Positions 1 to 64,000 of a stretch of DNA of 64,000 nt are shown piece by piece. The notes under the pieces were generated by a model. It was given only the letters and a program-made list of their open reading frames with translations, did no database searches and had not been told where the DNA came from. How positions within the stretch are numbered: position 1 is the stretch's first letter; every line of letters starts with the position of its first letter. The stretch spans positions 145,685 through 209,684 of the forward strand of contig JBAZKF010000001.1 in NCBI GenBank assembly GCA_041650895.1, in the 5' to 3' direction. The position numbers and the translations under genes are program-made. This DNA comes from Patescibacteria group bacterium (GTDB lineage Bacteria; Patescibacteriota; Patescibacteriia; 2-01-FULL-39-33).

Positions 1-2108
1 CGCAGTTTGACTTTGCTCCCAATCTCCGGCGGCAAGCCTTCAGCTTCTGCCGGCTCAGTGATTCTCCGAGCGACCAAACAACAGATTTCCTCAAACTCGG
101 CTTCGGTCATCTCGCCGGAGTCAACCAGCGCCTTGAGCTCGTCAAAGCTCATATACTGGCGATCGGGCAACTCAAAACGAGCATCCTCCAAAGTCAAAAC
201 CAACGAACACGAAATACTGTTAGATTCCCAACGCCAATTGTAACGTTGGATCTTCGCGCAATGCGGAGCATGGCGCACGACTATCTGCGGGTCACTGATG
301 ATCGTCGCCATAGTCAGGAGCTTCAATATCTTTGGGAGGTCGAACCGTCCTTTCACGGTGAGGTCGACCGGTTCCCCGACCACTAATTGGCCGGACGACG
401 AACTCGAGATGACCGAACGGTTGCTCAACTGCCTCTGTTCAAACCCATACATGGGATAACTTTCTCGGCCAGTGCTGACTTTGGCGCTAAGACCATCAGA
501 AACCATGTGAAGCTTGTCCAACATGCCGCTAACCACCAGCTCGGCCATTAGGTCATCGTTAATGTCGGGAGATTTGTTCTGTCCCCTGTCATCAGCCGAC
601 AGATATTGCAGTTTGCGCTCTATCTCTTGAACGCGCCGATAATGCTTCAAAGACAGTCCATGGTCAGAGAACGTCTGTGGATCCTTCCGTAAACCGTCTG
701 CGAAACAGCAATAATGATATTGCGCAACCGCGTCAGAAATCCCGACGTAAGGCGGCAACTTTATCCAGCTATCCTTGACCCGCGACTGGATTCCGCCCAC
801 CTCCCTACAAGCAACAATACGACGCATGGCCGGCAACTGGCCGACTTTCTTTGCCAACACTAATGATTTTGCTGAGTTCACAGAAACCGGCCACCGGGAT
901 ATTAATTCACCCAGCGACGACGCCGTGCCATCAGCCATTACTGCTCCCAGAATTCGCAGAGTCCGATAAGACTCGGCCATAGCAGATCTGTTCGGCTGAT
1001 GGAAGAATTCCAACTCCATCACATTAATACCATGGCAGGCCAGGCGTAGGATGAGTTGATCCAGACGAACCCGCTCAATCTCCGCCTTGGGAAAATCTTC
1101 TTGGTCCTCCCAACCGCTATAACAATTGATATATACCCCTTCCGAGTCCCTACCGGCTCGTCCCCTGCGTTGATCGACTTGAGCCTTGGAAATACGGCGT
1201 AGATAAAGCCCCTCTACGCCATCCTTGGTTTCGATGCGCTTTTCCAATTGCGTATCAAGTACCCCGTTAATTCCGGGTACTGTGACCCCGGATTCAGCTA
1301 TATTAGTGGTTACGATAATTTTCGGTTTGCCGTAATCCACAAAAACCAAATCTTGTTCCTCCGGGGGCAAGTCCCCATGGAGGGGTAGAATTACCGCATC
1401 AGTATCAACGCCCATTTGGCGCAATCGATCAATACAATCATAAACTTCCCTTTTACCGGGCTGGAACAACTTGATAGTGCGGCCCTCCTTGACTAACAGT
1501 GCCGCTTCTTCTTCAATTGACCCTGTTGTCATGGGACGATCCACTACCGGAAACAACCTGCCTTCAACGCTCAATACGGGCGCATTGTCAAAATATTCCG
1601 ACAAGCGCTCAGCTTCAAGCGTTGCTGACATAATGACCAAACGAAAATTAGCTCCTTCCTTCAGGCGCTTTTTGGCCCAGGCCACCAAGGCCTCGGTCTC
1701 CACGCCCCACTCATGGACCTCGTCAATAATCAAGACTTCCGGTTGCCAGTCAAAGACGATCTCACGAATCGACTCCGCTCCATCAGTGCTATACAGCAAT
1801 CTGGTATCTGCGGAGCAATTCCGTTCAAATCCGGTACGGTAACCAATTTCCCCGCCTAACTTGCAACCATTCTGTCGCGCCACATAACACGCGACCGAAC
1901 GAGCAAGGAAACGCCGTGGCACAGTGCATACCACTTTGAATCCGGCCCGCCAAAACATTGGCGGTATTAAGGTGGTTTTACCGGAGCCGGTCTTCGCCGT
2001 AATAATAACCACCGGGTTATCCAAAACCAACTCAGTAATCTCTGCTTCACGAGCCGCGACCGGCAGGGTTGATGGATTAACTAAAGAGATCAATATCTTA
2101 TCCTCCAT
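1..2108 (-). CDS. ATP-dependent DEAH-box helicase, HrpA/HrpB-like (C-terminus lies beyond the left edge; not in the ORF track)
   Basis: Manual minus-strand translation from ATG at 2108 (TGA in frame just upstream). It gives MEDKILISLVNPSTLPVAAREAEITELVLDNPVVIITAKTGSGKTT (Walker A), IIDEVHEW (DEAH box), IMSATLEAERL (motif III), TNIAESGVTVPGI (motif V) and QRRGRAGR (motif VI). The frame is open to position 1. Confidence 0.8.
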   Translation of the reverse strand, partial: MEDKILISLVNPSTLPVAAREAEITELVLDNPVVIITAKTGSGKTTLIPPMFWRAGFKVVCTVPRRFLARSVACYVARQNGCKLGGEIGYRTGFERNCSADTRLLYSTDGAESIREIVFDWQPEVLIIDEVHEWGVETEALVAWAKKRLKEGANFRLVIMSATLEAERLSEYFDNAPVLSVEGRLFPVVDRPMTTGSIEEEAALLVKEGRTIKLFQPGKREVYDCIDRLRQMGVDTDAVILPLHGDLPPEEQDLVFVDYGKPKIIVTTNIAESGVTVPGINGVLDTQLEKRIETKDGVEGLYLRRISKAQVDQRRGRAGRDSEGVYINCYSGWEDQEDFPKAEIERVRLDQLILRLACHGINVMELEFFHQPNRSAMAESYRTLRILGAVMADGTASSLGELISRWPVSVNSAKSLVLAKKVGQLPAMRRIVACREVGGIQSRVKDSWIKLPPYVGISDAVAQYHYCCFADGLRKDPQTFSDHGLSLKHYRRVQEIERKLQYLSADDRGQNKSPDINDDLMAELVVSGMLDKLHMVSDGLSAKVSTGRESYPMYGFEQRQLSNRSVISSSSSGQLVVGEPVDLTVKGRFDLPKILKLLTMATIISDPQIVVRHAPHCAKIQRYNWRWESNSISCSLVLTLEDARFELPDRQYMSFDELKALVDSGEMTEAEFEEICCLVARRITEPAEAEGLPPEIGSKVKL

Positions 2109-2313
2109 TAATCATGAGAGAAATTTGAGTTCTCTCCGACAATGGAGAGAACGACCGTTGGGCCGTCAAATTTTATCTCCCTACTTTAAAGTATTCAATT
2201 TTTAGGTACGCCGCTAACTTTTAAGTTGAGCGGTTAACTCTGACTTTAACCGTCTATACATCCGATTAAAAACAGGCAAAAACCGTTCAAATTAGACATA
2301 AATTCAATATGTA

Positions 2314-2342
2314 ATTATATCACACATTAATTATTTTGTCAA
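2314..2342 (-). promoter_or_regulatory. sigma70-type promoter reading toward the helicase gene (minus strand: TTGACA, 17 bp, TGATATAAT extended -10)
   Basis: Reverse complement of 2314-2342 reads TTGACAAAATAATTAATGTGTGATATAAT, with -35 at 2337-2342 and -10 at 2314-2319. This is in the AT-rich divergent intergenic region between the helicase and murA. Confidence 0.5.
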
Positions 2343-2487
2343 GATAGTTATCCACAATATAAAACATGACTTCTGGTGTATGGTTTATAATATCTAAATT
2401 TAGATAAAAAAATATGATAATTTAGCCAATATATTTGCTTTAAATGCTCAATAATGTTATTATTAAACTAATAAATACTTATTTTAT

Positions 2488-3741
2488 ATGGAAAAATACA
2501 TCATCGAAGGCGGGCATAGATTGTCCGGCGAAATTAGCGTCCCCGGCGCCAAGAATCAAGTAGGCAAAATGCTGGCCGCCAGCATCCTCTCCTCCGAACC
2601 ATGCGAGCTGACTAATGTACCGGCGATTGAAGACGTAACGCACATGCTGGAGCTTTTGGAAGATATCGGCGCCAAAATTGAACGGAGCGAAGGCCGCCTA
2701 ATAATTGATCCGTCAGGCGTCAATAAATCAGAACCGTCGGCCGAGCTGGTCAAACGTCTCAGATCTTCGGTTATGCTGGCCGGGCCGCTTCTGGCGCGCT
2801 TCGGCAAAGTGACCATGGCGCATCCCGGAGGCTGCGTCATTGGCAAACGTCCGATTGATATGTTTCTTGCCGGCTTCAAAGCTTTAGGAGCCAAAATTGA
2901 AGAAAACGAAAACCACTACACCCTACACGCCAAAAAATTAATCGGTGCTAAAATCGTCATGCCTTGGATAGCTGTTACCGCCACTGAGTCACTGATGATG
3001 ACTGCAACTTTAGCTGAAGGCGTCACGCAAATCATTAACGCGGCCATGGAACCGGAAATCCCGGCTTTGGCTGATTACCTTAATTCCTGCGGCGCCAAAA
3101 TCACCGGCGCCGGCACGCCAGTTATCACAATTGAAGGTGTAAAAAAAATCAGCGGCGGCAAATGCCAACTAATCCCCGACCGCATTGAAGCGGGAACTTT
3201 CGTCATCATGGGACTTCTGACTGGCAGTGAAATTACAATCACTAATTGCGAGCCCAAGCACTTGGACGTGGTTCTAGCCACACTGGAAAAAGCCGGAGCC
3301 AAATTGGATGTGGGAGAAAATTACATCAAAACCAAACGCAGCAAAGTAAAAGCGGTGGAATTACGCACCCATGAGTATCCGGGTTTTCCTACCGACCTGC
3401 AAGCGCCTTTTACCGTGCTTATGACTCAAGGCGAAGGATTATCTTTGATCCATGAAGTAATTTATGAAGGCCGGCTGTTTTATACCGACAAGCTTAATGC
3501 CATGGGAGCTAACATTATTATGTGCGACCCTCATCGAGTAATTGTCTCCGGGCCGACAACTTTACACGGCAAAAAACTGGAATCGCCTGACCTGCGCGCC
3601 GGTATGGCCTTAGTCTTAGCCGGCCTTGCCGCCCAAGGGAAAACTACGATTGACAATATTTATCAAGTTGAACGAGGCTATCAGGATCCGATCGGCCGCC
3701 TGCGGGCATTAGGCGCCAAAATTGAAAAAATCAAGGAGTAA
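2488..3741 (+). CDS. murA: UDP-N-acetylglucosamine 1-carboxyvinyltransferase
   Basis: 417 aa. The N-terminus MEKYIIEGGHRLSGEISVPGAKNQ...NVPAIEDV...LELLEDIGAKI matches the MurA/EPSP-synthase fold N-terminus, and the length is typical. Confidence 0.93.
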   Translation: MEKYIIEGGHRLSGEISVPGAKNQVGKMLAASILSSEPCELTNVPAIEDVTHMLELLEDIGAKIERSEGRLIIDPSGVNKSEPSAELVKRLRSSVMLAGPLLARFGKVTMAHPGGCVIGKRPIDMFLAGFKALGAKIEENENHYTLHAKKLIGAKIVMPWIAVTATESLMMTATLAEGVTQIINAAMEPEIPALADYLNSCGAKITGAGTPVITIEGVKKISGGKCQLIPDRIEAGTFVIMGLLTGSEITITNCEPKHLDVVLATLEKAGAKLDVGENYIKTKRSKVKAVELRTHEYPGFPTDLQAPFTVLMTQGEGLSLIHEVIYEGRLFYTDKLNAMGANIIMCDPHRVIVSGPTTLHGKKLESPDLRAGMALVLAGLAAQGKTTIDNIYQVERGYQDPIGRLRALGAKIEKIKE

Positions 3742-3742
3742 T

Positions 3743-5071
3743 ATGACCTTATTATATCGTCGTATAACTTACATTTCCTTCATTATAATTTTCCTGATTA
3801 TTACGCCTCTTATCATCGCCTATACGGCCGGTTATCGTTATAATTTCAGCAAAGGCCGGGTGCAAAAAACCGGCATCCTGCGCATTACTTCTATTCCTCG
3901 TGGCGCCAACATCTACCTGAATAGCCAAATACAAAACACACAGACTCCGGCCAAAATCCAATATCTGATGCCGGGTGATTACGAGATTAAACTAACCAAA
4001 GAGGGATATTTTGATTGGCAAAAAAAACTGCCGATTACAGAAAATAATACCACCTTCGCTGAAAAAATAATCCTCTGGAAAAAACCAGCGGCAAAAAAAT
4101 TAAACGCCACCACCAGCGTCTCCTCTTGGCTTATTTCACCCGATAAAAACATTATCGCCTTCAGCCAGCTGGACGGATCTATTGGTATTATTGACGTCAA
4201 TTCCGGCTTATTCGGCGAGCTATCAGGCGGTTCACTGGAAATAATCACTAAAATTTCTGATTACGGCGAAGTTAAGTTAATCAGCTACTCCCCAACCGGC
4301 CGTTATCTGATCGCTGAAAGTGGTAAAAGCAACGCTAAAACCTATTTCCTCATCGACGCTTTTTTAAAAAAATACGATAAATTGCCGATAAAAAACTATT
4401 CTGCCATTAAATGGGACAGAAACTCCGACACGCTTTATGCCAACGATAAAACAAGTTTGTGGCAAATTAATGTTTCCAACTCAACAGCCAAACAATTATT
4501 AAAAAGCTTTACCGGCGATTTTTATTTTGATAATCAAAACTTTTACATCTTTAAAAATTCCATTTTAAGCCGAGGCACTCTGACTAATGCTAATATCAGC
4601 GATATAGCAGCTATCACCTGCGATGCTTGCCGAATTGAAACGATTAAAGGCAACCGCCTGTATCTTTTTAACCGGCTCAGCGGCGACTTGCGTATTATTG
4701 ATTTATCCGGCAAAACCAAATCCGCCAGCCTGAAAGCCAAGTCTTTTGATTTTCTAGCTAATAATTCAGCTTTGATTTATAATGATTTTGAACTATCAAT
4801 TTATAACAGCGCCAAAGATGAACCAGAACTTATCACCCGGCTGGGCCAGCCTATTTCCGCCGCCGCCTGGCACCCAACCGGACGCTATATTTTCTTTGTT
4901 ACTGAAGGACAATTAAAAGTCATTGAATTGGATAACCGCGAATTGCGCAATATCATTACTATAATTGACGCCCCTGCTGATTTCATCCAATTGGATCGTG
5001 CCGGCAATAATGTTTATTTCAGCGGGTTAATAGACAAACAGGAAGGCATTTACAAACTGGACATCCAATAA
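3743..5071 (+). CDS. membrane-anchored PEGA-domain protein with C-terminal beta-propeller-like region
   Basis: Start moved to ATG 3743, preceded by AGGAG; the track start at 3722 is a TTG inside the murA end. There is an N-terminal TM helix, then a PEGA-like segment (GILRITSIPRGANIYLNSQ...PGDYEIKLTKEGYFDW), then repeated beta-strand-rich segments. Confidence 0.6.
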   Translation: MTLLYRRITYISFIIIFLIITPLIIAYTAGYRYNFSKGRVQKTGILRITSIPRGANIYLNSQIQNTQTPAKIQYLMPGDYEIKLTKEGYFDWQKKLPITENNTTFAEKIILWKKPAAKKLNATTSVSSWLISPDKNIIAFSQLDGSIGIIDVNSGLFGELSGGSLEIITKISDYGEVKLISYSPTGRYLIAESGKSNAKTYFLIDAFLKKYDKLPIKNYSAIKWDRNSDTLYANDKTSLWQINVSNSTAKQLLKSFTGDFYFDNQNFYIFKNSILSRGTLTNANISDIAAITCDACRIETIKGNRLYLFNRLSGDLRIIDLSGKTKSASLKAKSFDFLANNSALIYNDFELSIYNSAKDEPELITRLGQPISAAAWHPTGRYIFFVTEGQLKVIELDNRELRNIITIIDAPADFIQLDRAGNNVYFSGLIDKQEGIYKLDIQ

Positions 5072-5101
5072 TCCCTAAAATCATAAGGCAAATTAATAAT
5101 A

Positions 5102-5135
5102 AACCGCCACTATTGACAAATGGCGGTTTTTGAGT
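5102..5135 (+). terminator. rho-independent terminator after the PEGA-domain gene
   Basis: AACCGCCA ctattgacaaa TGGCGGTT followed by TTTTTGAG. A 7-8 bp GC-rich stem with a T-tract. Confidence 0.6.
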
Positions 5136-5136
5136 T

Positions 5137-5158
5137 ATCATAGAACAATCATAGAACT
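5137..5158 (+). repeat. tandem 11-bp direct repeat (ATCATAGAACA / ATCATAGAACT)
   Basis: Two exact 10-bp copies with one-helical-turn spacing, between the terminator and the dCMP deaminase RBS (AAGGAG at 5204-5209). Confidence 0.4.
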
Positions 5159-5218
5159 TTAAAAACAATAAAAAATTGTCTCGGTCAGTGCCTCGACCAA
5201 ACAAGAAGGAGAACCCAG

Positions 5219-5806
5219 ATGGATTCATCGCCAGAATTAGTGGAAGAAATAAAAAGATTCAGAGTGGGATTTGCTTATCTAATGGATGTTATGTATTCAT
5301 GTGCGGCGAAGAGCAATGATCCGGACACGCATATCGGAGCAGTTATAGTTCGACCCGAGTTTAATAAAACTGTTTTAACGGCCGATTTGCGTAGAAGCAT
5401 AGTTTCCACCGGCTGTAATCATTTTCCTCGCAACATAAAAATTACTCCGGCAATGCTGGAGCGCCCGGAAAAACACCTTTGGACTGTTCATGCCGAAACT
5501 GATGCTATTTGTTGCGCCGCCCGTTACGGCGGATCTTTACAGGGTTGCCACCTTTTTACCAATGGCCTGCCCTGCTCCGAATGCGCCAAAGTGATTGTTG
5601 AGAGTGGCATCGCTTCAATTTATATTGACCGAGGCTGGGAATCATTCGGTGATCCCGGTTTCCAGAAGACCTGGGCGGAAAAATTTAGGGTCAGTAGAAT
5701 CATGCTTGATGCGGCCAATATTCCGGTTATTCCTATCCCTTACCTCCATAACATCTGCAGTGAAGTACGAAGAGTGCCACGCTTCAAGCGCGGCCAATGG
5801 TTTTAA
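5219..5806 (+). CDS. dCMP/CMP deaminase (cytidine/deoxycytidylate deaminase zinc-binding family)
   Basis: HAETDAI ... PCSECAKVI gives the H(A)E ... PCxxC zinc-binding signature. AAGGAG RBS 9 nt upstream of the ATG. Confidence 0.8.
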   Translation: MDSSPELVEEIKRFRVGFAYLMDVMYSCAAKSNDPDTHIGAVIVRPEFNKTVLTADLRRSIVSTGCNHFPRNIKITPAMLERPEKHLWTVHAETDAICCAARYGGSLQGCHLFTNGLPCSECAKVIVESGIASIYIDRGWESFGDPGFQKTWAEKFRVSRIMLDAANIPVIPIPYLHNICSEVRRVPRFKRGQWF

Positions 5807-5843
5807 AAGGATCAATGATCTTAAACCGATAAAGGAAAATACC

Positions 5844-6269
5844 ATGAGAAAATTACTCTTGATAGAATTTGACAAAGAAGCCAGATCGGCGCTAGGACGA
5901 ACACTTGGCGATGCCGGCTACATCGTACACGCCAGCGATATGTCGCGAGCTGAGCTGGGAACAGCCAGGGAAGCGTTACTCGGAGATAAGTTTGACGCCA
6001 TCGTTATTGAGCCGGAAATGCCCTTGGATGAATTGGCTAAGGGCCCGGAAGCGTTGAGCGGGATAAAACTCTTAGCAAAATGGCGAGAACAAGGTCTGAC
6101 CCTGCCACCGATAGTCGCCTTGACCTGGCGCAATTACAGTTATTTTTTTGGCGACGAGAAACTATACCAACACGGCATTGGTTGCGTGGTGGATAAGATT
6201 GGCGGTTCAGATTCATTGCTTAATGCGCTTGAATGCCTGTGGGAGAAAGAAGAAGAGGAATTTGATTGA
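5844..6269 (+). CDS. stand-alone CheY-like receiver domain protein, atypical (Glu at the phospho-acceptor position)
   Basis: Start placed at ATG 5844 after AAAGGAAAAT; the longer track ORF overlaps the deaminase in another frame. LLLIEFD (beta1 acidic pair), AIVIEPEMP (position of the conserved Asp occupied by Glu), IVALTW (conserved Thr), VVDK (conserved Lys). Acidic tail EKEEEEFD. No output domain. Confidence 0.65.
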   Translation: MRKLLLIEFDKEARSALGRTLGDAGYIVHASDMSRAELGTAREALLGDKFDAIVIEPEMPLDELAKGPEALSGIKLLAKWREQGLTLPPIVALTWRNYSYFFGDEKLYQHGIGCVVDKIGGSDSLLNALECLWEKEEEEFD

Positions 6270-6275
6270 ACAAAA

Positions 6276-6310
6276 CAACGCCCCCTATTAAGGGAGCGTT
6301 TTAATTTTGC
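6276..6310. terminator. bidirectional terminator between convergent genes
   Basis: AACGCCCCCT atta AGGGAGCGTT hairpin flanked by A-rich sequence on the 5' side and TTTTAATTTT on the 3' side. It lies between the receiver gene (+) and the HIT gene (-). Confidence 0.6.
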
Positions 6311-6312
6311 CT

Positions 6313-6720
6313 TTAAGTTATTTGCGTTTTAATTTTCTCCGCTAATTCCTGTTGCCGGCCTGGTTCATATTCTTTACCCGGCCAGAGCTTGAGGCCATCA
6401 CCCTCAGACCGGGGCACAATATGAAAATGCACATGGCCGACAACCTGACCTGATGCCCCGCCATTATTAAGCATCAAATTGAAAGCATTGGTTCCGGTGG
6501 CGGATAGAACCGCCGGCGCAATCTTCTGCGCCAAACCCAAAAGCTGGCAAGCGTCATCAGCCGGCAAATCCAGCAAAGTTTCATAATGGGCCTTAGGAAT
6601 GATCAAGGTGTGACCCGGGTTGACCGGCGCAATATCCAAAAAAGCCAAAAACTTATCATCCTCATAAACTTTGGCTGAGGGGATTTCTCCGGCAATGATT
6701 TTACAAAAGATACAGTCCAT
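6313..6720 (-). CDS. HIT-family (histidine triad) nucleotide hydrolase
   Basis: HVHFHIVPR histidine-triad motif; N-terminus MDCIFCKII; about 135 aa, typical of HinT. Confidence 0.9.
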   Translation of the reverse strand: MDCIFCKIIAGEIPSAKVYEDDKFLAFLDIAPVNPGHTLIIPKAHYETLLDLPADDACQLLGLAQKIAPAVLSATGTNAFNLMLNNGGASGQVVGHVHFHIVPRSEGDGLKLWPGKEYEPGRQQELAEKIKTQIT

Positions 6721-6757
6721 ATGGTTTGATTATAAATTAAAAATAACAAGTTAATGA

Positions 6758-8620
6758 TTATTTGCTGCAAATAATATTATTAGTTGTCTCCTGAAACTCC
6801 TTGGCAGAGACAGCTTCCAAAGACAAAATTATCGGCAAAGACTCTTTGATGCATGGCCTTTCGGGCAAGTCCTTTATTTCTTGCCAGACAACTTGCGCTT
6901 TCTGCCAATCGGCATCGGTTATCACCAAGTCCATGACCGGCCCGGAATAGTAGTTGGCCACAATCAACAAGGAAAGAATAACCACGGCTAATTCCGCCTG
7001 ATGGCGCCTTTTAATAGCCGAGATGATCAACTGGCAAAACAATAAAAGCAAAGGCAGAATGGCAAAAAGCGTCAAACGACGCGCCAAGGAGTGCTCGCCC
7101 GATAAAAATCCCCAGCTAATAAAGTAAGCGCCGAGAGTGATCAGAGAAAAATAAGAGACTAAGCGCCACGCCGCGTCATTGCGTTGCCAGGCGACAATCA
7201 AGGAAACCAAATAAACTAAGATAAAAATTGTAGCCACGGCTAAATCAAAGATTTTGGGCATCAAACCCCACTGCGGCCATAACTTCAAACCGGAATTAAA
7301 ATACCATAAATTGCCGGCGGTCCAGGCCTGATATAAACCGCCTAAATGAAAACTGACTTGCCGGCTGGAAACAAAATCCAGAGCTACCAATCCTATTATC
7401 GCCAACAAAGCCACGATTGCCGACCAATCGCGTTTTCTGGCAGTCAATGTTAATAAACCAAAAATTATCAGCAAAATAAAGGCCAACGAATAATTAAAAT
7501 AATTAAGTGCCGTAAAAGCCAAGGCCAATAAGGCCATTTTATTATTCGGGCGCCTCAAATAGGCCAGCCAAAGCATGACGCCGAAAGCAAAATTGAGCAA
7601 CCCCCAACTTGCCGGCAAACCCTGTCCGCCATAATACTGCCATAAATAAAAACCGGAACTTAAAACGGCTGCCAGCAGGGCAAACTGCCGATTAGGGTAT
7701 AATAACGAAGCAATAACAAAAATAATTAACGGCAAAAATAAAGACCAAAGAAACGGTAAAAGAAAACGATTGAGCTGAAACACATCAATTGAAGTTATCT
7801 TGGAAACAACAGCCTCCAGCGACCATTGGGCGCCATAAGACAACTTGGCCGGATCCGCTAAGGCTTGCGGAACTTTTATTCCACTAACAGCAACGTACCA
7901 GACATCACCGGCCAATAATGTCGGCTGATATTCCAAACCCGATAATAAGCGGTATTCCGATCCAAGATGACGGAAACGATCACCACCAAAACCATTCGGA
8001 TAAACCAATAAATAAGAATGGATTAATAAAGAAAAAATAATAACGGAAAATAATGCCACCGCCAAAGATATGCGACTCTGCGACAAATATAGGGCAGCCA
8101 AAGAGCAGACAAAAACGATTACTAAAAACAACGGACTGAGAGTTTGCCAGGGACTGACTAATCCACTGCTATTTATACCAGCAAAAACAAAATAACCGCC
8201 GATAACAGCCAAGACCAATAGGATAGCGGCATAACCGAAATAAGCGGGCAAAAACGGCTCGCTCGAGTAACTTCCGGCGCCGCAGGCAGGCAATTTAGCA
8301 TAATAAAAATACAAAACAACAATAAAGACTAAAGAGATGATGAAAGCGGCAATAATGAAAATGTTAGAAAAAGACAACCAAGCCGTGAAAATATTAGTTA
8401 CCAACGACAAAATAGCCAAACTAAAAAAAATCCCCAACGCCATGGCCAATTGCCTATTGACGGGCAGGATTCTCAAAAGGACTCTACCTGCGAAGTAAGT
8501 TGAGATAAATAACCAGACAAAGGATAAAATAAGATAGAGAATCATAAATAACAAATCATAAATATCAAATACCGAATAATTCTTTGGCATTTTTGGTTGT
8601 GGCTTCGGCCACTTCGCCAT
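6758..8620 (-). CDS. large polytopic membrane protein, unknown function (possibly a GT-C-like glycosyltransferase)
   Basis: 620 aa and overwhelmingly hydrophobic, with at least 12 predicted TM segments. AAAGGA RBS before the ATG at 8620. No recognisable catalytic motif. Confidence 0.5.
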   Translation of the reverse strand: MAKWPKPQPKMPKNYSVFDIYDLLFMILYLILSFVWLFISTYFAGRVLLRILPVNRQLAMALGIFFSLAILSLVTNIFTAWLSFSNIFIIAAFIISLVFIVVLYFYYAKLPACGAGSYSSEPFLPAYFGYAAILLVLAVIGGYFVFAGINSSGLVSPWQTLSPLFLVIVFVCSLAALYLSQSRISLAVALFSVIIFSLLIHSYLLVYPNGFGGDRFRHLGSEYRLLSGLEYQPTLLAGDVWYVAVSGIKVPQALADPAKLSYGAQWSLEAVVSKITSIDVFQLNRFLLPFLWSLFLPLIIFVIASLLYPNRQFALLAAVLSSGFYLWQYYGGQGLPASWGLLNFAFGVMLWLAYLRRPNNKMALLALAFTALNYFNYSLAFILLIIFGLLTLTARKRDWSAIVALLAIIGLVALDFVSSRQVSFHLGGLYQAWTAGNLWYFNSGLKLWPQWGLMPKIFDLAVATIFILVYLVSLIVAWQRNDAAWRLVSYFSLITLGAYFISWGFLSGEHSLARRLTLFAILPLLLLFCQLIISAIKRRHQAELAVVILSLLIVANYYSGPVMDLVITDADWQKAQVVWQEIKDLPERPCIKESLPIILSLEAVSAKEFQETTNNIICSK

Positions 8621-9440
8621 AAGTCAGATCCTTTAGTTGTGCAACTTTTTTAGCCACAAATTCCACGTATTGCGGAACATTCCTGGCTCCGCGGTGCGGC
8701 TCCGGAGACAGGAAGGGCGCATCGGTTTCAATCAAAATCCTATCAAGCGGCGTCTCCCGAACTATCTGTTGGAGTTCTTCGGATTTTTTCTTGAATGTTA
8801 TAATGCCGGTAAAACCCAAATATAAACCGAGTCGCAAAAATTGCTTGGCTTGTTCGGCATTACCGCCAAAGCAATGCACTACTCCTTTGACTTTCCTATC
8901 GGAGCCAATCTTGTCTTGTAAAATGCGCAAAATATCATCATAGGCATCAGTCGGGTTAGCAACAGAGCCTCGGCTGTGGATAACCAAGGGCAGATTAAGT
9001 TCTTCAGCCAAAGCGATAAAACCACGGAAGGCCTGCTCTTGTTTAATCTTCAATTGCGCGATCTCCGCAACAGAAAATTTACCGAAATAAAAATAATCCA
9101 ATCCGGTTTCGCCGACAGCCACGACTTTCTTGGATGATCGGGCTAACTGGCGGTATTTATTAGCATCAAAATCCTCTTGCGCGGTCTTAAAAGTCTGCGG
9201 TTTGCCTTCAATAATAATAGTTTCTTCCCCCGCTTCAATTAAATGAAGCGGGTGCAATCCGACTACGGCATAAACCCCGCGCGGAAATTTTTCCGCCAAA
9301 TTAATCGCCCGTTCGGAAGTGGAATATTGCGCGCCCACATTCAATAAGGCGTAATTAGACGATAAAAAATCAGCCGCCACTTTAGTGGCGTCATCTCTAA
9401 AGGAAATGAAGTTTAGATGGCAATGAGAGTCTACCAACAT
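8565..9440 (-). CDS. TatD-family metal-dependent hydrolase/DNase
   Basis: N-terminus MLVDSHCHLNF with HxH metal ligands, and the TIM-barrel TatD length (291 aa). Confidence 0.9.
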   Translation of the reverse strand: MLVDSHCHLNFISFRDDATKVAADFLSSNYALLNVGAQYSTSERAINLAEKFPRGVYAVVGLHPLHLIEAGEETIIIEGKPQTFKTAQEDFDANKYRQLARSSKKVVAVGETGLDYFYFGKFSVAEIAQLKIKQEQAFRGFIALAEELNLPLVIHSRGSVANPTDAYDDILRILQDKIGSDRKVKGVVHCFGGNAEQAKQFLRLGLYLGFTGIITFKKKSEELQQIVRETPLDRILIETDAPFLSPEPHRGARNVPQYVEFVAKKVAQLKDLTYGEVAEATTKNAKELFGI

Positions 9441-9443
9441 ACA

Positions 9444-9968
9444 TTAAAATATTGACTGTATTCTATTAAACGCCTCGGGCAAAAGCTTAGTCAGCCAAGT
9501 GGCCGACAAAACCAGCCAATAAGCTATCTGGGAATTGCCCAAAAAATTCTTAACTAAAGAAATATCTGGAGCAATTTTGGCTAAAACGAATATTATAATG
9601 CCGGAAGTCAAAACACCTTCCACTAACCCCAATAGCGCGCCGCCCAGCCGATTCAAAGAACCCAAAAAAGGAATAATGGAAATCAACTTAAAGCCACGAT
9701 CAACCAGATAAAATAATAAAACCGTCAAACGGTTTACTGCAATAAAAACAAATAAGAAGGCAACGATTCTAGCGGCGATAGCATGGCCCATCAGCACCGG
9801 CGTCAGCCAATCGGCTACCGGCATAAAATAATGGCCGGCCACCCAAGTGCCAAAGATCATGCCGACCAAAGCGCCAATCGTGCGTATCAGTCCCATAACA
9901 AAGCCCCACATCACGAAAATTAAAACAATAATAATCAAAATGACGTCGACAAGCGTAAAAACCATCAT
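9444..9968 (-). CDS. CvpA-family membrane protein
   Basis: 174 aa with four TM helices starting MMVFTLVDVILIIIVLIFVMWGFVMG, typical of CvpA. Confidence 0.7.
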   Translation of the reverse strand: MMVFTLVDVILIIIVLIFVMWGFVMGLIRTIGALVGMIFGTWVAGHYFMPVADWLTPVLMGHAIAARIVAFLFVFIAVNRLTVLLFYLVDRGFKLISIIPFLGSLNRLGGALLGLVEGVLTSGIIIFVLAKIAPDISLVKNFLGNSQIAYWLVLSATWLTKLLPEAFNRIQSIF

Positions 9969-9993
9969 ATAGATAGCTTATGATTAATATTTA

Positions 9994-11490
9994 CTATATC
10001 CTGGGGAATAAGCCAGTGATCTTCTCTACTTTACTCTGGGGCTCCAAAAGACCCCAAACAGTCAAGGTTTTATAATCTTGGCCAAAAAAGCCTGCTTGAC
10101 CCAAGGCGGTCATAATCCTTTCTCCACTTTCCGGCATAATCGGCCAAAGCAAGACACCGACATGACGCAATAACTCCAGTAAGTTATAGATTACTTCTTC
10201 TAATCTTTTAACATCGGTCTTAGCCAGTTCCCAAGGCTTATTTTTTTCCACATAAGCGTCACCCAAAGCGACTAAGCCCTTAACCGCTTCAATGCCGTTA
10301 TCAGGCAGGAAATCACTCATAGCTTGATTATATTGCCCGATGAGCTTTTCAGTTTCCGCTTTCAATTCGTTATCGCGATTCGGCACTAAACCAGCAAAAT
10401 ATTTTTCGGCCATGGCCGTAACGCGGGAAGAAAAATTACCGATACCATTGGCCAAATCTGAATTATACTGAATAACAAACTTATCCGCCTTGATATCTCC
10501 GTCCTGTCCGAACGGAAATTGCGACAGCAACAAATACCTGATAGCGTCAACGCCAAATCCTTTAGCTAATTCTAAGGGGTCAATAATATTACCCAAAGAT
10601 TTGCCCATCTTATGCCCGTCAACCGTAAAGAAACCATGGGCAAAAATAGTCATGGGGGGTTGGATTTCCGCGGCCAATAGCATGGCCGGCCAAAAAATAC
10701 AATGAAACTTAATAATGTCCTTGCCGATAACGTGTACATCAGCCGGCCAAAACTTATCCAGCTTAGCTTCGTCGCCGGAACCATAACCCAAAGCATTAAT
10801 ATAATTACTTAGAGCATCGGCCCAAACATAAGTAACTTGTGTCGGATCCCAAGGCAAAGGTATGCCCCATTTGAGATTTTGACGAGAAATGGAAAAATCA
10901 GACAACTCCTGTTTGAATAAGCCCAGCACTTCTTTCTTTTTGCTGGCAGGCAGGATCCTAATTTTATCCGTATCAATTAATCGCTCTACTTCCGGCAAAT
11001 ACTTCTTCAAATTGAAAAAGTAATTCTTTTCTTCAATAAGCTCCGGCTTGGTTTGGTGCACCGGACATAAACCGCCGACCAAATCCTTTTCTGTCACAAA
11101 AGCCTCACAACCCTTACAATAATAACCCTCATACTTGCCCTCGTAAATCGCTTCGGCCTCTTTTAACCTTAACAGCAGTTTAGTGACGCCATCCTTGTGG
11201 CGGTCGGAAGTAGTGCGAATAAAATCATCATTAGAAATATTAAGCGCGTCCCAAGCGAATTGCCATTTAGCCGCCATAGCGTCGCAGAATTCCTGCGGCG
11301 ATGCATTAGCGGCCGCAGCCGAATCTGACATTTTCTGGCCATGCTCATCCACACCGGTTAGATAGTAAACTTCATCGCCGAGTAAACGATGATAACGTGC
11401 CAGAACATCAGCAGCGATTGTCGGATAAGCCGAGCCGATATGCGGTTCGGCGTTAGAATAATAAATTGGGGTGGTTATGTAAAACTTCAT
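9994..11490 (-). CDS. metG: methionine--tRNA ligase (short form)
   Basis: HIGS-type motif (PIYYSNAEPHIGSAY) and KMGKS (KMSKS motif). 498 aa, so it lacks the C-terminal tRNA-binding extension. Confidence 0.93.
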   Translation of the reverse strand: MKFYITTPIYYSNAEPHIGSAYPTIAADVLARYHRLLGDEVYYLTGVDEHGQKMSDSAAAANASPQEFCDAMAAKWQFAWDALNISNDDFIRTTSDRHKDGVTKLLLRLKEAEAIYEGKYEGYYCKGCEAFVTEKDLVGGLCPVHQTKPELIEEKNYFFNLKKYLPEVERLIDTDKIRILPASKKKEVLGLFKQELSDFSISRQNLKWGIPLPWDPTQVTYVWADALSNYINALGYGSGDEAKLDKFWPADVHVIGKDIIKFHCIFWPAMLLAAEIQPPMTIFAHGFFTVDGHKMGKSLGNIIDPLELAKGFGVDAIRYLLLSQFPFGQDGDIKADKFVIQYNSDLANGIGNFSSRVTAMAEKYFAGLVPNRDNELKAETEKLIGQYNQAMSDFLPDNGIEAVKGLVALGDAYVEKNKPWELAKTDVKRLEEVIYNLLELLRHVGVLLWPIMPESGERIMTALGQAGFFGQDYKTLTVWGLLEPQSKVEKITGLFPRI

Positions 11491-11554
11491 AAATTAATAT
11501 TTATTTCTTCCATTTTTATAATTCGTAGTTCGTAATTATTGATTCATAATTGGC

Positions 11555-12241
11555 CTACTTTCCTTCCACTACCACAACAAACTCGCCTTTGGTAGTATCG
11601 GACTTTAATTGATCTAAAATTTGCTTGATATTGCCGCGATAAACGGTTTCAAATTTCTTCGTCAGTTCGCGACCCACAACGATTCGCCTGCCATTATCCG
11701 CCCCGGGGGGCATCATCTCGTTTAACTTTTCCAAAGATTTGATAATCCGATGAGTAGATTCATAAAACACTGTCGTCTCTCCACTGTCAATTATTCTTTT
11801 CAGTATTGTCTCCTTGCCTTTCTTATGAGGCAAAAAGCCCAAGAACAGAAAACGATCGGTCGGCAAGCCGGAAATAGACAAAAGGGCGACAATAGCTGAC
11901 GGACCGGGAATAGGGATAATCTCGCACTGACTGCCAAATCTTTTGACTGCCGCTTCCACCAACAAATTGCCCGGATCGGAAATTCCCGGAGTCCCTGCGT
12001 CAGTAATAACCGCCATCTCCCCCGTCTCGGCCAGCTTATCCAACAAAAAATCCACCTTGCCGGCTGAGCTATGCTGGTGATAGGAAACTGTTTTGGTTTT
12101 GATATCGTAAGCCGCTAAAAGCTTGCTGGAAACACGCGTGTCTTCGCAAGCAATCAAAGGCACGGACTTGAGTACCTCCAAAGCCCGGAGAGTTATATCT
12201 TTTAAATTTCCCAGCGGCGTCGCGACAATATAGAGTTTCAT
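11555..12241 (-). CDS. rsmI: 16S rRNA (cytidine1402-2'-O)-methyltransferase
   Basis: MKLYIVATPLGNLKDITLRALEVLKSVPLIACEDTR is the tetrapyrrole-methylase-fold RsmI N-terminus. Confidence 0.88.
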   Translation of the reverse strand: MKLYIVATPLGNLKDITLRALEVLKSVPLIACEDTRVSSKLLAAYDIKTKTVSYHQHSSAGKVDFLLDKLAETGEMAVITDAGTPGISDPGNLLVEAAVKRFGSQCEIIPIPGPSAIVALLSISGLPTDRFLFLGFLPHKKGKETILKRIIDSGETTVFYESTHRIIKSLEKLNEMMPPGADNGRRIVVGRELTKKFETVYRGNIKQILDQLKSDTTKGEFVVVVEGK

Positions 12242-12283
12242 AAAAAAACTATACCATTTTTAAGCAAAAAAAGCAACTTTAAT

Positions 12284-12321
12284 TATAAAACCCGCACGAC
12301 GATATGGCGTACGGGTTTTTA
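12284..12321 (-). terminator. putative rho-independent terminator downstream of the 12347..13270 gene
   Basis: CCCG(C/T)ACG stem with one mismatch, flanked by A- and T-tracts. Confidence 0.4.
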
Positions 12322-12346
12322 ACTTTTCAATAACTGTAATACCTGT

Positions 12347-13270
12347 TTATTTGGTGGTTGCCGTAGTCTGGGTTGTGGCCGAACCGGAAGCCTTAGTCGC
12401 ATCCGCTTTCACCTCTGTACCGGTCGTCAGATCCTTATAATCTCCCATCAGATCTAAATTAGTGAAGATATAAGTACCGTCATCAGCGACAATTCCCACA
12501 TCCGCCCAAGCCTGAGTGAACACCAGGTACTCGCTGACTTCTCCGCTGATTAATATTGTCGGCGCTTTGGTTATCTTGTACTTCTCAACCAAATCTTTGC
12601 CGGCAGGCGAAGAAATATCTACAGTTTTAGCTCGGTTAGTCGGCACGCCTAAGTTTTCCAAAGCCGTTGCATGAGTCTTGACATCATAACAAGTCTTGCA
12701 AGATTCATCAGTCAAATAAGTAACCAATATTTCTCCTTTGAGTTTATTTAAAGCCAAGTCATAATACGGCGCTAAAATTTTGGTCAAGACAAATTGATTA
12801 TCAACAGTATTACCCAAAGTGCTGGTGAAAAAAGCAGCTAAATCAGGATTTTTGCTAAAATCTGTTTCTACTACGACAGTCGGGACTTTGGTTACTTGTA
12901 ACTTCTTAGCTAACGCCTTGCCTTTACTCCAGGGCCACCAACCATCAACCTTGAGGGTTTCCACATCGGTGATTTTGATGCTTCTGCTTTTTAAAGCGTC
13001 AATAAATAAGCTAGTATCCCAGCATTTATTACCACAATGCGTAGAAGTTAAAACAATCACTTTGGCTTCAGCAATAGGATTAGCCGGTTGGGAATCGTCT
13101 TTCTTTCCGTCCCACACGCCGGATAGCCACAAGACCAACACCAAAATAACAATAATGACTAAAGCAATGGCCAAACCGATTATCAAACCGCGCTTGAAAT
13201 TGCTTTGCCCTTCGCGTTTAGCGCAAACATTCTTGCACCAGTCAGAAATTTTAGAAATAATTTTCTTCAT
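12347..13270 (-). CDS. membrane-anchored protein with two thioredoxin/glutaredoxin-like domains
   Basis: Start placed at MKKIISK, 30 nt after the lutB-like stop. One TM helix, then two segments with Cys pairs (HCGNKC and SCKTC) in thioredoxin-fold-like context, then a Thr/Ser-rich tail. Confidence 0.45.
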   Translation of the reverse strand: MKKIISKISDWCKNVCAKREGQSNFKRGLIIGLAIALVIIVILVLVLWLSGVWDGKKDDSQPANPIAEAKVIVLTSTHCGNKCWDTSLFIDALKSRSIKITDVETLKVDGWWPWSKGKALAKKLQVTKVPTVVVETDFSKNPDLAAFFTSTLGNTVDNQFVLTKILAPYYDLALNKLKGEILVTYLTDESCKTCYDVKTHATALENLGVPTNRAKTVDISSPAGKDLVEKYKITKAPTILISGEVSEYLVFTQAWADVGIVADDGTYIFTNLDLMGDYKDLTTGTEVKADATKASGSATTQTTATTK

Positions 13271-13302
13271 ATTTTTTAACGATAAATATATAATCTGATT
13301 AA

Positions 13303-14454
13303 TTAACAGCAAAATAGCTCATCTGGTGTAGCACCTTCTGGGACTTCGCCGAAAGGATTGCCGTAGTGCTTTAAGTTTTTAAGCATTTTGGCATTAACCT
13401 CGCTAATCTTGCCTTCGGCGGTAAATTTCTCGCGATAAACTCTGGTAATATTCTGCCAATCAATCTTGGCCGGACAGTTGACTGTGCAATTCTGGCACAG
13501 AGTGCAAGTAGAATTAGTTTTATTGTTTGAGACCTTGGGCATGGTCAAAGTCAGATTCCAAGCCGGGCAAAGGTTATAACAAGCTCCACAATGGATACAG
13601 TATAACATACTTTCCAACTCGGTGCCAACTTTTTTATAGGATTGCCCTTCAATCAGAATTACCGCCAAATCCTGAGCTCCTTGCACACCGGTAATTAACT
13701 CGTTTTCAATATCGGCTGTTTGCGACGGTCCGCCAATAAACGACACGTAAGACGTCCAACTCTGACCGGTCCCCCAAACCGCAGCCGCCTTGGCAATTTT
13801 AATCGCGTCGTCATACGAGGCCACGACTTTTTCCACGTTAGCCACAGCAATATGCAGCTTGGGCAAACGAGTGATCAGAGAAATATTGCCTTCGTTCTCA
13901 AGTAGCATGATTTGCCCGTCGGCGGTAACGGCGTTAACGCCGGTCAACCCCACTTCGGCGGATAAGATCTTCTCCCTGATAACAGTTTTCAATTTATTCA
14001 CTAATTCTTTAGGGTTAGCCGGCAAATCAATCCCTTTCTGTTTGAATCTCGCAACGATTTCTTCCACCCGTAAATCAATAGCCGGCAAAACCGGATGATC
14101 GCTGTCACCGCCGATTTGCGAGACAATATAAGCACCCAAATCGGTCTCTGTCAATTTATCGCCCAGGATTTCTTTTAAACTTAATTTATCCAAAGTGTTG
14201 GACTTGCTTTTGACTGCCTGGCTTGAGCCGACTAACTCTTTAATTAATGCGGTAGCGGCAATATTGTCCTTGACCACATAAACCTTAGCGCCGGCTTGCT
14301 CTAATTTGTTCTTGGCCTTTTCTACTAATTCTGCCAGCCTGGCTGCTGCATTTTTTTTCAAATCAAAAATCTGATCGCGCAGCTTCTCCTGATCTTCACG
14401 GCTTAAGGCGGTATCTCGCTTGCTAAGATAATTGTAAACAAAATCGCGATTCAT
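13303..14454 (-). CDS. LutB/LldF-like Fe-S protein (LUD domain plus 2x 4Fe-4S ferredoxin motifs)
   Basis: CIHCGACYNLCP and CTLCQNCTVNCP ferredoxin-type Cys clusters at the C-terminus. It sits downstream of the LutA-like gene. Confidence 0.7.
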   Translation of the reverse strand: MNRDFVYNYLSKRDTALSREDQEKLRDQIFDLKKNAAARLAELVEKAKNKLEQAGAKVYVVKDNIAATALIKELVGSSQAVKSKSNTLDKLSLKEILGDKLTETDLGAYIVSQIGGDSDHPVLPAIDLRVEEIVARFKQKGIDLPANPKELVNKLKTVIREKILSAEVGLTGVNAVTADGQIMLLENEGNISLITRLPKLHIAVANVEKVVASYDDAIKIAKAAAVWGTGQSWTSYVSFIGGPSQTADIENELITGVQGAQDLAVILIEGQSYKKVGTELESMLYCIHCGACYNLCPAWNLTLTMPKVSNNKTNSTCTLCQNCTVNCPAKIDWQNITRVYREKFTAEGKISEVNAKMLKNLKHYGNPFGEVPEGATPDELFCC

Positions 14455-14456
14455 AA

Positions 14457-15194
14457 TTATATTTTTCCTAATAGCACTTCGGAAAACTCTACGACTTTAA
14501 TTTTATCGCCCACGCCATTGCGCAAATTATAGGTACACATAGGGCAAGGCGTAACTAAATATTCGGCAGCTGTGTCCACGGCTTGACTCACTCGCTCGGT
14601 TGCGATCTTTTCCGCCAATTCCTTATGATTGGATTGCACTCCCCCGCCCGCTCCGCAACAAAAAGCATGTTCGCGGTTCAGTACCATCTCTTGCAAATCA
14701 ACGCCCAGAAGTTTAAGCAATTCCCGCGGTTCCTCATAAATCCGGCCATGCCGCCCCAAATGGCAGGGATCATGGTAAGTGGCTTTGATTTTTGCTGCCG
14801 GCAAATTCAGTTTCCCACTTTTCAATTTCTTCAGTAGATAAGTAGTCATGTGCTCAACCTCAATATCCCACAAGTCTGACAGAATTTTAGGATATTCATG
14901 GCTGAATACGCGATAGCAAGCCGGACAGCCCGTAATGATTTTTGTAATATTATACTGCTTGAACAATTGCAGATTTTTCTCGGCTAAAGATTCGGCCTCG
15001 GCCTTAAAACCGGCATTAATGGCCGGCGAACCGCAGCAAACCTCCTTATCCGGCAGAACAATGGGATCCTCTCCGCACATTTCCAATAGTTTTTTGTAAT
15101 TATCAAAAATATCCTTAGCCACGTATTTGGTCAGGCAGCCGGGATAATATAAGGTATTGCCGGAAGATTTTAAGACTTTATCTAAAAAAGACAT
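14457..15194 (-). CDS. LutA/GlcF-like (Fe-S) oxidoreductase with cysteine-rich CCG domains
   Basis: Two CCG-type motifs (PGCLTKY ... CCGSP and HDPCHLGRH ... CCGAGGG). ATG at 15194 (MSFLDK) preferred over the track's TTG at 15209. Confidence 0.75.
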   Translation of the reverse strand: MSFLDKVLKSSGNTLYYPGCLTKYVAKDIFDNYKKLLEMCGEDPIVLPDKEVCCGSPAINAGFKAEAESLAEKNLQLFKQYNITKIITGCPACYRVFSHEYPKILSDLWDIEVEHMTTYLLKKLKSGKLNLPAAKIKATYHDPCHLGRHGRIYEEPRELLKLLGVDLQEMVLNREHAFCCGAGGGVQSNHKELAEKIATERVSQAVDTAAEYLVTPCPMCTYNLRNGVGDKIKVVEFSEVLLGKI

Positions 15195-15219
15195 AATTTT
15201 AACTGGCAATTATGTAAAT

Positions 15220-15248
15220 ATCTTATCAAAAATATGTTAATTTGGCAA
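15220..15248 (-). promoter_or_regulatory. putative promoter for the lutA-lutB-like operon (TTGCCA, 17 bp, TAAGAT)
   Basis: Reverse complement reads TTGCCAAATTAACATATTTTTGATAAGAT, ending about 25 nt upstream of ATG 15194. Confidence 0.3.
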
Positions 15249-15304
15249 TTTGGCCCTGTAAATTATGAAGTTAAAACCATCCGGCTGGAATTAACAAATT
15301 ATCA

Positions 15305-15343
15305 TCAAAATAAAAGCCGCGCGACAACATACGTCATCGCACG
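15305..15343 (-). terminator. rho-independent terminator after the 15410..16100 gene
   Basis: Minus-strand CCGTGCGA (12-nt loop) TCGCGCGG is an 8-bp stem with one G-U, followed by CTTTTATTTTGA. Confidence 0.5.
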
Positions 15344-15409
15344 GAAAATTCAAGGGATTAAGGTTCAGGGATCCAGGGAGCCAAGGATCCAAGGTGTCAG
15401 ATTGTCTAC

Positions 15410-16100
15410 CTACCGGCAAGCAGGCTCGCGGACAACCGCAAAACACCAGTCGCTACTGAAGTTACCCCCGAGCTTATCCATATCCAAACAGCGCCCCAAA
15501 CCAATCATACGAAGACAAGCAAAACCACGGCCGAAGGTAAACTCCAAAATTGAGCCCAAAGCGGCAATGGGAAATAGCCGTTGGAGTCCGGGTTGAGCCG
15601 CGCCCAACGCCAGGAGTTCTTCAATCTGAACGAAACGATAACGATAACCCGCTCCCCGACGCAACAACAAATCATTAACTTCTTTCAATTTGTCGATAAC
15701 CTGTTCGCCATTGTCAAAATTCTGACCAAAACAAAGCAACTCAACTATAATTTTTCGTTTGCCTGGTAGTGATCCCTTAATAATGCGTAACTGCTTGATG
15801 TCCGAATCTTCCCTGTCATAATGGCCAGCATAAATCATCTGTTCAATATTCTGACTAAGATCCACAACCACCTCGTAGCTGTTGACTGTATAAAGCAATA
15901 TAGCTTGCTTTGCAACGGTCTTAGCGTCACACACTTTGGCCATAACCAATTCGGCGATTTGCCGTCGCAGGCCACTGTCCGTCTCAATGAGACGAATCGC
16001 CTCGTCATCACCACCCAAGGACAGAATTTCGTCCGTCAGAGACTTCCAAATTTGCCACATAGTACCCAAGGCGCCCAAAAACTCACTCTTCTTTTTCATG
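15410..16100 (-). CDS. hypothetical protein, apparently monocistronic
   Basis: Start set to ATG 16100 (MKKKSEFLG), preceded by GGGAGAAAGACC. No recognisable motif. It is flanked by its own strong promoter (16178-16206) and terminator (15305-15343). Confidence 0.5.
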
Positions 16101-16177
16101 GTCTTTCTCCCATGCTGCGGCTTACCTCCTACTAGAGAACTATTCTCCAGCCTAAGGCCTACCAATGTACTGCACAC

Positions 16178-16206
16178 ATTATCTCACAATATTAATATTT
16201 TGTCAA
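16178..16206 (-). promoter_or_regulatory. sigma70-type promoter (TTGACA, 17 bp, TGAGATAAT) driving the 15410..16100 gene
   Basis: Reverse complement reads TTGACAAAATATTAATATTGTGAGATAAT. It is a near-copy of the promoter module at 2314-2342, including the upstream TGGATAA(A/C)TATC. Confidence 0.5.
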
Positions 16207-16331
16207 GATATTTATCCACTTCACTGAGCAAATAATATTTTTATCTAATTTTGAACAAAAAAATACGTTAAATCTGGAGTTTGACGTATTTTTAACTGAC
16301 AGCGATAAAAATATAAAAACAACAACTAAAT

Positions 16332-17402
16332 TTAAAACAAAAAGATCAAACTCAGGCCCAATGCCACCAACACTAATCCCATAATGAGCCGTAGCCACTT
16401 GCGTTTAGACGTACGCCAGGATTCCAGCTGTTGGGGCGATACGCCCTTATAAACAATCGCCAGAATAATAAACAAGGGCGCCACAAAAACAACGTTATAA
16501 AACAGCAAATAAACCACCCCGCTCCAATAAGTGGTTTCTTGCGCCAGTAGCGCCAGAATGGCCAAGTAGAATCCGCCAGTGCAAGGCAACTCAAACAGGG
16601 CGACCAAAAATCCTAAAACAATTGCCGCCGGCAAGGAAGCGTGTTTGATATATTTTTCTAATAATGACCTCTTGCCTTCGGGAATAGCCAGAGTGATCCC
16701 CTGGCCGTACCAAAAAAAATCTTTGATATTAATAAGTCCGGCAATAATCGCCAGCCCCGCCGCCAGCCACAAAACATATTTACTAATAACGCTAAGCCAC
16801 TGAAGGGCTGCCAAAAGACCCAGCCCCGCCGCCAAATAAACGACATAAACAGTAATAACATAAGTAATACCGACCTTAAGCATCCGCTTCTTGGCGCCAA
16901 TGGCCAGAAGTGACAGCATCAAAAAGATCATAACCGAAAAGGCGCAGGGATTAATAGAATCAGCCAAGGCCGCCACAGTTACCGCCCAGACAGTCAGCTT
17001 GTGCGGACTATTGGTTGATACGGCAACGGTTTTAGACGAATCATCGCCAATCAAACCCAATTTAACTTTAAAAAAATCAATGATCGGCTGATCCCCGGAC
17101 AAGCACTGGCCCTCAAAATGCAAATAAGGCACGCCGATATCTTCGGGCGGCACGCTCTTTGCCACGCACAAATCATAAAACTCCTTGGCATTTTTGGGAT
17201 TTTGCGATACTTCCTTCTCTATGATGTTGTATTTTTTTAATATATCATATTGATCAAAAAACTCGTGGACCTTAAGGCAATGCGGGCAAGTGGCTGAATA
17301 ATAATAAATATTCTGATCATCACCGACCGGCGAATATTGAGCCAGCGTCAAGGCCGGCCAAAACATTGACAGCAAAACAATCAGATATATGATTTTTTTC
17401 AT
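16332..17402 (-). CDS. thioredoxin-like domain fused to CcdA/DsbD-type transmembrane thiol-disulfide transporter
   Basis: Signal peptide MKKIIYLIVLLSMFWPALTLA; SATCPHCLKV (CxxC). The C-terminal half is polytopic, with NPCAFSV and ELPCTGG conserved-Cys motifs of the CcdA/DsbD core. Start placed at ATG 17402. Confidence 0.7.
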   Translation of the reverse strand: MKKIIYLIVLLSMFWPALTLAQYSPVGDDQNIYYYSATCPHCLKVHEFFDQYDILKKYNIIEKEVSQNPKNAKEFYDLCVAKSVPPEDIGVPYLHFEGQCLSGDQPIIDFFKVKLGLIGDDSSKTVAVSTNSPHKLTVWAVTVAALADSINPCAFSVMIFLMLSLLAIGAKKRMLKVGITYVITVYVVYLAAGLGLLAALQWLSVISKYVLWLAAGLAIIAGLINIKDFFWYGQGITLAIPEGKRSLLEKYIKHASLPAAIVLGFLVALFELPCTGGFYLAILALLAQETTYWSGVVYLLFYNVVFVAPLFIILAIVYKGVSPQQLESWRTSKRKWLRLIMGLVLVALGLSLIFLF

Positions 17403-17433
17403 AGTTTTGTTTGGTGGTATTAGGGGAAAAAGG

Positions 17434-18183
17434 TTACTCAAACAGCACTTTCATAAAGTACATAAAAATCAAAGCCAGGATGAATAGAACATAAGATAGG
17501 ACGGCGCGGGTCAGATTTTTATCCTTATGCAATTCGGGAATCAAATCCGAGGAAGCGATATAAATAAAACCACCGGCAGCAAAAGGCAAAAGCAAGGCGG
17601 AAATCAATTCGCTTTGCCGGTAAAACATCCAGCCCAATAATATGCCGATAAAAGCCATGCAGGCGGAAAGTAGATTATAGAATAAAGCGCGTTTTTTGGT
17701 GAATCCGGAATACAACAGAACGGCAAAATCACCCAGCTCTTGAGGAATCTCATGAAGGATGATTGACAGGGTTACAGGTATGCCCAGAGCCGGACCGCCC
17801 AAAAAAGAAGCGAATATCACCATACCGTCAATCATGTTATGGAAACCGTCACCGATAAGATTGAGCCAACCCAAATGGCTGTGTGTTTCGCATTCTTCAT
17901 TATGGCAATGATGCCAACGCAGAAATCTTTCCAAAACGAAAAAAAGCGAAAAGCCGACTAGGACGGCAATAAAAACATCTAACGAAGGGATAGTTTCCAA
18001 AACTTCAGGCAACAGATGGAAAAAGGCGGCGCCGATCATTGATCCGGCCGCGAAAGATACAAAATAAATCAAAATCTTGTTCAACCGCTTTTCATTAAGA
18101 AACAGACTGAGCGCGCCGGAAAATGACAATAAACTGACAACGGCTACTGCCAAGATTGACCATAAAAGATTTGATACAACCAT
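17434..18183 (-). CDS. zupT: ZIP-family divalent metal (zinc) transporter
   Basis: HEIPQELGDFAVLL is the ZIP signature H-E-x-P-x-E-x-G-D. Eight TM helices, 249 aa. Confidence 0.8.
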   Translation of the reverse strand: MVVSNLLWSILAVAVVSLLSFSGALSLFLNEKRLNKILIYFVSFAAGSMIGAAFFHLLPEVLETIPSLDVFIAVLVGFSLFFVLERFLRWHHCHNEECETHSHLGWLNLIGDGFHNMIDGMVIFASFLGGPALGIPVTLSIILHEIPQELGDFAVLLYSGFTKKRALFYNLLSACMAFIGILLGWMFYRQSELISALLLPFAAGGFIYIASSDLIPELHKDKNLTRAVLSYVLFILALIFMYFMKVLFE

Positions 18184-18201
18184 AAGGATAAAATGATAAT
18201 G

Positions 18202-18275
18202 TGGACATTACAGGATTCGAACCTGTGACCTTTCGAATGTGAATCGAACGCTCTAACCAACTGAGCTAAATGTCC
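18202..18275 (-). tRNA. tRNA-Val (anticodon CAC)
   Basis: Reverse complement GGACATTTAGCTCAGTTGGTTAGAGCGTTCGATTCACATTCGAAAGGTCACAGGTTCGAATCCTGTAATGTCCA folds as a canonical cloverleaf. Anticodon loop TTCACAT, T-loop GGTTCGAAT, no encoded CCA. Confidence 0.8.
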
Positions 18276-18280
18276 ATTAT

Positions 18281-18351
18281 TGGACCTAGGCGGAATCGAA
18301 CCGCCGCCTCTACAATGCGAATGTAGCGTCGTACCACTAGACTATAGGCCC
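18281..18351 (-). tRNA. tRNA-Ala (anticodon CGC)
   Basis: Reverse complement GGGCCTATAGTC...CTACATTCGCATTGTAG...GGTTCGATTCCGCCTAGGTCCA. G3:U70 identity pair in the acceptor stem, anticodon loop TTCGCAT, T-loop TTCGATT. Confidence 0.75.
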
Positions 18352-18355
18352 TTAA

Positions 18356-18380
18356 AGGGGATGTTTTGGCAACATCCCCT
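18356..18380 (-). other. perfect 10-bp hairpin between the SIMPL stop and the tRNA-Ala 5' end (terminator/attenuator or processing structure)
   Basis: AGGGGATGTT ttggc AACATCCCCT, with the stem ending 5 nt upstream of the mature tRNA-Ala 5' end. Only a weak T-run follows on the minus strand. Confidence 0.4.
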
Positions 18381-18387
18381 GAAAAAT

Positions 18388-19164
18388 TTATTTTAATCTG
18401 TAATTTACATTCATTTCCACTACGATTTCGTAACTGCCGGTCGGAATCGTGGCACCGCCACTACTACTGCCGCCGCCCAGTCCGCCTTTATCGGCATAAT
18501 AAGAAGCGCCTTGTCCCGGACCTTGCACATAATTCTCCCACCAGCCAGTAATCTTTCCTAATTTAACTTCGGCCACAGAAGCCATTTTGATTGCTTTATT
18601 ATTGGCATCACCTAAAGCTTCCACTCTAGCCTGTTGTTTTAAATCATCCACATTGGAAACATCAAAAGAAATTCCCAAAACCTGATTGATGCCGGCCTTA
18701 CTGGCTTCGGCCAAAACCTTACTAACCTTATCCGGGCTGGCTTTGATATCCCTCACCTTAACGGTAATTTGTTGATTAGCGTTATAGCCAGATAAGCTAC
18801 TGGTGTTGTTAATATAATCGTACTGCGGATACAAAGAATAATTCTGTGTAACAATATCTTCCGGCGCTATGCCCAAAGCTTTGATGACCGCAACGATCTT
18901 GGTGATTTTATCATTCAATTGGTTTAGAGCTTCATCCGGCTTAGCTACCTTGTCAATCTGGACGCCCAAAGTGACGATAGCGATATCCGGCTGGTAAGTC
19001 ACCTTACCTTGACCGGTAACGGAAACCGAGTTCTGCGGATAATTGACGATACGATCACGCACGATAGAAACAACGGCCACGGAGGCTAGCGCCAGGATTA
19101 AAATGATGTAAACAGCGATCTTGCCGCCGCCCATTCTCTTAATCGGCTGTGTAATTTGATCCAT
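18388..19164 (-). CDS. SIMPL-domain (DUF541) protein, membrane-anchored
   Basis: N-terminal TM helix and typical SIMPL architecture (QGKVTYQPDIAIVTLGV ... ITVKVRD). Gly/Ser-rich C-terminal region. Confidence 0.7.
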   Translation of the reverse strand: MDQITQPIKRMGGGKIAVYIILILALASVAVVSIVRDRIVNYPQNSVSVTGQGKVTYQPDIAIVTLGVQIDKVAKPDEALNQLNDKITKIVAVIKALGIAPEDIVTQNYSLYPQYDYINNTSSLSGYNANQQITVKVRDIKASPDKVSKVLAEASKAGINQVLGISFDVSNVDDLKQQARVEALGDANNKAIKMASVAEVKLGKITGWWENYVQGPGQGASYYADKGGLGGGSSSGGATIPTGSYEIVVEMNVNYRLK

Positions 19165-19257
19165 AATTTTTACCCTTCTTTATCACTGTATTATGTTTAA
19201 ATACGGTGAATTTTGTGTTTTTAATTATAATGTAAAATTAAGAAAAAATCAAGCCCC

Positions 19258-20310
19258 CTACCAAAAAACAACTAACCGGACTAACAAGAAATAAGCTTCC
19301 AAAAGCGGATTTGCCACCCAAGACAATAACTTATTCTCTACTTCCTGATTGGTAATCGGACCGACAAACAAACTAAGGATCTCCCGATCAGAAACTCGCC
19401 GTAAATCCTGGATTTTCCGACGCTCGCTCATAATATAACCGAAGTTTTTTATCAGCCACAACCAACCTTTGAACTTTTCCTTAGACCACTCGTTCTTGAT
19501 AGAAAAAGCCGTAATGCCCACTTCCATTATCAGTAACATGGGTGCTAACAAAACTATGGTCGCCAAACGGTAGTTCTTCAGTAAGACAATCCAACGATTG
19601 CGATCCATGTAATAAAACTTGTATCTGGCCTTGGAATAACTGTATTTATGATAAACCACGGAAAGCGGGTCAATAACCACACGATAACCCGATAGCCGTA
19701 AACGCCAACCCAAATCCACATCCTCGTGATACATGAATAATTTTTCATCAAACAAGCCGATTTCCTGAAGCGCCGACAATTTTAACAGTACGGCCGCACC
19801 CGAGGCGTAAGGCAAATCAAACAAAGCCGTATAAGCATGGCTATCCGGCTCGCGGTAATGATCGCAAAAGGCGAAGCCTAAGAATTGGAGGGAATTACCC
19901 AAGCTATTAATCAGGTTCTTCTCCGGATAAAGCAATAGTTTTGATTGCACAGCGGCGATTTTCTCATCGCCGGAAACAGCATTAACCAAGCGCGACAGCC
20001 AATACGGCTCCACAATCGTATCATCATTAAGCAAAACCAGATAATCCGCCTGGTCTTTAGCCCAGGAATAAATCTGGTTATTAGCCGCGGCAAAACCCGC
20101 GTTTCTATCATTGGCGATAACCGTTACTTGCGGCCAAACTTCGGCCAGATATTCTTTGGTTGAATCATGACTGCTGTTATCCACTACCACTACCTGAACC
20201 AACTCGCGCGGATAATTCTGCCGGTTGACGCTATCAAGACAATCAGCGATCTTATGGCGTGAGTTATAGGTAACAATGCCAATGACAACTTTTTTATGAG
20301 GATGAATCAT
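19258..20310 (-). CDS. glycosyltransferase family 2 (rhamnosyl/GalNAc-transferase-like)
   Basis: VVIGIVTYNSRHKIADCLDSV...VVVDNSSHD and DDT (DxD-type). GT-A fold N-terminus; C-terminal hydrophobic segment. Confidence 0.85.
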   Translation of the reverse strand: MIHPHKKVVIGIVTYNSRHKIADCLDSVNRQNYPRELVQVVVVDNSSHDSTKEYLAEVWPQVTVIANDRNAGFAAANNQIYSWAKDQADYLVLLNDDTIVEPYWLSRLVNAVSGDEKIAAVQSKLLLYPEKNLINSLGNSLQFLGFAFCDHYREPDSHAYTALFDLPYASGAAVLLKLSALQEIGLFDEKLFMYHEDVDLGWRLRLSGYRVVIDPLSVVYHKYSYSKARYKFYYMDRNRWIVLLKNYRLATIVLLAPMLLIMEVGITAFSIKNEWSKEKFKGWLWLIKNFGYIMSERRKIQDLRRVSDREILSLFVGPITNQEVENKLLSWVANPLLEAYFLLVRLVVFW

Positions 20311-20629
20311 CTTTTTCCTTTAAGGCTTCGGCCCGAACGACTTTGGTCAGGTCTTTTTCCAATCTCTCAATGCGCCAAAACAAACGAGATAAAATATAAA
20401 ACAAAAAAACCAAAGCCAAATAAACCACCAAGTCAGAACCGCGGCCCACGCCCACGCGATTGGCGATGTCCACTGTCAACTGAGGCCAAATAACAGCCAG
20501 CCCGGCCAAAAACCACAATAACAACCAGCCGATAAATTGCTTGCCTGGCAATTCTTTGGCACGATACTTGGCTGCCAAACGCAGGACAATAACAGCAATA
20601 ATGATTAAAAGAATAATTTGTATAAGCAT
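20294..20629 (-). CDS. DUF2304-family small membrane protein (GT2 partner)
   Basis: 111 aa with three TM helices. Its position immediately downstream of a short polyprenyl-phosphate GT2 is the conserved DUF2304 context. Confidence 0.6.
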   Translation of the reverse strand: MLIQIILLIIIAVIVLRLAAKYRAKELPGKQFIGWLLLWFLAGLAVIWPQLTVDIANRVGVGRGSDLVVYLALVFLFYILSRLFWRIERLEKDLTKVVRAEALKEKDDSSS

Positions 20630-20704
20630 ATTTTGTCTGATGATAATGATTAATTGTTAATTGATAGATAATCAAGGCTACCGGCAAAAACCAACTATTG
20701 ATGA

Positions 20705-21367
20705 CTACTTAATCAGCAAATCCCATAAAATACCAAACGCATTCCAAATGCTTTGGCCTTTCTTGATGGAATAATCGGTATAATGAATTGTTACCGGCAC
20801 TTCACAATATTTGAGTTTGAGACGCTTAATCTCATGCAACACCTCACTGGCATAGGCCTGCCGATCCTGTCCTAAATCCAGAAGTTTTAAAGCTGTTCCG
20901 GCCCAGGCCTGAAAGCCGTTATGCGTATCGGTCAGTTTTAAACCGGTAGTCCAGCAGGTAAAATATAAAGCCAGCTTTTTAGTGATTCTTTTCATTAACG
21001 GCATATTCAAGGCGCGACCCAGATTCCTGGAGCCCAACACCGCGTCATAACCTTCAGCCAATTTAGCGGCCAATAATTTAATCTCTTGCGACTCCATCTG
21101 CCCGTCCGCGTCAAAAAAAACAGCCGCGTCAACGTGGCGGCGAAGAGCATACTCAATTCCGGTTTTAAGCGCCGCTCCCTGGCCACGATTAATTTTGTGC
21201 CGTAAGACATCGGCGCCGGCCGAAGCGGCTAGTTCAGCCGTCGCGTCGCTTGAGCCATCGTCAATAATTACAATCAGAGATTCAGGCTGAGCGGCCTTGA
21301 CTGCCAAAACAACAGAACTGATTTTTTCCGCTTCATTGTAAGCCGGAATAATTATCGCCAATTTCAT
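20705..21367 (-). CDS. glycosyltransferase family 2, polyprenyl-phosphate sugar synthase-like (DPM1/GtrB-type)
   Basis: MKLAIIIPAYNEAEKI...IIDDGSSDAT...FFDADGQ is the classic DPM1-like GT2 core. Confidence 0.85.
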   Translation of the reverse strand: MKLAIIIPAYNEAEKISSVVLAVKAAQPESLIVIIDDGSSDATAELAASAGADVLRHKINRGQGAALKTGIEYALRRHVDAAVFFDADGQMESQEIKLLAAKLAEGYDAVLGSRNLGRALNMPLMKRITKKLALYFTCWTTGLKLTDTHNGFQAWAGTALKLLDLGQDRQAYASEVLHEIKRLKLKYCEVPVTIHYTDYSIKKGQSIWNAFGILWDLLIK

Positions 21368-21370
21368 AAG

Positions 21371-22411
21371 CTAAACCATCTTGACGGAACCAAGGGTTGT
21401 TTCCGGACGCCTTATTCCCTTTTGCGCGCTTAAATAATCAATGGTTTTCTGCAAGCCTTCATCCATCAGAATTATCGGGAACCAGCCCAACTTTTCTTTG
21501 ACCAAAGAGATATTGGCTAAAGGCTGAACCTCAAAATGAGCCGGGCGATTTTTAAATTCAATAATTGACTTGGAGTTAGTCAGGGTGATTATTTTTTTAG
21601 CGATTTCATTGATGCTCATTTTCCATTCCGACGCCATATTGACCGGGCCGCTCTCCCCGCTTTCCATTAACTTCATTAAACCGCGGATTAAATCTGTAAT
21701 ATAAAAATAAGAAGCAAATTCGCTTTCGCGGCCGTAGATGGTAATGGTTGTCCCGCTGTAAGCGGCAGAAATCATTTCTGGAATCATTCGACCGTCAGTT
21801 AAGCTTAGACGCGGACCGTAACAATTGAAAATCCTGGCGATTTTGGTATTAAGCTTATGAGCTAAGCGGTAATTATTAACCAAGGCTTCGCCAAAACGCT
21901 TAGCCTCGGCATAGCAGGCGCGGGGGCCAAATTGATCAACCGGGCCGACATAATCTTCTTTGATCGGCATAGGGCCAGTACCGGCACCGTAGACCGCAGG
22001 CGCCGAAGCGAATAAAATTGAAGCTTCGTATTTAACCGCTAAATCCAAAGCATAACGTAAACCAACCGAGTTTACCAACAGTGTCTCCACCGGATGAGCC
22101 ATATAAGCTTTGGGTGATGTCGGGGAAGCCAAAAAATAAATTTCTTGCACTCCCTGAAAAGCGACTTTGAACTCGGCTAATTCCGGACGACTCTCCAATT
22201 CAATAGGATTTATAATATCATGATTAATAAACTTGAAATCAGGATTGGCCAGCAAGTGGGCGATATTGGACTGATCGCCGGTAAGAAAATTATCAAGACA
22301 GATAACCTTAGCGGTTTTGACCAGCTCATCGCAAAGGTTAGAACCGACGAATCCGGCTCCTCCAATGACTAAAATATTCTTTTTATCAAATATCGCCTTT
22401 TTGACGGGCAT
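21371..22411 (-). CDS. NAD-dependent epimerase/dehydratase (UDP-glucuronate decarboxylase / UDP-sugar 4,6-dehydratase-like SDR)
   Basis: ILVIGGAGFVGSNLCDEL Rossmann GxxGxxG, extended-SDR length (346 aa), and a YxxxK catalytic motif later in the sequence. Confidence 0.78.
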   Translation of the reverse strand: MPVKKAIFDKKNILVIGGAGFVGSNLCDELVKTAKVICLDNFLTGDQSNIAHLLANPDFKFINHDIINPIELESRPELAEFKVAFQGVQEIYFLASPTSPKAYMAHPVETLLVNSVGLRYALDLAVKYEASILFASAPAVYGAGTGPMPIKEDYVGPVDQFGPRACYAEAKRFGEALVNNYRLAHKLNTKIARIFNCYGPRLSLTDGRMIPEMISAAYSGTTITIYGRESEFASYFYITDLIRGLMKLMESGESGPVNMASEWKMSINEIAKKIITLTNSKSIIEFKNRPAHFEVQPLANISLVKEKLGWFPIILMDEGLQKTIDYLSAQKGIRRPETTLGSVKMV

Positions 22412-22494
22412 ACAGTTAAAAGTTACAAATTACTAATTACTTAATTAATTCAATCAAATACGTTACTGCCTTAATCTAATATTCACTCCCTTAT

Positions 22495-22503
22495 ATTATA
22501 CCA
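22495..22503 (-). promoter_or_regulatory. extended -10 element (TGGTATAAT) just downstream of the GtrA stop, reading into the SDR-GT2-DUF2304-GT2 cassette
   Basis: The minus strand reads TTTTGTGGTATAATATAAGGGAG. There is no good -35. Confidence 0.35.
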
Positions 22504-22524
22504 CAAAATAATAACCCCAGACAA

Positions 22525-22944
22525 CTATCTCTTGAAAGTCCAGAAACGATTTAAACTGAAATTAAAAATAGCGACAATAAACGAAGAGACGGCTTTGGCC
22601 AACAAGTCTGGAATATGCACCAATTCGATCAATAAGCTCAAAAGGCATAAATTCAATGACAAACTTATAATATTGGCAACAAAAAATTTAGCATACTGCC
22701 ATTTCAAACCAGCGCTATGATGACGGAAGGTCCACTTGCGATTCAACTCAAAACTCCAGGTTACAGCCACAGCAAAAGAAATAATGGAAGCGACAAGATA
22801 GTGCAGACCGAATAGGCGGGTCATCAGCCAATAGACGCCCAAATCAACCAAAAAATTAGATGTGCCAACCAGGCAGAATTTGATAAACTGCCGGAACAGT
22901 GACTGTTTGAATAACGGCAACTGATAAATCCTTTCTTTTATCAT
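22525..22944 (-). CDS. GtrA-family membrane protein (polyprenyl-phosphate sugar translocation-associated)
   Basis: FRQFIKFCLVGTSNFLVDLGVYWLMTRLF ... NRKWTFR matches the GtrA family consensus; four TM helices. Start uncertain (22944 or 22992). Confidence 0.72.
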   Translation of the reverse strand: MIKERIYQLPLFKQSLFRQFIKFCLVGTSNFLVDLGVYWLMTRLFGLHYLVASIISFAVAVTWSFELNRKWTFRHHSAGLKWQYAKFFVANIISLSLNLCLLSLLIELVHIPDLLAKAVSSFIVAIFNFSLNRFWTFKR

Positions 22945-23010
22945 TTTTAACATAAAAGTCAGAACCATTAACTTTATTCCATTATAACACAAATCAAATT
23001 AAGTCAAAAC

Positions 23011-23039
23011 TTGTTTTTTCTCCTTAAATATGGTATAAA
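23011..23039 (+). promoter_or_regulatory. candidate promoter for the plus-strand glycan operon (TTGTTT, 17 bp, TGGTATAAA)
   Basis: Sequence-level match only. The predicted transcription start would lie very close to the annotated start codon, so either the CDS start is a later Met or the mRNA is near-leaderless. Confidence 0.3.
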
Positions 23040-23050
23040 TAGTTCTGTAA

Positions 23051-24400
23051 TTGATTAATATTATGACCAGTTTTATTATAAAAACCAAAAAATTACTTCT
23101 AATTTTAGGCGATATCGGCTGTCTTTATCTGGCGCTCTACCTGACTCTTTGGCTCCGTTACGGCTCGAGTTTCGACGCCAATTCCTGGCAAATCCACTAT
23201 CGCGCCTTGACTTTTATTTTTATTTTGTGGCTATTGGTTTTTTACATCAGTGATTTTTATGATCTAAAAACCAGCTATAATAACTTTTCCTTATTTTCCA
23301 TCTTATCCAAGGCCACAATAATCAACGGCATTATTGCGGTTTTAGCTTTTTATTTTCTAACTCCGTTTTTCCCCGCCATCAAACCGCAGAAAGTCTTGAT
23401 TATTGATTTGGTTATTACCTTCGCTATACTTTTTGCCTGGCGCAAAATTTTTTACGGCTTGATTAAATCGCCACAGATCGCCAACCATCTTTTGGTCATC
23501 GGACAAAAAAACCTAGCCGAAGAATTAATGAGAGAGCTGGCGCGCCGGCCCCAGTTAGGTTATAGAGCGACGCACCTCAACCAAGTTCCGGAAAATCTAA
23601 AAAAATACTGCCTGGACAGCAACATTGACATCGTTATTGCCGATAATAGCCTGCACACTGACGCCGTTACGGCAAAAAAAATCTTTGATTGTTTGTCTTT
23701 GGGCATTGATGTGCATCAACTGACTGACTTCTATGAAATCATTACGCAAAAAGTGCCGGTGGAATCGATTGAACTAGGATGGTTTCTGGAAAATCTAACT
23801 GAGAATTCCAAAAAATCATACGAGATACTCAAGCGTCTGATAGACATACTCCTATCCGGCATCGGCTTAATCGTAACAGCACCTTTCGTACCCCTTATCG
23901 CTCTCATCATTAAATTAGAAAGCCCCGGACCGATTCTCTTCCGACAGATTAGGGTGGGCAAAAACGGCAAAGAGTTTTTAGCCATTAAATTCCGCTCAAT
24001 GATTGAAAATGCAGAAAAAAACGGCGCTCAATGGGCGACAAAGAATGATTCCCGCGTTACCCGTTTCGGACGCCTAATGCGTAAAACCAGATTAGATGAA
24101 ATTCCCCAGTTGCTTAATATCCTCCGTGGCGAAATGTCCCTAATCGGTCCCAGACCGGAACGGCCGGAATTCATCCAGTCTCTCTCGCAGGAAATCCCCT
24201 TCTATAGCGAACGACTCTTAGTTAAGCCGGGTTTAGCCGGCTGGGCACAACTGCTGGGTCCAGCCTATGGCGGTTCCAAAGAAGAAACATTAGAAAAACT
24301 CAAATATGACCTATACTACGTCAAAAACCGCTCTCTGCTTCTTGATTTAAGTATTATTTTAAAGACAATTAGAGTTGTCTTAGGCGGTAGAGGCCAATAA
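23051..24400 (+). CDS. polyprenyl-phosphate hexose-1-phosphate transferase (bacterial sugar transferase, WbaP/CpsE/EpsB-like initiating enzyme)
   Basis: C-terminal domain PGPILFRQIRVGKNGKEFLAIKFRSM ... DEIPQLLNILRGEMSLIGPRPERPEF is the Bac_transf signature. N-terminal four TM helices. Confidence 0.88.
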   Translation: MINIMTSFIIKTKKLLLILGDIGCLYLALYLTLWLRYGSSFDANSWQIHYRALTFIFILWLLVFYISDFYDLKTSYNNFSLFSILSKATIINGIIAVLAFYFLTPFFPAIKPQKVLIIDLVITFAILFAWRKIFYGLIKSPQIANHLLVIGQKNLAEELMRELARRPQLGYRATHLNQVPENLKKYCLDSNIDIVIADNSLHTDAVTAKKIFDCLSLGIDVHQLTDFYEIITQKVPVESIELGWFLENLTENSKKSYEILKRLIDILLSGIGLIVTAPFVPLIALIIKLESPGPILFRQIRVGKNGKEFLAIKFRSMIENAEKNGAQWATKNDSRVTRFGRLMRKTRLDEIPQLLNILRGEMSLIGPRPERPEFIQSLSQEIPFYSERLLVKPGLAGWAQLLGPAYGGSKEETLEKLKYDLYYVKNRSLLLDLSIILKTIRVVLGGRGQ

Positions 24401-24413
24401 AACATTTTACTTT

Positions 24414-25292
24414 ATGAATACATTCCCGGCTTTATCAATAATCATCCCTAATTTCAATGATGGCGAAGCCCTTCCCAAAGTCATTGATTCTTTAGTTAAA
24501 GAATTAACCGAAAACCAGATAACCCACGAGATTATCATTGTTAATGACGGCTCGACCGATCAAAGTGGAGAGTTATTAAGATCAGACAATAGAGTGCGGC
24601 TGCTTAATCATCCCTATAACAAGGGCTACGGCGCCAGCTTGAAAACCGGAGCTAAAAATGCTCGCCACGAATGGCTGGCATTCTTTGACGCTGATGGACA
24701 GCATCAAGCCGAGGATATCAAAAAAATGCTTGCTTATACGGAGAACTTTGACTTGATTTCCGGTGAACGAACCGGTTACCAAGGACCCTGGATTCGCCAA
24801 CCCGGGAAAAAATTGATCCACTTATTGGCTATATATTTGTTAGACAAAAAGATAACTGACTTCAACTGCGGTTTAAGAATCATCAAAAAGAAAGATTTTT
24901 TAAGATTTGTCCATATTTTACCTAATGGTTTTTCCTGTTCAACTACAACATTATTCGCTTTTTTAAGGGAAGGATTGAATGTCAAATTCGTGCCAATTCA
25001 AATAAATAAGAGGGAAAGTGGACAAAGCATGGTCAAACCGAAGGAGTTCATAACTTACTTATTCTTAATCTTGCGGCTAATCATGCTTTTTTCACCCTTA
25101 AGGATATTTCTGCCTATCGGCCTATTATTATTTTTATTAGGCGGAAGTTTATTGGCATTTGACGTTATTAATCAGGGCCGGATTAGCGCCAGTACGGTAT
25201 TAGTCTCATTATCTTCAATATTAATATTTTTCTTCGGCCTGATAGCCGACCAGATTTCCGCCCTCCGAAGAGAGATTAATAACCGTCAATAA
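24414..25292 (+). CDS. glycosyltransferase family 2 with C-terminal TM anchor (DPM1/GtrB-like)
   Basis: LSIIIPNFNDGEALPKVI...IIIVNDGSTDQS...FFDADGQH, then two C-terminal TM helices. Confidence 0.85.
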   Translation: MNTFPALSIIIPNFNDGEALPKVIDSLVKELTENQITHEIIIVNDGSTDQSGELLRSDNRVRLLNHPYNKGYGASLKTGAKNARHEWLAFFDADGQHQAEDIKKMLAYTENFDLISGERTGYQGPWIRQPGKKLIHLLAIYLLDKKITDFNCGLRIIKKKDFLRFVHILPNGFSCSTTTLFAFLREGLNVKFVPIQINKRESGQSMVKPKEFITYLFLILRLIMLFSPLRIFLPIGLLLFLLGGSLLAFDVINQGRISASTVLVSLSSILIFFFGLIADQISALRREINNRQ

Positions 25293-25306
25293 AACATCAC
25301 GCATTT

Positions 25307-26011
25307 ATGCCAACCGGAGATCTGCAAGAAAAATTCTGGAGCCAAGACAAATCAGCGCGTCGCTCTCCAGAACATCCCATTGTGAACTATATTTTCAAAG
25401 ATAAAGCGAAAAAAGTAAAAAATATATTGCCGAACGATATTGGCAGTATTCTTGATTGTGGCTGTGGCAACGGCTTTTTCCAAAAAGCCCTATCCGATAT
25501 CTTTCAGATAGAATGTGTGGGGATAGATTATTCAAAAGAAATGATTGATAACAACCCCAATCCGCAAAAAATGGTTGCTTCAGTTACGGCCATACCTTTT
25601 CCGGACAACTCCTTTGATTTAGTAACCTGCAGTGCGTTGCTTCACCATATGAACAAGCAAGAAAGGATTGAAGCCGTAAAAGAAATGTCCAGAGTGGCAA
25701 AAAAATATATTTTCTTATGCGAACCGAACGGAAAAAATCCGGCGGTAGCGGTCTTCTCTCTCCTAAATCGAGAAGAGTTGGGTGGCCTTGATTTTTCCTT
25801 GGGTTACTTAAAAGGATTAGGTAGGGCAGCCGGATTACAGCCGACAAAAGCCTTTATTGACGCCATGGTTCCACCCAATAAAACACCGTTATGGGCTTTC
25901 CCTGTCATACGGTATCTGGACCAAACAAAACTCAATTCGCTTCTAGGATTAGACGCGAATGTGTTATTTGAAAAAATATACTTAAACGATCCGCATAATG
26001 AACGACAATAA
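25307..26011 (+). CDS. class I SAM-dependent methyltransferase
   Basis: ILDCGCGNGFF (motif I) and FDLVTCSALLHH (motif II/post I). Confidence 0.8.
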   Translation: MPTGDLQEKFWSQDKSARRSPEHPIVNYIFKDKAKKVKNILPNDIGSILDCGCGNGFFQKALSDIFQIECVGIDYSKEMIDNNPNPQKMVASVTAIPFPDNSFDLVTCSALLHHMNKQERIEAVKEMSRVAKKYIFLCEPNGKNPAVAVFSLLNREELGGLDFSLGYLKGLGRAAGLQPTKAFIDAMVPPNKTPLWAFPVIRYLDQTKLNSLLGLDANVLFEKIYLNDPHNERQ

Positions 26012-26837
26012 GCCCAAAATTATTCTTTCCTTTGATTTGGAATATTGGCATTCAAGCAAATTTTTGGAAAAATATTTAGCCGGAAAACAGGCTGACACTC
26101 CGCTACTGAACATAACTCTCTTGGAAAAAATTCTATCTCGGCTTAGCGACTATCCGAATGCCAGTGCCACTTTTTTTGTTCTGGCTGATTTAATGGATCG
26201 CTTCCCCGACTTACTGAAAAAAATCAAAGCTAGCGGCCAAGAAATCGCATTGCATGGTCTTAATCACACACCGATAGATCGCTTAAGCCCCGATGAATTC
26301 CAAAGGGATATAACCAAATCAACGGAAATCTTCCAACGTGTAATTAATGAAGCGCCAAAGGGATTCAGGGCGCCTAATTTTTCAATAAACAAAAGCAACA
26401 AATGGGCCTGGGAAACACTGGGGAAAAACGACTTTGTTTATGATTCAAGTTATTTCCCGTTCTCCTCTGATCCGACAGGGTTAACGCCGATCCAACCCTA
26501 CAAATTAATGACTGAAGCCGCACTCTTAGAATATCCCATTTCAACTTTCCGCTGGCTCGGGATCAATTGGCCAATATCGGGCGGTCTTTATTTCCGCCTG
26601 TTGCCTTATCCGATTTTCTCTTACTTGTTAAAGAAAAAAATCTCAAAAAACCAATTAGTGGTGCTTTATTTCCACTTAATGGATTTGGATGAATCAATAC
26701 CAAACATAAAAATCCCTCACTGGCGCAAAACTTTAAAATATTTCGGCGTCAAAAAAAGTTGGAATAAATTCAACCGACTGCTGAATGATTTTTCCGTTGA
26801 GAGCATTGAACAACATAGGATTAACCATGGCCATTAA
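25998..26837 (+). CDS. polysaccharide deacetylase-family protein (CE4-related, PEP-CTERM-locus subtype-like)
   Basis: KIILSFDLEYWH ... TFFVLADL ... IALHGLNHT resembles the DUF3473/CE4 deacetylase family found in EPS loci. Confidence 0.65.
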   Translation: MNDNKPKIILSFDLEYWHSSKFLEKYLAGKQADTPLLNITLLEKILSRLSDYPNASATFFVLADLMDRFPDLLKKIKASGQEIALHGLNHTPIDRLSPDEFQRDITKSTEIFQRVINEAPKGFRAPNFSINKSNKWAWETLGKNDFVYDSSYFPFSSDPTGLTPIQPYKLMTEAALLEYPISTFRWLGINWPISGGLYFRLLPYPIFSYLLKKKISKNQLVVLYFHLMDLDESIPNIKIPHWRKTLKYFGVKKSWNKFNRLLNDFSVESIEQHRINHGH

Positions 26838-27828
26838 AGAGCTGACAAAAGACCAAGAACAAGCTTGGGAAAATTTCTTAAACAATTGCGAAGAATCTAA
26901 CTTCTCCCATAGTCTTAGAATGCGAAAAATTATCCGCGACAATTATGGATTCGCTGATAATTACCTGGTTAGCACCAACGACCGAGGATTAATCGTCGGG
27001 ATTCTGCCGCTTTTTAAGATCAACAAGAAAAAGTCAGTCTCATTGCCCTTCACTGACTCAGCCGGCTTTATCGGCAATGAATCAGCCTTATCGGAATTTG
27101 CTGATTACCTGATGAGACAAACTGCTAAGGATAGCAAGGAATATGAATTACGCCAAGCTGAGGCGAGAAACTTTAGCCAGGCATCGCTAAGCACCGACAA
27201 TATATCTTCGATGATTGATTTAAAAGAAGATTCAGACAACTTATGGAAGAGAATTGATAAAAAAGCCAGAAACCAGGTGCGCAAAGCCGAAAAATACAAT
27301 CCGGAATATTTAAGACAAAAAGAATTATTAGCCGATTTTTACCTGCTCTATCTCAAATCAATGAAACGGCACGGCACGCCAGCCCATAAAGTGACTTTCT
27401 TTGCCAACATAATGGAACAATTTGACGGCATCATCTGCGCCGTTAAATACAATAATCAGACAGTCGCCGCCGCTTTGACTTTTATCCATAAGAATATATT
27501 GCATATTCCTTGGGCGGCCTCTGACAGAAAGTTTAAATCATTAAATTTTAATGACTACCTCTACTGGCGGATGATTTCTGAATCATGCGACAGGGGGCTT
27601 GACGGAGTAGATCTCGGCAGATCGCAAGTTGATTCCCCTGTAGCCAAATTCAAAAATCAATGGGATTGCCGCGATACCGTTCTGCAATACTATTTAATAT
27701 CATCAAAAAGAAAAAATAATAAAGCACCACAAAAATCCGGGTTACGTTATTTAGCAAAGATTTACCGTTTATTGCCATTAAATATCACTGCCCTAATCGG
27801 TCCCCGACTAAGGAAATACCTGCCCTAA
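26827..27828 (+). CDS. FemAB-like / GNAT-fold acyl(aminoacyl)transferase (EPS-locus associated)
   Basis: Start at ATG 26827 (MAIKELTKDQ) with AGGA upstream. The architecture resembles the FemAB-related proteins that accompany deacetylases in PEP-CTERM EPS loci. Weak, fold-level call. Confidence 0.5.
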   Translation: MAIKELTKDQEQAWENFLNNCEESNFSHSLRMRKIIRDNYGFADNYLVSTNDRGLIVGILPLFKINKKKSVSLPFTDSAGFIGNESALSEFADYLMRQTAKDSKEYELRQAEARNFSQASLSTDNISSMIDLKEDSDNLWKRIDKKARNQVRKAEKYNPEYLRQKELLADFYLLYLKSMKRHGTPAHKVTFFANIMEQFDGIICAVKYNNQTVAAALTFIHKNILHIPWAASDRKFKSLNFNDYLYWRMISESCDRGLDGVDLGRSQVDSPVAKFKNQWDCRDTVLQYYLISSKRKNNKAPQKSGLRYLAKIYRLLPLNITALIGPRLRKYLP

Positions 27829-27832
27829 AACT

Positions 27833-29251
27833 ATGACAAAAAAAATACTGCTAATTAACCCTGCCCAGTTTCAACCGATCGCCGCCAATCAGCCAGAAAT
27901 CTACGACAAAGAAATAGATTACCTGCCGTCATTGGGAATTTTATATTTGGCTTCCTATTTGAAAAAATTCGGTAATCATGAAATCAAAATTGCGGATTGC
28001 GGCGTAGAAAATATCAGTTACGACGGAATTGGCGATATCGCCAAAGATTTTAAACCGGATATAGTCGGTATAACCGCTTTAACTTTCGTCCTATTAGACG
28101 TCATAGCCATTATTAAAGCGATCAAAACGTCATTTCCCGGGACTTTAATCGTTCTAGGCGGTCCTCATCCGAATTTATACCCCAATGAAACCATTAACCT
28201 GCCCGGAGTGGATTTCATTGTCCTGGGCGAAGGCGAAAAACCGTTTAAGGAGTTGATTGATAATATTGATGATCGCGAAAAATTAAAAACAACACCTGGA
28301 TTGATCTTTAAACTTAATGGAGAAATAATCAACACCGGCCATTGCGAATTAATCAGCAATTTGGACGAATTGCCTTTTCCAGCTCGACAACTGACAAAAT
28401 ATGACAAGTATTTTTCTATCATCGCGCAAAAATCTCCGGTTACCACTATGTTCACTTCTCGCGGCTGTCCTTACCGCTGCCTGTTTTGCGATCGGCCGTA
28501 TTTAGGGAAAATTTTCCGCGCTCGCAGCGCCAAAAACGTCGTTGATGAAATGGCAGAGATTAAAAAAATGGGGATTGAAGAAATCTTCATCTATGACGAC
28601 ACCTTCACCATTAATCGCCAGAGAACTATCGACATTTGCCACGAAGTAATTAACAGAAAATTAGAAATCAATTGGGATATCCGCGCTCGCGTCAATACGG
28701 TTGATGAAGAGGTGCTTCACTGGCTAAAAATAGCCGGCTGCCGGAGAATCCATTTCGGCGTTGAAGCGGGAACTCAAAAGATACTTGATATACTCAAAAA
28801 AGATATCACGCTGGAGATGGTGGAAAAAGTAATCGGCTGGACAAAAAAAGAGGGCATTGAAACCCTCGCCTACTTCATGATCGGCAATCCTTCGGAAACC
28901 TTGGCCGACATTGAACAAACAATAGCATTCGCCAAAAAGATTGATCCGGATTATATTAATGTTTCTATTACCACTCCTTTCCCGGGCACCCAGTTATACG
29001 ATCAGGCTCTGGAAACAGGCATCATCAAAAGCGATGTCTGGAGGGAATTCGCGGCCAACCCTTCAACGCAATTCATTCCGCCGTTATGGACGGAGAATTT
29101 CTCCCGCGACGAGCTGATCGGCTTAATGCGTCAATTCTACGGTTCTTTCTACCGACGCCCCAAATATATCATCAAAAAACTTCTGGCCGTCAAATCCTGG
29201 GGCGAGTTAGTCAGAAAAGCCAAGGCCGGCTGGCAAGTATTAAAATTCTAA
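27833..29251 (+). CDS. cobalamin-binding (class B) radical SAM enzyme, paralog 1
   Basis: N-terminal Rossmann-like B12-binding region (KILLINPAQ...GILYLASYLKK...DIVGITA), DELPFPARQL, then TSRGCPYRCLFCD (CxxxCxxC) and the radical SAM TIM core. Confidence 0.9.
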   Translation: MTKKILLINPAQFQPIAANQPEIYDKEIDYLPSLGILYLASYLKKFGNHEIKIADCGVENISYDGIGDIAKDFKPDIVGITALTFVLLDVIAIIKAIKTSFPGTLIVLGGPHPNLYPNETINLPGVDFIVLGEGEKPFKELIDNIDDREKLKTTPGLIFKLNGEIINTGHCELISNLDELPFPARQLTKYDKYFSIIAQKSPVTTMFTSRGCPYRCLFCDRPYLGKIFRARSAKNVVDEMAEIKKMGIEEIFIYDDTFTINRQRTIDICHEVINRKLEINWDIRARVNTVDEEVLHWLKIAGCRRIHFGVEAGTQKILDILKKDITLEMVEKVIGWTKKEGIETLAYFMIGNPSETLADIEQTIAFAKKIDPDYINVSITTPFPGTQLYDQALETGIIKSDVWREFAANPSTQFIPPLWTENFSRDELIGLMRQFYGSFYRRPKYIIKKLLAVKSWGELVRKAKAGWQVLKF

Positions 29252-29254
29252 AAC

Positions 29255-30682
29255 CTATTTAAGGACGTTTTTAAAAATGTTAAGTCCCAGCAGAATATCT
29301 TTCAAGTCTGCCAGGGACTTGATTTTTTTTAGCCGATAAATAATATATTTCGGACGTAAATAAAACTTAATAAAGGCTTTGCGTTTTAATTTCAGCAGGG
29401 TATCACTGCTTAAATCGGGCAAATCCATCGGCGGTATATGATTGGAGACTGAACAAAAATCACTCCAATCAAAATCTTTCCTGATGTATCCGCGAGCCTT
29501 TGCTTCTTCATACATGGGAGTTCCCGGATAAGGAATGGCAACAAAAAAGGCTGCTGTGTCCAGATCCAAGCTACAAGCAAAATCAATCGTCTGATTAACC
29601 GTCCAAGGATCTTCGTCAATATAACCAATAATGAATGCTCCGGAAACCAAGATGTCGTTTTTACGGCATAAGTCAACGGCTATTCTAGCTTGTTCCAGTG
29701 TGGCGCCCTTGCACATCTTATCTAAAATTCTCTGCGAGCCCGATTCAAAACCAAAACCGATCCTTTTACAGCCGGCCCGTCTCATTAACTTGAGCATTTC
29801 ATTATTTACCGAATCAACTCTGGCCATAACCACCCAAGAGATATCCAGCTTCCGCCGGATAATCTCTTCACAAAATTCCTTCACTCTATCTTTATTAGCC
29901 GTAAAGAGTTCGTCATGGAAATTAAAAGAAGTAGCCTGGTAATTTTTCATGCATTCTTCAATCTCGGCCAAAACATTACTCACACTCCTAGTACGATAGC
30001 GCCTTTTCCAAACTGATTCCGCCATGCAAAAACCGCAACGATAAGGACAGCCGCGGCCGGATATGATATTAATCGCCTGCCCCGAGTCCGTCGTTCTGGT
30101 CGGCGGCAAGTAATACTTTTCAACCGGCAATAAATCACGAGCCGGGAACGGTATGGTATCAAGATTATCAATCAGCGGGCGGGGTTCTGTTATTAATATT
30201 TCAGCATTATCGCGATAAGCGATGCCTTTAATCACCCCGAAATCGACTTGCTCGGATATTAAGGCGCGGATTAATTCCAAAAAAGTGACTTCCCCTTCGC
30301 CCAAGACGCAAAAATCTATTGCCGGCATACCCCGCATTGTTTCTTCGGCGGCAATTGTCGGATGTGGCCCGCCGACAATGATTTTTATTGCGGGATTAAT
30401 GACTTTTATCCGCCGCGTAATTTCTTTGAGTTGTTTATAGACAGGCGTGGGGAAAGTCAAAGCGATAAATTGCGGCATGATTTCCTTAATCTTTTCATCT
30501 ATCTGATCATAGGACATTTCCAATGCCTCACCGTCAAGAATTGTTATTTCTACTTCCTGTTCATATTGGCGCAAATAAGCCGCCAGATAAGCCAAATTAA
30601 GCGGAGCGGTTTTCCCACCCTGCCCTTCGATACCGTCATAATTAGTGAAAGGCGGATTAATCAATAAAAGTTTATACTTCAT
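29255..30682 (-). CDS. cobalamin-binding radical SAM enzyme, paralog 2
   Basis: MKYKLLLINPP..., DTIPFPARDLLP, SGRGCPYRCGFC. Confidence 0.9.
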   Translation of the reverse strand: MKYKLLLINPPFTNYDGIEGQGGKTAPLNLAYLAAYLRQYEQEVEITILDGEALEMSYDQIDEKIKEIMPQFIALTFPTPVYKQLKEITRRIKVINPAIKIIVGGPHPTIAAEETMRGMPAIDFCVLGEGEVTFLELIRALISEQVDFGVIKGIAYRDNAEILITEPRPLIDNLDTIPFPARDLLPVEKYYLPPTRTTDSGQAINIISGRGCPYRCGFCMAESVWKRRYRTRSVSNVLAEIEECMKNYQATSFNFHDELFTANKDRVKEFCEEIIRRKLDISWVVMARVDSVNNEMLKLMRRAGCKRIGFGFESGSQRILDKMCKGATLEQARIAVDLCRKNDILVSGAFIIGYIDEDPWTVNQTIDFACSLDLDTAAFFVAIPYPGTPMYEEAKARGYIRKDFDWSDFCSVSNHIPPMDLPDLSSDTLLKLKRKAFIKFYLRPKYIIYRLKKIKSLADLKDILLGLNIFKNVLK

Positions 30683-31653
30683 AAGTCGGTCTTTTTAAAA
30701 AAATTCTTTACGGGTAAAAAAATAGCAATTAAAATTAATAAATAAGCGAGACTAAACAAATGTACTATGAAACCAGAAATAATAGACGCTTCCTTATTTA
30801 AGCCTAATAGTCCGAAGCTGATAGCCCAACCTGTTTCATAAGTTCCGAAGTCCCACAATCCCTGGATAGGCAAAAAACTTATTAATTGACTAAAAATCAA
30901 ACCCAGAGTTACTTTAAGCCAGTTAAAATCTATATTTAGGGCACGGAAAAAAACTACGATCATTAAAGAAGCGGACGCCAGCCACAAGAACGAAATCAAC
31001 AAATTAGTCAAGTAAACGGGCCAGGAACGAATTGTTTTGACGCTTGTTGCAACCTCTTCCAACTTAGTAGCCAGCTTAGCGCCAAATTGAAATTTAGTCA
31101 ATCTTGCCCAATGCATTAAAATAACAACCGCTTTAACCAGCCAATCAAGGTAGAATAATATGGCAATCGTGGCTAACCCAAGCATAAAACAGCTTAGATA
31201 GATTCTATTAGGCGGAATGTAGCCGGGGTTAAGCAAAATAAAACCGATCAGAAAAGAAAAAGCCACTGCCAAAAGATCAAAAAATCTGGCTACCAACAGG
31301 ACACTAAGCCCTTCTGCTATGGCTACATTCTCACGTTTTTTTATGAAATAAACAAAACTTAACTCACCGCTTCTAAACGGCATTAAATTACAAAAAAAAG
31401 TATAACCCAAAGTAATTTTCAAGGAACTCAAAAAACTTATTTTCTTAGAAAGAATCAAGACTTGCCAGCGCCAAGCCCGCAAACAAACGCCGATAAAATA
31501 AAAAATAAACGCGATTAAAGCGTAAGTCCATGATATATTTGAAATAATATCCCTGGCTTGAGTGAAATCAATCTGAGTTAAAAGCAAACACAATAAAATT
31601 ATGGTTACGGCCAAGGAGATTGTTTTTTTGCGCTTGGTTATCTTTTTCAACAT
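30679..31653 (-). CDS. UPF0104 / LPG-synthase-TM-like flippase-like membrane protein
   Basis: 324 aa with eight TM helices. The N-terminus MLKKITKRKKTISLAVTIILLCLLL...LRAWRWQVLL is characteristic of this family, which is commonly paired with polyprenyl-phosphate GT2s. Confidence 0.6.
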   Translation of the reverse strand: MLKKITKRKKTISLAVTIILLCLLLTQIDFTQARDIISNISWTYALIAFIFYFIGVCLRAWRWQVLILSKKISFLSSLKITLGYTFFCNLMPFRSGELSFVYFIKKRENVAIAEGLSVLLVARFFDLLAVAFSFLIGFILLNPGYIPPNRIYLSCFMLGLATIAILFYLDWLVKAVVILMHWARLTKFQFGAKLATKLEEVATSVKTIRSWPVYLTNLLISFLWLASASLMIVVFFRALNIDFNWLKVTLGLIFSQLISFLPIQGLWDFGTYETGWAISFGLLGLNKEASIISGFIVHLFSLAYLLILIAIFLPVKNFFKKTDL

Positions 31654-33488
31654 TATTTTATCAAGTTAAGAAACCACATCTTGCCGGGACTGGTTTCAGC
31701 TTCTATTATTCCCGCCTGAGGCCAATCGACAATGTTTATCGCTTGGCTACTGGAGGAAATCTGCCCCGCTAATTCAGCATCATAACCAATTATATATTTT
31801 ACATTATAAACGTCAAAAGCCGACTGAAGTTTTTGCTCCTGCAATAAATGGTTGATAGTATTCGGAGAAAAATAGACAGTTGATACTCCGGTTAAATAAT
31901 TCAACAGAGGATGCAATGACCTATTGCCTACGGCCACCGCCTCTTCCGGTTTGATGGCGACACCCCAAGAACTGATTTGCTCAGCTGAATAAGCAATTTT
32001 CAAATTTATATTATTATCATATCCCCGGCCCCAATAGACATGATTAGCCTGGACTAAGCCATAAATGATTAAAAGAATAATCACCCCGCCGGCCAGCCGA
32101 CTAAATCTCTTTGCAACATAATAATCGCTGATCATCTTAGCTAAGCTCATCAAGCCCAGACTGATAAAAAGAGCAATCACCCAACCCCAATCCATTAAAT
32201 GATTGCGTGAGGCCAGAACGACGTAACTGGAAATAAAAATAGAAAACACCAGCCAACTGACAAAAAGATTGGTTAGATTCTTGTCTCGACGACTCAAGTC
32301 TTTAATACCCAATAACATTAAAATAAAAAACAGTGATCCGCCAATATACTCCAAGGCGAGAAATCGAGAAAGATGCGCCAGCAGATTATTGGATCCGACA
32401 AGAGCCCGCTCCGCCAAATTGATGGGGCGTATGCCGATATTGGCCCCCACCTTAATCAAGTCAATGCTCTTCAATAATCCTCGACCAGCTATGTCGGAAT
32501 TAAATTTGTCTAAAACCGTTTTCTGATCAAAATAAAAAGTATAGGGATCGGGGAAAAGATGGCCGTAAAAATTAAACTCAGACCAATTATTGGTTTGCGT
32601 CTCGCTGGCAAAAAACACCCTGAAATAATCATTATTACCGCTAAAACCGAATATCGCCGGCAACCAGAAAAAAGCTAATATTACAAAAAAAGGAACAAAC
32701 ACCAAACTGATGTTTCCAAGACTGCTTTTGACGGCATTGTTCCTTAAACCGGTTAAGACGGTTTTAAAACGTAACCAAATCAATCGGAAAAAAGACAAAT
32801 CCGTACGGGAATCGATAATAAGGGGTTGCTCTGAGGACTGAAAAATCAACCAAAAAAATAAAACTGGCGGAAATAAGAACATCACTTCCCGCGACAGGCA
32901 AGCTAGCGACAAAAAGACTCCGGACAAAGGCAGAAAAAAATATCTGCCCTTGACTTTACGGCCGATAAAAAACAAAACGCAAAAAACTGAAAAATACAGC
33001 ATCGCGAATTCGTAGGTGCCGATAGTTTGAACCATCTGGGAATTAAACGGCAATAAGATATAAACCAAAGAAAATATTGCGGCTATTTCCCAATCAAACA
33101 AATAAAACACGACGGCCGCAAATAAAACCAAAGCCAATGCCTGAATAATTACGGCAATGACTATTAAAGTGTTGAAATCTGGCAAGCCGATCAACTGAAA
33201 TAATGCAGCATAAGACCAGGTAGTAAACTTATTGCCCTGGGTACTGAGCTGAGCCCGCTGGCTGACTAAAGACGGCGCCAAAACGACATTGCGGCTGTCC
33301 TCCATGCCGTAAACCCCCGTTTGGACAAGATTCCTGGCCAAAATAAAATTCTCCGCTTCGGCCGGTTGGGCAGTACTGCCCTTAAAAAAAACCGGAAAAT
33401 ACCAAAAACCGGCTGCAACAAAAAAAACTACGGGCAATAAAACAAAAAGAATCGAGCTCTTAAACCTAAAATTTGGCTGTTGCGACAT
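31653..33488 (-). CDS. large polytopic membrane protein, unknown function (candidate GT-C-like glycosyltransferase or polymerase)
   Basis: 611 aa with more than 12 TM helices and a C-terminal soluble region of about 150 aa. No recognisable motif. Confidence 0.5.
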   Translation of the reverse strand: MSQQPNFRFKSSILFVLLPVVFFVAAGFWYFPVFFKGSTAQPAEAENFILARNLVQTGVYGMEDSRNVVLAPSLVSQRAQLSTQGNKFTTWSYAALFQLIGLPDFNTLIVIAVIIQALALVLFAAVVFYLFDWEIAAIFSLVYILLPFNSQMVQTIGTYEFAMLYFSVFCVLFFIGRKVKGRYFFLPLSGVFLSLACLSREVMFLFPPVLFFWLIFQSSEQPLIIDSRTDLSFFRLIWLRFKTVLTGLRNNAVKSSLGNISLVFVPFFVILAFFWLPAIFGFSGNNDYFRVFFASETQTNNWSEFNFYGHLFPDPYTFYFDQKTVLDKFNSDIAGRGLLKSIDLIKVGANIGIRPINLAERALVGSNNLLAHLSRFLALEYIGGSLFFILMLLGIKDLSRRDKNLTNLFVSWLVFSIFISSYVVLASRNHLMDWGWVIALFISLGLMSLAKMISDYYVAKRFSRLAGGVIILLIIYGLVQANHVYWGRGYDNNINLKIAYSAEQISSWGVAIKPEEAVAVGNRSLHPLLNYLTGVSTVYFSPNTINHLLQEQKLQSAFDVYNVKYIIGYDAELAGQISSSSQAINIVDWPQAGIIEAETSPGKMWFLNLIK

Positions 33489-33497
33489 AATTTAGAG

Positions 33498-34586
33498 TTA
33501 CTTTAAATGAAAATTCCCAAAAACCGCCCTAAACAAATGCCAAGGGCTCATCATAATATTAGGAAGTTGATAACAATAATGAGTACACCAACATTTCTTA
33601 TTCTTAATATCTAACCGTTGCTGTTTCGCAAGGGATGACTGCCAGGCCTTTCTAAAATCATAATCATAATCCCGCAGATTACCTATCTTGGGCAACATTT
33701 CGCAATTATACATATTACCCCAAGCGTCAATAACGGGGAAAAATAAAGCTGAGCGGCAAGGTAGGATTTGTTTTTTTTGCTTCATTATTTTTAATGCTAT
33801 CTTATGGTAATAAGCATAAAACAGCTTATTGGCCAAATCATTGGCCAATGTCTTACTCTTGAATAAAACACGGCTAAGCAATTCCTCATATTGCCCCAAA
33901 TCTACGGGTGCGATTTTTTGCGGGTCAAACGAACCGCGGATTACTTCAATCGTATGATATGTGATGCCGGGATGCTGATCAACAAAATCAATCACCGCGG
34001 CGATATTATCTTGGTTTACATTAGAAATAGTGGTATTAACACTGACCTGCAACAACTCATTAGTCTTAGCGATAGCCGTCAATTTCTCATACGTATCCAA
34101 AAAAAGCTTAAAGTTTCCAGCTATTCCTCTTACCCGATCATGCACCTCTCCGATTCCGTCCAGAGATAGGACTACTTTTAGTTTTATTGGCACGCGAACC
34201 AGTATCCTTTCGACTTGATCCGCTATCTTATCCGGCAAAAGACAATTAGTCGGTATGGCAATTTTTCTAGTGGCGCTGCAACGGTAAAAAATCTCGCAAA
34301 TTTCCGGCAAATCCGGCCGCAAAAACGGTTCACCTCCACCCAAAGTAACGCTTCTTATGTCGCCAATGGTTTGGGTAAATTTTTCTATTTCCGCTAAAGA
34401 AAGCTCCTTAGTTTCCGTGTTTATCACTTGCCAGTTAAAACACATTAGACAACGGGAGTTGCACTTGTTGGTTACTTGAAAAATTAATCCGTAAAGCGGC
34501 CATTCCCTTTTTGATAAAGAATAGAAATAGAACTTGCTTACAGGAAAATATTGTTTAATTATTTTTAATCGTTTAATAAAATCCAT
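33498..34586 (-). CDS. radical SAM protein with C-terminal SPASM/twitch-like Cys cluster
   Basis: VTNKCNSRCLMCFNW (CxxxCxxC) near the N-terminus, GGGEPFL glycine-rich SAM motif, and a C-terminal CWCTHYC cluster. Confidence 0.8.
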   Translation of the reverse strand: MDFIKRLKIIKQYFPVSKFYFYSLSKREWPLYGLIFQVTNKCNSRCLMCFNWQVINTETKELSLAEIEKFTQTIGDIRSVTLGGGEPFLRPDLPEICEIFYRCSATRKIAIPTNCLLPDKIADQVERILVRVPIKLKVVLSLDGIGEVHDRVRGIAGNFKLFLDTYEKLTAIAKTNELLQVSVNTTISNVNQDNIAAVIDFVDQHPGITYHTIEVIRGSFDPQKIAPVDLGQYEELLSRVLFKSKTLANDLANKLFYAYYHKIALKIMKQKKQILPCRSALFFPVIDAWGNMYNCEMLPKIGNLRDYDYDFRKAWQSSLAKQQRLDIKNKKCWCTHYCYQLPNIMMSPWHLFRAVFGNFHLK

Positions 34587-34589
34587 AAA

Positions 34590-35546
34590 TTAATCTAGAT
34601 TAAATAACTGCTCTAATTGGTTATTGCTGATCTTTTTTAATCGGCTATTCCTCATTCTGGCATGAAAAATATCAAATGAATTAATAATTATGGAGACAAG
34701 GCTTTTCATAAAGGGCTGGAGATCGGCGGGTTGTCTAAGGCAATGGGCGATATTAAAACGGATATTAAGAGGCAATGATCTGATCAAAAGCAATGCCGGA
34801 TAATTCCTTAGCATAATCAATAGCCGATTACGCATCCACAGGTAGACCGTCCGCTTATTGCCTATTGTCTTATTTACGGTCACGCTCAAACCATGATAGC
34901 TAACGCTGTTTGGCTGATAAACAACTTGATATCCGGCAATATTAACCCTCAACGACAAATCAGTATCTTCATAACCATGATAATATTTTTCGCAGAAACC
35001 ACCGATTTTCTCCAAAACACTGCGCCTGATAATCATGGAAGCGCTACAGGCATAAAGAACCTGCCGACGCTGATTATATTTTGGATCGCTTGATTCTGCG
35101 CCAATACCAATATCATAGCCTTTACCGCGAAACAATATACTACCGCCGGCAGCAGCGATTTTTTCCGGCATACCAGCGAAAAGAATCTTACCTACAGCCT
35201 GGCCGACATTACCATTTGAATCCATTAATCGCACCATCTCAGCCAACCAGGTTTTAGAAAGAACGGCGTCATTATCCATAGTCACTACATATTCAGCTCG
35301 GCCGGAATCAATCCCTTTATTACGCGCCGCCGCCGGACCCAGGTTAGCCTTATTCTCAATAACGGTAATTCCAGGATAGTGCCGTCGAAAATAATCCACT
35401 GAGTCATCCGGAGAATGGTCATCAACCAAAATAATATTATAGTCAATATACGTTGAATCCAACAAAGAGTCAAGGCATTTCGCGGTCAATTCCTTGTTCT
35501 TGTAATTACAAACCACAATATCAATTTTGGGATTAATTTGATTCAT
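34590..35546 (-). CDS. glycosyltransferase family 2
   Basis: IDIVVCNYKNKELTAKCLDSL ... ILVDDHSPDDS ... TMDNDA. Confidence 0.85.
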   Translation of the reverse strand: MNQINPKIDIVVCNYKNKELTAKCLDSLLDSTYIDYNIILVDDHSPDDSVDYFRRHYPGITVIENKANLGPAAARNKGIDSGRAEYVVTMDNDAVLSKTWLAEMVRLMDSNGNVGQAVGKILFAGMPEKIAAAGGSILFRGKGYDIGIGAESSDPKYNQRRQVLYACSASMIIRRSVLEKIGGFCEKYYHGYEDTDLSLRVNIAGYQVVYQPNSVSYHGLSVTVNKTIGNKRTVYLWMRNRLLIMLRNYPALLLIRSLPLNIRFNIAHCLRQPADLQPFMKSLVSIIINSFDIFHARMRNSRLKKISNNQLEQLFNLD

Positions 35547-35550
35547 AAAA

Positions 35551-36975
35551 TTACGACGGTTTCCTGTGACCTTTAAATAATTTAGGAATCGCCCTTAGCA
35601 ATTTTCGCCATAAAACTTGCGGAGCGTATAACAGTAAAAAATACGCCATCTTCAATCTGAATATAGTCGGACTTTTCGGTATCTTAAAAACAGCAGAGTA
35701 TGATTCAGTGGATAAATTAGCTATTTTCCAAGCCTTCAACCGATCCTTAGCGCTAAAATCAGCGGTTTCAAAAATCGGAATAATCTTATCCCCTGTTTTG
35801 GAAAAATGGCGGCCGAGCGCAAAATCATTCAATAATTTACCATTGTTTTTAACCCAGTCCCATAACTCCGTATGAGGATAGGGAATCAAAAAATTCCACT
35901 TAATGCCGCCGTTTAATTTTAATTGATCAAAAAACTTCACTGTTTCCCTGGTATGTCTAAGATTATCACCGGGTAGGCCGACAATAAAAAATCCCGTAAC
36001 TTTGATGCCGCTTCCCATTAATATTTTAGTGGCCCTGACAATATCTTCTAGTTTCTCACCTTTTTTTATCCGATCAAACACTTCAGGCACGCCGCTTTCT
36101 ATGCCTAAGGAGACATGACGGCAACCAGACTCATACATAGCAACGGAAAGTTCTTGGGTAATCCTGTCGGCCCTGACGCCATTGGGGCAGCCCCAGACAA
36201 GCTCCAATTTTTGGCCGGCTAATGACCGGCAAAATTGCAAAGCCCGGTTGATATCCATAGTGAAATTATCATCAACCAGTTCAAAGCTATTTATCAGGTA
36301 TTTCTCCTTGGCCAGAACTAATTCTTTAATAATATTTTCTACACTTCGGGATCTCCAATTGCGCCCACTGACAAATTTAACCGAACAATAAACGCAGTTG
36401 TAAGGACAGCCGCGGCTGGTTAGAAGCGGATAAGGTCGATCTTTAAAATATTCCCGAGGATCCAATTCTGAAAAATGATCATAATCGGGAAAACTTAATT
36501 TATCCAAATCAGTAACAAAAGAATAATGATTAACCCGGCATTCGCCACCGACTCGGTAAACCAACCCGGGAACTTCGTTGATTTGCTTTTTGCCGGATAG
36601 AAAATCAAAAAAAAGCGGCAAGGACTGTTCGGCCTCAAACTGCAAGCCATAATCAATATCGGGATTCGTCTGCAAATATTCCACCCCCAATAAACTGACA
36701 TGGGGTCCGCCGACGATAATTAAACTGTCAATCTTGCCTTTTAATTCGGCAATAAAATCGCCAATTACCGCTACGTTAGTAGACTTTACGGAGAAACCCA
36801 AAACTCTGGGATTAATTGCAATAATAAAATCTTTCAAATGATCAGGCGACCAAGCCAAAAAGTTCAAATCAATAATGTTAAAAGAGAGGCGCCCGGCAAG
36901 CGAACCGCCTAAATAGGCCAAGCCATTATTGATGTATTTATTTGTCCCCCTAACTTCAATAAGCAACAAATCCAT
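35551..36975 (-). CDS. cobalamin-binding radical SAM enzyme, paralog 3
   Basis: DKLSFPDYDHF then TSRGCPYNCVYCS; B12-binding-like N-terminal region. Confidence 0.85.
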   Translation of the reverse strand: MDLLLIEVRGTNKYINNGLAYLGGSLAGRLSFNIIDLNFLAWSPDHLKDFIIAINPRVLGFSVKSTNVAVIGDFIAELKGKIDSLIIVGGPHVSLLGVEYLQTNPDIDYGLQFEAEQSLPLFFDFLSGKKQINEVPGLVYRVGGECRVNHYSFVTDLDKLSFPDYDHFSELDPREYFKDRPYPLLTSRGCPYNCVYCSVKFVSGRNWRSRSVENIIKELVLAKEKYLINSFELVDDNFTMDINRALQFCRSLAGQKLELVWGCPNGVRADRITQELSVAMYESGCRHVSLGIESGVPEVFDRIKKGEKLEDIVRATKILMGSGIKVTGFFIVGLPGDNLRHTRETVKFFDQLKLNGGIKWNFLIPYPHTELWDWVKNNGKLLNDFALGRHFSKTGDKIIPIFETADFSAKDRLKAWKIANLSTESYSAVFKIPKSPTIFRLKMAYFLLLYAPQVLWRKLLRAIPKLFKGHRKPS

Positions 36976-36983
36976 AATAATAA

Positions 36984-38213
36984 TTATTTATCTATAAACT
37001 TATTATACCAGTCAAGAGTTTCAGCCACCTGTTTATCAAGAGAAAATTCCTTTACCACTCTTTGTCTGCCGGCTTGACCAAATTTTTTTGCCAAATCCGG
37101 ATGCTTTAACAGATCAATAATCTTGCCTGCCAGCTCCTCAGTCTTCAATGGGTTGACTATATAACCGGTCTCACCGTCAACTACGATTTCCGAAGTCCCG
37201 CCGAAGCATGTTCCCACGACCGGCTTGCCAGCTGACATGGCTTCAATATTAAACAAATTAAACGGATCAAAATAAATTGATGGCGTAACACAAACTTCCG
37301 CTGAAAAAAAAGCCAAGCCCATTTCCGAACGACTCAGCCAGCCCGTAAATAAAACCTTGTCCGTGAGCTTGGCGGCATTGCTTTTATCCATTAAGTACTC
37401 TGCGTAGCCGGTCATTTCCCCGACTATCATTAGTACCGCATTGTCAACCTCCTTTACCACCTGAATCATGGCTTCAATAATGGCGCTGCCGCCCTTGGCT
37501 TCGCTCAAACGTCCGCCGAACATAATTACTCTTTTGCCGATTAATTTGAATTTTTCCTTAAACGCTTCAATTGCCGAATCGTCCTTCTGCCAATAATCGC
37601 CGGCAATGGCGTTATGAATAGTGGCGGTGTTGGTAATGCCATTCAAAGCCAAGACATCTTTTTGTATATTAGTGATACAAAAAATCTTGTCTATATATTT
37701 GAGATAATGCCTAATCAGAACATTGCGCAAGGGGTTATATCTTTTTTTGGCGTTCCTTAAATTATCCCAGAGAGTGACTTTATAATTACAAGCGCCATTT
37801 TTTAAATTAAGTTTACCGTAATTAAAAAGCATCATATCGTGCGCCGTCAAAAAAACCGCTCGAGAATACCGACTACCGAGAAAAAACGTGTGGTAAGATA
37901 TGTGGCCGTGGACATTATGAAAATGACAAACATCGGGCTTAATCCGACTAATTATCTTTTTAAACTCAAAAATGGTTTGGGGATTGAACAAGCTAAGATA
38001 ACTAATCCAGCGATCCGGATAATGGGCGTAAATCCGATGAACTTCTATACCATCGTAAACCCCCACACCGGCCTGCTGCTTATCCTGAACGCTAGCGATA
38101 ACAAAAACACTATGGCCTAATTTTATTAAACCCTGAGCTAAATTATAAACCACTATGGACGGACCGGTATGCGTTATGGGAGGAAAATCATCAGAAACGA
38201 ATAGTATTTTCAT
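36984..38213 (-). CDS. glycosyltransferase family 4 (GT-B)
   Basis: MKILFVSDDFPP...; C-terminal FNIEAMSAGKPVVGT...GETGYIV (EX7E region). Confidence 0.85.
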   Translation of the reverse strand: MKILFVSDDFPPITHTGPSIVVYNLAQGLIKLGHSVFVIASVQDKQQAGVGVYDGIEVHRIYAHYPDRWISYLSLFNPQTIFEFKKIISRIKPDVCHFHNVHGHISYHTFFLGSRYSRAVFLTAHDMMLFNYGKLNLKNGACNYKVTLWDNLRNAKKRYNPLRNVLIRHYLKYIDKIFCITNIQKDVLALNGITNTATIHNAIAGDYWQKDDSAIEAFKEKFKLIGKRVIMFGGRLSEAKGGSAIIEAMIQVVKEVDNAVLMIVGEMTGYAEYLMDKSNAAKLTDKVLFTGWLSRSEMGLAFFSAEVCVTPSIYFDPFNLFNIEAMSAGKPVVGTCFGGTSEIVVDGETGYIVNPLKTEELAGKIIDLLKHPDLAKKFGQAGRQRVVKEFSLDKQVAETLDWYNKFIDK

Positions 38214-38216
38214 AGT

Positions 38217-39551
38217 TTAGTTTAGTTTAGAAAAGTATCCTCTCAAATAAGAAAAATGGGCTACTAAACTGAAAAATGACCAATAAACTATCAATGAGAT
38301 AATGGCATTCAACGGGGAAGTCAACTTCAAAACAAAAAATATCAGAATAAACCCAGAAACAAGATTGACGAGGTTTATAGCAATAGCATAGATATTTTTA
38401 TTGATTGTCCGATAAACTGACCCCAAACCAATCGTAAAACCGGAAAAAATAATGCTTAATGACAGCGGATAAACCAGCTTAATGCTTAAATTAAATTCCG
38501 GGCCATAAACAATTCTAATAAGGTAAGGAGCGACAGCCAAAGACGCTAAGACAATGAAAAAAAATATAAACCCGGCAAAAAGCGACGATTTATAAAAATT
38601 GGCTTTTAGATCTTTAATCCCGGCAACCTTGGCTTTAGGCAACTGCACCTGCAATAAACGACTGATCGGGGTCAGAAAAACATTAGACAAAGCCAAATAA
38701 GCCAAGGCTATTTTCAGGTTAGCCACCTCCGCCGATGAAGCCAAGTAACCAAGGATTAATAAAGGCAGAATATTAAACAAACTAGCGATATTTTTATCCA
38801 CAGCCATGACAAAACCGAAATTAAAGTATTTCTTAATTTTGACCTGATAAAAATTAGATAGAATCTCACCAAACGCTGGTACTAATTCATTGCGACGAGA
38901 AAAATTACGATAGACTAAAATAGAAAAAACCATGGATCCGATAATCGTTAATAAATAACCCCAAACGATTCCGGCTAAGCCAAAACCCATAAAAACAAAA
39001 ATCACCGGTAAAAACACGGCAAAAAATTTATTAATATTCTCTGCAATAGTCAGATATTTTATCTTTCGCATGACTTGAAGCAGGTTCACTAATAAACCAA
39101 AAAATATTTGGAAGATGTAGCCGACGATTATTAATCTGGCTAATTCGCCGATCAAGCGGTTATGATAAAACCACTGGGCTAAGGCGGGAGCTAAAATAAT
39201 AGCGGCCAAGCCGAAAGTAAAGGAGATGATTAAGTTCAATTTAAAAAAATAGGTGATGATATCCTTGATATCCTGACGGCTTCTTCTGGCGTAAGCCTCA
39301 GCCAAAAGCGTCAAAGTAGCATAACCGGTGCCCCAATCCATAAATAACCCGGCAAAGCTGGCTAAAGCAAAAATCAAGGCGTAATCACCGTACGTGCCGA
39401 CGCCCAAAACCCTGGCATAAATAACAGAGGCGATCAGCGACAGACCCAAATCCCAAAAGGAGCCCCATTGCAAAACCAATAGGTCACGAAAAAATTTCAG
39501 CTTCCATAAATATTGCCAACCGGAGATGATTTTTTCTTTAATTACTTTCAT
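38217..39551 (-). CDS. oligosaccharide flippase, Wzx/MOP-superfamily (polysaccharide biosynthesis protein)
   Basis: 444 aa with 12-14 TM helices. The loop pattern and composition match Wzx-like PST transporters. Confidence 0.7.
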   Translation of the reverse strand: MKVIKEKIISGWQYLWKLKFFRDLLVLQWGSFWDLGLSLIASVIYARVLGVGTYGDYALIFALASFAGLFMDWGTGYATLTLLAEAYARRSRQDIKDIITYFFKLNLIISFTFGLAAIILAPALAQWFYHNRLIGELARLIIVGYIFQIFFGLLVNLLQVMRKIKYLTIAENINKFFAVFLPVIFVFMGFGLAGIVWGYLLTIIGSMVFSILVYRNFSRRNELVPAFGEILSNFYQVKIKKYFNFGFVMAVDKNIASLFNILPLLILGYLASSAEVANLKIALAYLALSNVFLTPISRLLQVQLPKAKVAGIKDLKANFYKSSLFAGFIFFFIVLASLAVAPYLIRIVYGPEFNLSIKLVYPLSLSIIFSGFTIGLGSVYRTINKNIYAIAINLVNLVSGFILIFFVLKLTSPLNAIISLIVYWSFFSLVAHFSYLRGYFSKLN

Positions 39552-39561
39552 TGTTTTAATA

Positions 39562-41058
39562 TTAGAAATTAATCATCTTTTTAATGCAAATCAAAGCTTT
39601 GACTAAGGGTTTAGGAATTTTATTTTTCTTAACGAAAAATAGATGCAAAATAGAAACACCTAAACGCACAATAGGATTCCTGCGATTTTTTATCAAGAAT
39701 TCAATCTGGATCTTCTTAAGTCGGGGAATAAGATAAATAACCTTATTCAAATAGCCTTTATTCAACAAGTGGAACTGTTTCTTTAAGTATGCTTGCCCAT
39801 CGGTCAGATGACCGTCAGCGATGGCTCGACGGTATAATTCCGTGCCAGGATAAAAAGTCAAGGAGAAAAGCGATAAATGAAATGGCTTTCTAATTCGATT
39901 AAGAATGTCAATGGTTAAAAGCAAATCATCCTCGGTCTCGTAAGGATTATCCAAAATTACATCAATAATGACATTTAATCTCCCCCGATATTTATCCAAA
40001 AGCGACATGGCCGTTAAAAATTGGCTGGATTTGGCATGCCTCAGATAGATATCCTGATTTACTCGATCGCTACCGCTCTGCAGACCCATTTGGATCATAT
40101 CTAATCCAGCATCAACTAACAGTTCTAATTTAGCGGCATCAATAGTGGTGGGACTAGCCAAACAGAAAAACGGCAAATCAATCTCTGCCTTATAGCGCCG
40201 ATTAAATTCCCTGATCCAATCCAAATCATTGACAGCAAAGCTGTCATCCATGATTTTAAATGATCGAATAAAAGGGAATTTATTTTTTATCATTTTCATT
40301 TCCGTGACCAATTGATCAACGGAACGTTTTCTCAAAAAAATACCGCTATAGATGTTACGAAAAACAGAATTGCAGCAGTAGGCGCAGGCATGGGGGCAAC
40401 CGCGCGAAGATAATAAACGATGGTCGCCCCGCGCCGCCGGATAATACTGCCGAAAAACACTTTCCGTCATAGGCAGTAATTCGCCCTGATGAATAATGTA
40501 ATGGTCGAAAAAATCATAGTCTGGAAAAGGCAATTCATCAATCGCGCTGATTAGAATTGATTTTCCGCCACTAATAATTTGACTGCCATTCTTATGCCAT
40601 AAGCCGGGAATATTAACGTTCTTATAATTAAGCCAATTATCATTCTCTGTTAATTGCAAAAGGGCCGACTCGCCCTCTCCAACGCAAACCAAGTCGGCGT
40701 AAACCAAACAATTTTCCGGATCAATGGTGGGATGAATTCCGCCCCAAATTACCGGCACGCTTGGAAAATTATCTTTGATTGACTTAGTGATATTTTTTGC
40801 GCGGAAGAAATGGTTGGACATCAAACTCAAACCAATTAAATCTGGTTTATATTTATTGATCAACTCTGCAATCTGTTTTAATTCCTGTTCATTCTCCAAC
40901 TCGCCATAAGGTTTGGCCAAAAATAAAATCGCCACATCCCGGCCGAATTTTTTTAAATAAGAAGAAAGATACCTGACGCCTAAAGCGCTGATATCGGTCG
41001 GAGCCTTTTTGAATTCCTCCACATCCTGCTGATTGAGTGAAATTAACAGAATCTTCAT
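39562..41058 (-). CDS. cobalamin-binding radical SAM enzyme, paralog 4
   Basis: DELPFPDYDFF then SSRGCPHACAYCCNSV. Confidence 0.85.
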   Translation of the reverse strand: MKILLISLNQQDVEEFKKAPTDISALGVRYLSSYLKKFGRDVAILFLAKPYGELENEQELKQIAELINKYKPDLIGLSLMSNHFFRAKNITKSIKDNFPSVPVIWGGIHPTIDPENCLVYADLVCVGEGESALLQLTENDNWLNYKNVNIPGLWHKNGSQIISGGKSILISAIDELPFPDYDFFDHYIIHQGELLPMTESVFRQYYPAARGDHRLLSSRGCPHACAYCCNSVFRNIYSGIFLRKRSVDQLVTEMKMIKNKFPFIRSFKIMDDSFAVNDLDWIREFNRRYKAEIDLPFFCLASPTTIDAAKLELLVDAGLDMIQMGLQSGSDRVNQDIYLRHAKSSQFLTAMSLLDKYRGRLNVIIDVILDNPYETEDDLLLTIDILNRIRKPFHLSLFSLTFYPGTELYRRAIADGHLTDGQAYLKKQFHLLNKGYLNKVIYLIPRLKKIQIEFLIKNRRNPIVRLGVSILHLFFVKKNKIPKPLVKALICIKKMINF

Positions 41059-41096
41059 GAATATTTAAAAATTATAAAACCGATTTAATGTGTTTA

Positions 41097-41125
41097 ATTA
41101 TAACAGAAAATACACAATTAATCAA
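41097..41125 (-). promoter_or_regulatory. internal promoter within the minus-strand super-operon (TTGATT, 17 bp, TGTTATAAT extended -10)
   Basis: Reverse complement reads TTGATTAATTGTGTATTTTCTGTTATAAT. The -35 overlaps the GT9 stop codon (41122-41124). It would drive paralog 4 and the genes downstream. Confidence 0.45.
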
Positions 41126-42258
41126 TGGCCTATTAATTCTCGGCAAGCAACTAAAACCTGTTCTGGCTTTATAGCCGAGAAGCAAATTTCCACCTCAGCA
41201 ATATCAATGTCACCGTTATACAACATCTTGCATTGTGGCCGGCAAACCCGACGATCAGTGACTAAACGATAATTATTTTCCGGCCGCTGGTTGTTATCGT
41301 CGCAAGGGCCCAGGATATCAACTACGGGGACTGACAGAGCATCGGCGATATATAATAAACCAGTGTCAACGCCAATAAACAAACGGCATTTCTTCAGGTA
41401 GTATGGCAAGATATTCAGATTTTTACCCAAAATCAAATAACTTTCTCCGCCCGCTTCTTGCCTAATTTGCTCTAAGTATTCCTCTTCATCCTTGAGGCCA
41501 AAAATAAAAAAAATCGGTTGATACTCGGCATTTATCTTCTGTATTAATTCAATCCAATAATCTTTAGGCCAGACTTTATAGTCTTTGCCGGATGAAATAA
41601 CGGCACCGAAAATCATTTTATCGTCTAAGGAATTGATATGAAAAAAATCCTCTACTTCCGGGCAAGTCGCGAAGAAAAACAGCTGATTGCTTTTATTCTC
41701 AACGCTGAAACCAGCTTCCCGCAATAATTCAAAATAAAACTCCTTAATTGAGCGGTCAAATTTGTAATCTTTAGTTTTGTAATACGGATAAAGCAGACGT
41801 AATGATCTGCCGTCTAATCGCGTGGCAACCGAATAAGATTTGGCAGCATTTAAAGATAAACCTAAAATGCCGCCCTCAAAATTATTCACTAAATTAAAAT
41901 AAGCTGTAAGCTCAAATCGGCTTAAATATAGCCACTGCTTAAGCAGCCATTTCAGGCTACCTGCCTCCCGCTCATGGACAAAGCCAATTCTCTCATCAAT
42001 AAAGGGATTGCCTTGCCAAATATCCAAAAATTTATTCCTCGCAAAAACAATCAGTTTCGTTCCCTGGTTAGCTTTTTTTAAGGCCTCTAAAACCGGCGTT
42101 AAACAAACCATATCGCCCAATTTGCCCGTATAAAAAACCACTATCGCCCGACCGATTTTTCTCCCCCGATAAAACCGTCCCAATAAGCGTAGCAATAAAG
42201 CCAGAGGCAATAAAAATATTTTTCTGATTGAGTCAAATGAATAAACCCTCATAATCAA
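41122..42258 (-). CDS. glycosyltransferase family 9 (heptosyltransferase-like)
   Basis: IVVFYTGKLGDMVCLTPVLEALKKA matches the GT9 N-terminal consensus (GxLGDxxxxTP); 378 aa. Confidence 0.78.
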   Translation of the reverse strand: MIMRVYSFDSIRKIFLLPLALLLRLLGRFYRGRKIGRAIVVFYTGKLGDMVCLTPVLEALKKANQGTKLIVFARNKFLDIWQGNPFIDERIGFVHEREAGSLKWLLKQWLYLSRFELTAYFNLVNNFEGGILGLSLNAAKSYSVATRLDGRSLRLLYPYYKTKDYKFDRSIKEFYFELLREAGFSVENKSNQLFFFATCPEVEDFFHINSLDDKMIFGAVISSGKDYKVWPKDYWIELIQKINAEYQPIFFIFGLKDEEEYLEQIRQEAGGESYLILGKNLNILPYYLKKCRLFIGVDTGLLYIADALSVPVVDILGPCDDNNQRPENNYRLVTDRRVCRPQCKMLYNGDIDIAEVEICFSAIKPEQVLVACRELIGH

Positions 42259-43670
42259 GAAGTTTTAGTGGTAAACCATTTTATTATATTTTTCCTATTT
42301 TTCCATAGCTTACGCGTTGAGAAAAACGGGTGCGACAAATAATATTCTATTTTGGCTCGCCGGGCGAACTGAAAAATCTTTTCATAGCTTAAATCCGGCT
42401 GCTCAAAAATCGGCACATTAGCGCAGGACACTAATGGAGGATACGATCGTTTTTCTTCATAAAATTCCGCCCAGGAAAAATCATTTGGCAGGGTGCCGAT
42501 TTTTTTGGCCTCCAGCTCAATCGCAGTATGAGGATAAATCATCGTTAGGGTTTGAGTTGTCTCATCAACGCCCAGTTTGTTCTCCAAGTACCGACTCAAA
42601 AAAACAGTCTTCTTGATATCCGCGTAAGTTTCTCCCGGCAAACCATGCATGAAAAATACTTTTAATTTTATCCCCGCCCCCTTGATTATTTTTATAGCCT
42701 CAATCACCTGGCTGACGGTAATGGCCTTCCTGATATTCTTTAAAATTTCATCACTGCCTGACTCCGCCGCCATGGCAATATGCTCGCAACCGGCTCGCTT
42801 CATCCAATCAACCAACTCGGCATCAATATTATTGGCTCGAGCCTCGCACCACCAACTGACCTTTAATTCTCTGGCGATTATCTCCTGGCAAATTTCAATG
42901 ACACGCTGTTTATTCATCGTAAAACAATCATCAAAAAATCCAACGCCATCAAGTTTGTAAGTATTTAGCAGGAACTGTATTTCATCCACGACATTTTTAG
43001 CGCTCCGATAGCGGATGTTATGGCCCCACTGCTCCGCTGTGGAACAATAAACGCAATTATACGGACAGCCGCGACTACTGATAACACTGGTACAAATCTT
43101 CGTTGATAATGGTATAGTCTGGCGATATTCATTAATCGGAAGCAAGTCTCTGGCTGGCAACGGCAAACTGTCTAAATCGGCAATTGCTTGACGGTTGGCA
43201 TTATGGATTATCTCCCCCTGATTATTGCGATAAGATAAACCATTAACGCCAGATAGATCTTCCTTATTCGCAATAGCTTTAATTAATTCTAAAAAGGTCA
43301 ACTCCCCCTCTCCCCTGACAATCATATCAATTGACTTAATATGCTTTAGAGTATCACCGGCGGTCAGTGTTGGATGAGGTCCGCCGGCCACAATCGGCAC
43401 TGCCGGCAGATTGTTTTTAATCAGTTCGGCCAACTCAAAAGCATAAAAACGATTTTGCGTGCCAAACGACAACCCGACAATATCAGCGCCTTGTTCTTCT
43501 AGGATTTCAATAATCTTTTTGTTGTCGTACCTGTTGATAACACTATCAATAATATAAACATCATTAAAACCGTTTTCCCGCAAAACCGCAACTAACCACG
43601 CCAAACCGAGTGGCGGCATGGTTTCTTTTGTTTGATAAAGGGAGGGAGGAAAAATTAAAGCTATTTTCAT
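42255..43670 (-). CDS. cobalamin-binding radical SAM enzyme, paralog 5
   Basis: MKIALIFPP..., DSLPLPARDLLP, SSRGCPYNCVYCS. Confidence 0.9.
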   Translation of the reverse strand: MKIALIFPPSLYQTKETMPPLGLAWLVAVLRENGFNDVYIIDSVINRYDNKKIIEILEEQGADIVGLSFGTQNRFYAFELAELIKNNLPAVPIVAGGPHPTLTAGDTLKHIKSIDMIVRGEGELTFLELIKAIANKEDLSGVNGLSYRNNQGEIIHNANRQAIADLDSLPLPARDLLPINEYRQTIPLSTKICTSVISSRGCPYNCVYCSTAEQWGHNIRYRSAKNVVDEIQFLLNTYKLDGVGFFDDCFTMNKQRVIEICQEIIARELKVSWWCEARANNIDAELVDWMKRAGCEHIAMAAESGSDEILKNIRKAITVSQVIEAIKIIKGAGIKLKVFFMHGLPGETYADIKKTVFLSRYLENKLGVDETTQTLTMIYPHTAIELEAKKIGTLPNDFSWAEFYEEKRSYPPLVSCANVPIFEQPDLSYEKIFQFARRAKIEYYLSHPFFSTRKLWKNRKNIIKWFTTKTS

Positions 43671-43671
43671 A

Positions 43672-45021
43672 TTATTTTTTAAAAATCACTTCCTGCCAAA
43701 AAACCGGTTTATACCAATATCCTCGGCCGTATTTAAGGCGATTCTTATAATCCCTTAAGAACAATAAACTCCAAAAAGGCTTCAATTCGGTATTAATCAA
43801 TCCCGCATATTTTTCAATATTATTCCAATGCAACCTTTTACCGGGGAATTTATTTTTTATCCGCTCGAATAAAACGGTTCCAGGATAAGGGATAACGGGC
43901 AAAAATTGTTTAACTTGCAAATTATTTTCGACAATAAAATCTATAGTTTCTTTAATGGTCTGCCGATTTTCTCCCGGTGCGTTCAATAAAACACAATACC
44001 CTCCGGCTACGCCGTTCTCTTTTAAGATATCAATCGCCGATCGTAAATCTGCCGAAGTTATTTTTTTATTAATTTCAATTAAAACCCTGTCACTGGCGGA
44101 CTCCATGCCTAAATTTACATTAATACATCCGGCTCGCTTGACTAAAGGCATAATCCCCCTACTCTTAATGATATCAGTCGCCCGGGCATTGGCGCCCCAA
44201 GAAAACCTGAGGCCTCGATCAATGATAGCTGAACAAATCCTCTCTACCCTGTCGCCATCAATAAAAAATTCCCAGTCCTGAAAAAAAACTGATTTAATTT
44301 GAAAATTATTTATCAAGTACTCAATCTCTTCTATTACTTTTTCAACACTCCTAACAATATAACGTCCGGGCATCATGGCCTTAAGGCAGAAAACACAATT
44401 GTAAGGGCAGCCGCGCGAAGTCATTATGACAGAAAAAGGCTTCTCATAATCATTGCTGGAATATTTATCCATCGGCAACAGATCATAGGCCGGCAAAGGC
44501 AAAACATCCAGATCAATGATTCTCTCACTTGGATTATTCACGATTTTGCCGCCTTGACGATAAGACAAGCCGGAAACTTTCGAAAATGCCTGCTCTGCGG
44601 CCAGGGTAACAATCAAATCAGACGCGGATAATTCTGGCTCACCCCTGATAATAAAATCAACTTGGCAATTATCAAACACCCATTCTGGCATAGTGGTGCC
44701 GTGACTGCCGATCAATATTTTGTACTTAACCTTTACCCGGTCTATAATCTTAAAAATGTTTTCAATATGGGAATTAGGGCACTCCCAGCGGTCAATCGGC
44801 GTAGAGGTAATAATGAAGGCCTCGGGACCGAAATCATTGACTGCCTGGTAAATGGATTCTAACGGCAAATTCAAAACATTGGCATCCAATAATTTGATAT
44901 CGTGGCCGGCCTGCCTTAAAATAGAGGCGATAATAGCCATCGACAACGGCTGCCTGGCCCTGACATTCATAATTGACTTCTTCTCCTGGTTAAAATTAGG
45001 AATTAATAAAAATATTTTCAT
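43672..45021 (-). CDS. cobalamin-binding radical SAM enzyme, paralog 6
   Basis: Start moved to ATG 45021 (MKIFLLIPNF), which removes the 173-nt overlap with the upstream gene. DVLPLPAYDLLP, TSRGCPYNCVFC. Confidence 0.85.
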   Translation of the reverse strand: MKIFLLIPNFNQEKKSIMNVRARQPLSMAIIASILRQAGHDIKLLDANVLNLPLESIYQAVNDFGPEAFIITSTPIDRWECPNSHIENIFKIIDRVKVKYKILIGSHGTTMPEWVFDNCQVDFIIRGEPELSASDLIVTLAAEQAFSKVSGLSYRQGGKIVNNPSERIIDLDVLPLPAYDLLPMDKYSSNDYEKPFSVIMTSRGCPYNCVFCLKAMMPGRYIVRSVEKVIEEIEYLINNFQIKSVFFQDWEFFIDGDRVERICSAIIDRGLRFSWGANARATDIIKSRGIMPLVKRAGCINVNLGMESASDRVLIEINKKITSADLRSAIDILKENGVAGGYCVLLNAPGENRQTIKETIDFIVENNLQVKQFLPVIPYPGTVLFERIKNKFPGKRLHWNNIEKYAGLINTELKPFWSLLFLRDYKNRLKYGRGYWYKPVFWQEVIFKK

Positions 45022-45034
45022 TTTATCGATTAAG

Positions 45035-47599
45035 TTAATCATTGATATAAACCGCTTTGCAACATCTGGAACAAATCGGTAACGAATGCTTGAATAAATA
45101 TTGACGGAATTTTTGGTAATCATTGGACAGCCAAATCTCATCAGGAGTCTTATCCAATAAGCTCCCGAAAGATTTTTCAATGATATCGCACCAAACAACT
45201 TCGCCACGCTGATTAATGCGCAACTCGGGCTGCAATAATTTCAAACAAAAAGGCCGGGACGGTTTCTGACCCAAATACTGCGGTAAGTTATGATAATAAT
45301 TCAACGGAGAGAAATTAACAAAACAGCCAGTCTTAAGTCCGTACAATCTGATTTTAGCCAATTTTTTCTTCAACTCTACGGCGTCAGTATCAGGAGGAAA
45401 AATAGGATCCCTAATCTGCGTATTAAGGCGGTAATCGCGGCCCTCTTCCCAGCCAAACTCCCGATTAAAAATACTCTTGGCTTGAGCTACGTCGGCAGAT
45501 GAATAAACTTGCTCAAATAAGACATTAATTGTTGTAATGCCTAATTTTTTAGTGGTATCAATCAATTCAAAAAATTTATCTACATTATCATTAATTAACA
45601 AGGTGGCGAAAATGGTAATAGGAACTTTAGGCATTTTGGCCTGCAAAAGCTTAATGGCCCGCTCCAACCGATCAAAAGTACCCGGTACGCCCCTAATAGC
45701 GTCATGTAACTCCTTGGGACCGTCCAGCGAGGTTAGAATATCAGTCAGATGCTTATAACCCGCTAATTGATCAATATTACGCTCATTAATAAGCGTACAG
45801 TTAGTTTGAAGGATTACCCGTTTACCGAGAGAATCCCAAAAAGCAATAAGCTGCAAAATATCTTGGCGGGCGAATGGTTCGCCGCCGACTAATTTTATTT
45901 CTTCCACCTGGCTGGACATTTTTTTAAACACCTCAAGAATCTGTTCAGCTGACAATTCCTGCTGGCGTAAATTCCTATTCTCTCCTTGATAACACATCTT
46001 ACAACGCAAATTGCATCTGATGGTCGGTTCATAGCCGACTTCATAAACTAGCGGGGACTCGGTTTGAAAAGGCAGAGCCGGCGCTTGAATAAATTTTTTA
46101 ACCCTGATAATCGCCAACCTATTCCGCCGCCAATCATAAAATATTTTTGCCAGCGGAGAGATTATTGGCACGGCTTTTACCGCTTTTTTAAGCTGATGCT
46201 TATTATTTTTCAAATAAGTTAAGAATAATCCGCAATCATAAACTAAAGGCGAAAAGAAAAAGACATAAACCGGCAGGCGATAACGCGCCAAGACAAAGGG
46301 CGAGACCATCAAAGCGGTATACAGAATTATCATCACTGCAAAAATGAAAAATAGCAGTTTATCCCGATCTTTAAAATAAGAATAAATTAAGGCGATAGCC
46401 AAGGCCAGAGAACTAATACCCCATAAAGCAACACCGGCCAAATAAGTTAATAGTTTAAGATTAATCTGTTTGATGAAGTCAAAAATTCCCTGCCAGTTGC
46501 CATTCAAGATAAATCCGGTGATATCCGGTTTAGAAAACTCCCCAGTGCAAGCCGACCACATCTCGAAGTATCCGGGCTGAAAAAAGAAAGGTATTGTCCT
46601 AATCAGATGAACCTTAAGATAGCCGCCCAGATTGCCTAATATATAAGCCTTGGCCGTTTGACTGTAATAATCCAGCTCGCGATTGAATTCAGATAAGCTG
46701 ACTGACAGGCAATCGCCTTGATTGCCGATATTTTTCCCCAGAGCGCTATCGGCTTGCCGGACAATAAGATTATAAGCATCAGCGTAAGGAATTTGTCTCT
46801 GATAAGAGATCAGCGCTGGCAGATTATAAAAATAAATATTAGTATCAAATAGATTGACCAAAGCCGGCCGATTATAAACAACCTTATTCCTAATAATGAT
46901 CGGCGAAATCACCGCAAAAAATACAATCATGAAAGCAACACAACTTAACAAAATCTTGCGCCAACTCAACTTCGCCAATCCGCCGGTCGGTACGAGTTTC
47001 CGAACCAAATAAACTAAAACAAGACCGGCTGGAAATATTAAAAGCAAGGGGGAAGTATTTTGCCTAGCTAATGTTGAAATGCCGAGCCAAAAAGCGCTCA
47101 GCAACAAATCCCTGCTCTTAGCGCTGGAGAAAAATTTCAAAAAATAATATGTGCCGCCTAAAAATAACGGGATGGCCAAATTCTCGCTGACCAACAAAAA
47201 ATTATGCCAAGCCCAATAAGGTTCAATGGCAATCAAAAAAGTAACCAACAAAGAAATCTTCTCGTTAAAAAACAAGCGAACCAGCTTATAGCCGATGATT
47301 AAGGTCACGAAAGCCAAAACTACTTGCGCCAAATAAATCGTCCATTCCCCTCCCAACCAATGCAATAAGACCGAAGTCGTCAAGTAATACAATGGCGGAT
47401 GCCAATCACAGTAATCGTGAAAAATACCCAATAAAACAGAAACAGCCGGCTGAGCCTGGTTATAAAAATTCTGCCAACCGCCTTTATTTAAGCTGGCCTG
47501 CCAAAAAGTGATAAAAATTGAAATACGCACCGCCAGAAAAGCGGCGACAATGACCAGCCATGACCGATATTTAAAAACGATATTTCTTATATTTGACAT
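45035..47599 (-). CDS. fusion protein: N-terminal polytopic membrane domain (about 480 aa, GT-C-like) plus C-terminal radical SAM/SPASM domain (about 350 aa)
   Basis: The first roughly 480 aa are hydrophobic with 11-13 TM helices. Then come EPTIRCNLRCKMCYQG (CxxxCxxC), VGGEPFARQD, and a C-terminal LPICSRCCKA cluster. The C-terminal domain is similar to the stand-alone 33498..34586 protein. Confidence 0.75.
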   Translation of the reverse strand: MSNIRNIVFKYRSWLVIVAAFLAVRISIFITFWQASLNKGGWQNFYNQAQPAVSVLLGIFHDYCDWHPPLYYLTTSVLLHWLGGEWTIYLAQVVLAFVTLIIGYKLVRLFFNEKISLLVTFLIAIEPYWAWHNFLLVSENLAIPLFLGGTYYFLKFFSSAKSRDLLLSAFWLGISTLARQNTSPLLLIFPAGLVLVYLVRKLVPTGGLAKLSWRKILLSCVAFMIVFFAVISPIIIRNKVVYNRPALVNLFDTNIYFYNLPALISYQRQIPYADAYNLIVRQADSALGKNIGNQGDCLSVSLSEFNRELDYYSQTAKAYILGNLGGYLKVHLIRTIPFFFQPGYFEMWSACTGEFSKPDITGFILNGNWQGIFDFIKQINLKLLTYLAGVALWGISSLALAIALIYSYFKDRDKLLFFIFAVMIILYTALMVSPFVLARYRLPVYVFFFSPLVYDCGLFLTYLKNNKHQLKKAVKAVPIISPLAKIFYDWRRNRLAIIRVKKFIQAPALPFQTESPLVYEVGYEPTIRCNLRCKMCYQGENRNLRQQELSAEQILEVFKKMSSQVEEIKLVGGEPFARQDILQLIAFWDSLGKRVILQTNCTLINERNIDQLAGYKHLTDILTSLDGPKELHDAIRGVPGTFDRLERAIKLLQAKMPKVPITIFATLLINDNVDKFFELIDTTKKLGITTINVLFEQVYSSADVAQAKSIFNREFGWEEGRDYRLNTQIRDPIFPPDTDAVELKKKLAKIRLYGLKTGCFVNFSPLNYYHNLPQYLGQKPSRPFCLKLLQPELRINQRGEVVWCDIIEKSFGSLLDKTPDEIWLSNDYQKFRQYLFKHSLPICSRCCKAVYIND

Positions 47600-47610
47600 A
47601 GTATTTTCTG

Positions 47611-49050
47611 TTATTGCTGCTTTTTACCGCTAAGGATCCACTCGCACAGTGCTAGAAATCCTAAAAAATAAATTTTAACGTGTTTCGGGCTTCTTAGACG
47701 TTTCACATAATTAAGGATAATCCGCGGACGAAAATAAAATTTACGGAAAAACAAGCGATTAGAAGCTATAAGTTCCTCCCGCGTCAAGCCGAACGGCACG
47801 AAAACCGGCTCCCATTCGTTCATTTTTTTCCAATCCTTATCAAAAGTCCCATACTGGGAATAATTGCCGCTGATTTCCGAACCGGGCAATGGCGTCATTA
47901 GAGTGCAATGGAATTCGTCAATTTTAAGTGACAGCGCAAAATCGATCGTTTCTTTGATCGTCTCGCGGGTTTCCCCGGGATGGCCCATGATAAAAAACGC
48001 GCCCACATCAATTCCTGCCCCCTTAGTCCAGTTGATAGCGCTTCTAATCTGCTCCTTAGTGGTGTTTTTCTTAATTAATTTTAAAATGTTTTCATTGCCT
48101 GATTCCACGCCATACCAAACCTGCCAACAGCCCGCCTCCTTCATTACTTTAAACATTTCCGGCTCAACCATATCAACGCGGGCTAAGGCTGTCCAGACCA
48201 AATCCAATTTTTTTTCTTTCAGCAGTTCGCAAAATTTGTAAAGACGCGGCTTAAAAACCGTAAAATTATCATCGCGAAACTGAATCTCCCTGATGCCGTA
48301 TTTATAATAAAGCAACAAGACCAGCTCCATCATATATTCCGCAGAATGAGCCGACAGGACGTTGCCATAAACGCTTCTAGTGCAGAATGTGCACTGACCA
48401 GGACAACCTCTTGAAGTAACTAAAGTTGAAGCGGGAAATTTTTTAACCGTATGAACCGGCGGAGAATATTTGACTAAATCGGGCAATAAATCAAAAGCCG
48501 GTTGAGGTAAGGCGTCAAGATCAATAATTCTGGCACGCGGCGCTGTAATAATAAATTCATCCGACACATCAGATTTAAAAATCAATCCATTAACCTGTCT
48601 TAACTGATCCTTGCTCAAGCCGTTTTGAGATAATATCGATAATAACTCAACCAAGGTCCTCTCACCCTCGCCGATAATCCCCAAATCGAATTTGGGATAA
48701 AGCTTCAGGGTTTCTTCCGGCGCCGTGCTCAAATGATGGCCGCCGATCAAAGTGATTATGCCAGGTTTGATCTTTTTAATTTCCCGAGCAACCGCCGCCG
48801 CGTTATCAATAGAGATAGTAACTGCCGTAAAACCAACAATGGCGGGATCGGCTGCCAAGACTCGTTCTGTAGTTGCAACGGTGCCCAAATCCATAATTTC
48901 CGCATCAATAATACTAACCTCATGACCCGCCGCCCTGACGGCAGCCGCCAAATATACCAGTCCCAAAGGAATAGACTCTCCCCCGCTTTTGCTTTTTATC
49001 CCATATCTTTCTTCTAAAGTTAATGGGGGTTGGACTAAAATTATTCTCAT
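47611..49050 (-). CDS. cobalamin-binding radical SAM enzyme, paralog 7
   Basis: MRIILVQPP..., DALPQPAFDLLP, TSRGCPGQCTFCTRSV. Confidence 0.9.
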   Translation of the reverse strand: MRIILVQPPLTLEERYGIKSKSGGESIPLGLVYLAAAVRAAGHEVSIIDAEIMDLGTVATTERVLAADPAIVGFTAVTISIDNAAAVAREIKKIKPGIITLIGGHHLSTAPEETLKLYPKFDLGIIGEGERTLVELLSILSQNGLSKDQLRQVNGLIFKSDVSDEFIITAPRARIIDLDALPQPAFDLLPDLVKYSPPVHTVKKFPASTLVTSRGCPGQCTFCTRSVYGNVLSAHSAEYMMELVLLLYYKYGIREIQFRDDNFTVFKPRLYKFCELLKEKKLDLVWTALARVDMVEPEMFKVMKEAGCWQVWYGVESGNENILKLIKKNTTKEQIRSAINWTKGAGIDVGAFFIMGHPGETRETIKETIDFALSLKIDEFHCTLMTPLPGSEISGNYSQYGTFDKDWKKMNEWEPVFVPFGLTREELIASNRLFFRKFYFRPRIILNYVKRLRSPKHVKIYFLGFLALCEWILSGKKQQ

Positions 49051-49068
49051 AATAGAAAATACTAAAAA

Positions 49069-49764
49069 TTAAAAACGATATTTAATCAGGGTCCAAATAG
49101 CAATTAAACCGTCGCGAAGTTTTATCTTTTTACCTTCTTCTTGCGAGCGGGGAATATAGGAAATCGGCACTTCATGAATCTTAACGCCCTGCCGAGAAAT
49201 CTTGGCTGTTATTTCCGGACAGAATTCAAAACCCTTGGCTTCAATATTTATCTTATCCAAAACTTGTTTGCTGACCATTTTATAGCAAGTCGCCTCATCT
49301 GTTATGGCAGTGCCGTAAAGAAAATTAGTCAACCAAGTCAGATAGACTCCACCCAAATAATAAAACCAGCCGGCCTTAGGACTTTTCTTTCTGGTCAATC
49401 CTAAACGCCTAGAACCATAAACCGCTTGAGCGCCGCATTCTTCTGCTTCATTTATCAATCTTTTCAGATCATTGGGATTATATTCTAAATCAGCATCCTG
49501 AACGACAGCATAATCGCCGGTTGACACTTTGTAACCGGCAGCTACGGCCGCGCCCTTGCCTTGATTTTCAGGCAGATGGATAATGATATATTTATCCTGA
49601 TAGCGATCAAGCACTTCTCGGGAATTATCGGTGGAACCGTCATTGACTATAATAATTTCTTTGTTAACGCCTAAATCAGCTTCCGACAATTTTTGTAAAA
49701 TAGCCCCGATGGTTTTTGCTTCGTTGTAGGCCGGAATAACAATGGAAAGTTTATTGATTTTCAT
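49069..49764 (-). CDS. glycosyltransferase family 2, soluble DPM1-like (paralog of 57163..57858)
   Basis: LSIVIPAYNEAKTI ... IIVNDGSTDNS ... QDADLEYNP. Confidence 0.85.
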   Translation of the reverse strand: MKINKLSIVIPAYNEAKTIGAILQKLSEADLGVNKEIIIVNDGSTDNSREVLDRYQDKYIIIHLPENQGKGAAVAAGYKVSTGDYAVVQDADLEYNPNDLKRLINEAEECGAQAVYGSRRLGLTRKKSPKAGWFYYLGGVYLTWLTNFLYGTAITDEATCYKMVSKQVLDKINIEAKGFEFCPEITAKISRQGVKIHEVPISYIPRSQEEGKKIKLRDGLIAIWTLIKYRF

Positions 49765-49768
49765 AATA

Positions 49769-50425
49769 TTATTTCTTTTTGCAAACTAAATAATAACCGC
49801 TAGTTAAAATGCCATTTTCCGGCCGGGAATGCCTGATATCGCCGAACTCACTCTTTATCGGCGAAGGCAGCCAAACCAATAATTTAACTAATAAAAATAA
49901 CGGGATTTTCATTAAGCGACCGCCGAATAAATTGGCTTGAAAACCTATTCTTTGTAATAAAGCGGCCAAAGTATCCTTAGTTGACAACTCATTGCGCAAT
50001 TCGATTATTTCCCAGCCGTCACTAAATAAAAACCTTAGGCCATACTTGGTAAAACGATAGTAATCATTGGGAATATCATGAAGAGGAAAAATAAACCTGG
50101 TAGTCAAAAGCAACACTCCGCCTGATTTCAGGACTCTTTTCATCTCGGCGACGGCTAAGTGAGGCGAATGCAAATGCTCCAGCAATTCAGTACATAAAAT
50201 CAGATCGAATTTATCATCGGTAAAAGGCAACTGATGAGCGTCGCCCACCACATCAACATTAATCCCCGGCCGATGGTCAAAACCGATGCGGTTGGGAAAT
50301 AAACTTTTGTAAGAACCGTCACCACAACCCAAATCAAGCACCAATTTTTCCGTTGACTGGTACTGGGCGATGAAAGCATCGATTTTTTTTCTGGTTATTT
50401 TGGCAGTTAGAAATTCTTTAATCAT
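49769..50425 (-). CDS. class I SAM-dependent methyltransferase
   Basis: VLDLGCGDGSY and LILCTELLEHL. Confidence 0.8.
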   Translation of the reverse strand: MIKEFLTAKITRKKIDAFIAQYQSTEKLVLDLGCGDGSYKSLFPNRIGFDHRPGINVDVVGDAHQLPFTDDKFDLILCTELLEHLHSPHLAVAEMKRVLKSGGVLLLTTRFIFPLHDIPNDYYRFTKYGLRFLFSDGWEIIELRNELSTKDTLAALLQRIGFQANLFGGRLMKIPLFLLVKLLVWLPSPIKSEFGDIRHSRPENGILTSGYYLVCKKK

Positions 50426-50434
50426 TTTTGCCGT

Positions 50435-51553
50435 TTATGAATTAATGAAAGAGACGATTTTTTCAGCGCGCTTCTTCCAAGTATATTTTTCCGCATCGCT
50501 CCGGGCGCAACGAGAGATATTCTCGGCTAATTGCCGTTGCGTCAAAGCCCGGTTAATGCCCGCCGCTAAAAGATCAGAATTATCCGGCTCAACTAAAATA
50601 GCATTATTATCATTTAAAATTTCCCTCAAAGAAGGCAAATTAGAAGCGACTATAGGTACGCCACTGGCTAAATATTCAAAAAGTTTAAGCGGTGAAGTAT
50701 AAAATTGCGATATTTTTTCCTGCCCGGAATTAGGCAAAACCAAAACATCAGCGGCCTTCAGATAGAACGGGATTTGCTTATGCGGCTGATGGCCGAGAAT
50801 TAAGACATTAGCGCTATTGACATTTTTTTTCTTAAAAGCTTCAACATCTTCCTTAGTACCGCCGATAAAAACAACCAGGGATTCATTAGACAGATACCGG
50901 GCGGCTTCAGCCAAAACCTGCGCTCCTTTCCAACCATAAAGATGGCCGGTGTAAACAATCAATTTTTTATCCAACGGCAAATTAATTTTTTTCCTGGACT
51001 CCGTGGCGGTAATATTCAGATCAAACTCAGCCAAATCAACGCCATCGGGAGCAATTAATATTTTATCAGCAGCGATTCCGTTGCTGGCCAGAGCGGATTT
51101 AATAAAATCAGTCAGAACAACAATCCGTTGAAAACACCGCCAAAAAAGACGATGATACGATTTGATTGTTGCAGGCAAGGAGTGAAGTTCCAAAAAAGAC
51201 GATTTAAAAAATAAGCCGAACTGTTCTTCGCGTGTATATATAATATCATACTCCCTGAAAGACACGTAGATTCTGCTGGCTAACAAAAAAGTTGCAGTCG
51301 CCAGCCAAAAAGCCAGATTACCAATTGTTTTATCCAAAAAAATCAAATCTAAACAGGGTAATTCGGTAATCTTAAAATTAGCCGGTAAACCGTAATAGTT
51401 GAAGGGATCGGCTTTAAGATTATTAGAACGCCGCGGTACCACCAATTCAACTTGATGACCCAAAACAGAGAAAGTCTCGCACATTTTCATGATTTGCCAG
51501 CCATGAGCCTTCTCGGTCGGTATTCTGATGTTTGCCAAATAAATTATTTTCAT
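50435..51553 (-). CDS. glycosyltransferase family 4
   Basis: Start at MKIIYLANI directly after the upstream stop. C-terminal FEYLASGVPIVASN. Confidence 0.8.
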   Translation of the reverse strand: MKIIYLANIRIPTEKAHGWQIMKMCETFSVLGHQVELVVPRRSNNLKADPFNYYGLPANFKITELPCLDLIFLDKTIGNLAFWLATATFLLASRIYVSFREYDIIYTREEQFGLFFKSSFLELHSLPATIKSYHRLFWRCFQRIVVLTDFIKSALASNGIAADKILIAPDGVDLAEFDLNITATESRKKINLPLDKKLIVYTGHLYGWKGAQVLAEAARYLSNESLVVFIGGTKEDVEAFKKKNVNSANVLILGHQPHKQIPFYLKAADVLVLPNSGQEKISQFYTSPLKLFEYLASGVPIVASNLPSLREILNDNNAILVEPDNSDLLAAGINRALTQRQLAENISRCARSDAEKYTWKKRAEKIVSFINS

Positions 51554-53709
51554 TTTTTTGTTTTTACTAAATAACACATTTGATGGCCGAACATATTAGG
51601 CCAAATATCTTTAAGACGAAAACCATTAGACGATTTAAATCTAACAACATCTAGACCCAAATCATTCAGCCAAATCAAAAAATCCTTATGGCTCCAAAAC
51701 CGCAGGTGTTCTGACGGATGTGTCATCCATTGGGTAAAAAATCTTCCTCCAAACATTAAGCCGAAACGATAACGGTAAAAAGCGGAATTAGGAACTGAAA
51801 TTGCCAAATAGTCGGCATTATCTTTTATTTTAGAGATTAAATCCTCGGGATATTTGATGTGTTCCAAAACCTCTGAAATCACAATGTAATCATATCGGTC
51901 GTCCAAATTAAAATCAGCGCTCTCGATATCGGCTTTTACTCCGTCAATGCCGGCTTGCTTTAAGTTATTGATTACTAATCCGGAAATATCCAAACCACTG
52001 ACCCGGCAACCCTTCTTTTCTTTTAATTCATAAGGCAGACGCGAACTGCCACAGCCAAGATCCAGAATTTTAGCTCCGGGCTTAATCCAATCCATAAAAA
52101 TCACTTCCCTTTCCATTAATTTGCTACGCATCTTGAAGCCGCGCTCTGACCAATACTGATCATAATCAAGTTGTTTGGTGATATTTTTGAAATCAGGGCG
52201 ACGCGTACCCTCAAAGAAGAACGATTTCGAGACGCGAGCTATGATTTTGTCAAAATAATACTTAAGCGCGCGCTTGACTTTGAATAATATAAAATCTAAA
52301 CGCTCTTTTTTGTTACCCAACTTAAGCCAGATTTTTGCCAGCTTCAAAAAGTGGGTTAAGCCTCTCTTTTTTACGCCCTCAAATATCTCCTGACGCCAAC
52401 TCTCAAATAATTTTCCCAACTCCTGGGAATCACTGACGCCAGAACGATTGAATTTGTCCTGGCTTTGGAAAAAAGAGAAATTACAATAATCGGAGGTATT
52501 GATACGACCCTTAAAAAAATCATTAAAAAGCTTCGTCCCTGGCAGGGCGGTAAAGATACTGAAAGAATAATGATCAGCTTTGATTTTCTTGGCGAATTCA
52601 AAGGTTTGCCGCATTTCTTCTTTAGTTTCGCCGGGCAGGCCGATCATAAAGCCGGCTTCGCGACGGATGCCGTGTTTCCGGCAAAGTTCCAGGGCTTTTT
52701 CCACATCGGATAATTTTATCCTTTTATTAATGATTTCATCTAAAACGCGCTGATTACCCGATTCAACGCCAAAATCAAGCTGTAAACAGCCACTTTCGGC
52801 CATTAACTTGATGATTTCTTCATTAACCAAATCCACTCGCGATTGAGCCCCCCAATACAGACCGGCTTCCTTCATAATCTGGCAAACCTTCCTAACATGA
52901 TCGTAATTAGCCGTTAAGGTATCATCAGCAAACCAAATTCCTTCAACGCCATATTTATCCCTTAAAAGATAGATTTCTTTTTTGATGTTTTCCAAACTGC
53001 GATAACGCACCTGACGCCCAAAAACCTGATTGCAGGCGCAAAAAGTGCAGCTGTAGGGACAGCCCCGGGAAGCCATAACCATCACCGCTTTCATAGGGAT
53101 GCCTCGGATAATATCGTCCCAGATCTTAGTATAGTAGGTCATATTCACCTTATCATAAGCCGGCAAGCTTAAATCAGTCAGATCCATATACTCCCGCCGT
53201 TCATTGATGACAACTTCATTATTCTGATCCGGCCAGGCGATGCCCTTCACCTTCCTTAGATCGGGCGACTCCTGCTGTAATTCCTTAATTAATTCAAAAG
53301 TAGTTTGTTCGCCTTCGCCGATAATGGCGGCATCAAAGCCGGAATTAACTACGCCAATCGGATCGGCTGTAGCTTGAGGCCCGCCGATAATCGAAAAAAC
53401 TTTGAGTTCTTTTTTAATCCTCTGATTCATTTCCACAGCTTCGGCAATTTCCATGGTCGTGGCAGTAAAACCGATTACTTGCGGCTTAAACTCTAAAACA
53501 GCCTTAATGATCTCCTCCTTGGCTCTTTCACGATTATCGTATTGATAGCCTCTGTCCGCGAATATTTTCCCGTCGATAATCAAATTATCAAAACCATGAT
53601 CCCGCAAATATCCGGAAATATACATCAAACCCAAAGAATAACGATGCTCCTTGAGCCGTTTAGGGGGAAGAATAAAAATCAAATCTTTATCTTGGCTAAT
53701 TTTTATCAT
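51550..53709 (-). CDS. fusion: cobalamin-binding radical SAM (paralog 8) plus C-terminal class I SAM-dependent methyltransferase domain
   Basis: TDLSLPAYD and ASRGCPYSCTFCACNQ in the N-terminal 470 aa. The C-terminal 200 aa carry ILDLGCGSSRLPY ... YDYIVISEVLEHI (MT motifs I and II). Confidence 0.85.
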   Translation of the reverse strand: MIKISQDKDLIFILPPKRLKEHRYSLGLMYISGYLRDHGFDNLIIDGKIFADRGYQYDNRERAKEEIIKAVLEFKPQVIGFTATTMEIAEAVEMNQRIKKELKVFSIIGGPQATADPIGVVNSGFDAAIIGEGEQTTFELIKELQQESPDLRKVKGIAWPDQNNEVVINERREYMDLTDLSLPAYDKVNMTYYTKIWDDIIRGIPMKAVMVMASRGCPYSCTFCACNQVFGRQVRYRSLENIKKEIYLLRDKYGVEGIWFADDTLTANYDHVRKVCQIMKEAGLYWGAQSRVDLVNEEIIKLMAESGCLQLDFGVESGNQRVLDEIINKRIKLSDVEKALELCRKHGIRREAGFMIGLPGETKEEMRQTFEFAKKIKADHYSFSIFTALPGTKLFNDFFKGRINTSDYCNFSFFQSQDKFNRSGVSDSQELGKLFESWRQEIFEGVKKRGLTHFLKLAKIWLKLGNKKERLDFILFKVKRALKYYFDKIIARVSKSFFFEGTRRPDFKNITKQLDYDQYWSERGFKMRSKLMEREVIFMDWIKPGAKILDLGCGSSRLPYELKEKKGCRVSGLDISGLVINNLKQAGIDGVKADIESADFNLDDRYDYIVISEVLEHIKYPEDLISKIKDNADYLAISVPNSAFYRYRFGLMFGGRFFTQWMTHPSEHLRFWSHKDFLIWLNDLGLDVVRFKSSNGFRLKDIWPNMFGHQMCYLVKTKK

Positions 53710-54775
53710 ATTTGTTTTTGGGGCCTAATAACTCTTCAATAAGACCGCCATCTAACAATTGTTTGACTAAAATTTCCGGCCGGCATAATCGGCAATAAAT
53801 CTCATAACCATTATCGGCGATTTTTTCATAATTTATTCTACCCTCTTTCAGCGCTAAGATTTTAGACGCCAAATCCTGGGCATCGGCCAAACGGCAAAAA
53901 ACCGCATCTTGGCCGTCCGTAAGCAATTCCCTGATAGCCGAAGAATCACCGGTCAAAACCGGCCGCTTGGCCGCTAAGCCCTCATAAACCTTATTAGGGA
54001 TAACTCTTTTAGCTTTATCAGTATGGCCGAATATACCTAGGCAAACATCAGCCTCCGCCAAATAGCCCCTTAAATTATCAATGGACACGGGCTCTATAAA
54101 ATTAACATTACTGACTTTAAGCCGGCTCGCCAAGTCAATTATTTCCCGGTAAGTCTGACCGTGGCCGATAATATTAAATTTGATATTTTCCCCCTCTAGA
54201 ATTTTCGTCGCTTCAATAATATACTCTATGCCCTGTAAAGGAATAAAACTGCCATGAAAATGAACCAAAAAATAATCTTTTTTCTTAGGAGTAATAGGAA
54301 AAATAACCTTATCATCACAACCGACTAAAACCCGATAAAACTTTTTTCTCTCCAACTTTAATTCTTTTACAAAATAGTCAATCTGGGCATTGGTATCCAA
54401 TAAAATTTTATCCGCCAAACGGCAGGATAACCAATCCAATAACCAGTAATACCTTCCTTTAAGGCTTTGCGCTTTAACGATTTTCCTATCTTCAACCATG
54501 GAATCAAAAAAAGAGTAAAAAGCGTCAAAAACAATCGGTTTAACGGTTAAAAGCCTGGCCAAAATCATGGCCTGAAACCCCGGAAAACCAACGATCATAA
54601 TATCATATTTCTTACGGATTGACCAGTGTTTTTTAATTAAATCCCAATACTTCAACGGCCCTTTGACGCTTGTTCGGCATTCAATCACATCAACGCCGTT
54701 TAACTTAAAACCGCCAAGCAAAATCCTATTGCGGCTATAATCAGGATCATAAATTCCGAAATAACAAATAATCAT
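53696..54775 (-). CDS. GT-B fold glycosyltransferase (GT4-like)
   Basis: C-terminal half NFIEPVS ... VIPNKVYEGLAAKRPVL with GT-B nucleotide-sugar-binding character. The N-terminus is divergent. Confidence 0.6.
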   Translation of the reverse strand: MIICYFGIYDPDYSRNRILLGGFKLNGVDVIECRTSVKGPLKYWDLIKKHWSIRKKYDIMIVGFPGFQAMILARLLTVKPIVFDAFYSFFDSMVEDRKIVKAQSLKGRYYWLLDWLSCRLADKILLDTNAQIDYFVKELKLERKKFYRVLVGCDDKVIFPITPKKKDYFLVHFHGSFIPLQGIEYIIEATKILEGENIKFNIIGHGQTYREIIDLASRLKVSNVNFIEPVSIDNLRGYLAEADVCLGIFGHTDKAKRVIPNKVYEGLAAKRPVLTGDSSAIRELLTDGQDAVFCRLADAQDLASKILALKEGRINYEKIADNGYEIYCRLCRPEILVKQLLDGGLIEELLGPKNKYDKN

Positions 54776-54779
54776 AATA

Positions 54780-55514
54780 TTATAGTTTGCCGAATTTAAT
54801 CATGGCTCTGAATTGAACCGGGCTGACGGCAGAATCGACGGCATTGCGTTTGAGCAACCATCGGTCGCTCTTAGGTCTGACAACGCCCTTAGCCACAGTC
54901 AAAGCCGCCTTAAAGCCGCTAGCTTTCAGTAACCCAATGATTTGCTGGTTATAGCGACCATAGGGATAGGCAAAATAAGACACCGGTTTGCAATATTCCC
55001 GTTCAATGAAGGCTTTGGACTCGATAATTTCCTGCCTAGCCTCAGTCAAACTGATTTTAGTCAGCTTGGCATGGCTGACGGTGTGGGGTTCAAAATCAAT
55101 CAAACCGGAAGCGGCCATCTCCGAAACCTGATCCTTGTCCAACAATGGCAGATCAATAGACGGCAAACCGGTCGCTAAAAAAATCGTAGCGGGAAAATTA
55201 TATTTTTTCAATAAAGGAAAAGCTATGGAATAATTGTCTGTATAACCGTCATCAAAAGTAATGGCGACTGTCCGAGGTGGAATTTTACCTGCCGTAAGAT
55301 AGTCCAATAATGCAGACAAAGAAACAATATTATATCGCTGTTGTTTCAGATAAGCCAACTGAGCTGAAAAATCCTGGGACTCAACGGTGAAAAATCTGCC
55401 ATTATCGCCTACGGAATGATACATCAAAATAACTGCGCGATTAGGCAGGGCGGGGAGAAAGGCCAGTAAGCTAGATAAAATATTTTTTAAAAAAAACTTA
55501 ATTCTCTTCGCCAT
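54780..55514 (-). CDS. polysaccharide deacetylase (CE4, NodB-homology)
   Basis: VILMYHSVGD ... AITFDDGYTDNY ... EPHTVSHAKL give the conserved Asp-Asp and His motifs. Confidence 0.8.
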   Translation of the reverse strand: MAKRIKFFLKNILSSLLAFLPALPNRAVILMYHSVGDNGRFFTVESQDFSAQLAYLKQQRYNIVSLSALLDYLTAGKIPPRTVAITFDDGYTDNYSIAFPLLKKYNFPATIFLATGLPSIDLPLLDKDQVSEMAASGLIDFEPHTVSHAKLTKISLTEARQEIIESKAFIEREYCKPVSYFAYPYGRYNQQIIGLLKASGFKAALTVAKGVVRPKSDRWLLKRNAVDSAVSPVQFRAMIKFGKL

Positions 55515-56589
55515 AGGCTTTTTTGATATTAACGACTAAATTTTTAATACTATAAGAAGCTACGACAATGCGACGCAACTCAACAGCCATAACCTGCTTC
55601 TCGGATGAATCCAATTCAGACAATTTCTTTATTTTGACCGCCAATTCCCGACTGTCAGCTTTTTCCAATAATAACAAATCTTGGTAGTCGCCCAGGATCA
55701 CGGAAAAAGTTTGATTATAAACTACGGCCGGCACGCCACAGGCCAACGATTCCAAAACCACTTTGTCCAATCCCCCGGTGGGGCACAAGTTAATGCTTAA
55801 ATCGGCTTGCTGATAATAATAAGGCAGGTCCTTATTGGGGATATTGCCTATCCAATCAATATAATCTTCCAGTCGGCGTTTTTTTATTTCCTCTTTCAAT
55901 AAGGCAGCGTATCTCAAACCATCAAGATTCGGCGGTGAGCCGATAAAAGACAAGGTGATATTTTTTATTCCTAATTCATGCACCAAAATATCAACAGCTT
56001 TAATCAATAATAATTGATTTTTTATTTCGCTGATCCGGCCGACGCTGACGATTTGTAATTTATCCTGTCGAGCCGTCGCCCAATCTTTAAGACAGAATTT
56101 ATCAATATCAATGCCATGGCCGACGATTTTCACTTTGGCACTAGCAAGCCGGAAACTTTCGGGCGAGGCGGTAAAAATAATATCAGCCAACAATTCAGCT
56201 AATCTTAATTTAAAATTAACCGCTTTATGCGCATACCAGAGGCCGATAATTTTGCCCTGCAAACGCCAGATCAAACCAGCCAGAATGACATAAACAACAT
56301 TCATGTGAACAAAAACAGCATCATAATCATGGCGAACCAACCATAAATATTTATAAAAACGCCACAAGTAACGCCAACGCGACGGCCTGTCTTCCTTGCC
56401 CAAAGATAAAACCCTGACATTGGCAGGCAAATCATACTTACCTTTATATAGGCAGATAACAGTCACTTGAGAAAAATTATTGGCAAACTCTTTAAGCCAA
56501 TCATGAAAAAATCCCAACAGACCGTCGGCGTCATCCACTTTCTGAGTCAAGATTAATAATTTCAATTTTTTATTTTTTGGCAATGGCAT
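55498..56589 (-). CDS. glycosyltransferase family 4
   Basis: KVVLESLACGVPAVVYN near the C-terminus; about 363 aa. Confidence 0.75.
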   Translation of the reverse strand: MPLPKNKKLKLLILTQKVDDADGLLGFFHDWLKEFANNFSQVTVICLYKGKYDLPANVRVLSLGKEDRPSRWRYLWRFYKYLWLVRHDYDAVFVHMNVVYVILAGLIWRLQGKIIGLWYAHKAVNFKLRLAELLADIIFTASPESFRLASAKVKIVGHGIDIDKFCLKDWATARQDKLQIVSVGRISEIKNQLLLIKAVDILVHELGIKNITLSFIGSPPNLDGLRYAALLKEEIKKRRLEDYIDWIGNIPNKDLPYYYQQADLSINLCPTGGLDKVVLESLACGVPAVVYNQTFSVILGDYQDLLLLEKADSRELAVKIKKLSELDSSEKQVMAVELRRIVVASYSIKNLVVNIKKAYGEEN

Positions 56590-57172
56590 ATAAATTCAAA
56601 CCTAATTCGAAGCTGCCGCCGGTGATTTTATCGGCCGCAAAGCCGGTGGCGGAAAACTGTTTAAATAATTCCTGTCGACTATAGAACTGCTGATGCTCAC
56701 CGATCTCATCCGGTGAAACTATTTTAAACGCGGCCAATAACGACAGCAGACCCTTAGTTTTTCCCCAGGGAGTCGTCACTATAAGCAACCCGCCGGGAAC
56801 AAGCGCTCGATAAGATTGAGCCAGAATATTTAAAGCCGCGGTTTCATCCAAATGTTCCAAAACTGCCAGCATGGTTACAACATTAAAACAACTGGGACTG
56901 ACCGGCAAATTATCGCCGGTTTTGAATTCGTATTTTTTTAAGCTAACTCCGTCGATCATTCCTTCGCTGACCGATTTATCCAATCCGACTTTGGCCGAAA
57001 ACTTAACCTGCGCCAAAAAATAAGGATAAGAACCGCAGCCGATATCAAGAATAGCTCCCGACCTTAAATCAGCAGGAATCAACCTGTCAACTTTATTAGC
57101 CCGACGCCGGGCCAAGTATTTCTCTAAGACGCCATACCCCCTGGTAGGAGCGGCGGAACCGGTTATTTCCAT
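56570..57172 (-). CDS. class I SAM-dependent methyltransferase
   Basis: ILDIGCGSYPY and VVTMLAVLEHL. Confidence 0.8.
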   Translation of the reverse strand: MEITGSAAPTRGYGVLEKYLARRRANKVDRLIPADLRSGAILDIGCGSYPYFLAQVKFSAKVGLDKSVSEGMIDGVSLKKYEFKTGDNLPVSPSCFNVVTMLAVLEHLDETAALNILAQSYRALVPGGLLIVTTPWGKTKGLLSLLAAFKIVSPDEIGEHQQFYSRQELFKQFSATGFAADKITGGSFELGLNLYAIAKK

Positions 57173-57858
57173 AAGTTAAACTTAATAATATACCAAATCG
57201 CCGCCAAACCATCTTTCCAGCTTATTTTCTTGCCCTCTTCATAAGTGCGGCCGGCATAAGAAATACCGACTTCATAAATCCGGAATTTACCCCTGGCTAT
57301 CAGGGCGGTAATCTCCGGTTCAACGCCGAATCGATTGGCAGTCAGGCGAGTTTTCAGATAATCAATAACCGGACGATTGAACGCCTTATAGCAAGTCTCC
57401 ATATCTGTTAAGGTCAAATTACTCATAATATTGGAAAAAATAGTCAAAAAAGTATTACCCAGATAATGCCAAAAAAAGAAAACACGGTGAGGTTTGCTGG
57501 TAATGAAACGAGAACCATAAACAACATCAGCCTTGCCGTCAATTATCGGCCCCAATATTTCCTGGTACTCTTGCGGATTGTATTCTAAGTCAGCGTCTTG
57601 AATAATCAATAGATCGCCGGTTGCCACATTAAGGCCACGTTTGATGGCCGAGCCTTTGCCCTCGTTCTTATCCTTTAGAATTACGACGCATTTATCCCGC
57701 GGGCTTGAAATAATATCTCTAGTGCCGTCGGTGGAACCATCATCAATAATAATAATTTCCTTCTCTACGCCGGCAAGCGGCGCTGCCTCCACCTGGCGCA
57801 GTAGTTCCAAGATAGTTTTATGTTCATTATAGACTGGTATGATAACTGACAATTTCAT
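57163..57858 (-). CDS. glycosyltransferase family 2, soluble DPM1-like (paralog of 49069..49764)
   Basis: LSVIIPVYNEHKTI ... IIIDDGSTDGT ... QDADLEYNP. Roughly 45% identical by eye to 49069..49764. Confidence 0.85.
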   Translation of the reverse strand: MKLSVIIPVYNEHKTILELLRQVEAAPLAGVEKEIIIIDDGSTDGTRDIISSPRDKCVVILKDKNEGKGSAIKRGLNVATGDLLIIQDADLEYNPQEYQEILGPIIDGKADVVYGSRFITSKPHRVFFFWHYLGNTFLTIFSNIMSNLTLTDMETCYKAFNRPVIDYLKTRLTANRFGVEPEITALIARGKFRIYEVGISYAGRTYEEGKKISWKDGLAAIWYIIKFNLWK

Positions 57859-57873
57859 AAAAATAATTAATAT

Positions 57874-59346
57874 TTAATCGCGTTTAGTATTGATGTCCGG
57901 AGATTTAGGCAAGAAAAAAGAGACTAAAGCCATAAAACCATCAAACAAAATTTTTATATCGTCTAATGATCTAATGCTAAAAATCTTCTTAAGGATGAAT
58001 TTCGGACGAAAATAAAAACTGCGATACATGATTTTATATAAATTCTTTATTTCTTCCGCTGAAAGATTCTCCAATCTCATAACCGGCTTAGCCAAATTAA
58101 AATCATCCCAATTTTCGCTCAACAACAAATCACGTTCCTTGGCCCAATTAAACATGGCCGTGCCGGGAAACGGCGTAGTAATATTGACGATCAGCAAATC
58201 GGGATTTATTTTCTTAACAAAACGGATGTTCTTTTCAATCACTTGGCGACTGTCGCCGGGATTGCCGACCATGAAAGCCAGACGGCATTCTATCCCCGCC
58301 TGCTTAGTCCATTTGACGGCATTGATCACTTGCGGCAAATTGATTTTTTTATTGATATTCTTCAATACGGCCTCATCAACATTTTCCACCCCATACATGA
58401 TCTGATGACAACCGGCGTCTGACATTTTCCGCAACATGGCCTCGTCAACATAATCAACTCGGGCAAAACACGTCCAAGACAAATCCATTTTATTTTTTAT
58501 CAGCAGATCGCACAAGTCAATGACGTTCTGACGAAAAACAGTAAAAGTATCATCATAAAACATGATCTGCCTGATACCGTAATTATCGGCCAAGTATTTT
58601 ATCTCGGCAAAAATCCCGGTGGCCGACTTAAAGATCATCTGATCACCCAAGGTTTTATTGCAGAAAGTGCAACGCCCCGGACAACCTCGGCTAGTCATTA
58701 AACTCATGGCCGGCAACTTCTTATACGAGCCCTTAGCCGGCCGATATTTATCAATCGGCAATAAATCATAAGCCGGCAAAGGCAGATCATCCAAATTGGC
58801 AATCCGCCGACGCGGCGCGTTACGGATTATTTGTTTTTCGCCATTCAATTCTTTCTTATAAACCACGCCGTCAATCTCTTCAATCTTCTTGCCGGATAAT
58901 ATTTCTCCCAAAGTAATCTCCCCTTCGCCGATAACCACCGCATCAACAAATGGTTGATTAATAACCTCATCAGTAACAAAGGTTGCATGAACGCCACCGA
59001 AAATAATCAAAGCATTAGGATAATATAATCGGCAAATTTCCGCCGCCTGATAAGCCTTTTTAATTTGTCCGGTGGTGGCAGTAAAGCCGATCACTCTAAT
59101 ATCCCTGTGATGATCAACAAAATTTTCCTTTAGATAATCGCCGAAGGCCTGGACCGAGGGGCAGGAAACTTCACAATCAATTATCTCTACACTTTGATCC
59201 TGTTGACGGACATAGCCGGCAATGGAAGCCAGCCCCAAAGGAGGGAAATTTGAGTTAATCTCACGCCAAATATTATTCTCATCGCCATAATAATCAGGCG
59301 GAGCGATCAACAAACAATCCAAATTTTTTTGATTATCTTGCGACAT
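57874..59346 (-). CDS. cobalamin-binding radical SAM enzyme, paralog 9
   Basis: DDLPLPAYDLLP, TSRGCPGRCTFCNKTL. Confidence 0.9.
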   Translation of the reverse strand: MSQDNQKNLDCLLIAPPDYYGDENNIWREINSNFPPLGLASIAGYVRQQDQSVEIIDCEVSCPSVQAFGDYLKENFVDHHRDIRVIGFTATTGQIKKAYQAAEICRLYYPNALIIFGGVHATFVTDEVINQPFVDAVVIGEGEITLGEILSGKKIEEIDGVVYKKELNGEKQIIRNAPRRRIANLDDLPLPAYDLLPIDKYRPAKGSYKKLPAMSLMTSRGCPGRCTFCNKTLGDQMIFKSATGIFAEIKYLADNYGIRQIMFYDDTFTVFRQNVIDLCDLLIKNKMDLSWTCFARVDYVDEAMLRKMSDAGCHQIMYGVENVDEAVLKNINKKINLPQVINAVKWTKQAGIECRLAFMVGNPGDSRQVIEKNIRFVKKINPDLLIVNITTPFPGTAMFNWAKERDLLLSENWDDFNLAKPVMRLENLSAEEIKNLYKIMYRSFYFRPKFILKKIFSIRSLDDIKILFDGFMALVSFFLPKSPDINTKRD

Positions 59347-59351
59347 AGCTT

Positions 59352-61559
59352 TTAAAGGAATCGACTAAAAAACGCTCTGAATCCGTCACTGGTCAACAAC
59401 CATAAATAGTCAACCAAAACAATAACGATAACGACCGCAACCCGACTCGGCCAGCGGTAAAAATATTTTCTTAACCCGTTAACGGCCAACAAGGTTAATA
59501 GCAAAGCCAGGACAAAATACAAACGAGATGACACACCGGTCCAAAGCAAAAACATAAACGACGGCAGAATCAGGCACTTAACCAGGAACCTCTGATCGGC
59601 GGTAAACTCCCGCCATTTAATCAATCCTAACGGCACCAAAAGCCAAGCAGCCAGATAAACGCCGACGATACTCTTAACAACAAAAAACGGCTGATATTCG
59701 GAACCGCTGGGAGCGCTAATGCCCAGTTTATACCAATCCAAATATGAATAATGATAAATGAAATAAACCACGATTTGCCAAGCGATTAAGGGCAAGCCGA
59801 CCGCTAAGGTTGATAAAAATAATTTTTTGAGTTTTTCGGCTCGAGGCAGTTGCGGATGGAAACATATCACCAGATACAGGAAAGCCATACCCAAACTGCT
59901 ATATTCTTTCCATAACATGCCAACAACAACCATCAACGAAGTTAAAAATAAATTAAAGTTGTTAGGCCGTTTATAAAATCTAATGACGCCGATAGCGGCC
60001 AAAACCCAGAATAATTGGGCGCCCGACTCGGTAAACAAATCCAAGCCATACTTAAGTAACGGATAGGAAGAAATATAAATCAACGCTCCCAGAAGCGCCA
60101 TTCCTCTATTTTTAAAAAACAAATAAAATAAAACGTAAACGGCTAAAGCCAAAAAAACATAAAATATAATCGCCTCTATCTCAAAAGCTAACGATAGATT
60201 GCCACCGGTTAAAAACGACAGTCCGGCAATACCCATAGGCCCCAACGGTTTTAAAATTCTGGAAGGAAAACTCTCCGCCATTTGTCCCATAAACAGCTTA
60301 GCCGTTTCCATATACTGATAAGCATCGCCGTTAATGCTAAAACCGACAAAATTGAGCCGAATAAACACGTTCAACGCTACCGCGGTTAAGATTAAAAGAA
60401 TCGGCCAAAAATGATTATTGGTCGACTTGGTCGGCCGGCACTTTTTGTCTATGGCTGTTTGCCAGCTTTTCAGATAAAGCGCCAAATTTTCCTCTCGGCC
60501 GGGCAAAATGTTAATCGCCGATTCGGCCGACTGGCTGAGTTGCCGGCGCAAGCCAATATTCTGAATAATCTTTTTCATGGCGTCAGCTAATTTTTCTTCG
60601 TCGCCAACGGGCGTGATTAATGCGCTGACTCCGTCTTTCAACACCTCACCGGCGCAACCGACATCAGTCATCACTACCGCCAAACCGCAACTGGCGGCTT
60701 CTATTATCACCATCCCCCAACCCTCATAATCAGAACTCAAAACATAACTATCGGCTGAGTTGTAATAATCATAAATATTGTCAGTCCAACCGATCAAAAA
60801 GATTTTATCCTCCAAGCCGGATTCTTTTATTTGTTGGGCGAGTTTGTCTTTTTCCGGACCGCGACCGACTATAAGCAAAACCGCCTCCGGCAATTGCCGG
60901 GCAACCGTGGCGAAAGCTCTGATCAGCAACGGCAGATTTTTCTGTTTTACCAATCGAGCCATAGTCAAAAAAACAGTTTTGCCGACTAAGCGGCCGAAAA
61001 TCTCCGGCTTAGTTTCGCTGAATTGCTTCTCGGGCTTAACATAGACAGGAACAACAACAATTTTATCTTCGGCTATATGCAAATCATTAACCAAAGTATC
61101 CTTTATCCGCTCACTGACTGCGCGCACGCTGTCGGCTCGCTTAATCAGCCAGCGCCCCAGATAATAACGGCAAAAGTTAATAGGATTTTCATTGCGCCAA
61201 TAAGTCGCGCTAAAAAAATCGCCATGTTCCTGAATATTCAAAGCGCTCTTGAATTTCCTAGCCAGCAATAATCCCATCAGCGACAATTCAAAAGGATCTT
61301 GAACCGTTATGACATCATAATTATTCTGGCGGAACAGTTTTTTCGCTAACCGATACATATTGAATAGTGCCGCTAATCGGTTGCCGCCACCCGTGCCGTA
61401 AGCCGTTACTTTTTCTGATAATTTAATTTCTTGCGCTGGCGTAGCGGGCACGATAATATCATAAGCGTCCGTCATAACGCCATACTCAATCAAACGCCGA
61501 GTTACGGGTGATGAGGAAACGAATACGCCTTTATCGGTGCCTAAGTTTAATACTTTCAT
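59352..61559 (-). CDS. fusion: N-terminal GT4 glycosyltransferase (about 370 aa) plus C-terminal polytopic membrane domain (about 360 aa)
   Basis: DYEGWGMVIIEAASCGLAVVMTDVG (GT4 EX7E region) at about aa 280-305. From about aa 375 onward there are 10-11 TM helices (WPILLILTAVALNVF ...). Confidence 0.75.
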   Translation of the reverse strand: MKVLNLGTDKGVFVSSSPVTRRLIEYGVMTDAYDIIVPATPAQEIKLSEKVTAYGTGGGNRLAALFNMYRLAKKLFRQNNYDVITVQDPFELSLMGLLLARKFKSALNIQEHGDFFSATYWRNENPINFCRYYLGRWLIKRADSVRAVSERIKDTLVNDLHIAEDKIVVVPVYVKPEKQFSETKPEIFGRLVGKTVFLTMARLVKQKNLPLLIRAFATVARQLPEAVLLIVGRGPEKDKLAQQIKESGLEDKIFLIGWTDNIYDYYNSADSYVLSSDYEGWGMVIIEAASCGLAVVMTDVGCAGEVLKDGVSALITPVGDEEKLADAMKKIIQNIGLRRQLSQSAESAINILPGREENLALYLKSWQTAIDKKCRPTKSTNNHFWPILLILTAVALNVFIRLNFVGFSINGDAYQYMETAKLFMGQMAESFPSRILKPLGPMGIAGLSFLTGGNLSLAFEIEAIIFYVFLALAVYVLFYLFFKNRGMALLGALIYISSYPLLKYGLDLFTESGAQLFWVLAAIGVIRFYKRPNNFNLFLTSLMVVVGMLWKEYSSLGMAFLYLVICFHPQLPRAEKLKKLFLSTLAVGLPLIAWQIVVYFIYHYSYLDWYKLGISAPSGSEYQPFFVVKSIVGVYLAAWLLVPLGLIKWREFTADQRFLVKCLILPSFMFLLWTGVSSRLYFVLALLLTLLAVNGLRKYFYRWPSRVAVVIVIVLVDYLWLLTSDGFRAFFSRFL

Positions 61560-61567
61560 CTCAATAA

Positions 61568-63013
61568 TTATTTAGTAATAAATTTCTTGGCCAATTTAAA
61601 TTCCACCGGCCAGAAAAAAAATTTCAATTTCCAACGCAGTTTACATAAACAAATAAAACAGAATTTGAGTAATTTATTGGAAGAGACAGTTGAATTCATC
61701 GCGCTCTTGAATGACAAGGCGCCGAATCTGACATAGGCCTCCATTGATTCCACAAAGTCCTTGTCCTTAACCCAAGGAAAATTCTCTACTGACATGTAGC
61801 TCAACTCGTTCTCTGAAACCTTTTTCCATTCCTCAAGCGACTGCGGTTCCCGCCAGCCGGCCTTGACGCATTCCTCATATAACTCTGATCCGGGGTAGGG
61901 GCGAAACGCTTGAGGGCCCAAAATCTGGACCTCGTCGCTTAAGGCGATTAAGCGATCAATCAACCTCAGGGTTTCCTGCATATCACTCCGCGACTCGCCA
62001 GGCAAACCAATCATGAATGAATACTGAGGTATGATGCCATGCTTGAGGCAGGCCTTAGCGGAAGCGACTATGTCATCGGCGGTAACGTCTTTTTTGATCA
62101 TTTTTAAGATACGGCTACTGCCGGATTCGGCGCCGAAAGACAACAAATAACAGCCGGACTGCTTTAACTTGGCTAAAAGTTCATCATCCACCATCCCCGG
62201 CTTAAGGTAATCGGCGCGAATAGTGGTTTCCCAAGGCAAAACCAGATCTTCCCTAATCATGCCGTCAATGATCGCCTTAGCGCGGCTGATATCCACAAAA
62301 AAGTTCTCGTCCCAAAAACGCAATTTCTTGCCCTGGAAATACTCCTTGGCCTTAATTATCCGTAAATCCTCAAGCACCTGCTCGGTCGTCCGAGCGCGCC
62401 AATGATTTTTCAAAATCGCATTAATGCAAAAAGTACAACGATGCGGACAACCGCGCGAAGTTAGAGAAGGAATCAAATATAGATGCTCTCTGATTTCCTG
62501 AGGCACTAAATCCCAATTAAATAACGGCATGGCTTGGGGTTGATGCAGGGGTTGCGGCTGATTGACAATAACTCTCCCGTCAGCGCAATAAGCGAGGCCT
62601 TTGATTTCTGCCAGGGATCGGCCTCGCGCCAACTGCAACATGGTTTCTTCGCCTTCGCCGATAACTACTATATCAATCAGCGGATTTTTGGCTGTCTGCT
62701 CAATAAAAAAAGTCGGATGCGATCCGCCCCAAACAATTTGGGCGGCGGGATTGATTCTTCTGGCCAACTCGGAGATTTTCAAGGCATTGGAGATCTGCAT
62801 GGTCATAACTGAAACACCGATCAAATCAAAATCCTTAATCGCTTGCTCCAATAAGCTCAAATAATCCTTCTGCCTGACGCCGTCTATCATCTTGACCTCC
62901 ACTCCTTGACTATCTAAGTAGGTGGCAATACTCAACAAACCGACAGAAATAGAGCTGTCGTAATTATCTTTAACTATATTAAATTCGGGATTGATCAGTA
63001 AAACTTTTTTCAT
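61568..63013 (-). CDS. cobalamin-binding radical SAM enzyme, paralog 10 (most divergent)
   Basis: MKKVLLINPEF, QAMPLFNWDLVP, TSRGCPHRCTFCINAI. Confidence 0.85.
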   Translation of the reverse strand: MKKVLLINPEFNIVKDNYDSSISVGLLSIATYLDSQGVEVKMIDGVRQKDYLSLLEQAIKDFDLIGVSVMTMQISNALKISELARRINPAAQIVWGGSHPTFFIEQTAKNPLIDIVVIGEGEETMLQLARGRSLAEIKGLAYCADGRVIVNQPQPLHQPQAMPLFNWDLVPQEIREHLYLIPSLTSRGCPHRCTFCINAILKNHWRARTTEQVLEDLRIIKAKEYFQGKKLRFWDENFFVDISRAKAIIDGMIREDLVLPWETTIRADYLKPGMVDDELLAKLKQSGCYLLSFGAESGSSRILKMIKKDVTADDIVASAKACLKHGIIPQYSFMIGLPGESRSDMQETLRLIDRLIALSDEVQILGPQAFRPYPGSELYEECVKAGWREPQSLEEWKKVSENELSYMSVENFPWVKDKDFVESMEAYVRFGALSFKSAMNSTVSSNKLLKFCFICLCKLRWKLKFFFWPVEFKLAKKFITK

Positions 63014-64000
63014 TGCATTTTTTTCAATAAATCAACGGTTTGATCCACTGTCTGCCGCCAAGAAAAATCTTTCAGCTTGACTGTTGCCGCTTCGGTCAGC
63101 TTTTGAGCCAAAGGACGGTCAGTCAATAGTCGGAAAATCGCTTCAATTAATTGTTTTTGATTATTGTAGTTTACCAGCAAGCCGTTCTGGCCGTCTGTAA
63201 TAACCTCGGGATTGCCGCCGACGTCAGTGGCGATTACCGGCGCCCCGGCTTTTATGGCTTCCAATAATGTATGGGACAGGCCTTCATAATTGGTGTTTAA
63301 AACAAAAACATCGGCGTGACTGAAATATTCCAAAACTTTTTCATGCGGTACGCGATCAAGAAACTTTATTTGCTCGGCCAGTTTCAAAGACTGAGCCAGG
63401 TTCTGCAGATTCTCTAACTCCGGACCATCGCCCAAAACGATCAAATAGGCCCGACCCAAACGCTTGATGATTTCCGGCATCGCCCGGATTAATTGATCCA
63501 CGCCCTTCCATTTGGTTAACCGGCAAGCCGTCATAATTATGGAACCGTCGTTAGGCAGATTAATGGGGGCTGATTTATTAACGCTAACCTCATCGCCAAA
63601 ATCAATCGCATTATATATGACATTTATTTTGGCTAAGTCAACGCCGATCAGCTTGGCCAAATCGCCCATAAAATTGCTGACGGCAATAATCGCATCGGCT
63701 TCCAATAATATCCGGCGGCGACGCGCTTTCATTCTTTCAATTTGTTGATTATAAATATTCTTTTCAAAGTCGGTGATGTAATCGGTTGTCCAGCCGTTAG
63801 CGGTGGCTGTTTCCCAGGCGGCATCGCCGGCAAACCTGACTAAATATTTTTTCTTGGTTATTTTTTTTATCAAATTGGCAAACCAGCCGACACTGTAGAT
63901 ATCGGTTACATAAATCAGGTCGGCGTTAAAAGACAGGAAAAGCATAGCCAAAAAATAATGCAACCGACTGAAAACTTTATTTTTTGCCACTCGATAAACG
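63010..64000 (-). CDS. glycosyltransferase family 4 (N-terminus probably beyond the right edge)
   Basis: YEGLSHTLLEAIKAGAPVIATDVGGNPE in the C-terminal domain. The visible N-terminal portion looks mid-domain, so the true start is likely past position 64000. Confidence 0.7.
   Translation of the reverse strand, partial: VYRVAKNKVFSRLHYFLAMLFLSFNADLIYVTDIYSVGWFANLIKKITKKKYLVRFAGDAAWETATANGWTTDYITDFEKNIYNQQIERMKARRRRILLEADAIIAVSNFMGDLAKLIGVDLAKINVIYNAIDFGDEVSVNKSAPINLPNDGSIIMTACRLTKWKGVDQLIRAMPEIIKRLGRAYLIVLGDGPELENLQNLAQSLKLAEQIKFLDRVPHEKVLEYFSHADVFVLNTNYEGLSHTLLEAIKAGAPVIATDVGGNPEVITDGQNGLLVNYNNQKQLIEAIFRLLTDRPLAQKLTEAATVKLKDFSWRQTVDQTVDLLKKMQ

Follow-up and report, generated by a model that had tools for sequence, protein, structure and literature searches.

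A GT-C membrane domain fused to a twitch-like radical SAM domain in a surface-glycan cluster of a Patescibacteria group bacterium

Gene content of the locus

The window, a stretch of 64,000 nucleotides from a Patescibacteria group bacterium, an uncultivated and ultra-small organism of the CPR, carries a gene that joins a polytopic membrane domain to a radical SAM domain (Table 1). The reading frame starts with ATG and has no internal stop in the ORF list, and an exact look-up returned the identical 854-residue sequence, named "radical SAM protein" at NCBI and deposited as one called gene on a contig of 957,791 bp, bearing out the single fused ORF described in the initial annotation. The stop codon of the upstream gene (47611-47613) lies 11 nt ahead of the ATG of the fusion gene, and for the downstream gene the most likely start is the ATG at 45021, 13 nt past the stop of the fusion gene; the 173-nt overlap with the downstream gene in the ORF list is a product of the choice of the longest ORF. 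Pfam recognizes PMT_2 (residues 67-218, 33.4 bits, cutoff 26.1), Radical_SAM (residues 523-681, 85.1 bits) and SPASM (residues 790-846, 30.4 bits, cutoff 21.5), and the AF2 model of the whole chain reaches a pLDDT of 94.1 and a pTM of 0.83. The junction of the domains, first placed near 46100, is moved to about residues 465-470, at about 46190-46205 of the window.

Table 1. Features of the fusion gene and of the related genes in the window.
Feature	Position	Strand	Remarks
Whole fusion gene: GT-C, linker, radical SAM, twitch-like auxiliary domain	45035..47599	minus	854 aa; MFA5124388.1
GT-C fold membrane domain, aa 1-465	46205..47599	minus	ten predicted crossings, N-terminus inside
First extracytoplasmic loop motif H61-D-Y-C64-D65-W-H67-P-P-L-Y-Y	47384..47419	minus	near-invariant in 20 closest homologs
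Basic two-helix linker, aa 466-518	46046..46204	minus	corresponds to N-terminal extension of stand-alone radical SAM proteins
Radical SAM partial-barrel core, aa 519-735	45395..46045	minus	CX3CX2C and GGE motif
Twitch-like auxiliary cluster region, C785-x13-G-x4-C804 ... C843-x2-C846-C847	45059..45247	minus	five conserved Cys
Small GT2, probable polyprenyl-phosphate sugar synthase	49069..49764	minus	231 aa; 59% identical to triple-fusion GT2 domain
B12-binding radical SAM, directly upstream, between GT2 and fusion gene	47611..49050	minus	order kept elsewhere
B12-binding radical SAM, directly downstream	43672..45021	minus	start at ATG 45021; kept beside fused, split and triple-fused forms
Second twitch-like radical SAM	33498..34586	minus	362 aa; CX3CX2C C42/C46/C49; 28% identical to fusion radical SAM core
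Polytopic protein, GT-C fold	31653..33488	minus	611 aa; no Pfam match; unfused partner of second radical SAM
GtrA-family small membrane protein, candidate polyprenyl-phosphate sugar flippase	22525..22992	minus	22 kb from fusion gene
Second small DPMS-like GT2	57163..57858	minus	231 aa; 41% identical to triple-fusion GT2 domain

Regarding its surroundings, the fusion gene sits among genes of glycan biosynthesis throughout, all of its neighbours included, within a surface-glycan cluster that spans 45 kb or more, which is about 5% of the contig of ~0.96 Mb. The cluster holds about 12 radical SAM genes, with about 10 B12-binding radical SAM proteins in the system of this genome, together with an initiating transferase of the Bac_transf type, a Wzx flippase and many cytoplasmic glycosyltransferases. 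In addition, a set of Arn/Gtr type is present at the locus, comprising polyprenyl-phosphate GT2s, the GtrA family and two GT-C folds, with functions suggested by homology; the GT2 at 49069-49764 finds its best solved relatives in DPMS, ArnC and GtrB. In such all-glycan surroundings, a peptide is a far less plausible substrate than a carbohydrate or a lipid-linked carbohydrate.

A second pair of a twitch-like radical SAM protein and a GT-C protein is found in the window, unrelated in sequence to the fusion and conserved elsewhere too. Its radical SAM member, previously described as a stand-alone paralog of the same architecture, is indeed a twitch-like radical SAM protein with auxiliary cysteines in the arrangement C277-x12-G-x4-C295 and C332/C334/C338, but the identity amounts to only 28% over the radical SAM core. 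The GT2 at 34590-35546 was considered as a third ArnC-type synthase serving this pair and rejected, being an ordinary GT2.

The membrane domain and its topology

The hydrophobic N-terminal domain is membrane-embedded, as had been proposed, with a length of about 465 residues instead of 480, and the 11-13 transmembrane segments counted earlier give way to ten crossings plus interfacial helices when the charge pattern and the AF2 helices are considered. A helical extracytoplasmic domain (residues about 243-380) is placed between predicted crossings 7 and 8. The suggested GT-C-like character also held, the domain having a GT-C fold and its PMT_2 match exceeding the curated Pfam threshold, and the same family is matched at 54.1 bits in the homolog P0152. 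Comparison of the membrane domain with solved structures, by a single-sequence search and by a 24-sequence profile, returned nothing meaningful.

The most conserved candidate for an active site lies in the first extracytoplasmic loop, whose CDWH core is identical in 20 of the 20 closest homologs. Within it, D65 is invariant in these 20 sequences and conserved at 95% or more among 33 aligned domain-bearing sequences, making this residue a candidate catalytic or metal-binding carboxylate, while C64 may form a disulfide with C297, which is invariant. The position that aligns with 'GD(T/S)xEY' of distant PMT_2 relatives reads GGWxNFY in the fusion family, so the canonical acidic EL1 motif is replaced and GT-C catalysis would have to rely on D65 or on E126, an alternative acidic candidate conserved at 96%.

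The density of lysine and arginine per residue alternates regularly along the chain in 32 homologs, with 0.19-0.35 in inside loops and 0.00-0.10 in outside loops, and the linker to the radical SAM domain, at 0.23 in the same loop statistics, falls inside. This family-wide pattern indicates that the N- and C-termini are both cytoplasmic and that the conserved loops of the GT-C domain face the outside. On the question of its side, which had been raised for this protein, the radical SAM domain is thus predicted on the cytoplasmic face, by the positive-inside pattern and because both the GT2 of the triple fusions described below and an Fe-S/SAM domain must be cytoplasmic. The idea that radical chemistry takes place at the site of GT-C sugar transfer is not upheld by this topology; as the radical SAM domain would lie opposite the GT-C active site, the two activities must be connected via a flipped, lipid-linked intermediate. 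The donor of the GT-C domain would be a polyprenyl-phosphate-linked sugar, as suggested by the DPMS/ArnC/GtrB-like GT2 that belongs to the module and is fused to it in relatives.

The radical SAM domain and its auxiliary cluster

The motifs IRCNLRCKMCYQG (C529/C533/C536), LVGGEPF and PICSRCCKA (C843/C846/C847), on which the first assignment was based, are all present. The protein has the features of the radical SAM superfamily, namely CX3CX2C (window 45992-46015), the GGE SAM-binding motif and a partial TIM barrel. Ahead of the barrel, the basic two-helix linker is probably membrane-interfacial, and its counterpart in stand-alone radical SAM proteins is a conserved N-terminal extension of the form KKxIxKxPxxxxxAKxxYDW.

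The auxiliary domain departs from the seven-cysteine SPASM motif (CX9-15GX4C ... CX2CX5CX3C ... C), as only C785, C804, C843, C846 and C847 are conserved; CX2CC stands in place of CX2CX5CX3C, and C759 is conserved in only 64%. The five auxiliary cysteines are conserved at 97-100%, and R845 and K848 are invariant. Judged from this pattern, the ligands suffice for one cluster only and the domain is twitch-like; a full SPASM status was rejected on the count of five conserved cysteines instead of seven, despite the Pfam match. The assignment as radical SAM/SPASM therefore stands for a complete radical SAM enzyme with a domain of the SPASM/twitch type and falls for the full seven-cysteine motif. 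The arrangement C785-x13-G799-x4-C804 with the downstream C843-x2-C846 is that of the BtrN-type twitch, and the auxiliary segment aligns with the C-terminal region of BtrN in a profile alignment (E 2e-4). An orthologue of BtrN (2-deoxy-scyllo-inosamine dehydrogenase) was rejected, as neither full-length similarity nor an equivalog-level score is found.

No NCBIfam equivalog was matched, with only sub-threshold matches (AhbD, NirJ, HpnH, PqqE and others), all far below cutoff. Among the structural neighbours, SkfB, SuiB, anSME, ChlB and PqqE modify peptides, and BlsE, DesII, viperin and BtrN modify sugars or nucleotides. The structural comparison with GT-C folds and BtrN/anSME, suggested as a check, recovered the GT-C fold in the membrane half; the mixed neighbours of the radical SAM half do not point to one substrate.

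Fused, split and adjacent homologs

The fusion is real and conserved, the same parts being found also fused, split and triple-fused on independent contigs. About 10 fused homologs with 45-84% identity occur on separate contigs, including triple fusions of GT2, GT-C and radical SAM, and the split form, with a gene overlap of 32 nt, lies in the same syntenic cluster. The gene order GT2, B12-binding radical SAM, GT-C, radical SAM is conserved in other loci.

A GT-C protein is fused or adjacent at 9 of 21 reference-genome loci and has no adjacent counterpart at the other 12, two of them on short contigs; the coupling is therefore frequent, not obligatory. Adjacency of radical SAM and GT-C extends over CPR, Chloroflexota, Acidobacteriota and one Sphingomonadaceae MAG, and at the loci of Chloroflexota, Vicinamibacterales and Sphingomonadaceae, which count among the 9, the radical SAM proteins are only 28-36% identical and the neighbours all belong to Pfam PMT_2. 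In addition, relatives within the radical SAM clade are fused to a Wzx flippase, GT4, GT28, a B12-binding radical SAM or a Gfo/Idh/MocA oxidoreductase. More distant relatives fall into clusters that bear only generic names ('radical SAM protein').

Proposed pathway and alternative substrates

The best explanation, to which we give a probability of about 0.5, starts from a polyprenyl-phosphate sugar made by the small DPMS/ArnC-like GT2; the radical SAM domain would modify this sugar while it still faces the cytoplasm, and once it has been flipped the GT-C domain would hand it to a surface acceptor. As part of this explanation, and at the same even odds, the gene product would be a bifunctional inner-membrane enzyme of a conserved four-part module, made up of the GT2, a B12-binding radical SAM protein, the GT-C and the twitch-like radical SAM. 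Firstly, by homology, the GT2 would move a sugar from a nucleotide sugar to polyprenyl phosphate at the cytoplasmic face. Then the radical SAM domain, which the fusion keeps at the membrane and which split versions presumably anchor there through the basic N-terminal helices, would abstract a hydrogen from the lipid-linked sugar with the help of SAM and two [4Fe-4S] clusters, the leading guess for the editing being oxidation to a keto sugar or epimerisation, with the neighbouring B12-binding radical SAM proteins probably adding C-methyl groups. The edited polyprenyl-phosphate sugar would be flipped, possibly by the GtrA-like protein or others in the cluster, and the GT-C domain, with its outward conserved loops, would pass the sugar on to an acceptor at the surface, either a glycan or a protein.

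The alternative to be taken most seriously, unlikely as we hold it, is that the substrate of the radical SAM domain is a soluble nucleotide sugar, or an undecaprenyl-diphosphate repeat unit before Wzx, with the GT-C fusion as a mere anchor in a membrane complex. The Bac_transf, Wzx and cytoplasmic glycosyltransferase genes would make a lipid-diphosphate oligosaccharide on the very face where the radical SAM domain is placed, and the closest sugar-acting structural neighbours (BlsE, DesII, viperin) take nucleotide-linked substrates; moreover, the fusions of relatives to the soluble GT4 and GT28 and to Wzx agree with it, as do several close homologs that lack a GT-C neighbour. However, the repeated and specific adjacency or fusion is with GT-C and a DPMS/ArnC-like GT2, the triple fusions combine the enzyme that makes a polyprenyl-monophosphate sugar with the one that uses it, and the conserved basic extension of the stand-alone radical SAM proteins suggests binding to the membrane surface.

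It is quite improbable that the domain is a protein or peptide maturase of the SkfB, SuiB or anSME kind, acting in the cytoplasm on an acceptor protein or on the GT-C domain before export and outside glycosylation. Neither an RRE nor a PqqD-like domain is detected by Pfam, with just two helices ahead of the barrel in the AF2 model, the gene is flanked by gaps of just 11 and 13 nt, too small for a precursor gene, and no peptide-type gene was found in the syntenic clusters; the full seven-cysteine motif typical of most peptide maturases is also missing, and where relatives are fused, the partner is always a glycan enzyme.

Hardly better placed, and if anything slightly worse, is an action on the lipid part, either the polyprenyl tail or another membrane lipid, as for HpnH and Tes/GDGT-MAS. 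The membrane-tethered radical SAM domain would suit such a target, and weak matches exist at family level, both to HpnH (72 bits, where the cutoff is 225) and to families and structures of tetraether synthases, but these scores are far below the family cutoffs and limited to the common radical SAM core. The invariant basic residues R542, R636, K787, R794, R845 and K848 better suit an anionic phosphate-sugar head group, and the context is glycan throughout.

Finally, an assembly, frameshift or gene-calling artefact has next to no probability: related genomes do carry the two parts as separate genes in different frames with an overlap of ~30 nt, inside which a small frame-changing sequencing error could join them artificially, but 10 or more protein clusters contain fused forms, with identities of 45-84% and with separate samples and assemblers as their sources (ENA, JGI, Logan, NCBI), the linker sequence is conserved between fused and stand-alone proteins with the frame undisturbed, AF2 models the full chain at a pLDDT of 94, and an independent JGI contig of 2,114 nt encodes a 100%-identical fragment that takes in roughly the C-terminal 59% of the protein, the junction included, whose continuity the initial annotation had wished to see checked.

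Returning to the editing of a polyprenyl-phosphate sugar, a broader reading can be offered more tentatively, at somewhat less than even odds and as one joint proposal: radical SAM chemistry on such sugars would be a widespread and so far undescribed way to edit glycan donors, with twitch-like and B12-binding radical SAM proteins as dedicated partners of GT-C in CPR, Chloroflexota, Acidobacteriota and some Proteobacteria; the triple fusions of GT2, GT-C and radical SAM would make, radically edit and transfer a sugar over the membrane, possibly flipping it too; and the CPR system, with its ~10 B12-binding radical SAM proteins, would build a heavily C-H-functionalised surface glycan that is chemically unprecedented. 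If the proposed pathway holds, it would be a new type of tailoring step in envelope glycan biosynthesis, in which C-H activation of the donor precedes flipping, and enzymologists would have a well-bounded substrate to consider, namely whatever the partner GT2 makes. The split and fused forms are natural constructs for expression and structural work. The devotion of at least 45 kb of a tiny CPR/Patescibacteria genome, with about 12 radical SAM genes, to one surface glycan suggests that its product is central to the lifestyle, for example in host attachment or envelope integrity.

Comparison with known systems

We know of no radical SAM enzyme that has been shown to act on a lipid-linked sugar or to couple to GT-C. 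Searches of the full-text literature returned no description of either, nor of the fused architecture, and polyprenyl-linked sugars and transmembrane fusions are absent from a 2026 review of lipid-modifying radical SAM enzymes. The carbohydrate- and nucleotide-acting enzymes BtrN, BlsE, DesII, AprD4, SpeY and viperin are soluble, act on soluble substrates and are never fused or genetically coupled to GT-C; their similarity to the present domain is that of the common core, whereas the latter has the extra invariant C847 and a distinct basic N-terminal extension. Tes/GDGT-MAS and HpnH are likewise radical SAM enzymes with membrane-embedded substrates, and are matched weakly at family level, but they modify hydrocarbon tails and have no link to a glycosyltransferase.

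The proposed logic matches that of ArnC/ArnD/ArnE-F/ArnT in the lipid A aminoarabinose pathway of Enterobacteria, where a lipid-linked sugar is edited, flipped and transferred. However, the tailoring enzyme coupled to GT-C is a radical SAM protein here and a deformylase in Arn, the GT2 lacks the C-terminal membrane helices of ArnC, and a profile alignment by hhalign detected no similarity between the membrane domain of the fusion and E. coli ArnT (probability 0.1%, not significant). Lipid A synthesis is, to our knowledge, not known for CPR bacteria.

The route from decaprenyl-phosphate-ribose through DprE1/DprE2 to Emb/Aft in Corynebacterineae is matched in logic too, with a radical SAM protein as the editor: in place of a DprE1-like flavoenzyme, which is not present here, the oxidant would be the twitch-like radical SAM domain, and epimerisation is hypothetical in the present case. 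With the O-antigen glucosylation by GtrA/GtrB/GtrC, a three-part logic is shared, consisting of a GT2, a GtrA-family protein and a polytopic transferase acting outside; unlike Gtr, which has no sugar-editing enzyme, the present system carries radical SAM genes between these parts or fused to them.

Gene structure and domain folds

The protein joining a GT-C membrane domain to a radical SAM (rSAM) domain is encoded by one uninterrupted ORF, as the initial annotation had claimed, with an ATG start, and the quoted motifs CNLRCKMC, GGEPF and CSRCC are all found in it (ORF listing). The stop of the upstream gene lies 11 nt ahead of this ATG. For the downstream B12-binding radical SAM (B12-rSAM), the likeliest start is an ATG at 45021, 13 nt past the fusion stop; its orthologue elsewhere, compared for start choice, has 449 aa, and the longest-ORF rule accounts for the overlap of 173 nt that the ORF list shows. 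The identical NCBI protein, on a 957,791-bp contig, is labelled only as 'MAG: radical SAM protein [Patescibacteria group bacterium]', and the protein search found its closest named relative in Candidatus Buchananbacteria, which makes the source a CPR bacterium.

The proposed GT-C-like nature of the membrane domain is confirmed by its structural matches (scores in brackets) to AglB (22.5), Pmt4 (21.4; 310 residues, 3.2 A), GPI-MT-I (19.7), ALG12 (19.7), ArnT (19.6), AftA (16.3) and PglB (15.2). The rSAM half matches SkfB (23.0), BlsE (22.9), anSME (22.2), ChlB (21.3), viperin (19.8), DesII (17.8) and BtrN (15.0), being similar to peptide-acting and sugar-acting enzymes alike, without a clear nearest neighbour; sequence-based searches against solved rSAMs gave similarity at the core level only, and no NCBIfam equivalog was found for the fusion. 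Regarding its assignment as rSAM/SPASM, the core stands, by Pfam and by a CX3CX2C triad conserved among 75-81 homologs, but the seven-Cys SPASM motif does not: five auxiliary Cys are conserved in a twitch-like layout (C785-x13-G-x4-C804 and C843-x2-C846-C847), and C759 in just 64% of these homologs. Judging from this conservation, the auxiliary ligands should suffice for one cluster, with one spare invariant Cys.

Features of the window and of the fusion protein (K+R, lysine plus arginine)
Feature	Position	Detail
LutABC-like genes (lactate utilisation type)	12347-15209 (-)	LUD-domain, 4Fe-4S, CCG-domain; just outside glycan cluster
Sub-operon	20705-22992 (-)	small GT2 (220 aa), NAD-dependent epimerase/dehydratase (SDR), GtrA-family protein
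FemAB-like / GNAT-fold protein	26785-27828 (+)	beside deacetylase-DUF3473 protein and B12-rSAM
LPG_synthase_TM protein	30679-31653 (-)	MprF flippase-domain family
Second GT-C	31653-33488	611 aa
Twitch-like rSAM	33498-34586	
Ten B12-rSAM genes	27833-63013	starts 27833(+), 29255, 35551, 39562, 42255, 43672, 47611, 51550, 57874, 61568
Fusion, MFA5124388.1	45035-47599 (-)	854 aa
PMT_2	aa 67-218 of fusion	Pfam 33.4 bits, cutoff 26.1
Radical_SAM	aa 523-681 of fusion	Pfam 85.1 bits
SPASM	aa 790-846 of fusion	Pfam 30.4 bits
EL1 region	47384-47480	aa 40-72 of fusion
GT2	49069-49764	two genes upstream of fusion
B12-rSAM with MetW-like domain	51550-53709 (-)	719 aa
N-terminus, inside		0.19 K+R per residue
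Loop, inside	aa 104-113	0.28
Loop, inside	aa 158-163	0.28
Loop, inside	aa 199-215	0.28
Loop, inside	aa 406-414	0.35
rSAM linker, inside	aa 461-520	0.23
Loop, outside	aa 38-84	0.04
Loop, outside	aa 133-138	0.00
Loop, outside	aa 243-380	0.10

Fused, split and triple-fused forms

A search covering 5.8 billion proteins returned fused homologs at 84, 81 and 48-52% identity; these and three triple fusions with an additional N-terminal GT2 (1076-1084 aa, 45-50% identity) stem from differing samples and assemblies, and a further fused copy (855 aa) is present in a Buchananbacteria reference MAG (L012). The fusion is genuine rather than an artefact; a 100%-identical fragment on an independent 2,114-nt JGI contig, covering approximately the C-terminal 59% of the protein, crosses the junction whose continuity had been proposed for checking.

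In locus L005, from the same syntenic cluster, the halves are separate, a 472-aa GT-C followed by a 388-aa rSAM, with a 32-nt overlap of the two genes in differing frames. By alignment, the entire stand-alone rSAM is contained in the fusion, including the conserved basic N-terminal extension KKxIxKxPxxxxxAKxxYDW, and interconversion of both forms would be achieved by a small frame-changing indel inside the overlap. Among 1.84 billion cluster representatives, scanned exhaustively with HMMER, only two 50%-identity clusters carry the full fusion. The stand-alone rSAM (~385 aa) is represented by more than 100 clusters, so that the gene pair is common and its fused variant rare.

Membrane topology

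Counted over 32 homologs, with the AlphaFold2 helices as segment boundaries, the K+R density alternates cleanly from loop to loop, and two short outside loops are higher due to invariant Arg (R179; R439 with R441). These counts point to a likely layout of ten crossings with both termini inside, helix 69-82 (14 residues) being interfacial rather than a membrane span, which is the only one compatible with the cytoplasmic N-terminal GT2 of the triple fusions and the cytoplasmic C-terminal Fe-S/SAM domain. The outer face holds the invariant motif FH[DE]xCDWHPPLYY of the first extracytoplasmic loop (EL1), E126-P127, R179, the helical domain 243-380 and R439-Y-R-L-P, the same placing as in other GT-Cs. 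C64 and C297, invariant and in separate outside loops, may form a disulfide. The initial annotation located the radical chemistry at the GT-C transfer site, which disagrees with this topology: the rSAM lies on the cytoplasmic face and the GT-C motifs on the outer one, so the two would work at different sites.

In EL1, GGWxNFY stands where distant PMT_2 relatives have the acidic motif GD(T/S)xEY, leaving the catalytic carboxylate (D65 or E126) uncertain; the catalytic residue may have moved relative to these relatives. A new invariant motif, FH[DE]xCDWHPP, is also seen beside the HPP turn.

Association of rSAM and GT-C across genomes

An rSAM profile scan of 185,579 species-representative genomes found 21 loci, in CPR lineages, Fischerbacteria, Acidobacteriota, Chloroflexota and one Sphingomonadaceae MAG, with a GT-C fused or directly adjoining in nine. 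At distant loci (rSAM 28-36% identical), all six adjoining polytopic proteins tested are Pfam PMT_2, and one homolog (P0140) is flanked on both sides by PMT/PMT_2 genes. The order GT2, B12-rSAM, GT-C, twitch rSAM (then B12-rSAM) is repeated in L001, L005, L006, L012 and L017. The Acidobacteriota loci retain twitch rSAM, B12-rSAM and small GT2, joined in some cases by an SDR or PMT_2 gene. The GT2 upstream of the fusion is 59% identical to the triple-fusion GT2 domain; among solved proteins, it comes closest to synthases of polyprenyl-phosphate sugars, namely DPMS, ArnC (27% identity to the E. coli enzyme) and GtrB.

The second rSAM, initially taken as a paralog of the same architecture, shares the twitch-like Cys pattern at 28% identity. 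It lies directly upstream of the 611-aa protein, which has no Pfam match, and this unfused pair is kept in another genome, where the GT-C is only 44% identical. Two rSAM and GT-C pairs, unrelated in sequence and one of them fused, occur in a single cluster, which argues strongly for a functional partnership. The LPG_synthase_TM protein directly downstream of the second GT-C, an association kept in L033/L034, may be a flippase for the lipid-linked intermediate. In a Paceibacter-type locus (L007, 4245-5999), the gene just ahead of an rSAM with 58% identity encodes a 584-aa polytopic protein; it has no Pfam match and no BLAST similarity to either window GT-C, and may represent a third cryptic GT-C-like partner family.

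Other rSAM relatives (P0203, P0206, P0213, P0236, P0280; ~30% identity) are fused to a Wzx flippase, GT4, B12-rSAM, GT28 and Gfo/Idh/MocA oxidoreductase, suggesting that radical SAM enzymes of glycan pathways form a broad clade, as yet uncharacterised. The Wzx flippase protein is a further polytopic membrane fusion.

The surrounding glycan cluster

Following an opening 12 kb of housekeeping genes, all genes from ~19.2 kb to past the window end belong to glycan biosynthesis: an initiating Bac_transf phosphoglycosyl transferase, Wzx flippase, GtrA-family and LPG_synthase_TM-family proteins, GT4, GT2 and GT9 enzymes, deacetylases, SAM methyltransferases, a FemAB-like protein and an SDR. The FemAB-like gene is a hint that the glycan may carry an aminoacyl or peptide substituent. 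The sub-operon SDR could act as reductase for a keto-sugar intermediate, and SDR genes also adjoin distant rSAM relatives (L021, L028, L029).

None of the ten B12-rSAMs, located within ~35 kb, reached an NCBIfam equivalog cutoff; C-methylation of the glycan is one possibility for them. One is fused to a C-terminal MetW-like class I SAM methyltransferase, a fusion kept in L001, L006 and L012 and present as two separate genes in L005. Counting the two twitch rSAMs as well, radical SAM genes are extraordinarily dense here for a CPR genome of ~1 Mb.

Proposed mechanism and known analogues

Starting from the established architecture, folds, cofactor-binding motifs, likely topology and conserved linkage to GT-C, DPMS/ArnC-like GT2 and B12-rSAM genes, a pathway can be proposed in which the GT2 would make a polyprenyl-phosphate sugar, the membrane-tethered twitch rSAM would take a hydrogen from it, and the edited donor would be flipped and its sugar passed by the GT-C to a surface acceptor. 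An anionic phosphate-sugar substrate bound at the membrane surface would suit the many invariant basic residues of the rSAM (R542, R636, K787, R794, R845, K848) and its basic interfacial linker. Oxidation to a keto sugar or epimerisation is the favoured but tentative guess for the chemistry, with roughly one chance in four, due to the predicted single auxiliary cluster, as in twitch dehydrogenases, the spare invariant C847, which could donate a hydrogen atom as radical epimerases do, and the SDR or Gfo/Idh/MocA partners of some relatives.

As rivals to this editing of the lipid-linked sugar, besides the artefact reading dealt with above, the rSAM might act on a different intermediate of the same pathway, or might be a protein or peptide maturase; modification of the lipid tail is a further rival to the phosphate-sugar substrate that the basic residues fit.

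The literature searches, within their limited coverage, turned up no account of a protein fusing GT-C to rSAM, nor of polyprenyl-linked sugars as substrates of radical SAM enzymes. The fusion is real, conserved, surprising to both fields and open to direct test. Each domain belongs to an established family, and analogues of the pathway logic are known, as the scheme runs parallel to the ArnC/ArnD/ArnT pathway and to DprE1/DprE2-Emb/Aft.

What the first reader, a model, noticed from the sequence alone, without database searches (positions are those of the whole stretch)
47611..59346. Duplicated three-gene module: B12-rSAM, soluble DPM1-like GT2 and class I methyltransferase
The triads 50425-47611 (MT, GT2, rSAM) and 59346-56570 (rSAM, GT2, MT) contain clearly paralogous GT2s. 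Both are about 231 aa with no TM helix and share VIIPxYNExKTI, KEIIIxDDGSTD, QDADLEYNP, VYGSR, CYK, EPEITA, EGKKI and DGLxAIW. Duplication of a functional tailoring cassette with gene-order shuffling indicates modular evolution of the pathway. Each module may install a distinct modified sugar.
Basis: seen in the sequence. Interest (0 to 1): 0.55.

Follow-up and report, generated by a model that had tools for sequence, protein, structure and literature searches.

The report
Two old sugar-tailoring gene modules
Two look-alike three-gene sets in a tiny groundwater-type bacterium are real, but they are anciently diverged versions of a widespread module rather than a recent duplication; each probably makes and chemically edits a lipid-carried sugar for the cell surface.

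Summary
Both triads lie at the stated coordinates on the minus strand. The two 231-aa, TM-less GT2s are 45% identical (E=6e-63), against 23-31% to the window's other GT2s.

The "duplicated cassette" reading holds only in part.
- **GT2s:** each has over 100 database relatives closer (52-89% and 61-93%) than its partner. Some are from other phyla. DNA similarity is saturated.
- **rSAMs:** A and B are 36-37% identical, no closer to each other than to two other B12-rSAMs in the window.
- **Methyltransferases:** they share only the class I fold (15 bits).

Still, the modules are real units. GT2_B, rSAM_B and MT_B travel together in five loci from CPR-type clusters, in two gene orders. GT2_A and rSAM_A travel together in three loci.

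Fold and profile searches place the GT2s with the polyprenyl-phosphate sugar synthases ArnC, GtrB and DPMS. Gene neighbourhoods and fusion proteins link them to GT-C (PMT_2) transferases, class I methyltransferases and radical SAM domains.

Best model: each module builds a lipid-linked monosaccharide, tailors it with the radical SAM enzyme and the methyltransferase, and hands it to an adjacent GT-C enzyme. I rate this a new variant of three-component glycosylation. The chemistry is unproven.

The parts
49769..50425 (-). MT_A: class I SAM methyltransferase, 218 aa, with a hydrophobic C-terminal segment near residues 166-185
   Evidence: Pfam Methyltransf_23 and Methyltransf_11 above the gathering score. 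Kyte-Doolittle maximum 1.70 at residue 166. An orthologue at 79% sits in the syntenic locus L001, and a 36% relative lies one gene away from the A-type GT2 in L002.
49069..49764 (-). GT2_A: TM-less 231-aa GT2 with the fold of polyprenyl-phosphate glycosyltransferases (DPM1/ArnC/GtrB-like)
   Evidence: PF00535 at 122.7 bits. A family profile (alignment A1, both subtypes) matches DPMS 5mlz, ArnC and GtrB across the whole catalytic domain. The AF2 model has pLDDT 85.8, and the top 25 Foldseek PDB hits are all ArnC, GtrB or DPMS with TMq 0.63-0.82.
47611..49050 (-). rSAM_A: radical SAM enzyme with a B12-binding domain, 479 aa (CPGQCTFC cluster motif)
   Evidence: PF02310 and PF04055 above the gathering score. 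Best NCBIfam matches are HpnJ, ApyD and BchE, all far below their cutoffs. It forms a 100%-bootstrap clade with the rSAMs next to A-type GT2s in L001 and L002.
45035..47599 (-). Fusion of a GT-C glycosyltransferase (PMT_2) with a radical SAM/SPASM domain, 854 aa, 11 nt downstream of rSAM_A. It is the likely acceptor-side transferase of module A.
   Evidence: Pfam PMT_2 33.4 bits (cutoff 26.1), Radical_SAM 85.1, SPASM 30.4. In L171 an A-type GT2 (59% identical) is fused to this same architecture in one 1076-aa protein.
56570..57172 (-). MT_B: class I SAM methyltransferase, 200 aa, overlapping the end of GT2_B by 10 nt
   Evidence: Pfam Methyltransf_23 at 50.8 bits. Orthologues at 81%, 50%, 46% and 36% lie beside B-type GT2s in L001, L171, L173 and L172.
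57163..57858 (-). GT2_B: paralogue of GT2_A, 231 aa, TM-less, same DPM1/ArnC/GtrB-like family
   Evidence: 45% identical to GT2_A. PF00535 at 111.7 bits. More than 100 homologues at 61-93% identity.
57874..59346 (-). rSAM_B: radical SAM enzyme with a B12-binding domain, 490 aa (CPGRCTFC)
   Evidence: PF02310 and PF04055. Every rSAM next to a 70-90%-identical B-type GT2, whether upstream or downstream, falls in one 100%-bootstrap clade with it.
59352..61559 (-). GT4 glycosyltransferase fused to an 8-TM C-terminal domain that may be GT-C-like, 5 nt upstream of rSAM_B
   Evidence: Pfam Glycos_transf_1 at 138.9 bits for residues 184-346. Residues 381-716 score 67.6 bits against a custom HMM of GT-C proteins from related loci. 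hhalign against Pfam-validated PMT_2 proteins gives only 47% probability, so this is inconclusive.
50435..56589 (-). Genes between the modules: GT4 (50435-51577), B12-rSAM::class I MT fusion (51550-53709), GT4 (53696-54775), polysaccharide deacetylase (54780-55514), GT4 (55498-56589)
   Evidence: Pfam. The same order is found in syntenic L001.
24414..29251 (+). A third set on the same theme: GtrB-like GT2 with C-terminal TM helices, class I MT, deacetylase+DUF3473, FemAB-like acyltransferase, B12-rSAM
   Evidence: Pfam. TM-like segments in the GT2 at residues 211-255.
20705..22992 (-). PpgS-like small GT2 (20705-21367), sugar epimerase (21371-22411) and a GtrA-family protein (22525-22992). GtrA is the flippase of lipid-linked sugar in the GtrABC system.
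   Evidence: NCBIfam PpgS 165 bits, below the 370 cutoff. Pfam GtrA_DPMS_TM 112.9 bits and Epimerase 128.5 bits.

Best explanation
**What it is.** The two triads are anciently diverged versions of one kind of tailoring module. They sit inside a surface-glycan gene cluster of at least 45 kb in a Patescibacteria (CPR) genome related to Buchananbacteria. They are not a recent duplication.

**Proposed mechanism.**
1. The TM-less 231-aa GT2 transfers a monosaccharide from a nucleotide sugar to a polyprenyl phosphate carrier at the cytoplasmic face of the membrane. This is inferred from fold, profile matches, neighbourhood and fusions.
2. The adjacent radical SAM enzyme and the class I methyltransferase modify that lipid-linked sugar. 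The radical SAM step could be C-methylation or an HpnJ/OxsB-like rearrangement. The methyltransferase step would be O- or N-methylation. This step is inferred, and neither the chemistry nor the exact substrate has been shown.
3. After flipping, a neighbouring GT-C (PMT_2-type) transferase places the modified sugar on a glycan or protein outside the membrane. This is inferred.

**History.** GT2_A and GT2_B are two old paralogous subtypes, presumably with different sugar specificity. Each travels with its own rSAM partner. The methyltransferases were recruited separately.
For: **GT2 paralogy and its age**
- GT2_A and GT2_B are 45% identical, but each has more than 100 closer relatives (52-89% for A, 61-93% for B).
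- GT2_B is 60% identical to a Deltaproteobacteria homologue and 56% to a Saprospiraceae one.
- A-like plus B-like pairs share a locus in other phyla: L015, L057, L114 and L122.
- Codon-aligned DNA identity is 54.7%, with 41.6% at third positions. Between the modules there are only short DNA patches.

**Polyprenyl-phosphate GT assignment**
- A family profile matches DPMS, ArnC and GtrB over positions 2-209.
- The top 25 Foldseek PDB hits for the AF2 model are exclusively these enzymes.

**Link to GT-C**
- The PMT_2::rSAM-SPASM gene lies 11 nt downstream of rSAM_A.
- PMT_2 genes lie beside or near the GT2 in L002, L005, L006, L009, L172, L174 and many loci from other phyla.
- Fusion proteins exist: GT2::GT-C in L020 and L074, and A-type GT2::PMT_2::rSAM::SPASM in L171.

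**Link to methyltransferases**
- GT2::MT fusions occur in L041, L053, L066 and L168.
- MT genes lie beside the GT2 in about ten unrelated contigs.
- B12-rSAM::MT fusions occur in the window (51550-53709) and in P0366 and P0453.

**Co-inheritance of GT2 and rSAM**
- The rSAM_B and rSAM_A clades each have 100% bootstrap and track the GT2 type.
- A Mantel test of GT2 against rSAM identity gives r=0.84, p=0.0002.
- Five of the sixteen closest rSAM_A orthologues have the same longest-contig length as a GT2_A orthologue.

**Other**
- A GtrA-family gene is present in the cluster.
- Genes 29255-63990 are co-directional, with gaps of -28 to +63 nt.
Against: - No biochemical evidence exists.
- Neither GT2 reaches the NCBIfam cutoff of any named polyprenyl-phosphate sugar synthase: AglJ 100-112 against 325, ArnC 69-71 against 529, PpgS 59-62 against 370.
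- The GT2s lack the TM anchor found in ArnC, GtrB and archaeal DPMS.
- No GT2::B12-rSAM fusion was found.
- In unbiased samples only 4 of 95 family members have an adjacent B12-rSAM. The rSAM is therefore an accessory restricted to certain lineages, and its substrate could be something else.
- The pairing is imperfect. L005 and L091 have an A-like GT2 beside an rSAM that groups with the B clade.
- Deep nodes of both NJ trees are unsupported.
- The closest solved rSAM relatives split between a cobalamin-independent sugar dehydratase (AprD4), methylases (MgmA/QCMT, CysS, TokK) and a ring-contracting enzyme (OxsB). Neither the chemistry nor cobalamin use can be called.
Confidence: 0.6

Rival explanations
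1. One reading: a three-gene tailoring cassette was duplicated as a unit within this lineage, and its gene order was then shuffled.
For: The same three domain types occur in both sets. The GT2s are each other's best match in the window. rSAM_A and rSAM_B are reciprocal best BLAST hits, 292 bits against 249-273 for the next best.
Against: - Each GT2 and rSAM_A have many much closer relatives in other CPR classes and other phyla.
- There is no DNA similarity beyond short motif patches.
- Profile scores show that rSAM_A and rSAM_B are not specifically sister: 396 against 388, and 375 against 380.
- MT_A and MT_B score 15 bits against each other, and each is closer to MT 25307-26011.
- Both modules are already present in separate form in L001 and L171.
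Confidence: 0.04
2. The GT2s are ordinary Leloir glycosyltransferases that extend a pyrophosphate-linked repeat unit or the polymer. The rSAM and MT enzymes modify nucleotide sugars or the finished glycan, not a lipid-linked monosaccharide.
For: The cluster contains an initiating phosphoglycosyl transferase (Bac_transf, 23051-24400), a Wzx-type flippase (38217-39551) and many GT4s, which is typical of repeat-unit assembly. The GT2s have no TM segment. They are below cutoff for every named polyprenyl-phosphate synthase.
Against: The closest structures are exclusively polyprenyl-phosphate GTs, aligned over the whole protein including the C-terminal helices. Fusions to GT-C domains and widespread adjacency to PMT_2 genes are what a supplier of lipid-linked sugar donor would show. 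From my own knowledge, not checked here, human DPM1 and mycobacterial PpgS also lack a TM anchor.
Confidence: 0.2
3. The B12-rSAM enzymes, and perhaps the MTs, act on something other than sugar, such as the polyprenyl carrier, membrane lipids or a peptide. In that case their position beside the GT2s reflects only shared regulation in one long operon.
For: Ten B12-rSAM paralogues are scattered through the cluster, most of them not beside a GT2. Some of the better NCBIfam matches are lipid- or peptide-modifying enzymes: HpnJ, HpnR, the ladderane-type rSAM and ApyD. Most members of the GT2 family lack any rSAM neighbour.
Against: - GT2-type-specific co-inheritance holds across gene-order changes.
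- The Mantel correlation is high.
- rSAM genes directly abut GT2 or PMT_2 genes in CPR, DPANN archaea, Elusimicrobia and Planctomycetota.
- No precursor peptide genes or lipid synthesis genes were seen in the cluster.
Confidence: 0.12

Closest known systems
Three-component extracytoplasmic glycosylation (GtrA/GtrB/GtrC; ArnC/ArnD/ArnT; pentofuranose systems of Kelly et al. 2024, summarised in PMC11194591)
   Same: A GT2 with the ArnC/GtrB/DPMS fold, a GtrA-family gene and GT-C/PMT_2 transferases beside or fused to the GT2. From my own knowledge, ArnD shows that a lipid-linked monosaccharide can be edited before transfer.
   Different: The GT2 has no TM domain. The editing enzymes would be a B12-domain radical SAM enzyme and a class I methyltransferase, which I found in no described three-component system. 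One GT-C partner is itself fused to an rSAM/SPASM domain.
Hopanoid side-chain pathway HpnI (GT2) / HpnK (deacetylase) / HpnJ (B12-type rSAM); calditol synthase Cds
   Same: A GT2 attaches a sugar to a lipid, a deacetylase acts on it, and a radical SAM enzyme is proposed to contract the sugar ring (PMC13459092). HpnJ is the best NCBIfam match of rSAM_A, rSAM_B and r27833. Two deacetylases lie in the cluster.
   Different: Scores of 186-252 bits are far below the HpnJ cutoff of 577.6. No hopanoid genes were seen in the window. The GT2 here resembles polyprenyl-phosphate GTs (HpnB, the only hopanoid-associated GT2 model that matched, scored just 22-34 bits against a 379 cutoff).
B12-dependent rSAM sugar C-methylases (GenK, GenD1, Fms7, MoeK5; listed in PMC12931638)
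   Same: They share the B12-binding plus radical SAM architecture and act on sugar carbons. From my own knowledge, MoeK5 works on a lipid-phosphate-linked saccharide.
   Different: These enzymes belong to antibiotic pathways, not surface glycan clusters. No specific sequence relationship was shown. The solved methylases TokK and CysS score only 25-35 bits.
AprD4 (PDB 6fd2), radical SAM diol dehydratase of apramycin biosynthesis
   Same: It is the best solved-structure match of both rSAM_A and rSAM_B, at 80-82 bits. From my own knowledge, it acts on a sugar ring.
   Different: From my own knowledge, AprD4 does not use cobalamin. The NCBIfam AprD4 model scores 95-117 bits against a cutoff of 500.
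TM-less polyprenyl-phosphate sugar synthases: human-type DPM1 and mycobacterial PpgS (NF058614)
   Same: They are small (about 226-260 aa) GT2 catalytic domains. From my own knowledge, they lack a membrane anchor and supply a GT-C enzyme.
   Different: PpgS scores 59-62 bits against a cutoff of 370. A different GT2 in the window (20705-21367) is the better PpgS-like candidate at 165 bits.

Membership tests
Polyprenyl-phosphate glycosyltransferases (GT2; DPM1/DPMS, GtrB, ArnC) | GT-A fold with a DxD metal/nucleotide motif | tested here: met
   PF00535 at 112-123 bits. The QDADLE motif is invariant across 13-17 family members. The AF2 model has pLDDT 85.8.
Polyprenyl-phosphate glycosyltransferases (GT2; DPM1/DPMS, GtrB, ArnC) | Whole-domain structural similarity, including the helices that follow the GT-A core, with members of this family as nearest neighbours | tested here: met
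   The top 25 Foldseek PDB hits are all ArnC, GtrB or DPMS, with TMq 0.63-0.82 over 205-244 alignment columns. The profile matches positions 2-209 to DPMS residues 23-230.
Polyprenyl-phosphate glycosyltransferases (GT2; DPM1/DPMS, GtrB, ArnC) | C-terminal transmembrane anchor (present in ArnC, GtrB and archaeal DPMS; from my own knowledge, absent in human DPM1 and PpgS) | tested here: not met
   The maximum 19-residue hydropathy is 0.9-1.0 and the protein ends at residue 231.
Polyprenyl-phosphate glycosyltransferases (GT2; DPM1/DPMS, GtrB, ArnC) | Transfer of a sugar from a nucleotide sugar to polyprenyl phosphate | not testable with these tools
   This needs an enzyme assay. Support is indirect: fusions and adjacency to GT-C genes.
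Named equivalogs AglJ (TIGR04182), ArnC (NF007986), PpgS (NF058614) | Score at or above the curated NCBIfam cutoff | tested here: not met
   AglJ 100.5/112.2 against 325. ArnC 70.9/68.8 against 529. PpgS 58.8/61.8 against 370.
B12-binding (class B) radical SAM enzymes | N-terminal B12-binding domain plus a radical SAM core with CxxxCxxC | tested here: met
   PF02310 at 89.9/65.2 bits and PF04055 at 89.6/74.9 bits, above the cutoffs. CPGQCTFC and CPGRCTFC are present in the sequences.
B12-binding (class B) radical SAM enzymes | Actual cobalamin binding and use | not testable with these tools
   The best solved relative is AprD4. From my own knowledge, AprD4 has the domain but does not use cobalamin.
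HpnJ (TIGR03471) | Score at or above the 577.6-bit cutoff; hopanoid gene context | tested here: not met
   Scores are 186.3 (rSAM_A) and 218.8 (rSAM_B). No hopanoid genes appear among the annotated window genes.
Class I SAM-dependent methyltransferases | Rossmann-type MT domain with the glycine-rich motif I | tested here: met
   PF13489 at 59.6 and 50.8 bits. LDLGCGDG and LDIGCGS are present in the sequences.
Recent segmental (cassette) duplication | The copies are each other's closest relatives for every gene, with residual DNA identity | tested here: not met
   Closer homologues exist elsewhere for GT2_A, GT2_B and rSAM_A. DNA similarity is limited to patches of 144 nt or less at 72-86%. The rSAMs are not specifically sister. 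The MTs are unrelated beyond the fold.

The most novel reading that the evidence does not exclude
CPR bacteria, DPANN archaea and some Elusimicrobia may share an undescribed pathway. In it, a monosaccharide linked to polyprenyl phosphate is radically edited by a dedicated B12-domain radical SAM enzyme, by C-methylation or by HpnJ/Cds/OxsB-like conversion to a carbocycle or a contracted ring. It is also methylated, and a GT-C enzyme then exports it to the cell surface. With ten such rSAMs in one operon, a genome of about 1 Mb would be making a heavily radical-tailored surface glycan of unknown structure. It might also depend on scavenged cobalamin.
Probability: 0.3. Interest if true: 0.75.

Novelty: new variant of a known kind. 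Interest (0 to 1): 0.5.

Why it matters
CPR bacteria and DPANN archaea live attached to host cells. Their surface chemistry is almost unknown, because few of them are cultured. This window devotes at least 45 kb of a contig of about 0.96 Mb to one glycan cluster with ten radical SAM genes that carry a B12-binding domain.

Suppose the GT2-rSAM-MT-GT-C modules do tailor lipid-linked sugars. They would then add radical chemistry to the well-known three-component glycosylation scheme. They would also point to unusual sugars (C-methylated or carbocyclic) on the surface of ultrasmall symbionts, and to a large family of radical SAM enzymes with no assigned substrate.

The two modules are old paralogous units of a mix-and-match toolkit, not a fresh duplication.

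Tried and rejected
- **Exact-sequence lookup of GT2_A:** it found no contig. The organism was identified instead through homologues, and through rSAM_A being 100% identical to P0241 on a 957,791-bp Patescibacteria contig.
- **Collection scans:** That sample was useful for family-wide neighbourhood statistics, but not for a dense co-phylogeny.
- **First tree script:** it timed out and was replaced by a numpy NJ with bootstrap.
- **NJ trees:** trees of the GT2 family (257 sequences) and of the rSAMs (47 sequences) resolve only shallow clades. Deep nodes have 0-37% support, so I make no claim from deep topology.
- **C-terminal domain of 59352-61559:** I tested whether it is a GT-C. A custom HMM gave 67.6 bits, but hhalign gave 47% probability, Pfam found nothing, and the single-sequence AF2 model had pLDDT 51 and was unusable. 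The result is inconclusive.
- **GT2::B12-rSAM fusions:** I looked among the long relatives of rSAM_B and found none. The long proteins are MT fusions, tandem rSAMs or an intein insertion.
- **Literature:** searches combining radical SAM, CPR or Patescibacteria, glycosyltransferase and cobalamin found nothing relevant.
- **HpnJ membership:** considered and rejected on score and context.

Full report
**1. The observation**

All six ORFs exist at the stated coordinates on the minus strand.
- Module A, in transcription order: MT_A (50425-49769, 218 aa), GT2_A (49764-49069, 231 aa), rSAM_A (49050-47611, 479 aa).
- Module B: rSAM_B (59346-57874, 490 aa), GT2_B (57858-57163, 231 aa), MT_B (57172-56570, 200 aa).

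Pfam confirms Glycos_transf_2, B12-binding plus Radical_SAM, and class I methyltransferase domains above their gathering scores.

The two GT2s are 44-45% identical over about 230 residues, E=6e-63. They share five of the eight quoted motifs exactly and the other three with one or two substitutions in GT2_A. Neither has a TM-like segment. They are 23-31% identical to the two other DPM1-like GT2s in the window, at 24414-25292 and 20705-21367. The GT2s at 19258 and 34590 give no BLASTP hit to them at 1e-5.

**2. Organism and context**

Homologues are overwhelmingly from Patescibacteria (CPR). The closest is a 300-kb Candidatus Buchananbacteria contig (L001) that is syntenic across both modules, with GT2s 89-90% identical. 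rSAM_A is 100% identical to a protein on a 957,791-bp Patescibacteria contig.

The triads sit in a run of 27 co-directional genes (29255-63990) with intergenic gaps of -28 to +63 nt. With the genes from 19258 onward, this forms a glycan cluster of at least 45 kb. It contains:
- an initiating phosphoglycosyl transferase and a GtrA-family protein;
- a Wzx-type flippase, several GT4s and one GT9;
- two polysaccharide deacetylases and a LPG_synthase_TM protein;
- ten radical SAM genes with a B12-binding domain, and two more radical SAM genes (a SPASM fusion, 45035-47599, and 33498-34586).

**3. What the GT2s are**

A profile of the family matches Pyrococcus DPMS, ArnC and GtrB over essentially the whole catalytic domain. 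An AlphaFold2 model of GT2_A has pLDDT 85.8. Its 25 best Foldseek matches in the PDB are all ArnC, GtrB or DPMS, with TMq 0.63-0.82.

These three are all polyprenyl-phosphate glycosyltransferases. The window proteins correspond to that catalytic domain without the C-terminal TM helices. They fall far below the NCBIfam cutoffs of AglJ, ArnC and PpgS. I therefore file them as working like this family, not as orthologues of any named enzyme.

**4. Age of the GT2 paralogy**

- GT2_A has more than 100 database homologues at 52-89% identity, and GT2_B more than 100 at 61-93%.
- Scans of species-representative genomes and of metagenomes show the same roughly 230-aa family (QDADLEY[DN], TCYK) in many bacterial phyla and in archaea, at 40-53% identity to GT2_A.
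- GT2_B is 60% identical to a Deltaproteobacteria homologue and 56% to a Saprospiraceae one. That is well above its 45% to GT2_A.
- Several unrelated loci carry an A-like and a B-like copy side by side: L015, L057, L114, L122 and the CPR-type locus L171.
- Codon-aligned DNA identity is 54.7%, with 41.6% at third positions. blastn between the modules finds only motif-sized patches.
- The deep nodes of an NJ tree of 257 sequences are unsupported, so I rest the argument on these identity relations and not on topology.

The paralogy is real but ancient.

**5. The radical SAM enzymes**

rSAM_A and rSAM_B are 36-37% identical and are reciprocal best BLAST hits among the ten paralogues, at 292 bits against 249-273. 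However:
- rSAM_A has CPR orthologues at 64-91% identity, and relatives at 47-55% that include Elusimicrobia, Woesearchaeota, Thermoguttaceae and Nitrospirota.
- A profile of the rSAM_A family scores rSAM_B at 396 bits and r29255 at 388. A profile of the rSAM_B family scores r27833 at 380 and rSAM_A at 375.

These four paralogues are therefore about equidistant.

Each rSAM is nonetheless faithfully paired with its GT2 type.
- All rSAMs next to 70-90%-identical B-type GT2s (L001, L171, L173, L006, L172) form one 100%-bootstrap clade with rSAM_B, whether they lie upstream or downstream of the GT2.
- rSAM_A forms a 100% clade with the rSAMs beside A-type GT2s in L001 and L002.
- Pairwise identities of GT2s and of their adjacent rSAMs correlate (Mantel r=0.84, p=0.0002). 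Shared species history contributes to this.
- The pairing is not perfect. L005 and L091 combine an A-like GT2 with an rSAM that groups with the B clade.

**6. The methyltransferases**

MT_A and MT_B give no BLASTP hit at 1e-5 and 14.9 bits by phmmer. Each is closer to the MT at 25307-26011, at 24-28 bits. MT_B orthologues (81%, 50%, 46% and 36% identical) accompany GT2_B in L001, L171, L173 and L172. A 36% relative of MT_A lies one gene away from the A-type GT2 in L002. So each MT belongs to its own module, but the two are not duplicates of one another.

**7. Verdict on the interpretation**

- Triad B is a conserved three-gene unit in at least five loci. The order is rSAM-GT2-MT in the window, L001, L171 and L173, and GT2-rSAM-MT in L172. 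L006 has GT2-rSAM without an adjacent MT.
- Module A is conserved mainly as GT2 followed by rSAM and then a PMT_2 gene (L001, L002), with the MT variably placed. L005 shows the same gene order, but its rSAM groups with the B clade.
- The modules are thus real and their order does vary. But they are two old lineages, not a cassette duplicated in or near this genome.
- An ancient duplication of a GT2-rSAM pair remains possible. It is neither supported nor excluded.

**8. Functional links**

*GT-C transferases.*
- The gene 11 nt downstream of rSAM_A encodes a PMT_2 (GT-C) domain fused to rSAM/SPASM.
- PMT_2 genes lie beside or near the GT2 in most CPR-type loci and in many other phyla. A CPR-built HMM finds one within 3 kb for 28 of 101 family members.
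- The GT2 is fused to a GT-C-like membrane domain in L020 and L074.
- In L171 an A-type GT2 (59% identical) is fused to PMT_2::rSAM::SPASM in a single 1076-aa protein.

*Methyltransferases.*
- GT2::MT fusions occur in L041, L053, L066 and L168, at least three of which are Acidobacteriota MAGs.
- B12-rSAM::MT fusions occur in the window (51550-53709) and, in both domain orders, among the nearest relatives of rSAM_B (P0366, P0453).

*Distribution of the GT2-rSAM pairing.*
- A B12-rSAM directly beside the GT2 is rare in unbiased samples (4 of 95). The four cases are two archaeal MAGs, one Elusimicrobia MAG and one unassigned metagenome contig.
- It is common in the CPR-directed sample (4 of 6).
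- An Elusimicrobia locus (L174) shows GT2-MT-rSAM-MT-PMT_2-rSAM. A Thermoguttaceae locus (L175) shows rSAM-PMT_2.

*Upstream of module B.* This gene (59352-61559) is a GT4 fused to an 8-TM domain that may be GT-C-like (67.6 bits to a custom HMM; hhalign 47%). This is unresolved.

**9. Mechanism**

Shown: the domain identities, fold, paralogy, co-inheritance, adjacency and fusions.

Inferred:
1. The GT2 makes a polyprenyl-phosphate monosaccharide.
2. The rSAM and MT edit it on the cytoplasmic side.
3. A flippase moves it across the membrane. A GtrA-family gene is present in the cluster.
4. A GT-C enzyme transfers it to a surface glycan or protein.

This follows the GtrABC and ArnC/ArnT logic summarised in PMC11194591.

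The radical chemistry is open. The best family matches are HpnJ, ApyD and BchE. The best solved relatives are AprD4, the glutamine C-methylase MgmA/QCMT (9ccb; PMC11796369, PMC12931638), OxsB, CysS and TokK. C-methylation, dehydration and ring contraction are all precedented. HpnI/HpnK/HpnJ provides a direct precedent for a GT2, a deacetylase and an rSAM acting on a lipid-linked sugar (PMC13459092).

**10. Novelty**

[quoted passage not shown] Four literature searches found no description of rSAM-containing glycan modules in CPR. I rate the system a new variant of a known kind.

The specific finding, two paralogous modules, is moderately interesting. The wider pattern, radical SAM tailoring attached to three-component glycosylation in ultrasmall organisms, is the part worth following up.

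Noticed in passing
window 29255-63990 (minus strand): Twenty-seven co-directional genes with gaps of -28 to +63 nt include ten radical SAM genes with a B12-binding domain and two more radical SAM genes (a SPASM fusion at 45035-47599 and 33498-34586). That is a striking investment for a CPR organism whose contig is only about 0.96 Mb.
   Followed up: partly
window 24414-29251 (plus strand): A third set on the same theme: GtrB-like GT2 with C-terminal TM helices, class I MT, deacetylase+DUF3473, FemAB-like acyltransferase, and a B12-rSAM (the best HpnJ-like score in the window, 252 bits). An initiating Bac_transf gene (23051-24400) precedes it.
   Followed up: partly
window 45035-47599; L171 11723 to the end of the locus: A GT-C (PMT_2) domain is fused to a radical SAM/SPASM domain. 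In L171 an A-type GT2 is fused in front of the same architecture, giving a 1076-aa protein. I do not know of a description of a GT-C::rSAM fusion.
   Followed up: partly
window 51550-53709; proteins P0366 and P0453: B12-rSAM fused to a class I methyltransferase. The same pairing occurs in both domain orders among the nearest relatives of rSAM_B.
   Followed up: partly
proteins P0372 (2331 aa), P0399 (2633 aa), P0404, P0411, P0421, P0454, P0459, P0387: Very long relatives of rSAM_B with up to seven matched stretches, probably multi-rSAM fusion proteins. One B12-rSAM (P0387) is interrupted by an intein with a LAGLIDADG endonuclease.
   Followed up: partly
L041, L053, L066, L168: B-like GT2 fused to a C-terminal class I methyltransferase (about 470 aa). 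Each has a second, unfused GT2 paralogue just upstream (59-61% identical). At least three of the four loci are Acidobacteriota MAGs.
   Followed up: partly
L075 4405-7851; L080 7950-10004: By eye, not checked with Pfam: a Methanosarcinales ORF of 1148 aa seems to join a HAD-like phosphatase, a nucleotidyltransferase, a CofD/YvcK-like domain and the GT2. A Bryobacteraceae ORF seems to join a CofD/YvcK-like domain to a GT2 of this family.
   Followed up: no
window 59352-61559: GT4 fused to an 8-TM C-terminal domain that Pfam does not recognise. It is conserved in L171 and L173 (49-51% identity in that domain). The evidence that it is a GT-C is conflicting.
   Followed up: yes
window 6758-8620 and 31653-33488: Two large multi-TM proteins (13 and 11 hydrophobic segments) with no Pfam hit or only a sub-threshold PMT_2 hit. 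Both match the custom GT-C HMM weakly (40.5 and 29.2 bits).
   Followed up: partly
protein P0121: A GT2 that is 93% identical to GT2_B is labelled Dehalococcoidia in NCBI. The contig was probably mis-binned from a CPR genome.
   Followed up: no
window 18201-18351 and 12347-15209: tRNA-Val(CAC) and tRNA-Ala(CGC) lie just outside the glycan cluster. Further out are LUD-domain and CCG-domain genes (lactate-utilisation type), MetRS and a TP_methylase-family gene.
   Followed up: no
window 30679-31653: A LPG_synthase_TM family membrane protein (111 bits) is embedded among the rSAM and GT genes. Its role in a glycan cluster is unclear.
   Followed up: no

Follow-up and report, generated by a model that had tools for sequence, protein, structure and literature searches.

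The window analyzed here, meaning the whole stretch of 64,000 nucleotides, belongs to a contig of a Patescibacteria group bacterium. On its minus strand, a single open reading frame (51550..53709) begins with ATG, encodes 719 amino acids followed by a stop codon and contains no internal stops. Its product combines a B12-binding radical SAM (rSAM) protein with a MetW-like class I methyltransferase (MT) and is encoded between two glycosyltransferase (GT) genes. The features are given below, with amino acid positions in the fused protein; L013 is a second locus carrying the fusion.

54780..55514, minus strand: polysaccharide deacetylase gene, two genes upstream of the fusion; L013 has the same order of deacetylase, GT and fusion
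53696..54775, minus strand: upstream GT gene (Glycos_transf_1, 359 aa), conserved left flank of the cassette, overlapping by 14 nt, at its stop, with the start of the fusion
51550..53709, minus strand: whole fused gene (B12-binding domain, radical SAM, helical extension, linker, MetW-like class I MT)
53299..53637, minus strand: B12-binding Rossmann-type domain, aa 25-137 (Pfam PF02310, 57 bits against a cutoff of 32; AF2 pLDDT >90)
52591..53070, minus strand: radical SAM core, aa 214-373 (Pfam PF04055, 110 bits)
53038-53061, minus strand: CxxxCxxC motif CPYSCTFC, aa 217-224, kept in 5/5 fused orthologues
52228..52512, minus strand: helical extension ending the rSAM half, aa 400-494; it matches the C-terminus of the stand-alone orthologues of ~493 aa (AF2 helices at 428-494)
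52210..52254, minus strand: fusion junction and short variable linker, aa ~486-500 (53% identity versus 75-89% in the domains, window compared with L013)
51553..52221, minus strand: MetW-like class I SAM methyltransferase domain, aa 497-719 (MetW PF07021 and Methyltransf_23; 223-225 aa)
52042-52068, minus strand: MT motif I, ILDLGCGSS, aa 548-556, read from the sequence
51856-51894, minus strand: MT motif II, YDYIVISEVLEHI, aa 606-618, read from the sequence
50435..51553, minus strand: downstream GT4 gene (about 372 aa from the ATG at 51553), conserved right flank of the cassette; ATGA overlap with the stop codon of the fusion
49769..50425, minus strand: stand-alone class I MT gene of another subfamily, after the GT4 gene (24% identity to the fused MT), with a counterpart in L013

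The preliminary description had proposed a B12-rSAM protein fused to a class I MT, and this stands: the frame is uninterrupted and all domains are recognized by Pfam. The extra C-terminal domain is present, although it measures 223-225 aa rather than about 200, and the canonical motifs I and II ascribed to it were both located. Direct inspection of the junction DNA revealed an open frame, without frameshift or stop, at ~52210-52254, slightly downstream of the position near 52300 given earlier. The N-terminal part fits the radical SAM superfamily by its CxxxCxxC motif, its PF04055 match and its fold; with a B12-binding domain preceding the rSAM core, it also fits the class B architecture, with predicted cobalamin binding. 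A variable linker of ~10 residues leads to the MT domain, which matches MetW (PF07021) at aa 538-715 with 72 bits against a threshold of 21, covering profile positions 7-193 of 193, and Methyltransf_23 at aa 531-689 with 60 bits (Pfam). Its class I hallmarks are LDLGCGSS, SGLDIS, which contains the post-I acidic residue, and YDYIVISEVLEH. The usable AF2 model was based on a mixed full-length alignment, A1, of 1003 rather untidy columns.

The same fusion was found in the databases, as the preliminary description had suggested searching for. One protein, P0001, is identical to the 719-aa product (NCBI/JGI/ENA; longest contig 957,791 bp), and four further cluster representatives of 719-722 aa, with 77-88% identity, are colinear across the junction. 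Counted as 90%-identity clusters, the fused orthologues number five and come from several metagenome sources. One species-representative Candidatus Buchananbacteria MAG (GTDB representative) carries the fusion as well, at 87% identity. A scan of genome contigs with the single protein, which reached very close relatives only, retrieved one fused locus and two distant rSAM proteins. None of the five fused orthologues has lost the CxxxCxxC motif or the MT motifs I, post-I and II. Between the window and L013, pN is 0.05-0.16 and pS a saturated 0.64-0.80 in every domain, and relaxed constraint is confined to the linker; both halves are under strong purifying selection. A merger of two neighboring genes through sequencing or assembly error, the outcome that the preliminary description had named as its refutation, is rejected as next to impossible because colinear orthologues from several sources, the GTDB representative included, are present in other assemblies and because, in a continuous frame, purifying selection acts on both sides of the junction. 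The fused protein is real and conserved in the uncultured Candidatus Buchananbacteria (Patescibacteria).

For the rSAM half, the ApyD, BchE and QCMT family models begin at aa 24-26, and the PhpK model at aa 61. The nearest structure is that of MgmA/QCMT, followed by AprD4, TsrM, OxsB, CysS and TokK, while the identity to the solved family members is only 17-23%. MgmA/QCMT is a cobalamin C-methylase (PMC12931638). All NCBIfam equivalog matches stay far under their cutoffs, and therefore no specific function can be transferred: the QCMT/MJ_0865 family (TIGR04014) scores 136 bits against 360, and the AprD4 family (NF033070) 115 bits against 500, over aa 169-405 only. CysS is only weakly similar (E 6e-8). 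Sequence does not distinguish methylases from non-methylating members, nor from look-alikes such as AprD4 that do not bind cobalamin (PMC12931638), and a methylase activity of the rSAM half is thus no more than probable.

The AF2 model of the MT domain (pLDDT 91.4) shows alternating beta/alpha elements, and Foldseek matched it to many class I MTs of the PDB with a probability of 1.00. Its nearest neighbors are small-molecule class I MTs, including the sugar or natural-product enzymes EvdMO1, AtmM and CcbJ; the matches fit O- and N-methylation, and sugar and other small-molecule substrates, alike. The 50 PDB fold matches listed are ordinary small-molecule or RNA MTs, and no known corrinoid-binding protein is among these 50. 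Across 101 family members, G59 never varies, D79 and D112 hardly do, and the C-terminal, substrate-side half contains about 24 additional invariant residues. Identity as a true MetW was ruled out by the missed equivalog cutoff of TIGR02081 (69.9 versus 189.5 bits) and by the glycosyltransferase context. Pairing with metX (homoserine O-acyltransferase) is absent in the window and in the seven stand-alone MT-B loci (L005, L007, L009-L012 and the P0164 locus), where the neighbors are glycosyltransferases and a deacetylase. In the literature, nothing was found on the mechanism of MetW, and nothing relevant on this fusion or on B12-rSAM proteins in Patescibacteria/CPR.

Both halves have abundant stand-alone relatives. 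Orthologues of the rSAM half are ~493 aa long, with 52-67% identity, and most end at ~aa 493-497 of the fusion numbering; the C-termini of P0006, P0007, P0008, P0015 and P0022 align as far as aa ~489. Stand-alone MTs of ~225 aa (222-230 aa), 50-74% identical to the fused MT, start aligning at aa 497. The fusion thus appears as an end-to-start join of two complete, formerly separate proteins. The three stand-alone class I MTs noticed earlier in the window are real genes (25307-26011 on the plus strand; 49769-50425 and 56570-57172 on the minus strand), which belong to other MT subfamilies and share only 24-29% identity with the fused MT, a value that rules out a recent copy of one of the window's own stand-alone MTs into the rSAM gene. 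Mere loss of a stop codon between rSAM and MT-B genes adjacent in close relatives was likewise discarded, as the orthologous rSAM never immediately precedes MT-B in the sampled loci: L012 shows the order rSAM then MT-B, but its rSAM is a different paralogue (24% identity), and in L009 MT-B lies upstream of the rSAM.

Other fusions exist among the relatives. P0009 (727 aa) has the opposite order, with a MetW-like MT first and the orthologous rSAM second. Its aa 235-727 are 72% identical to the rSAM P0008 and 63% to the window protein, and its aa 3-218 are 66% identical to another MetW-like MT, encoded 5 nt upstream of the rSAM in L001. More distant B12-rSAM proteins carry other class I MTs, C-terminally in P0087 and P0244 and N-terminally in P0293 and P0299, and tandem B12-rSAM multi-module proteins were also encountered. 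The nine other B12-rSAM paralogues in the window are all without a fused MT. The fusions are recurrent and independent, in both orders and with different MT subfamilies, and constitute a Rosetta-stone signal. Such a gene fusion shows functional linkage, not necessarily action on the same atom or the same residue.

The overlapping genes predict translational coupling of the fusion to both flanking GT genes. The polysaccharide deacetylase is a possible source of a free sugar amine, and the wider locus contains Bac_transf, GtrA, a Wzx-like flippase, many GT2, GT4 and GT9 genes and deacetylases. Orthologues of the upstream GT (39-67% identity) are located directly upstream of the same slot in L001, L004, L005, L009, L011 and L012, and orthologues of the downstream GT4 (37-65% identity) directly downstream of it in L001, L004, L010, L011 and L012; in L013, a GT4 gene at the matching downstream position is likened by position alone. 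The content of the slot varies: the fusion in the window and L013, the rSAM alone in L004, MT-B alone in L011, MT-A with the rSAM in L001, MT-B with the rSAM in L009, and MT-B with a different B12-rSAM paralogue in L010 and L012. The P0164 locus, likened to L011 by gene pattern alone, has no rSAM within 8 kb. The stand-alone rSAM and MT relatives, paired or single, share a slot flanked by two conserved GT genes in Patescibacteria glycan loci.

We lean, with moderate confidence, towards a protein made of two autonomous SAM-dependent tailoring modules, one radical and one polar, that act on the same lipid-linked cell-surface glycan intermediate. The N-terminal ~495 residues would use a [4Fe-4S] cluster and SAM to generate a 5'-deoxyadenosyl radical and, most probably via methylcobalamin, methylate an unactivated carbon. 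The C-terminal ~223 residues would methylate an O or N atom in a separate, polar reaction. The modules would be catalytically autonomous and joined because they act on a common sugar or glycan intermediate, made between the two steps that the neighboring glycosyltransferases catalyze. A single Buchananbacteria lineage may have acquired the fusion when two separate genes were joined end to start, with stoichiometric co-expression and proximity as its putative benefit. The glycan substrate is suggested by the gene neighborhood only; a carbon target for the rSAM half and an O or N target for the MT half are likewise presumed. Tandem radical and polar methylation of one sugar, as put forward in the preliminary description, is therefore the best-supported reading in view of the independent fusions and the shared GT slot, with a chemistry that we still infer.

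An unlikely, though by no means negligible, alternative is a rSAM half that does not methylate but performs an AprD4-like dehydration or deoxygenation, an epimerization or a HpnJ/OxsB-like ring contraction, the class I MT then methylating the product or a neighboring group. AprD4 is indeed second-best in the PDB by both sequence and structure, the HpnJ and BchE models score on par with the methylase models, and non-methylating B12-rSAM members have no features distinguishing them from methylases (PMC12931638, section 6). However, the likeness to AprD4 is limited to the rSAM core (aa 171-404; aa 169-405 for the model), the N-terminal domain resembles genuine B12-binding domains, the methylase QCMT ranks first by structure, and C-methyltransferases form the majority of the characterized superfamily members (PMC12931638). 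Alkyl building at a single site, in which the MT adds an O- or N-methyl group that the B12-rSAM extends to an ethyl or branched alkyl group, like CysF and CysS in cystobactamid, is improbable. The iterative B12-rSAM methylases CysS and TokK are among the sequence or structural relatives, as are the tandem multi-module proteins, and polar-MT fusion in both orders fits obligate sequential action; yet the rSAM orthologue of L004 has no MT of the fused family beside it, MT-B also occurs without the rSAM, and the CysS similarity is the weak one mentioned above.

It is highly unlikely that the MT domain is a non-catalytic MetW-like accessory that only binds SAM/SAH or stabilizes the rSAM half. In Pfam, MetW matches best and along its whole profile, and true MetW assists MetX as a partner protein for which methyl transfer is not known. 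Against this role, the SAM-binding motifs and the substrate-side residues are strictly conserved with a low pN, glycan loci contain many stand-alone genes of this family with no constant partner, and the MetW equivalog cutoff is missed. About as unlikely is the dedicated cobalamin re-methylation module of the preliminary description, which would have the MT domain load cobalamin for the rSAM half or methylate it anew. Such a service agrees with the covalent linkage and with the use of SAM by both halves, and with nothing else. It is disfavored because the partners occur apart (MT-B fills the same slot where the orthologous rSAM is missing, one locus having no B12-rSAM at all within 8 kb, and in L004 the orthologous rSAM does without MT-B), because nine other paralogues in the window lack the MT, because the fold is that of ordinary MTs, and because the active site of class B enzymes itself uses SAM to methylate cob(I)alamin, as in the TokK, TsrM and Mmp10 structures.

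With two tailoring modules on a shared glycan as the preferred reading, the gene fusion is of modest interest and represents neither a new type of enzyme nor, by itself, new chemistry. Recurrent, independent fusions of B12-rSAM and class I MT proteins were seen, and therefore the uncharacterized B12-rSAM proteins of Patescibacteria glycan loci probably share substrates with ordinary sugar methyltransferases. The fusions offer a handle on the function of a large uncharacterized B12-rSAM branch and on a MetW-like MT family that is regularly given the wrong annotation, "methionine biosynthesis protein". The cassette is compact, with three genes (GT, fusion and GT), and could be reconstituted. A cobalamin demand is also indicated in organisms with minimal genomes; Patescibacteria are not known to synthesize cobalamin, which counts against the preferred reading. 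Should alkyl building be true, for the window protein and also for the related MT/B12-rSAM fusions and tandem multi-B12-rSAM proteins, Patescibacteria would possess hydrophobic glycan decorations not yet described in any cell envelope.

In its B12 Rossmann domain followed by a rSAM TIM-barrel with a CxxxCxxC motif, the protein resembles the class B rSAM methylases MgmA/QCMT (PDB 9CCB), TokK, CysS and TsrM. Sugar-modifying members of this class are GenK, GenD1, Fms7 and MoeK5, and the established sugar C-methylation by GenK and GenD1 (both in PMC12931638) is the nearest functional precedent. Unlike the characterized members listed in that review (PMC12931638), the window protein bears a covalent class I MT, and its setting is a primary Patescibacteria cell-envelope glycan locus rather than an antibiotic cluster. 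AprD4 (PDB 6FD2) modifies an aminoglycoside sugar as the radical SAM 1,2-diol dehydratase of the apramycin pathway; it differs by the match restricted to the rSAM core and by not binding cobalamin (PMC12931638). For a corrinoid re-methylation or reactivation module, such as the MetH activation domain, neither fold likeness among the 50 PDB matches listed nor obligate co-occurrence with the corrinoid protein was found. MetW (PF07021/TIGR02081), with its partner MetX, shares the full-length Pfam profile match and the class I MT fold. The fused MT, on the contrary, falls in a distinct Patescibacteria subfamily of ~225 aa, in glycosyltransferase operons and with no adjacent metX.

Polar and radical SAM methylation of one molecule by clustered genes is known for BzaC/BzaD (5-methoxy-6-methylbenzimidazole), CysF/CysS (cystobactamid alkoxy groups) and GenN/GenL with GenK/GenD1. 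In the benzimidazole pathway, BzaC and then BzaD act on the same scaffold; in gentamicin biosynthesis, the class B C-methylases GenK and GenD1 and the class I MTs GenN and GenL share one scaffold. To our knowledge, all of these are separate polypeptides, whereas the window protein is one chain, with the order reversed in relatives. The substrate is a small molecule for the Bza, Cys and Gen pairs and presumably a lipid-linked glycan for the window protein.

The gene is read from the reverse strand as one open reading frame, and a Pfam search returned four domain matches along its product, bearing out the fused architecture first described:

51550..53709 (-): fusion ORF, 719 codons, no interruption
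aa 25-137: B12-binding domain (Pfam)
aa 214-373: Radical_SAM core (Pfam)
aa 531-689: Methyltransf_23 (Pfam)
aa 538-715: MetW (PF07021; Pfam), profile positions 7-193 of 193

Direct reading of the junction DNA (aa ~486-497, window ~52210-52254) shows neither the stop nor the frameshift that had been considered there. The methyltransferase (MT) motifs named in the preliminary description are located at aa 548-556 (ILDLGCGSS) and aa 606-618 (YDYIVISEVLEHI), with the post-I acidic residue in SGLDIS; the radical SAM (rSAM) cluster motif CPYSCTFC is at aa 217-224. The N-terminal two-thirds have their closest relatives in stand-alone B12-rSAM proteins, mostly of 490-497 aa (52-67% identity), whose C-termini (…KR..KY.LNK.GF.F…) align as far as aa ~489. 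The C-terminal third is closest to another set of stand-alone proteins, 222-230 aa long (50-74% identity), which align from aa 497, their own residue 2. Judged by where these relatives end and start, the fusion is two complete proteins joined end-to-start, with ~10 variable residues between. In the full-length model (pLDDT 82, pTM 0.72), long helices run to aa 494, followed by an unstructured stretch and the MT domain. The three stand-alone methyltransferases noticed earlier in the window are genuine class I MTs; with just 24-29% identity to the window's stand-alone MTs, the fused MT is ruled out as a local duplicate.

A database search for the same fusion, proposed with the preliminary description, recovered an identical protein (P0001) from a Patescibacteria MAG (longest contig 957,791 bp), annotated merely as "radical SAM protein" or "methionine biosynthesis protein". 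Four further 90%-identity clusters from Ca. Buchananbacteria (719-722 aa, 77-88% identity) are colinear through the junction, and the fusion also occurs, at 87%, in a GTDB species-representative Buchananbacteria MAG. Compared codon by codon with its orthologue in a related locus, L013, the window gene shows a pN of 0.05-0.16 versus a saturated pS of 0.64-0.80, alike in the B12, rSAM and MT segments, and relaxation is limited to a ~15-residue linker (53% identity). The catalytic motifs are all intact in 5/5 fused proteins. From the low pN in all domains and the intact motifs, both halves are seen to be maintained by selection. An artefact is ruled out by the colinear orthologues, the GTDB representative and the selection on each half. 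The architecture is rare and confined to one lineage.

The fusion is translationally coupled to both flanking glycosyltransferase (GT) genes by overlaps. In other loci, a slot of variable content lies between orthologues of the two GTs (37-67% identity); below, MT-B is the family of the fused MT domain and MT-A a different MetW-like MT:

53696-54775: upstream GT, 14-nt overlap with the fusion
50435-51553: downstream GT4, ATGA overlap with the fusion
Slot in the window and L013: fusion
Slot in L004: orthologous rSAM alone
Slot in L011: MT-B alone
Slot in the P0164 locus: MT-B alone, no rSAM within 8 kb; GT flanks judged by gene pattern only
Slot in L001: MT-A and rSAM
Slot in L009: MT-B and rSAM; downstream GT4 absent
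Slot in L010: different B12-rSAM paralogue, DegT, then MT-B
Slot in L012: different B12-rSAM paralogue, then MT-B

The rSAM and MT activities therefore hold a common pathway position, yet each occurs without the other. For the downstream GT4, the mechanically called GTG start at 51577 (50435-51577, (-)) is probably wrong, because alignments with orthologues begin at residue 9, and a start at the ATG at 51553 gives an ATGA overlap with the fusion stop. In L012, the stand-alone MT-B (2414-3166, 250 aa) is extended at its N-terminus (…FFKLKYYWGKLVKKINQP…) by residues aligning with fusion aa 482-496, the last part of the rSAM half. The rSAM encoded 17 nt upstream, however, is a different paralogue (24% identity). 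This MT-B may have split off from a fused ancestor, the rSAM part having since been replaced.

A fusion in reverse order is found in P0009 (727 aa): aa 3-218 share 66% identity with MT-A (itself 29% identical to the window's fused MT), and aa 235-727 share 72% identity with the stand-alone rSAM P0008 and 63% with the window's rSAM half. In L001, a separate MT-A gene ends 5 nt upstream of that stand-alone rSAM. Other class I MTs are attached to more distant B12-rSAMs, at the C-terminus (P0087, P0244) or the N-terminus (P0293, P0299). Relatives also include giant proteins (P0246, P0247, P0249, P0254, P0257, P0266, P0275, P0280, P0295) in which the B12-rSAM half is matched 2 to 5 times in tandem, the longest reaching 2,331 aa; Pfam confirmed doubled domains in five tandem proteins of ~1,000 aa. 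Such proteins may be assembly-line-like iterative modifiers. P0366 combines a type I phosphodiesterase domain with a B12-rSAM.

The 45 kb around the fusion is a lipid-linked glycan assembly locus, containing a Bac_transf initiating transferase, GtrA, a Wzx-like flippase, an NDP-sugar epimerase/dehydratase, many GT2, GT4 and GT9 genes, two polysaccharide deacetylases, a FemAB-like protein and nine B12-rSAM paralogues besides the fusion. All ten B12-binding/radical SAM paralogues lie within ~35 kb (27833-63013):

27833 (+): B12-rSAM paralogue
29255, 35551, 39562, 42255, 43672, 47611, 51550, 57874, 61568 (all (-)): B12-rSAM paralogues, with the fusion at 51550

Ten paralogues in one locus imply a heavy cobalamin demand; this lineage is not known to synthesise cobalamin, and no corrinoid transporter was seen within the window. 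The 511-aa B12-rSAM at 43672-45207 (-) probably starts further downstream, because counting from the listed GTG gives an overlap of 173 nt with the gene upstream and places the beginning of the B12 domain only at aa 87. That upstream gene (45035-47599, (-)) encodes an 854-aa protein with PMT_2 (GT-C type membrane glycosyltransferase), radical SAM and SPASM domains, conserved in L013 (10970-13513, 847 aa), an unusual architecture in which a membrane glycosyltransferase and a SPASM-type radical enzyme are linked. The 735-aa GT4 at 59352-61559 (-) has ~390 C-terminal residues without a Pfam match. A FemAB/GNAT-like acyl- or peptidyl-transferase (26785-27828, (+)) and a DUF3473 polysaccharide deacetylase (25998-26837, (+)), both inside the locus, suggest that a deacetylated sugar amine is decorated with amino acids or acyl groups. 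Four large ORFs, all (-), gave no Pfam match at E<=1e-4: 31653-33488 (611 aa; inside the locus, between an LPG_synthase_TM-like gene and a radical SAM gene), 6758-8620 (620 aa), 12347-13312 (321 aa) and 15410-16177 (255 aa). A LutB/LutA-like lactate-utilisation pair (LUD-domain/4Fe-4S and CCG cysteine-rich proteins; 13303-15209, (-)) adjoins housekeeping genes: MetRS (9994-11490), TatD (8565-9440) and an RsmI-like TP_methylase (11555-12241).

On the best-supported reading, the fusion is a tailoring enzyme of two functions, whose two modules each depend on SAM and work autonomously. The rSAM module would perform radical, cobalamin-assisted chemistry and the MT module polar methylation of O or N, both on one glycan intermediate, between two glycosyl-transfer steps. 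The tandem methylation of one sugar proposed earlier thus stands as the best-supported mechanism, its polar step being left as either O or N. C-methylation is the probable activity of the rSAM module, given the analogy to GenK/GenD1 and the nearest structure, MgmA/QCMT (9CCB, a cobalamin-dependent glutamine C-methylase), followed by AprD4, TsrM, OxsB, CysS and TokK. Similarity to AprD4 does not extend beyond the rSAM core (aa 171-404), in contrast to models of true B12 families, whose matches begin at aa ~25; every NCBIfam equivalog scores far under its cutoff. Methylating and non-methylating B12-rSAM enzymes are inseparable by sequence (PMC12931638), and a non-methylase role of this half is unlikely, though to be reckoned with. 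Less probable still is a CysS-like extension of a methyl group installed by the MT.

The fused MT domain is predicted with a confident fold (pLDDT 91.4) and matches generic small-molecule class I MTs (structural-genomics entries 3cc8, 3l8d, 2p7h; TehB; alkaloid N-MTs) and the sugar/natural-product MTs EvdMO1, AtmM and CcbJ; a known corrinoid-binding protein is absent from the 50 structure matches listed. The other earlier idea, that this domain re-methylates the cobalamin, is disfavoured, because each partner occurs independently, nine B12-rSAM paralogues are unfused, the MT fold is ordinary and class B enzymes methylate their own cobalamin by an established mechanism. For the tailoring enzyme, N-methylation of a sugar amine is plausible from the neighbouring genes, with a deacetylase two genes upstream of the fusion (window and L013) and a DegT aminotransferase near MT-B (directly before it in L007 and L010, two genes upstream in L005). 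Beyond the SAM-binding motifs, the MT-B family shares ~24 invariant residues in a PNSAFYRYR…GRFFTQW..HPSEHLRFWSH block, which fits a conserved acceptor site.

Literature searches turned up no account of the covalent fusion or its glycan-locus context. The fusion is useful as a Rosetta-stone clue and an experimentally tractable cassette. It is not surprising in principle. Its two domains belong to well-known superfamilies, and such pairs are known: in BzaC/BzaD, CysF/CysS and the Gen enzymes, a class I MT and a B12-rSAM act on one scaffold, but as separate enzymes, whereas here they form one chain.
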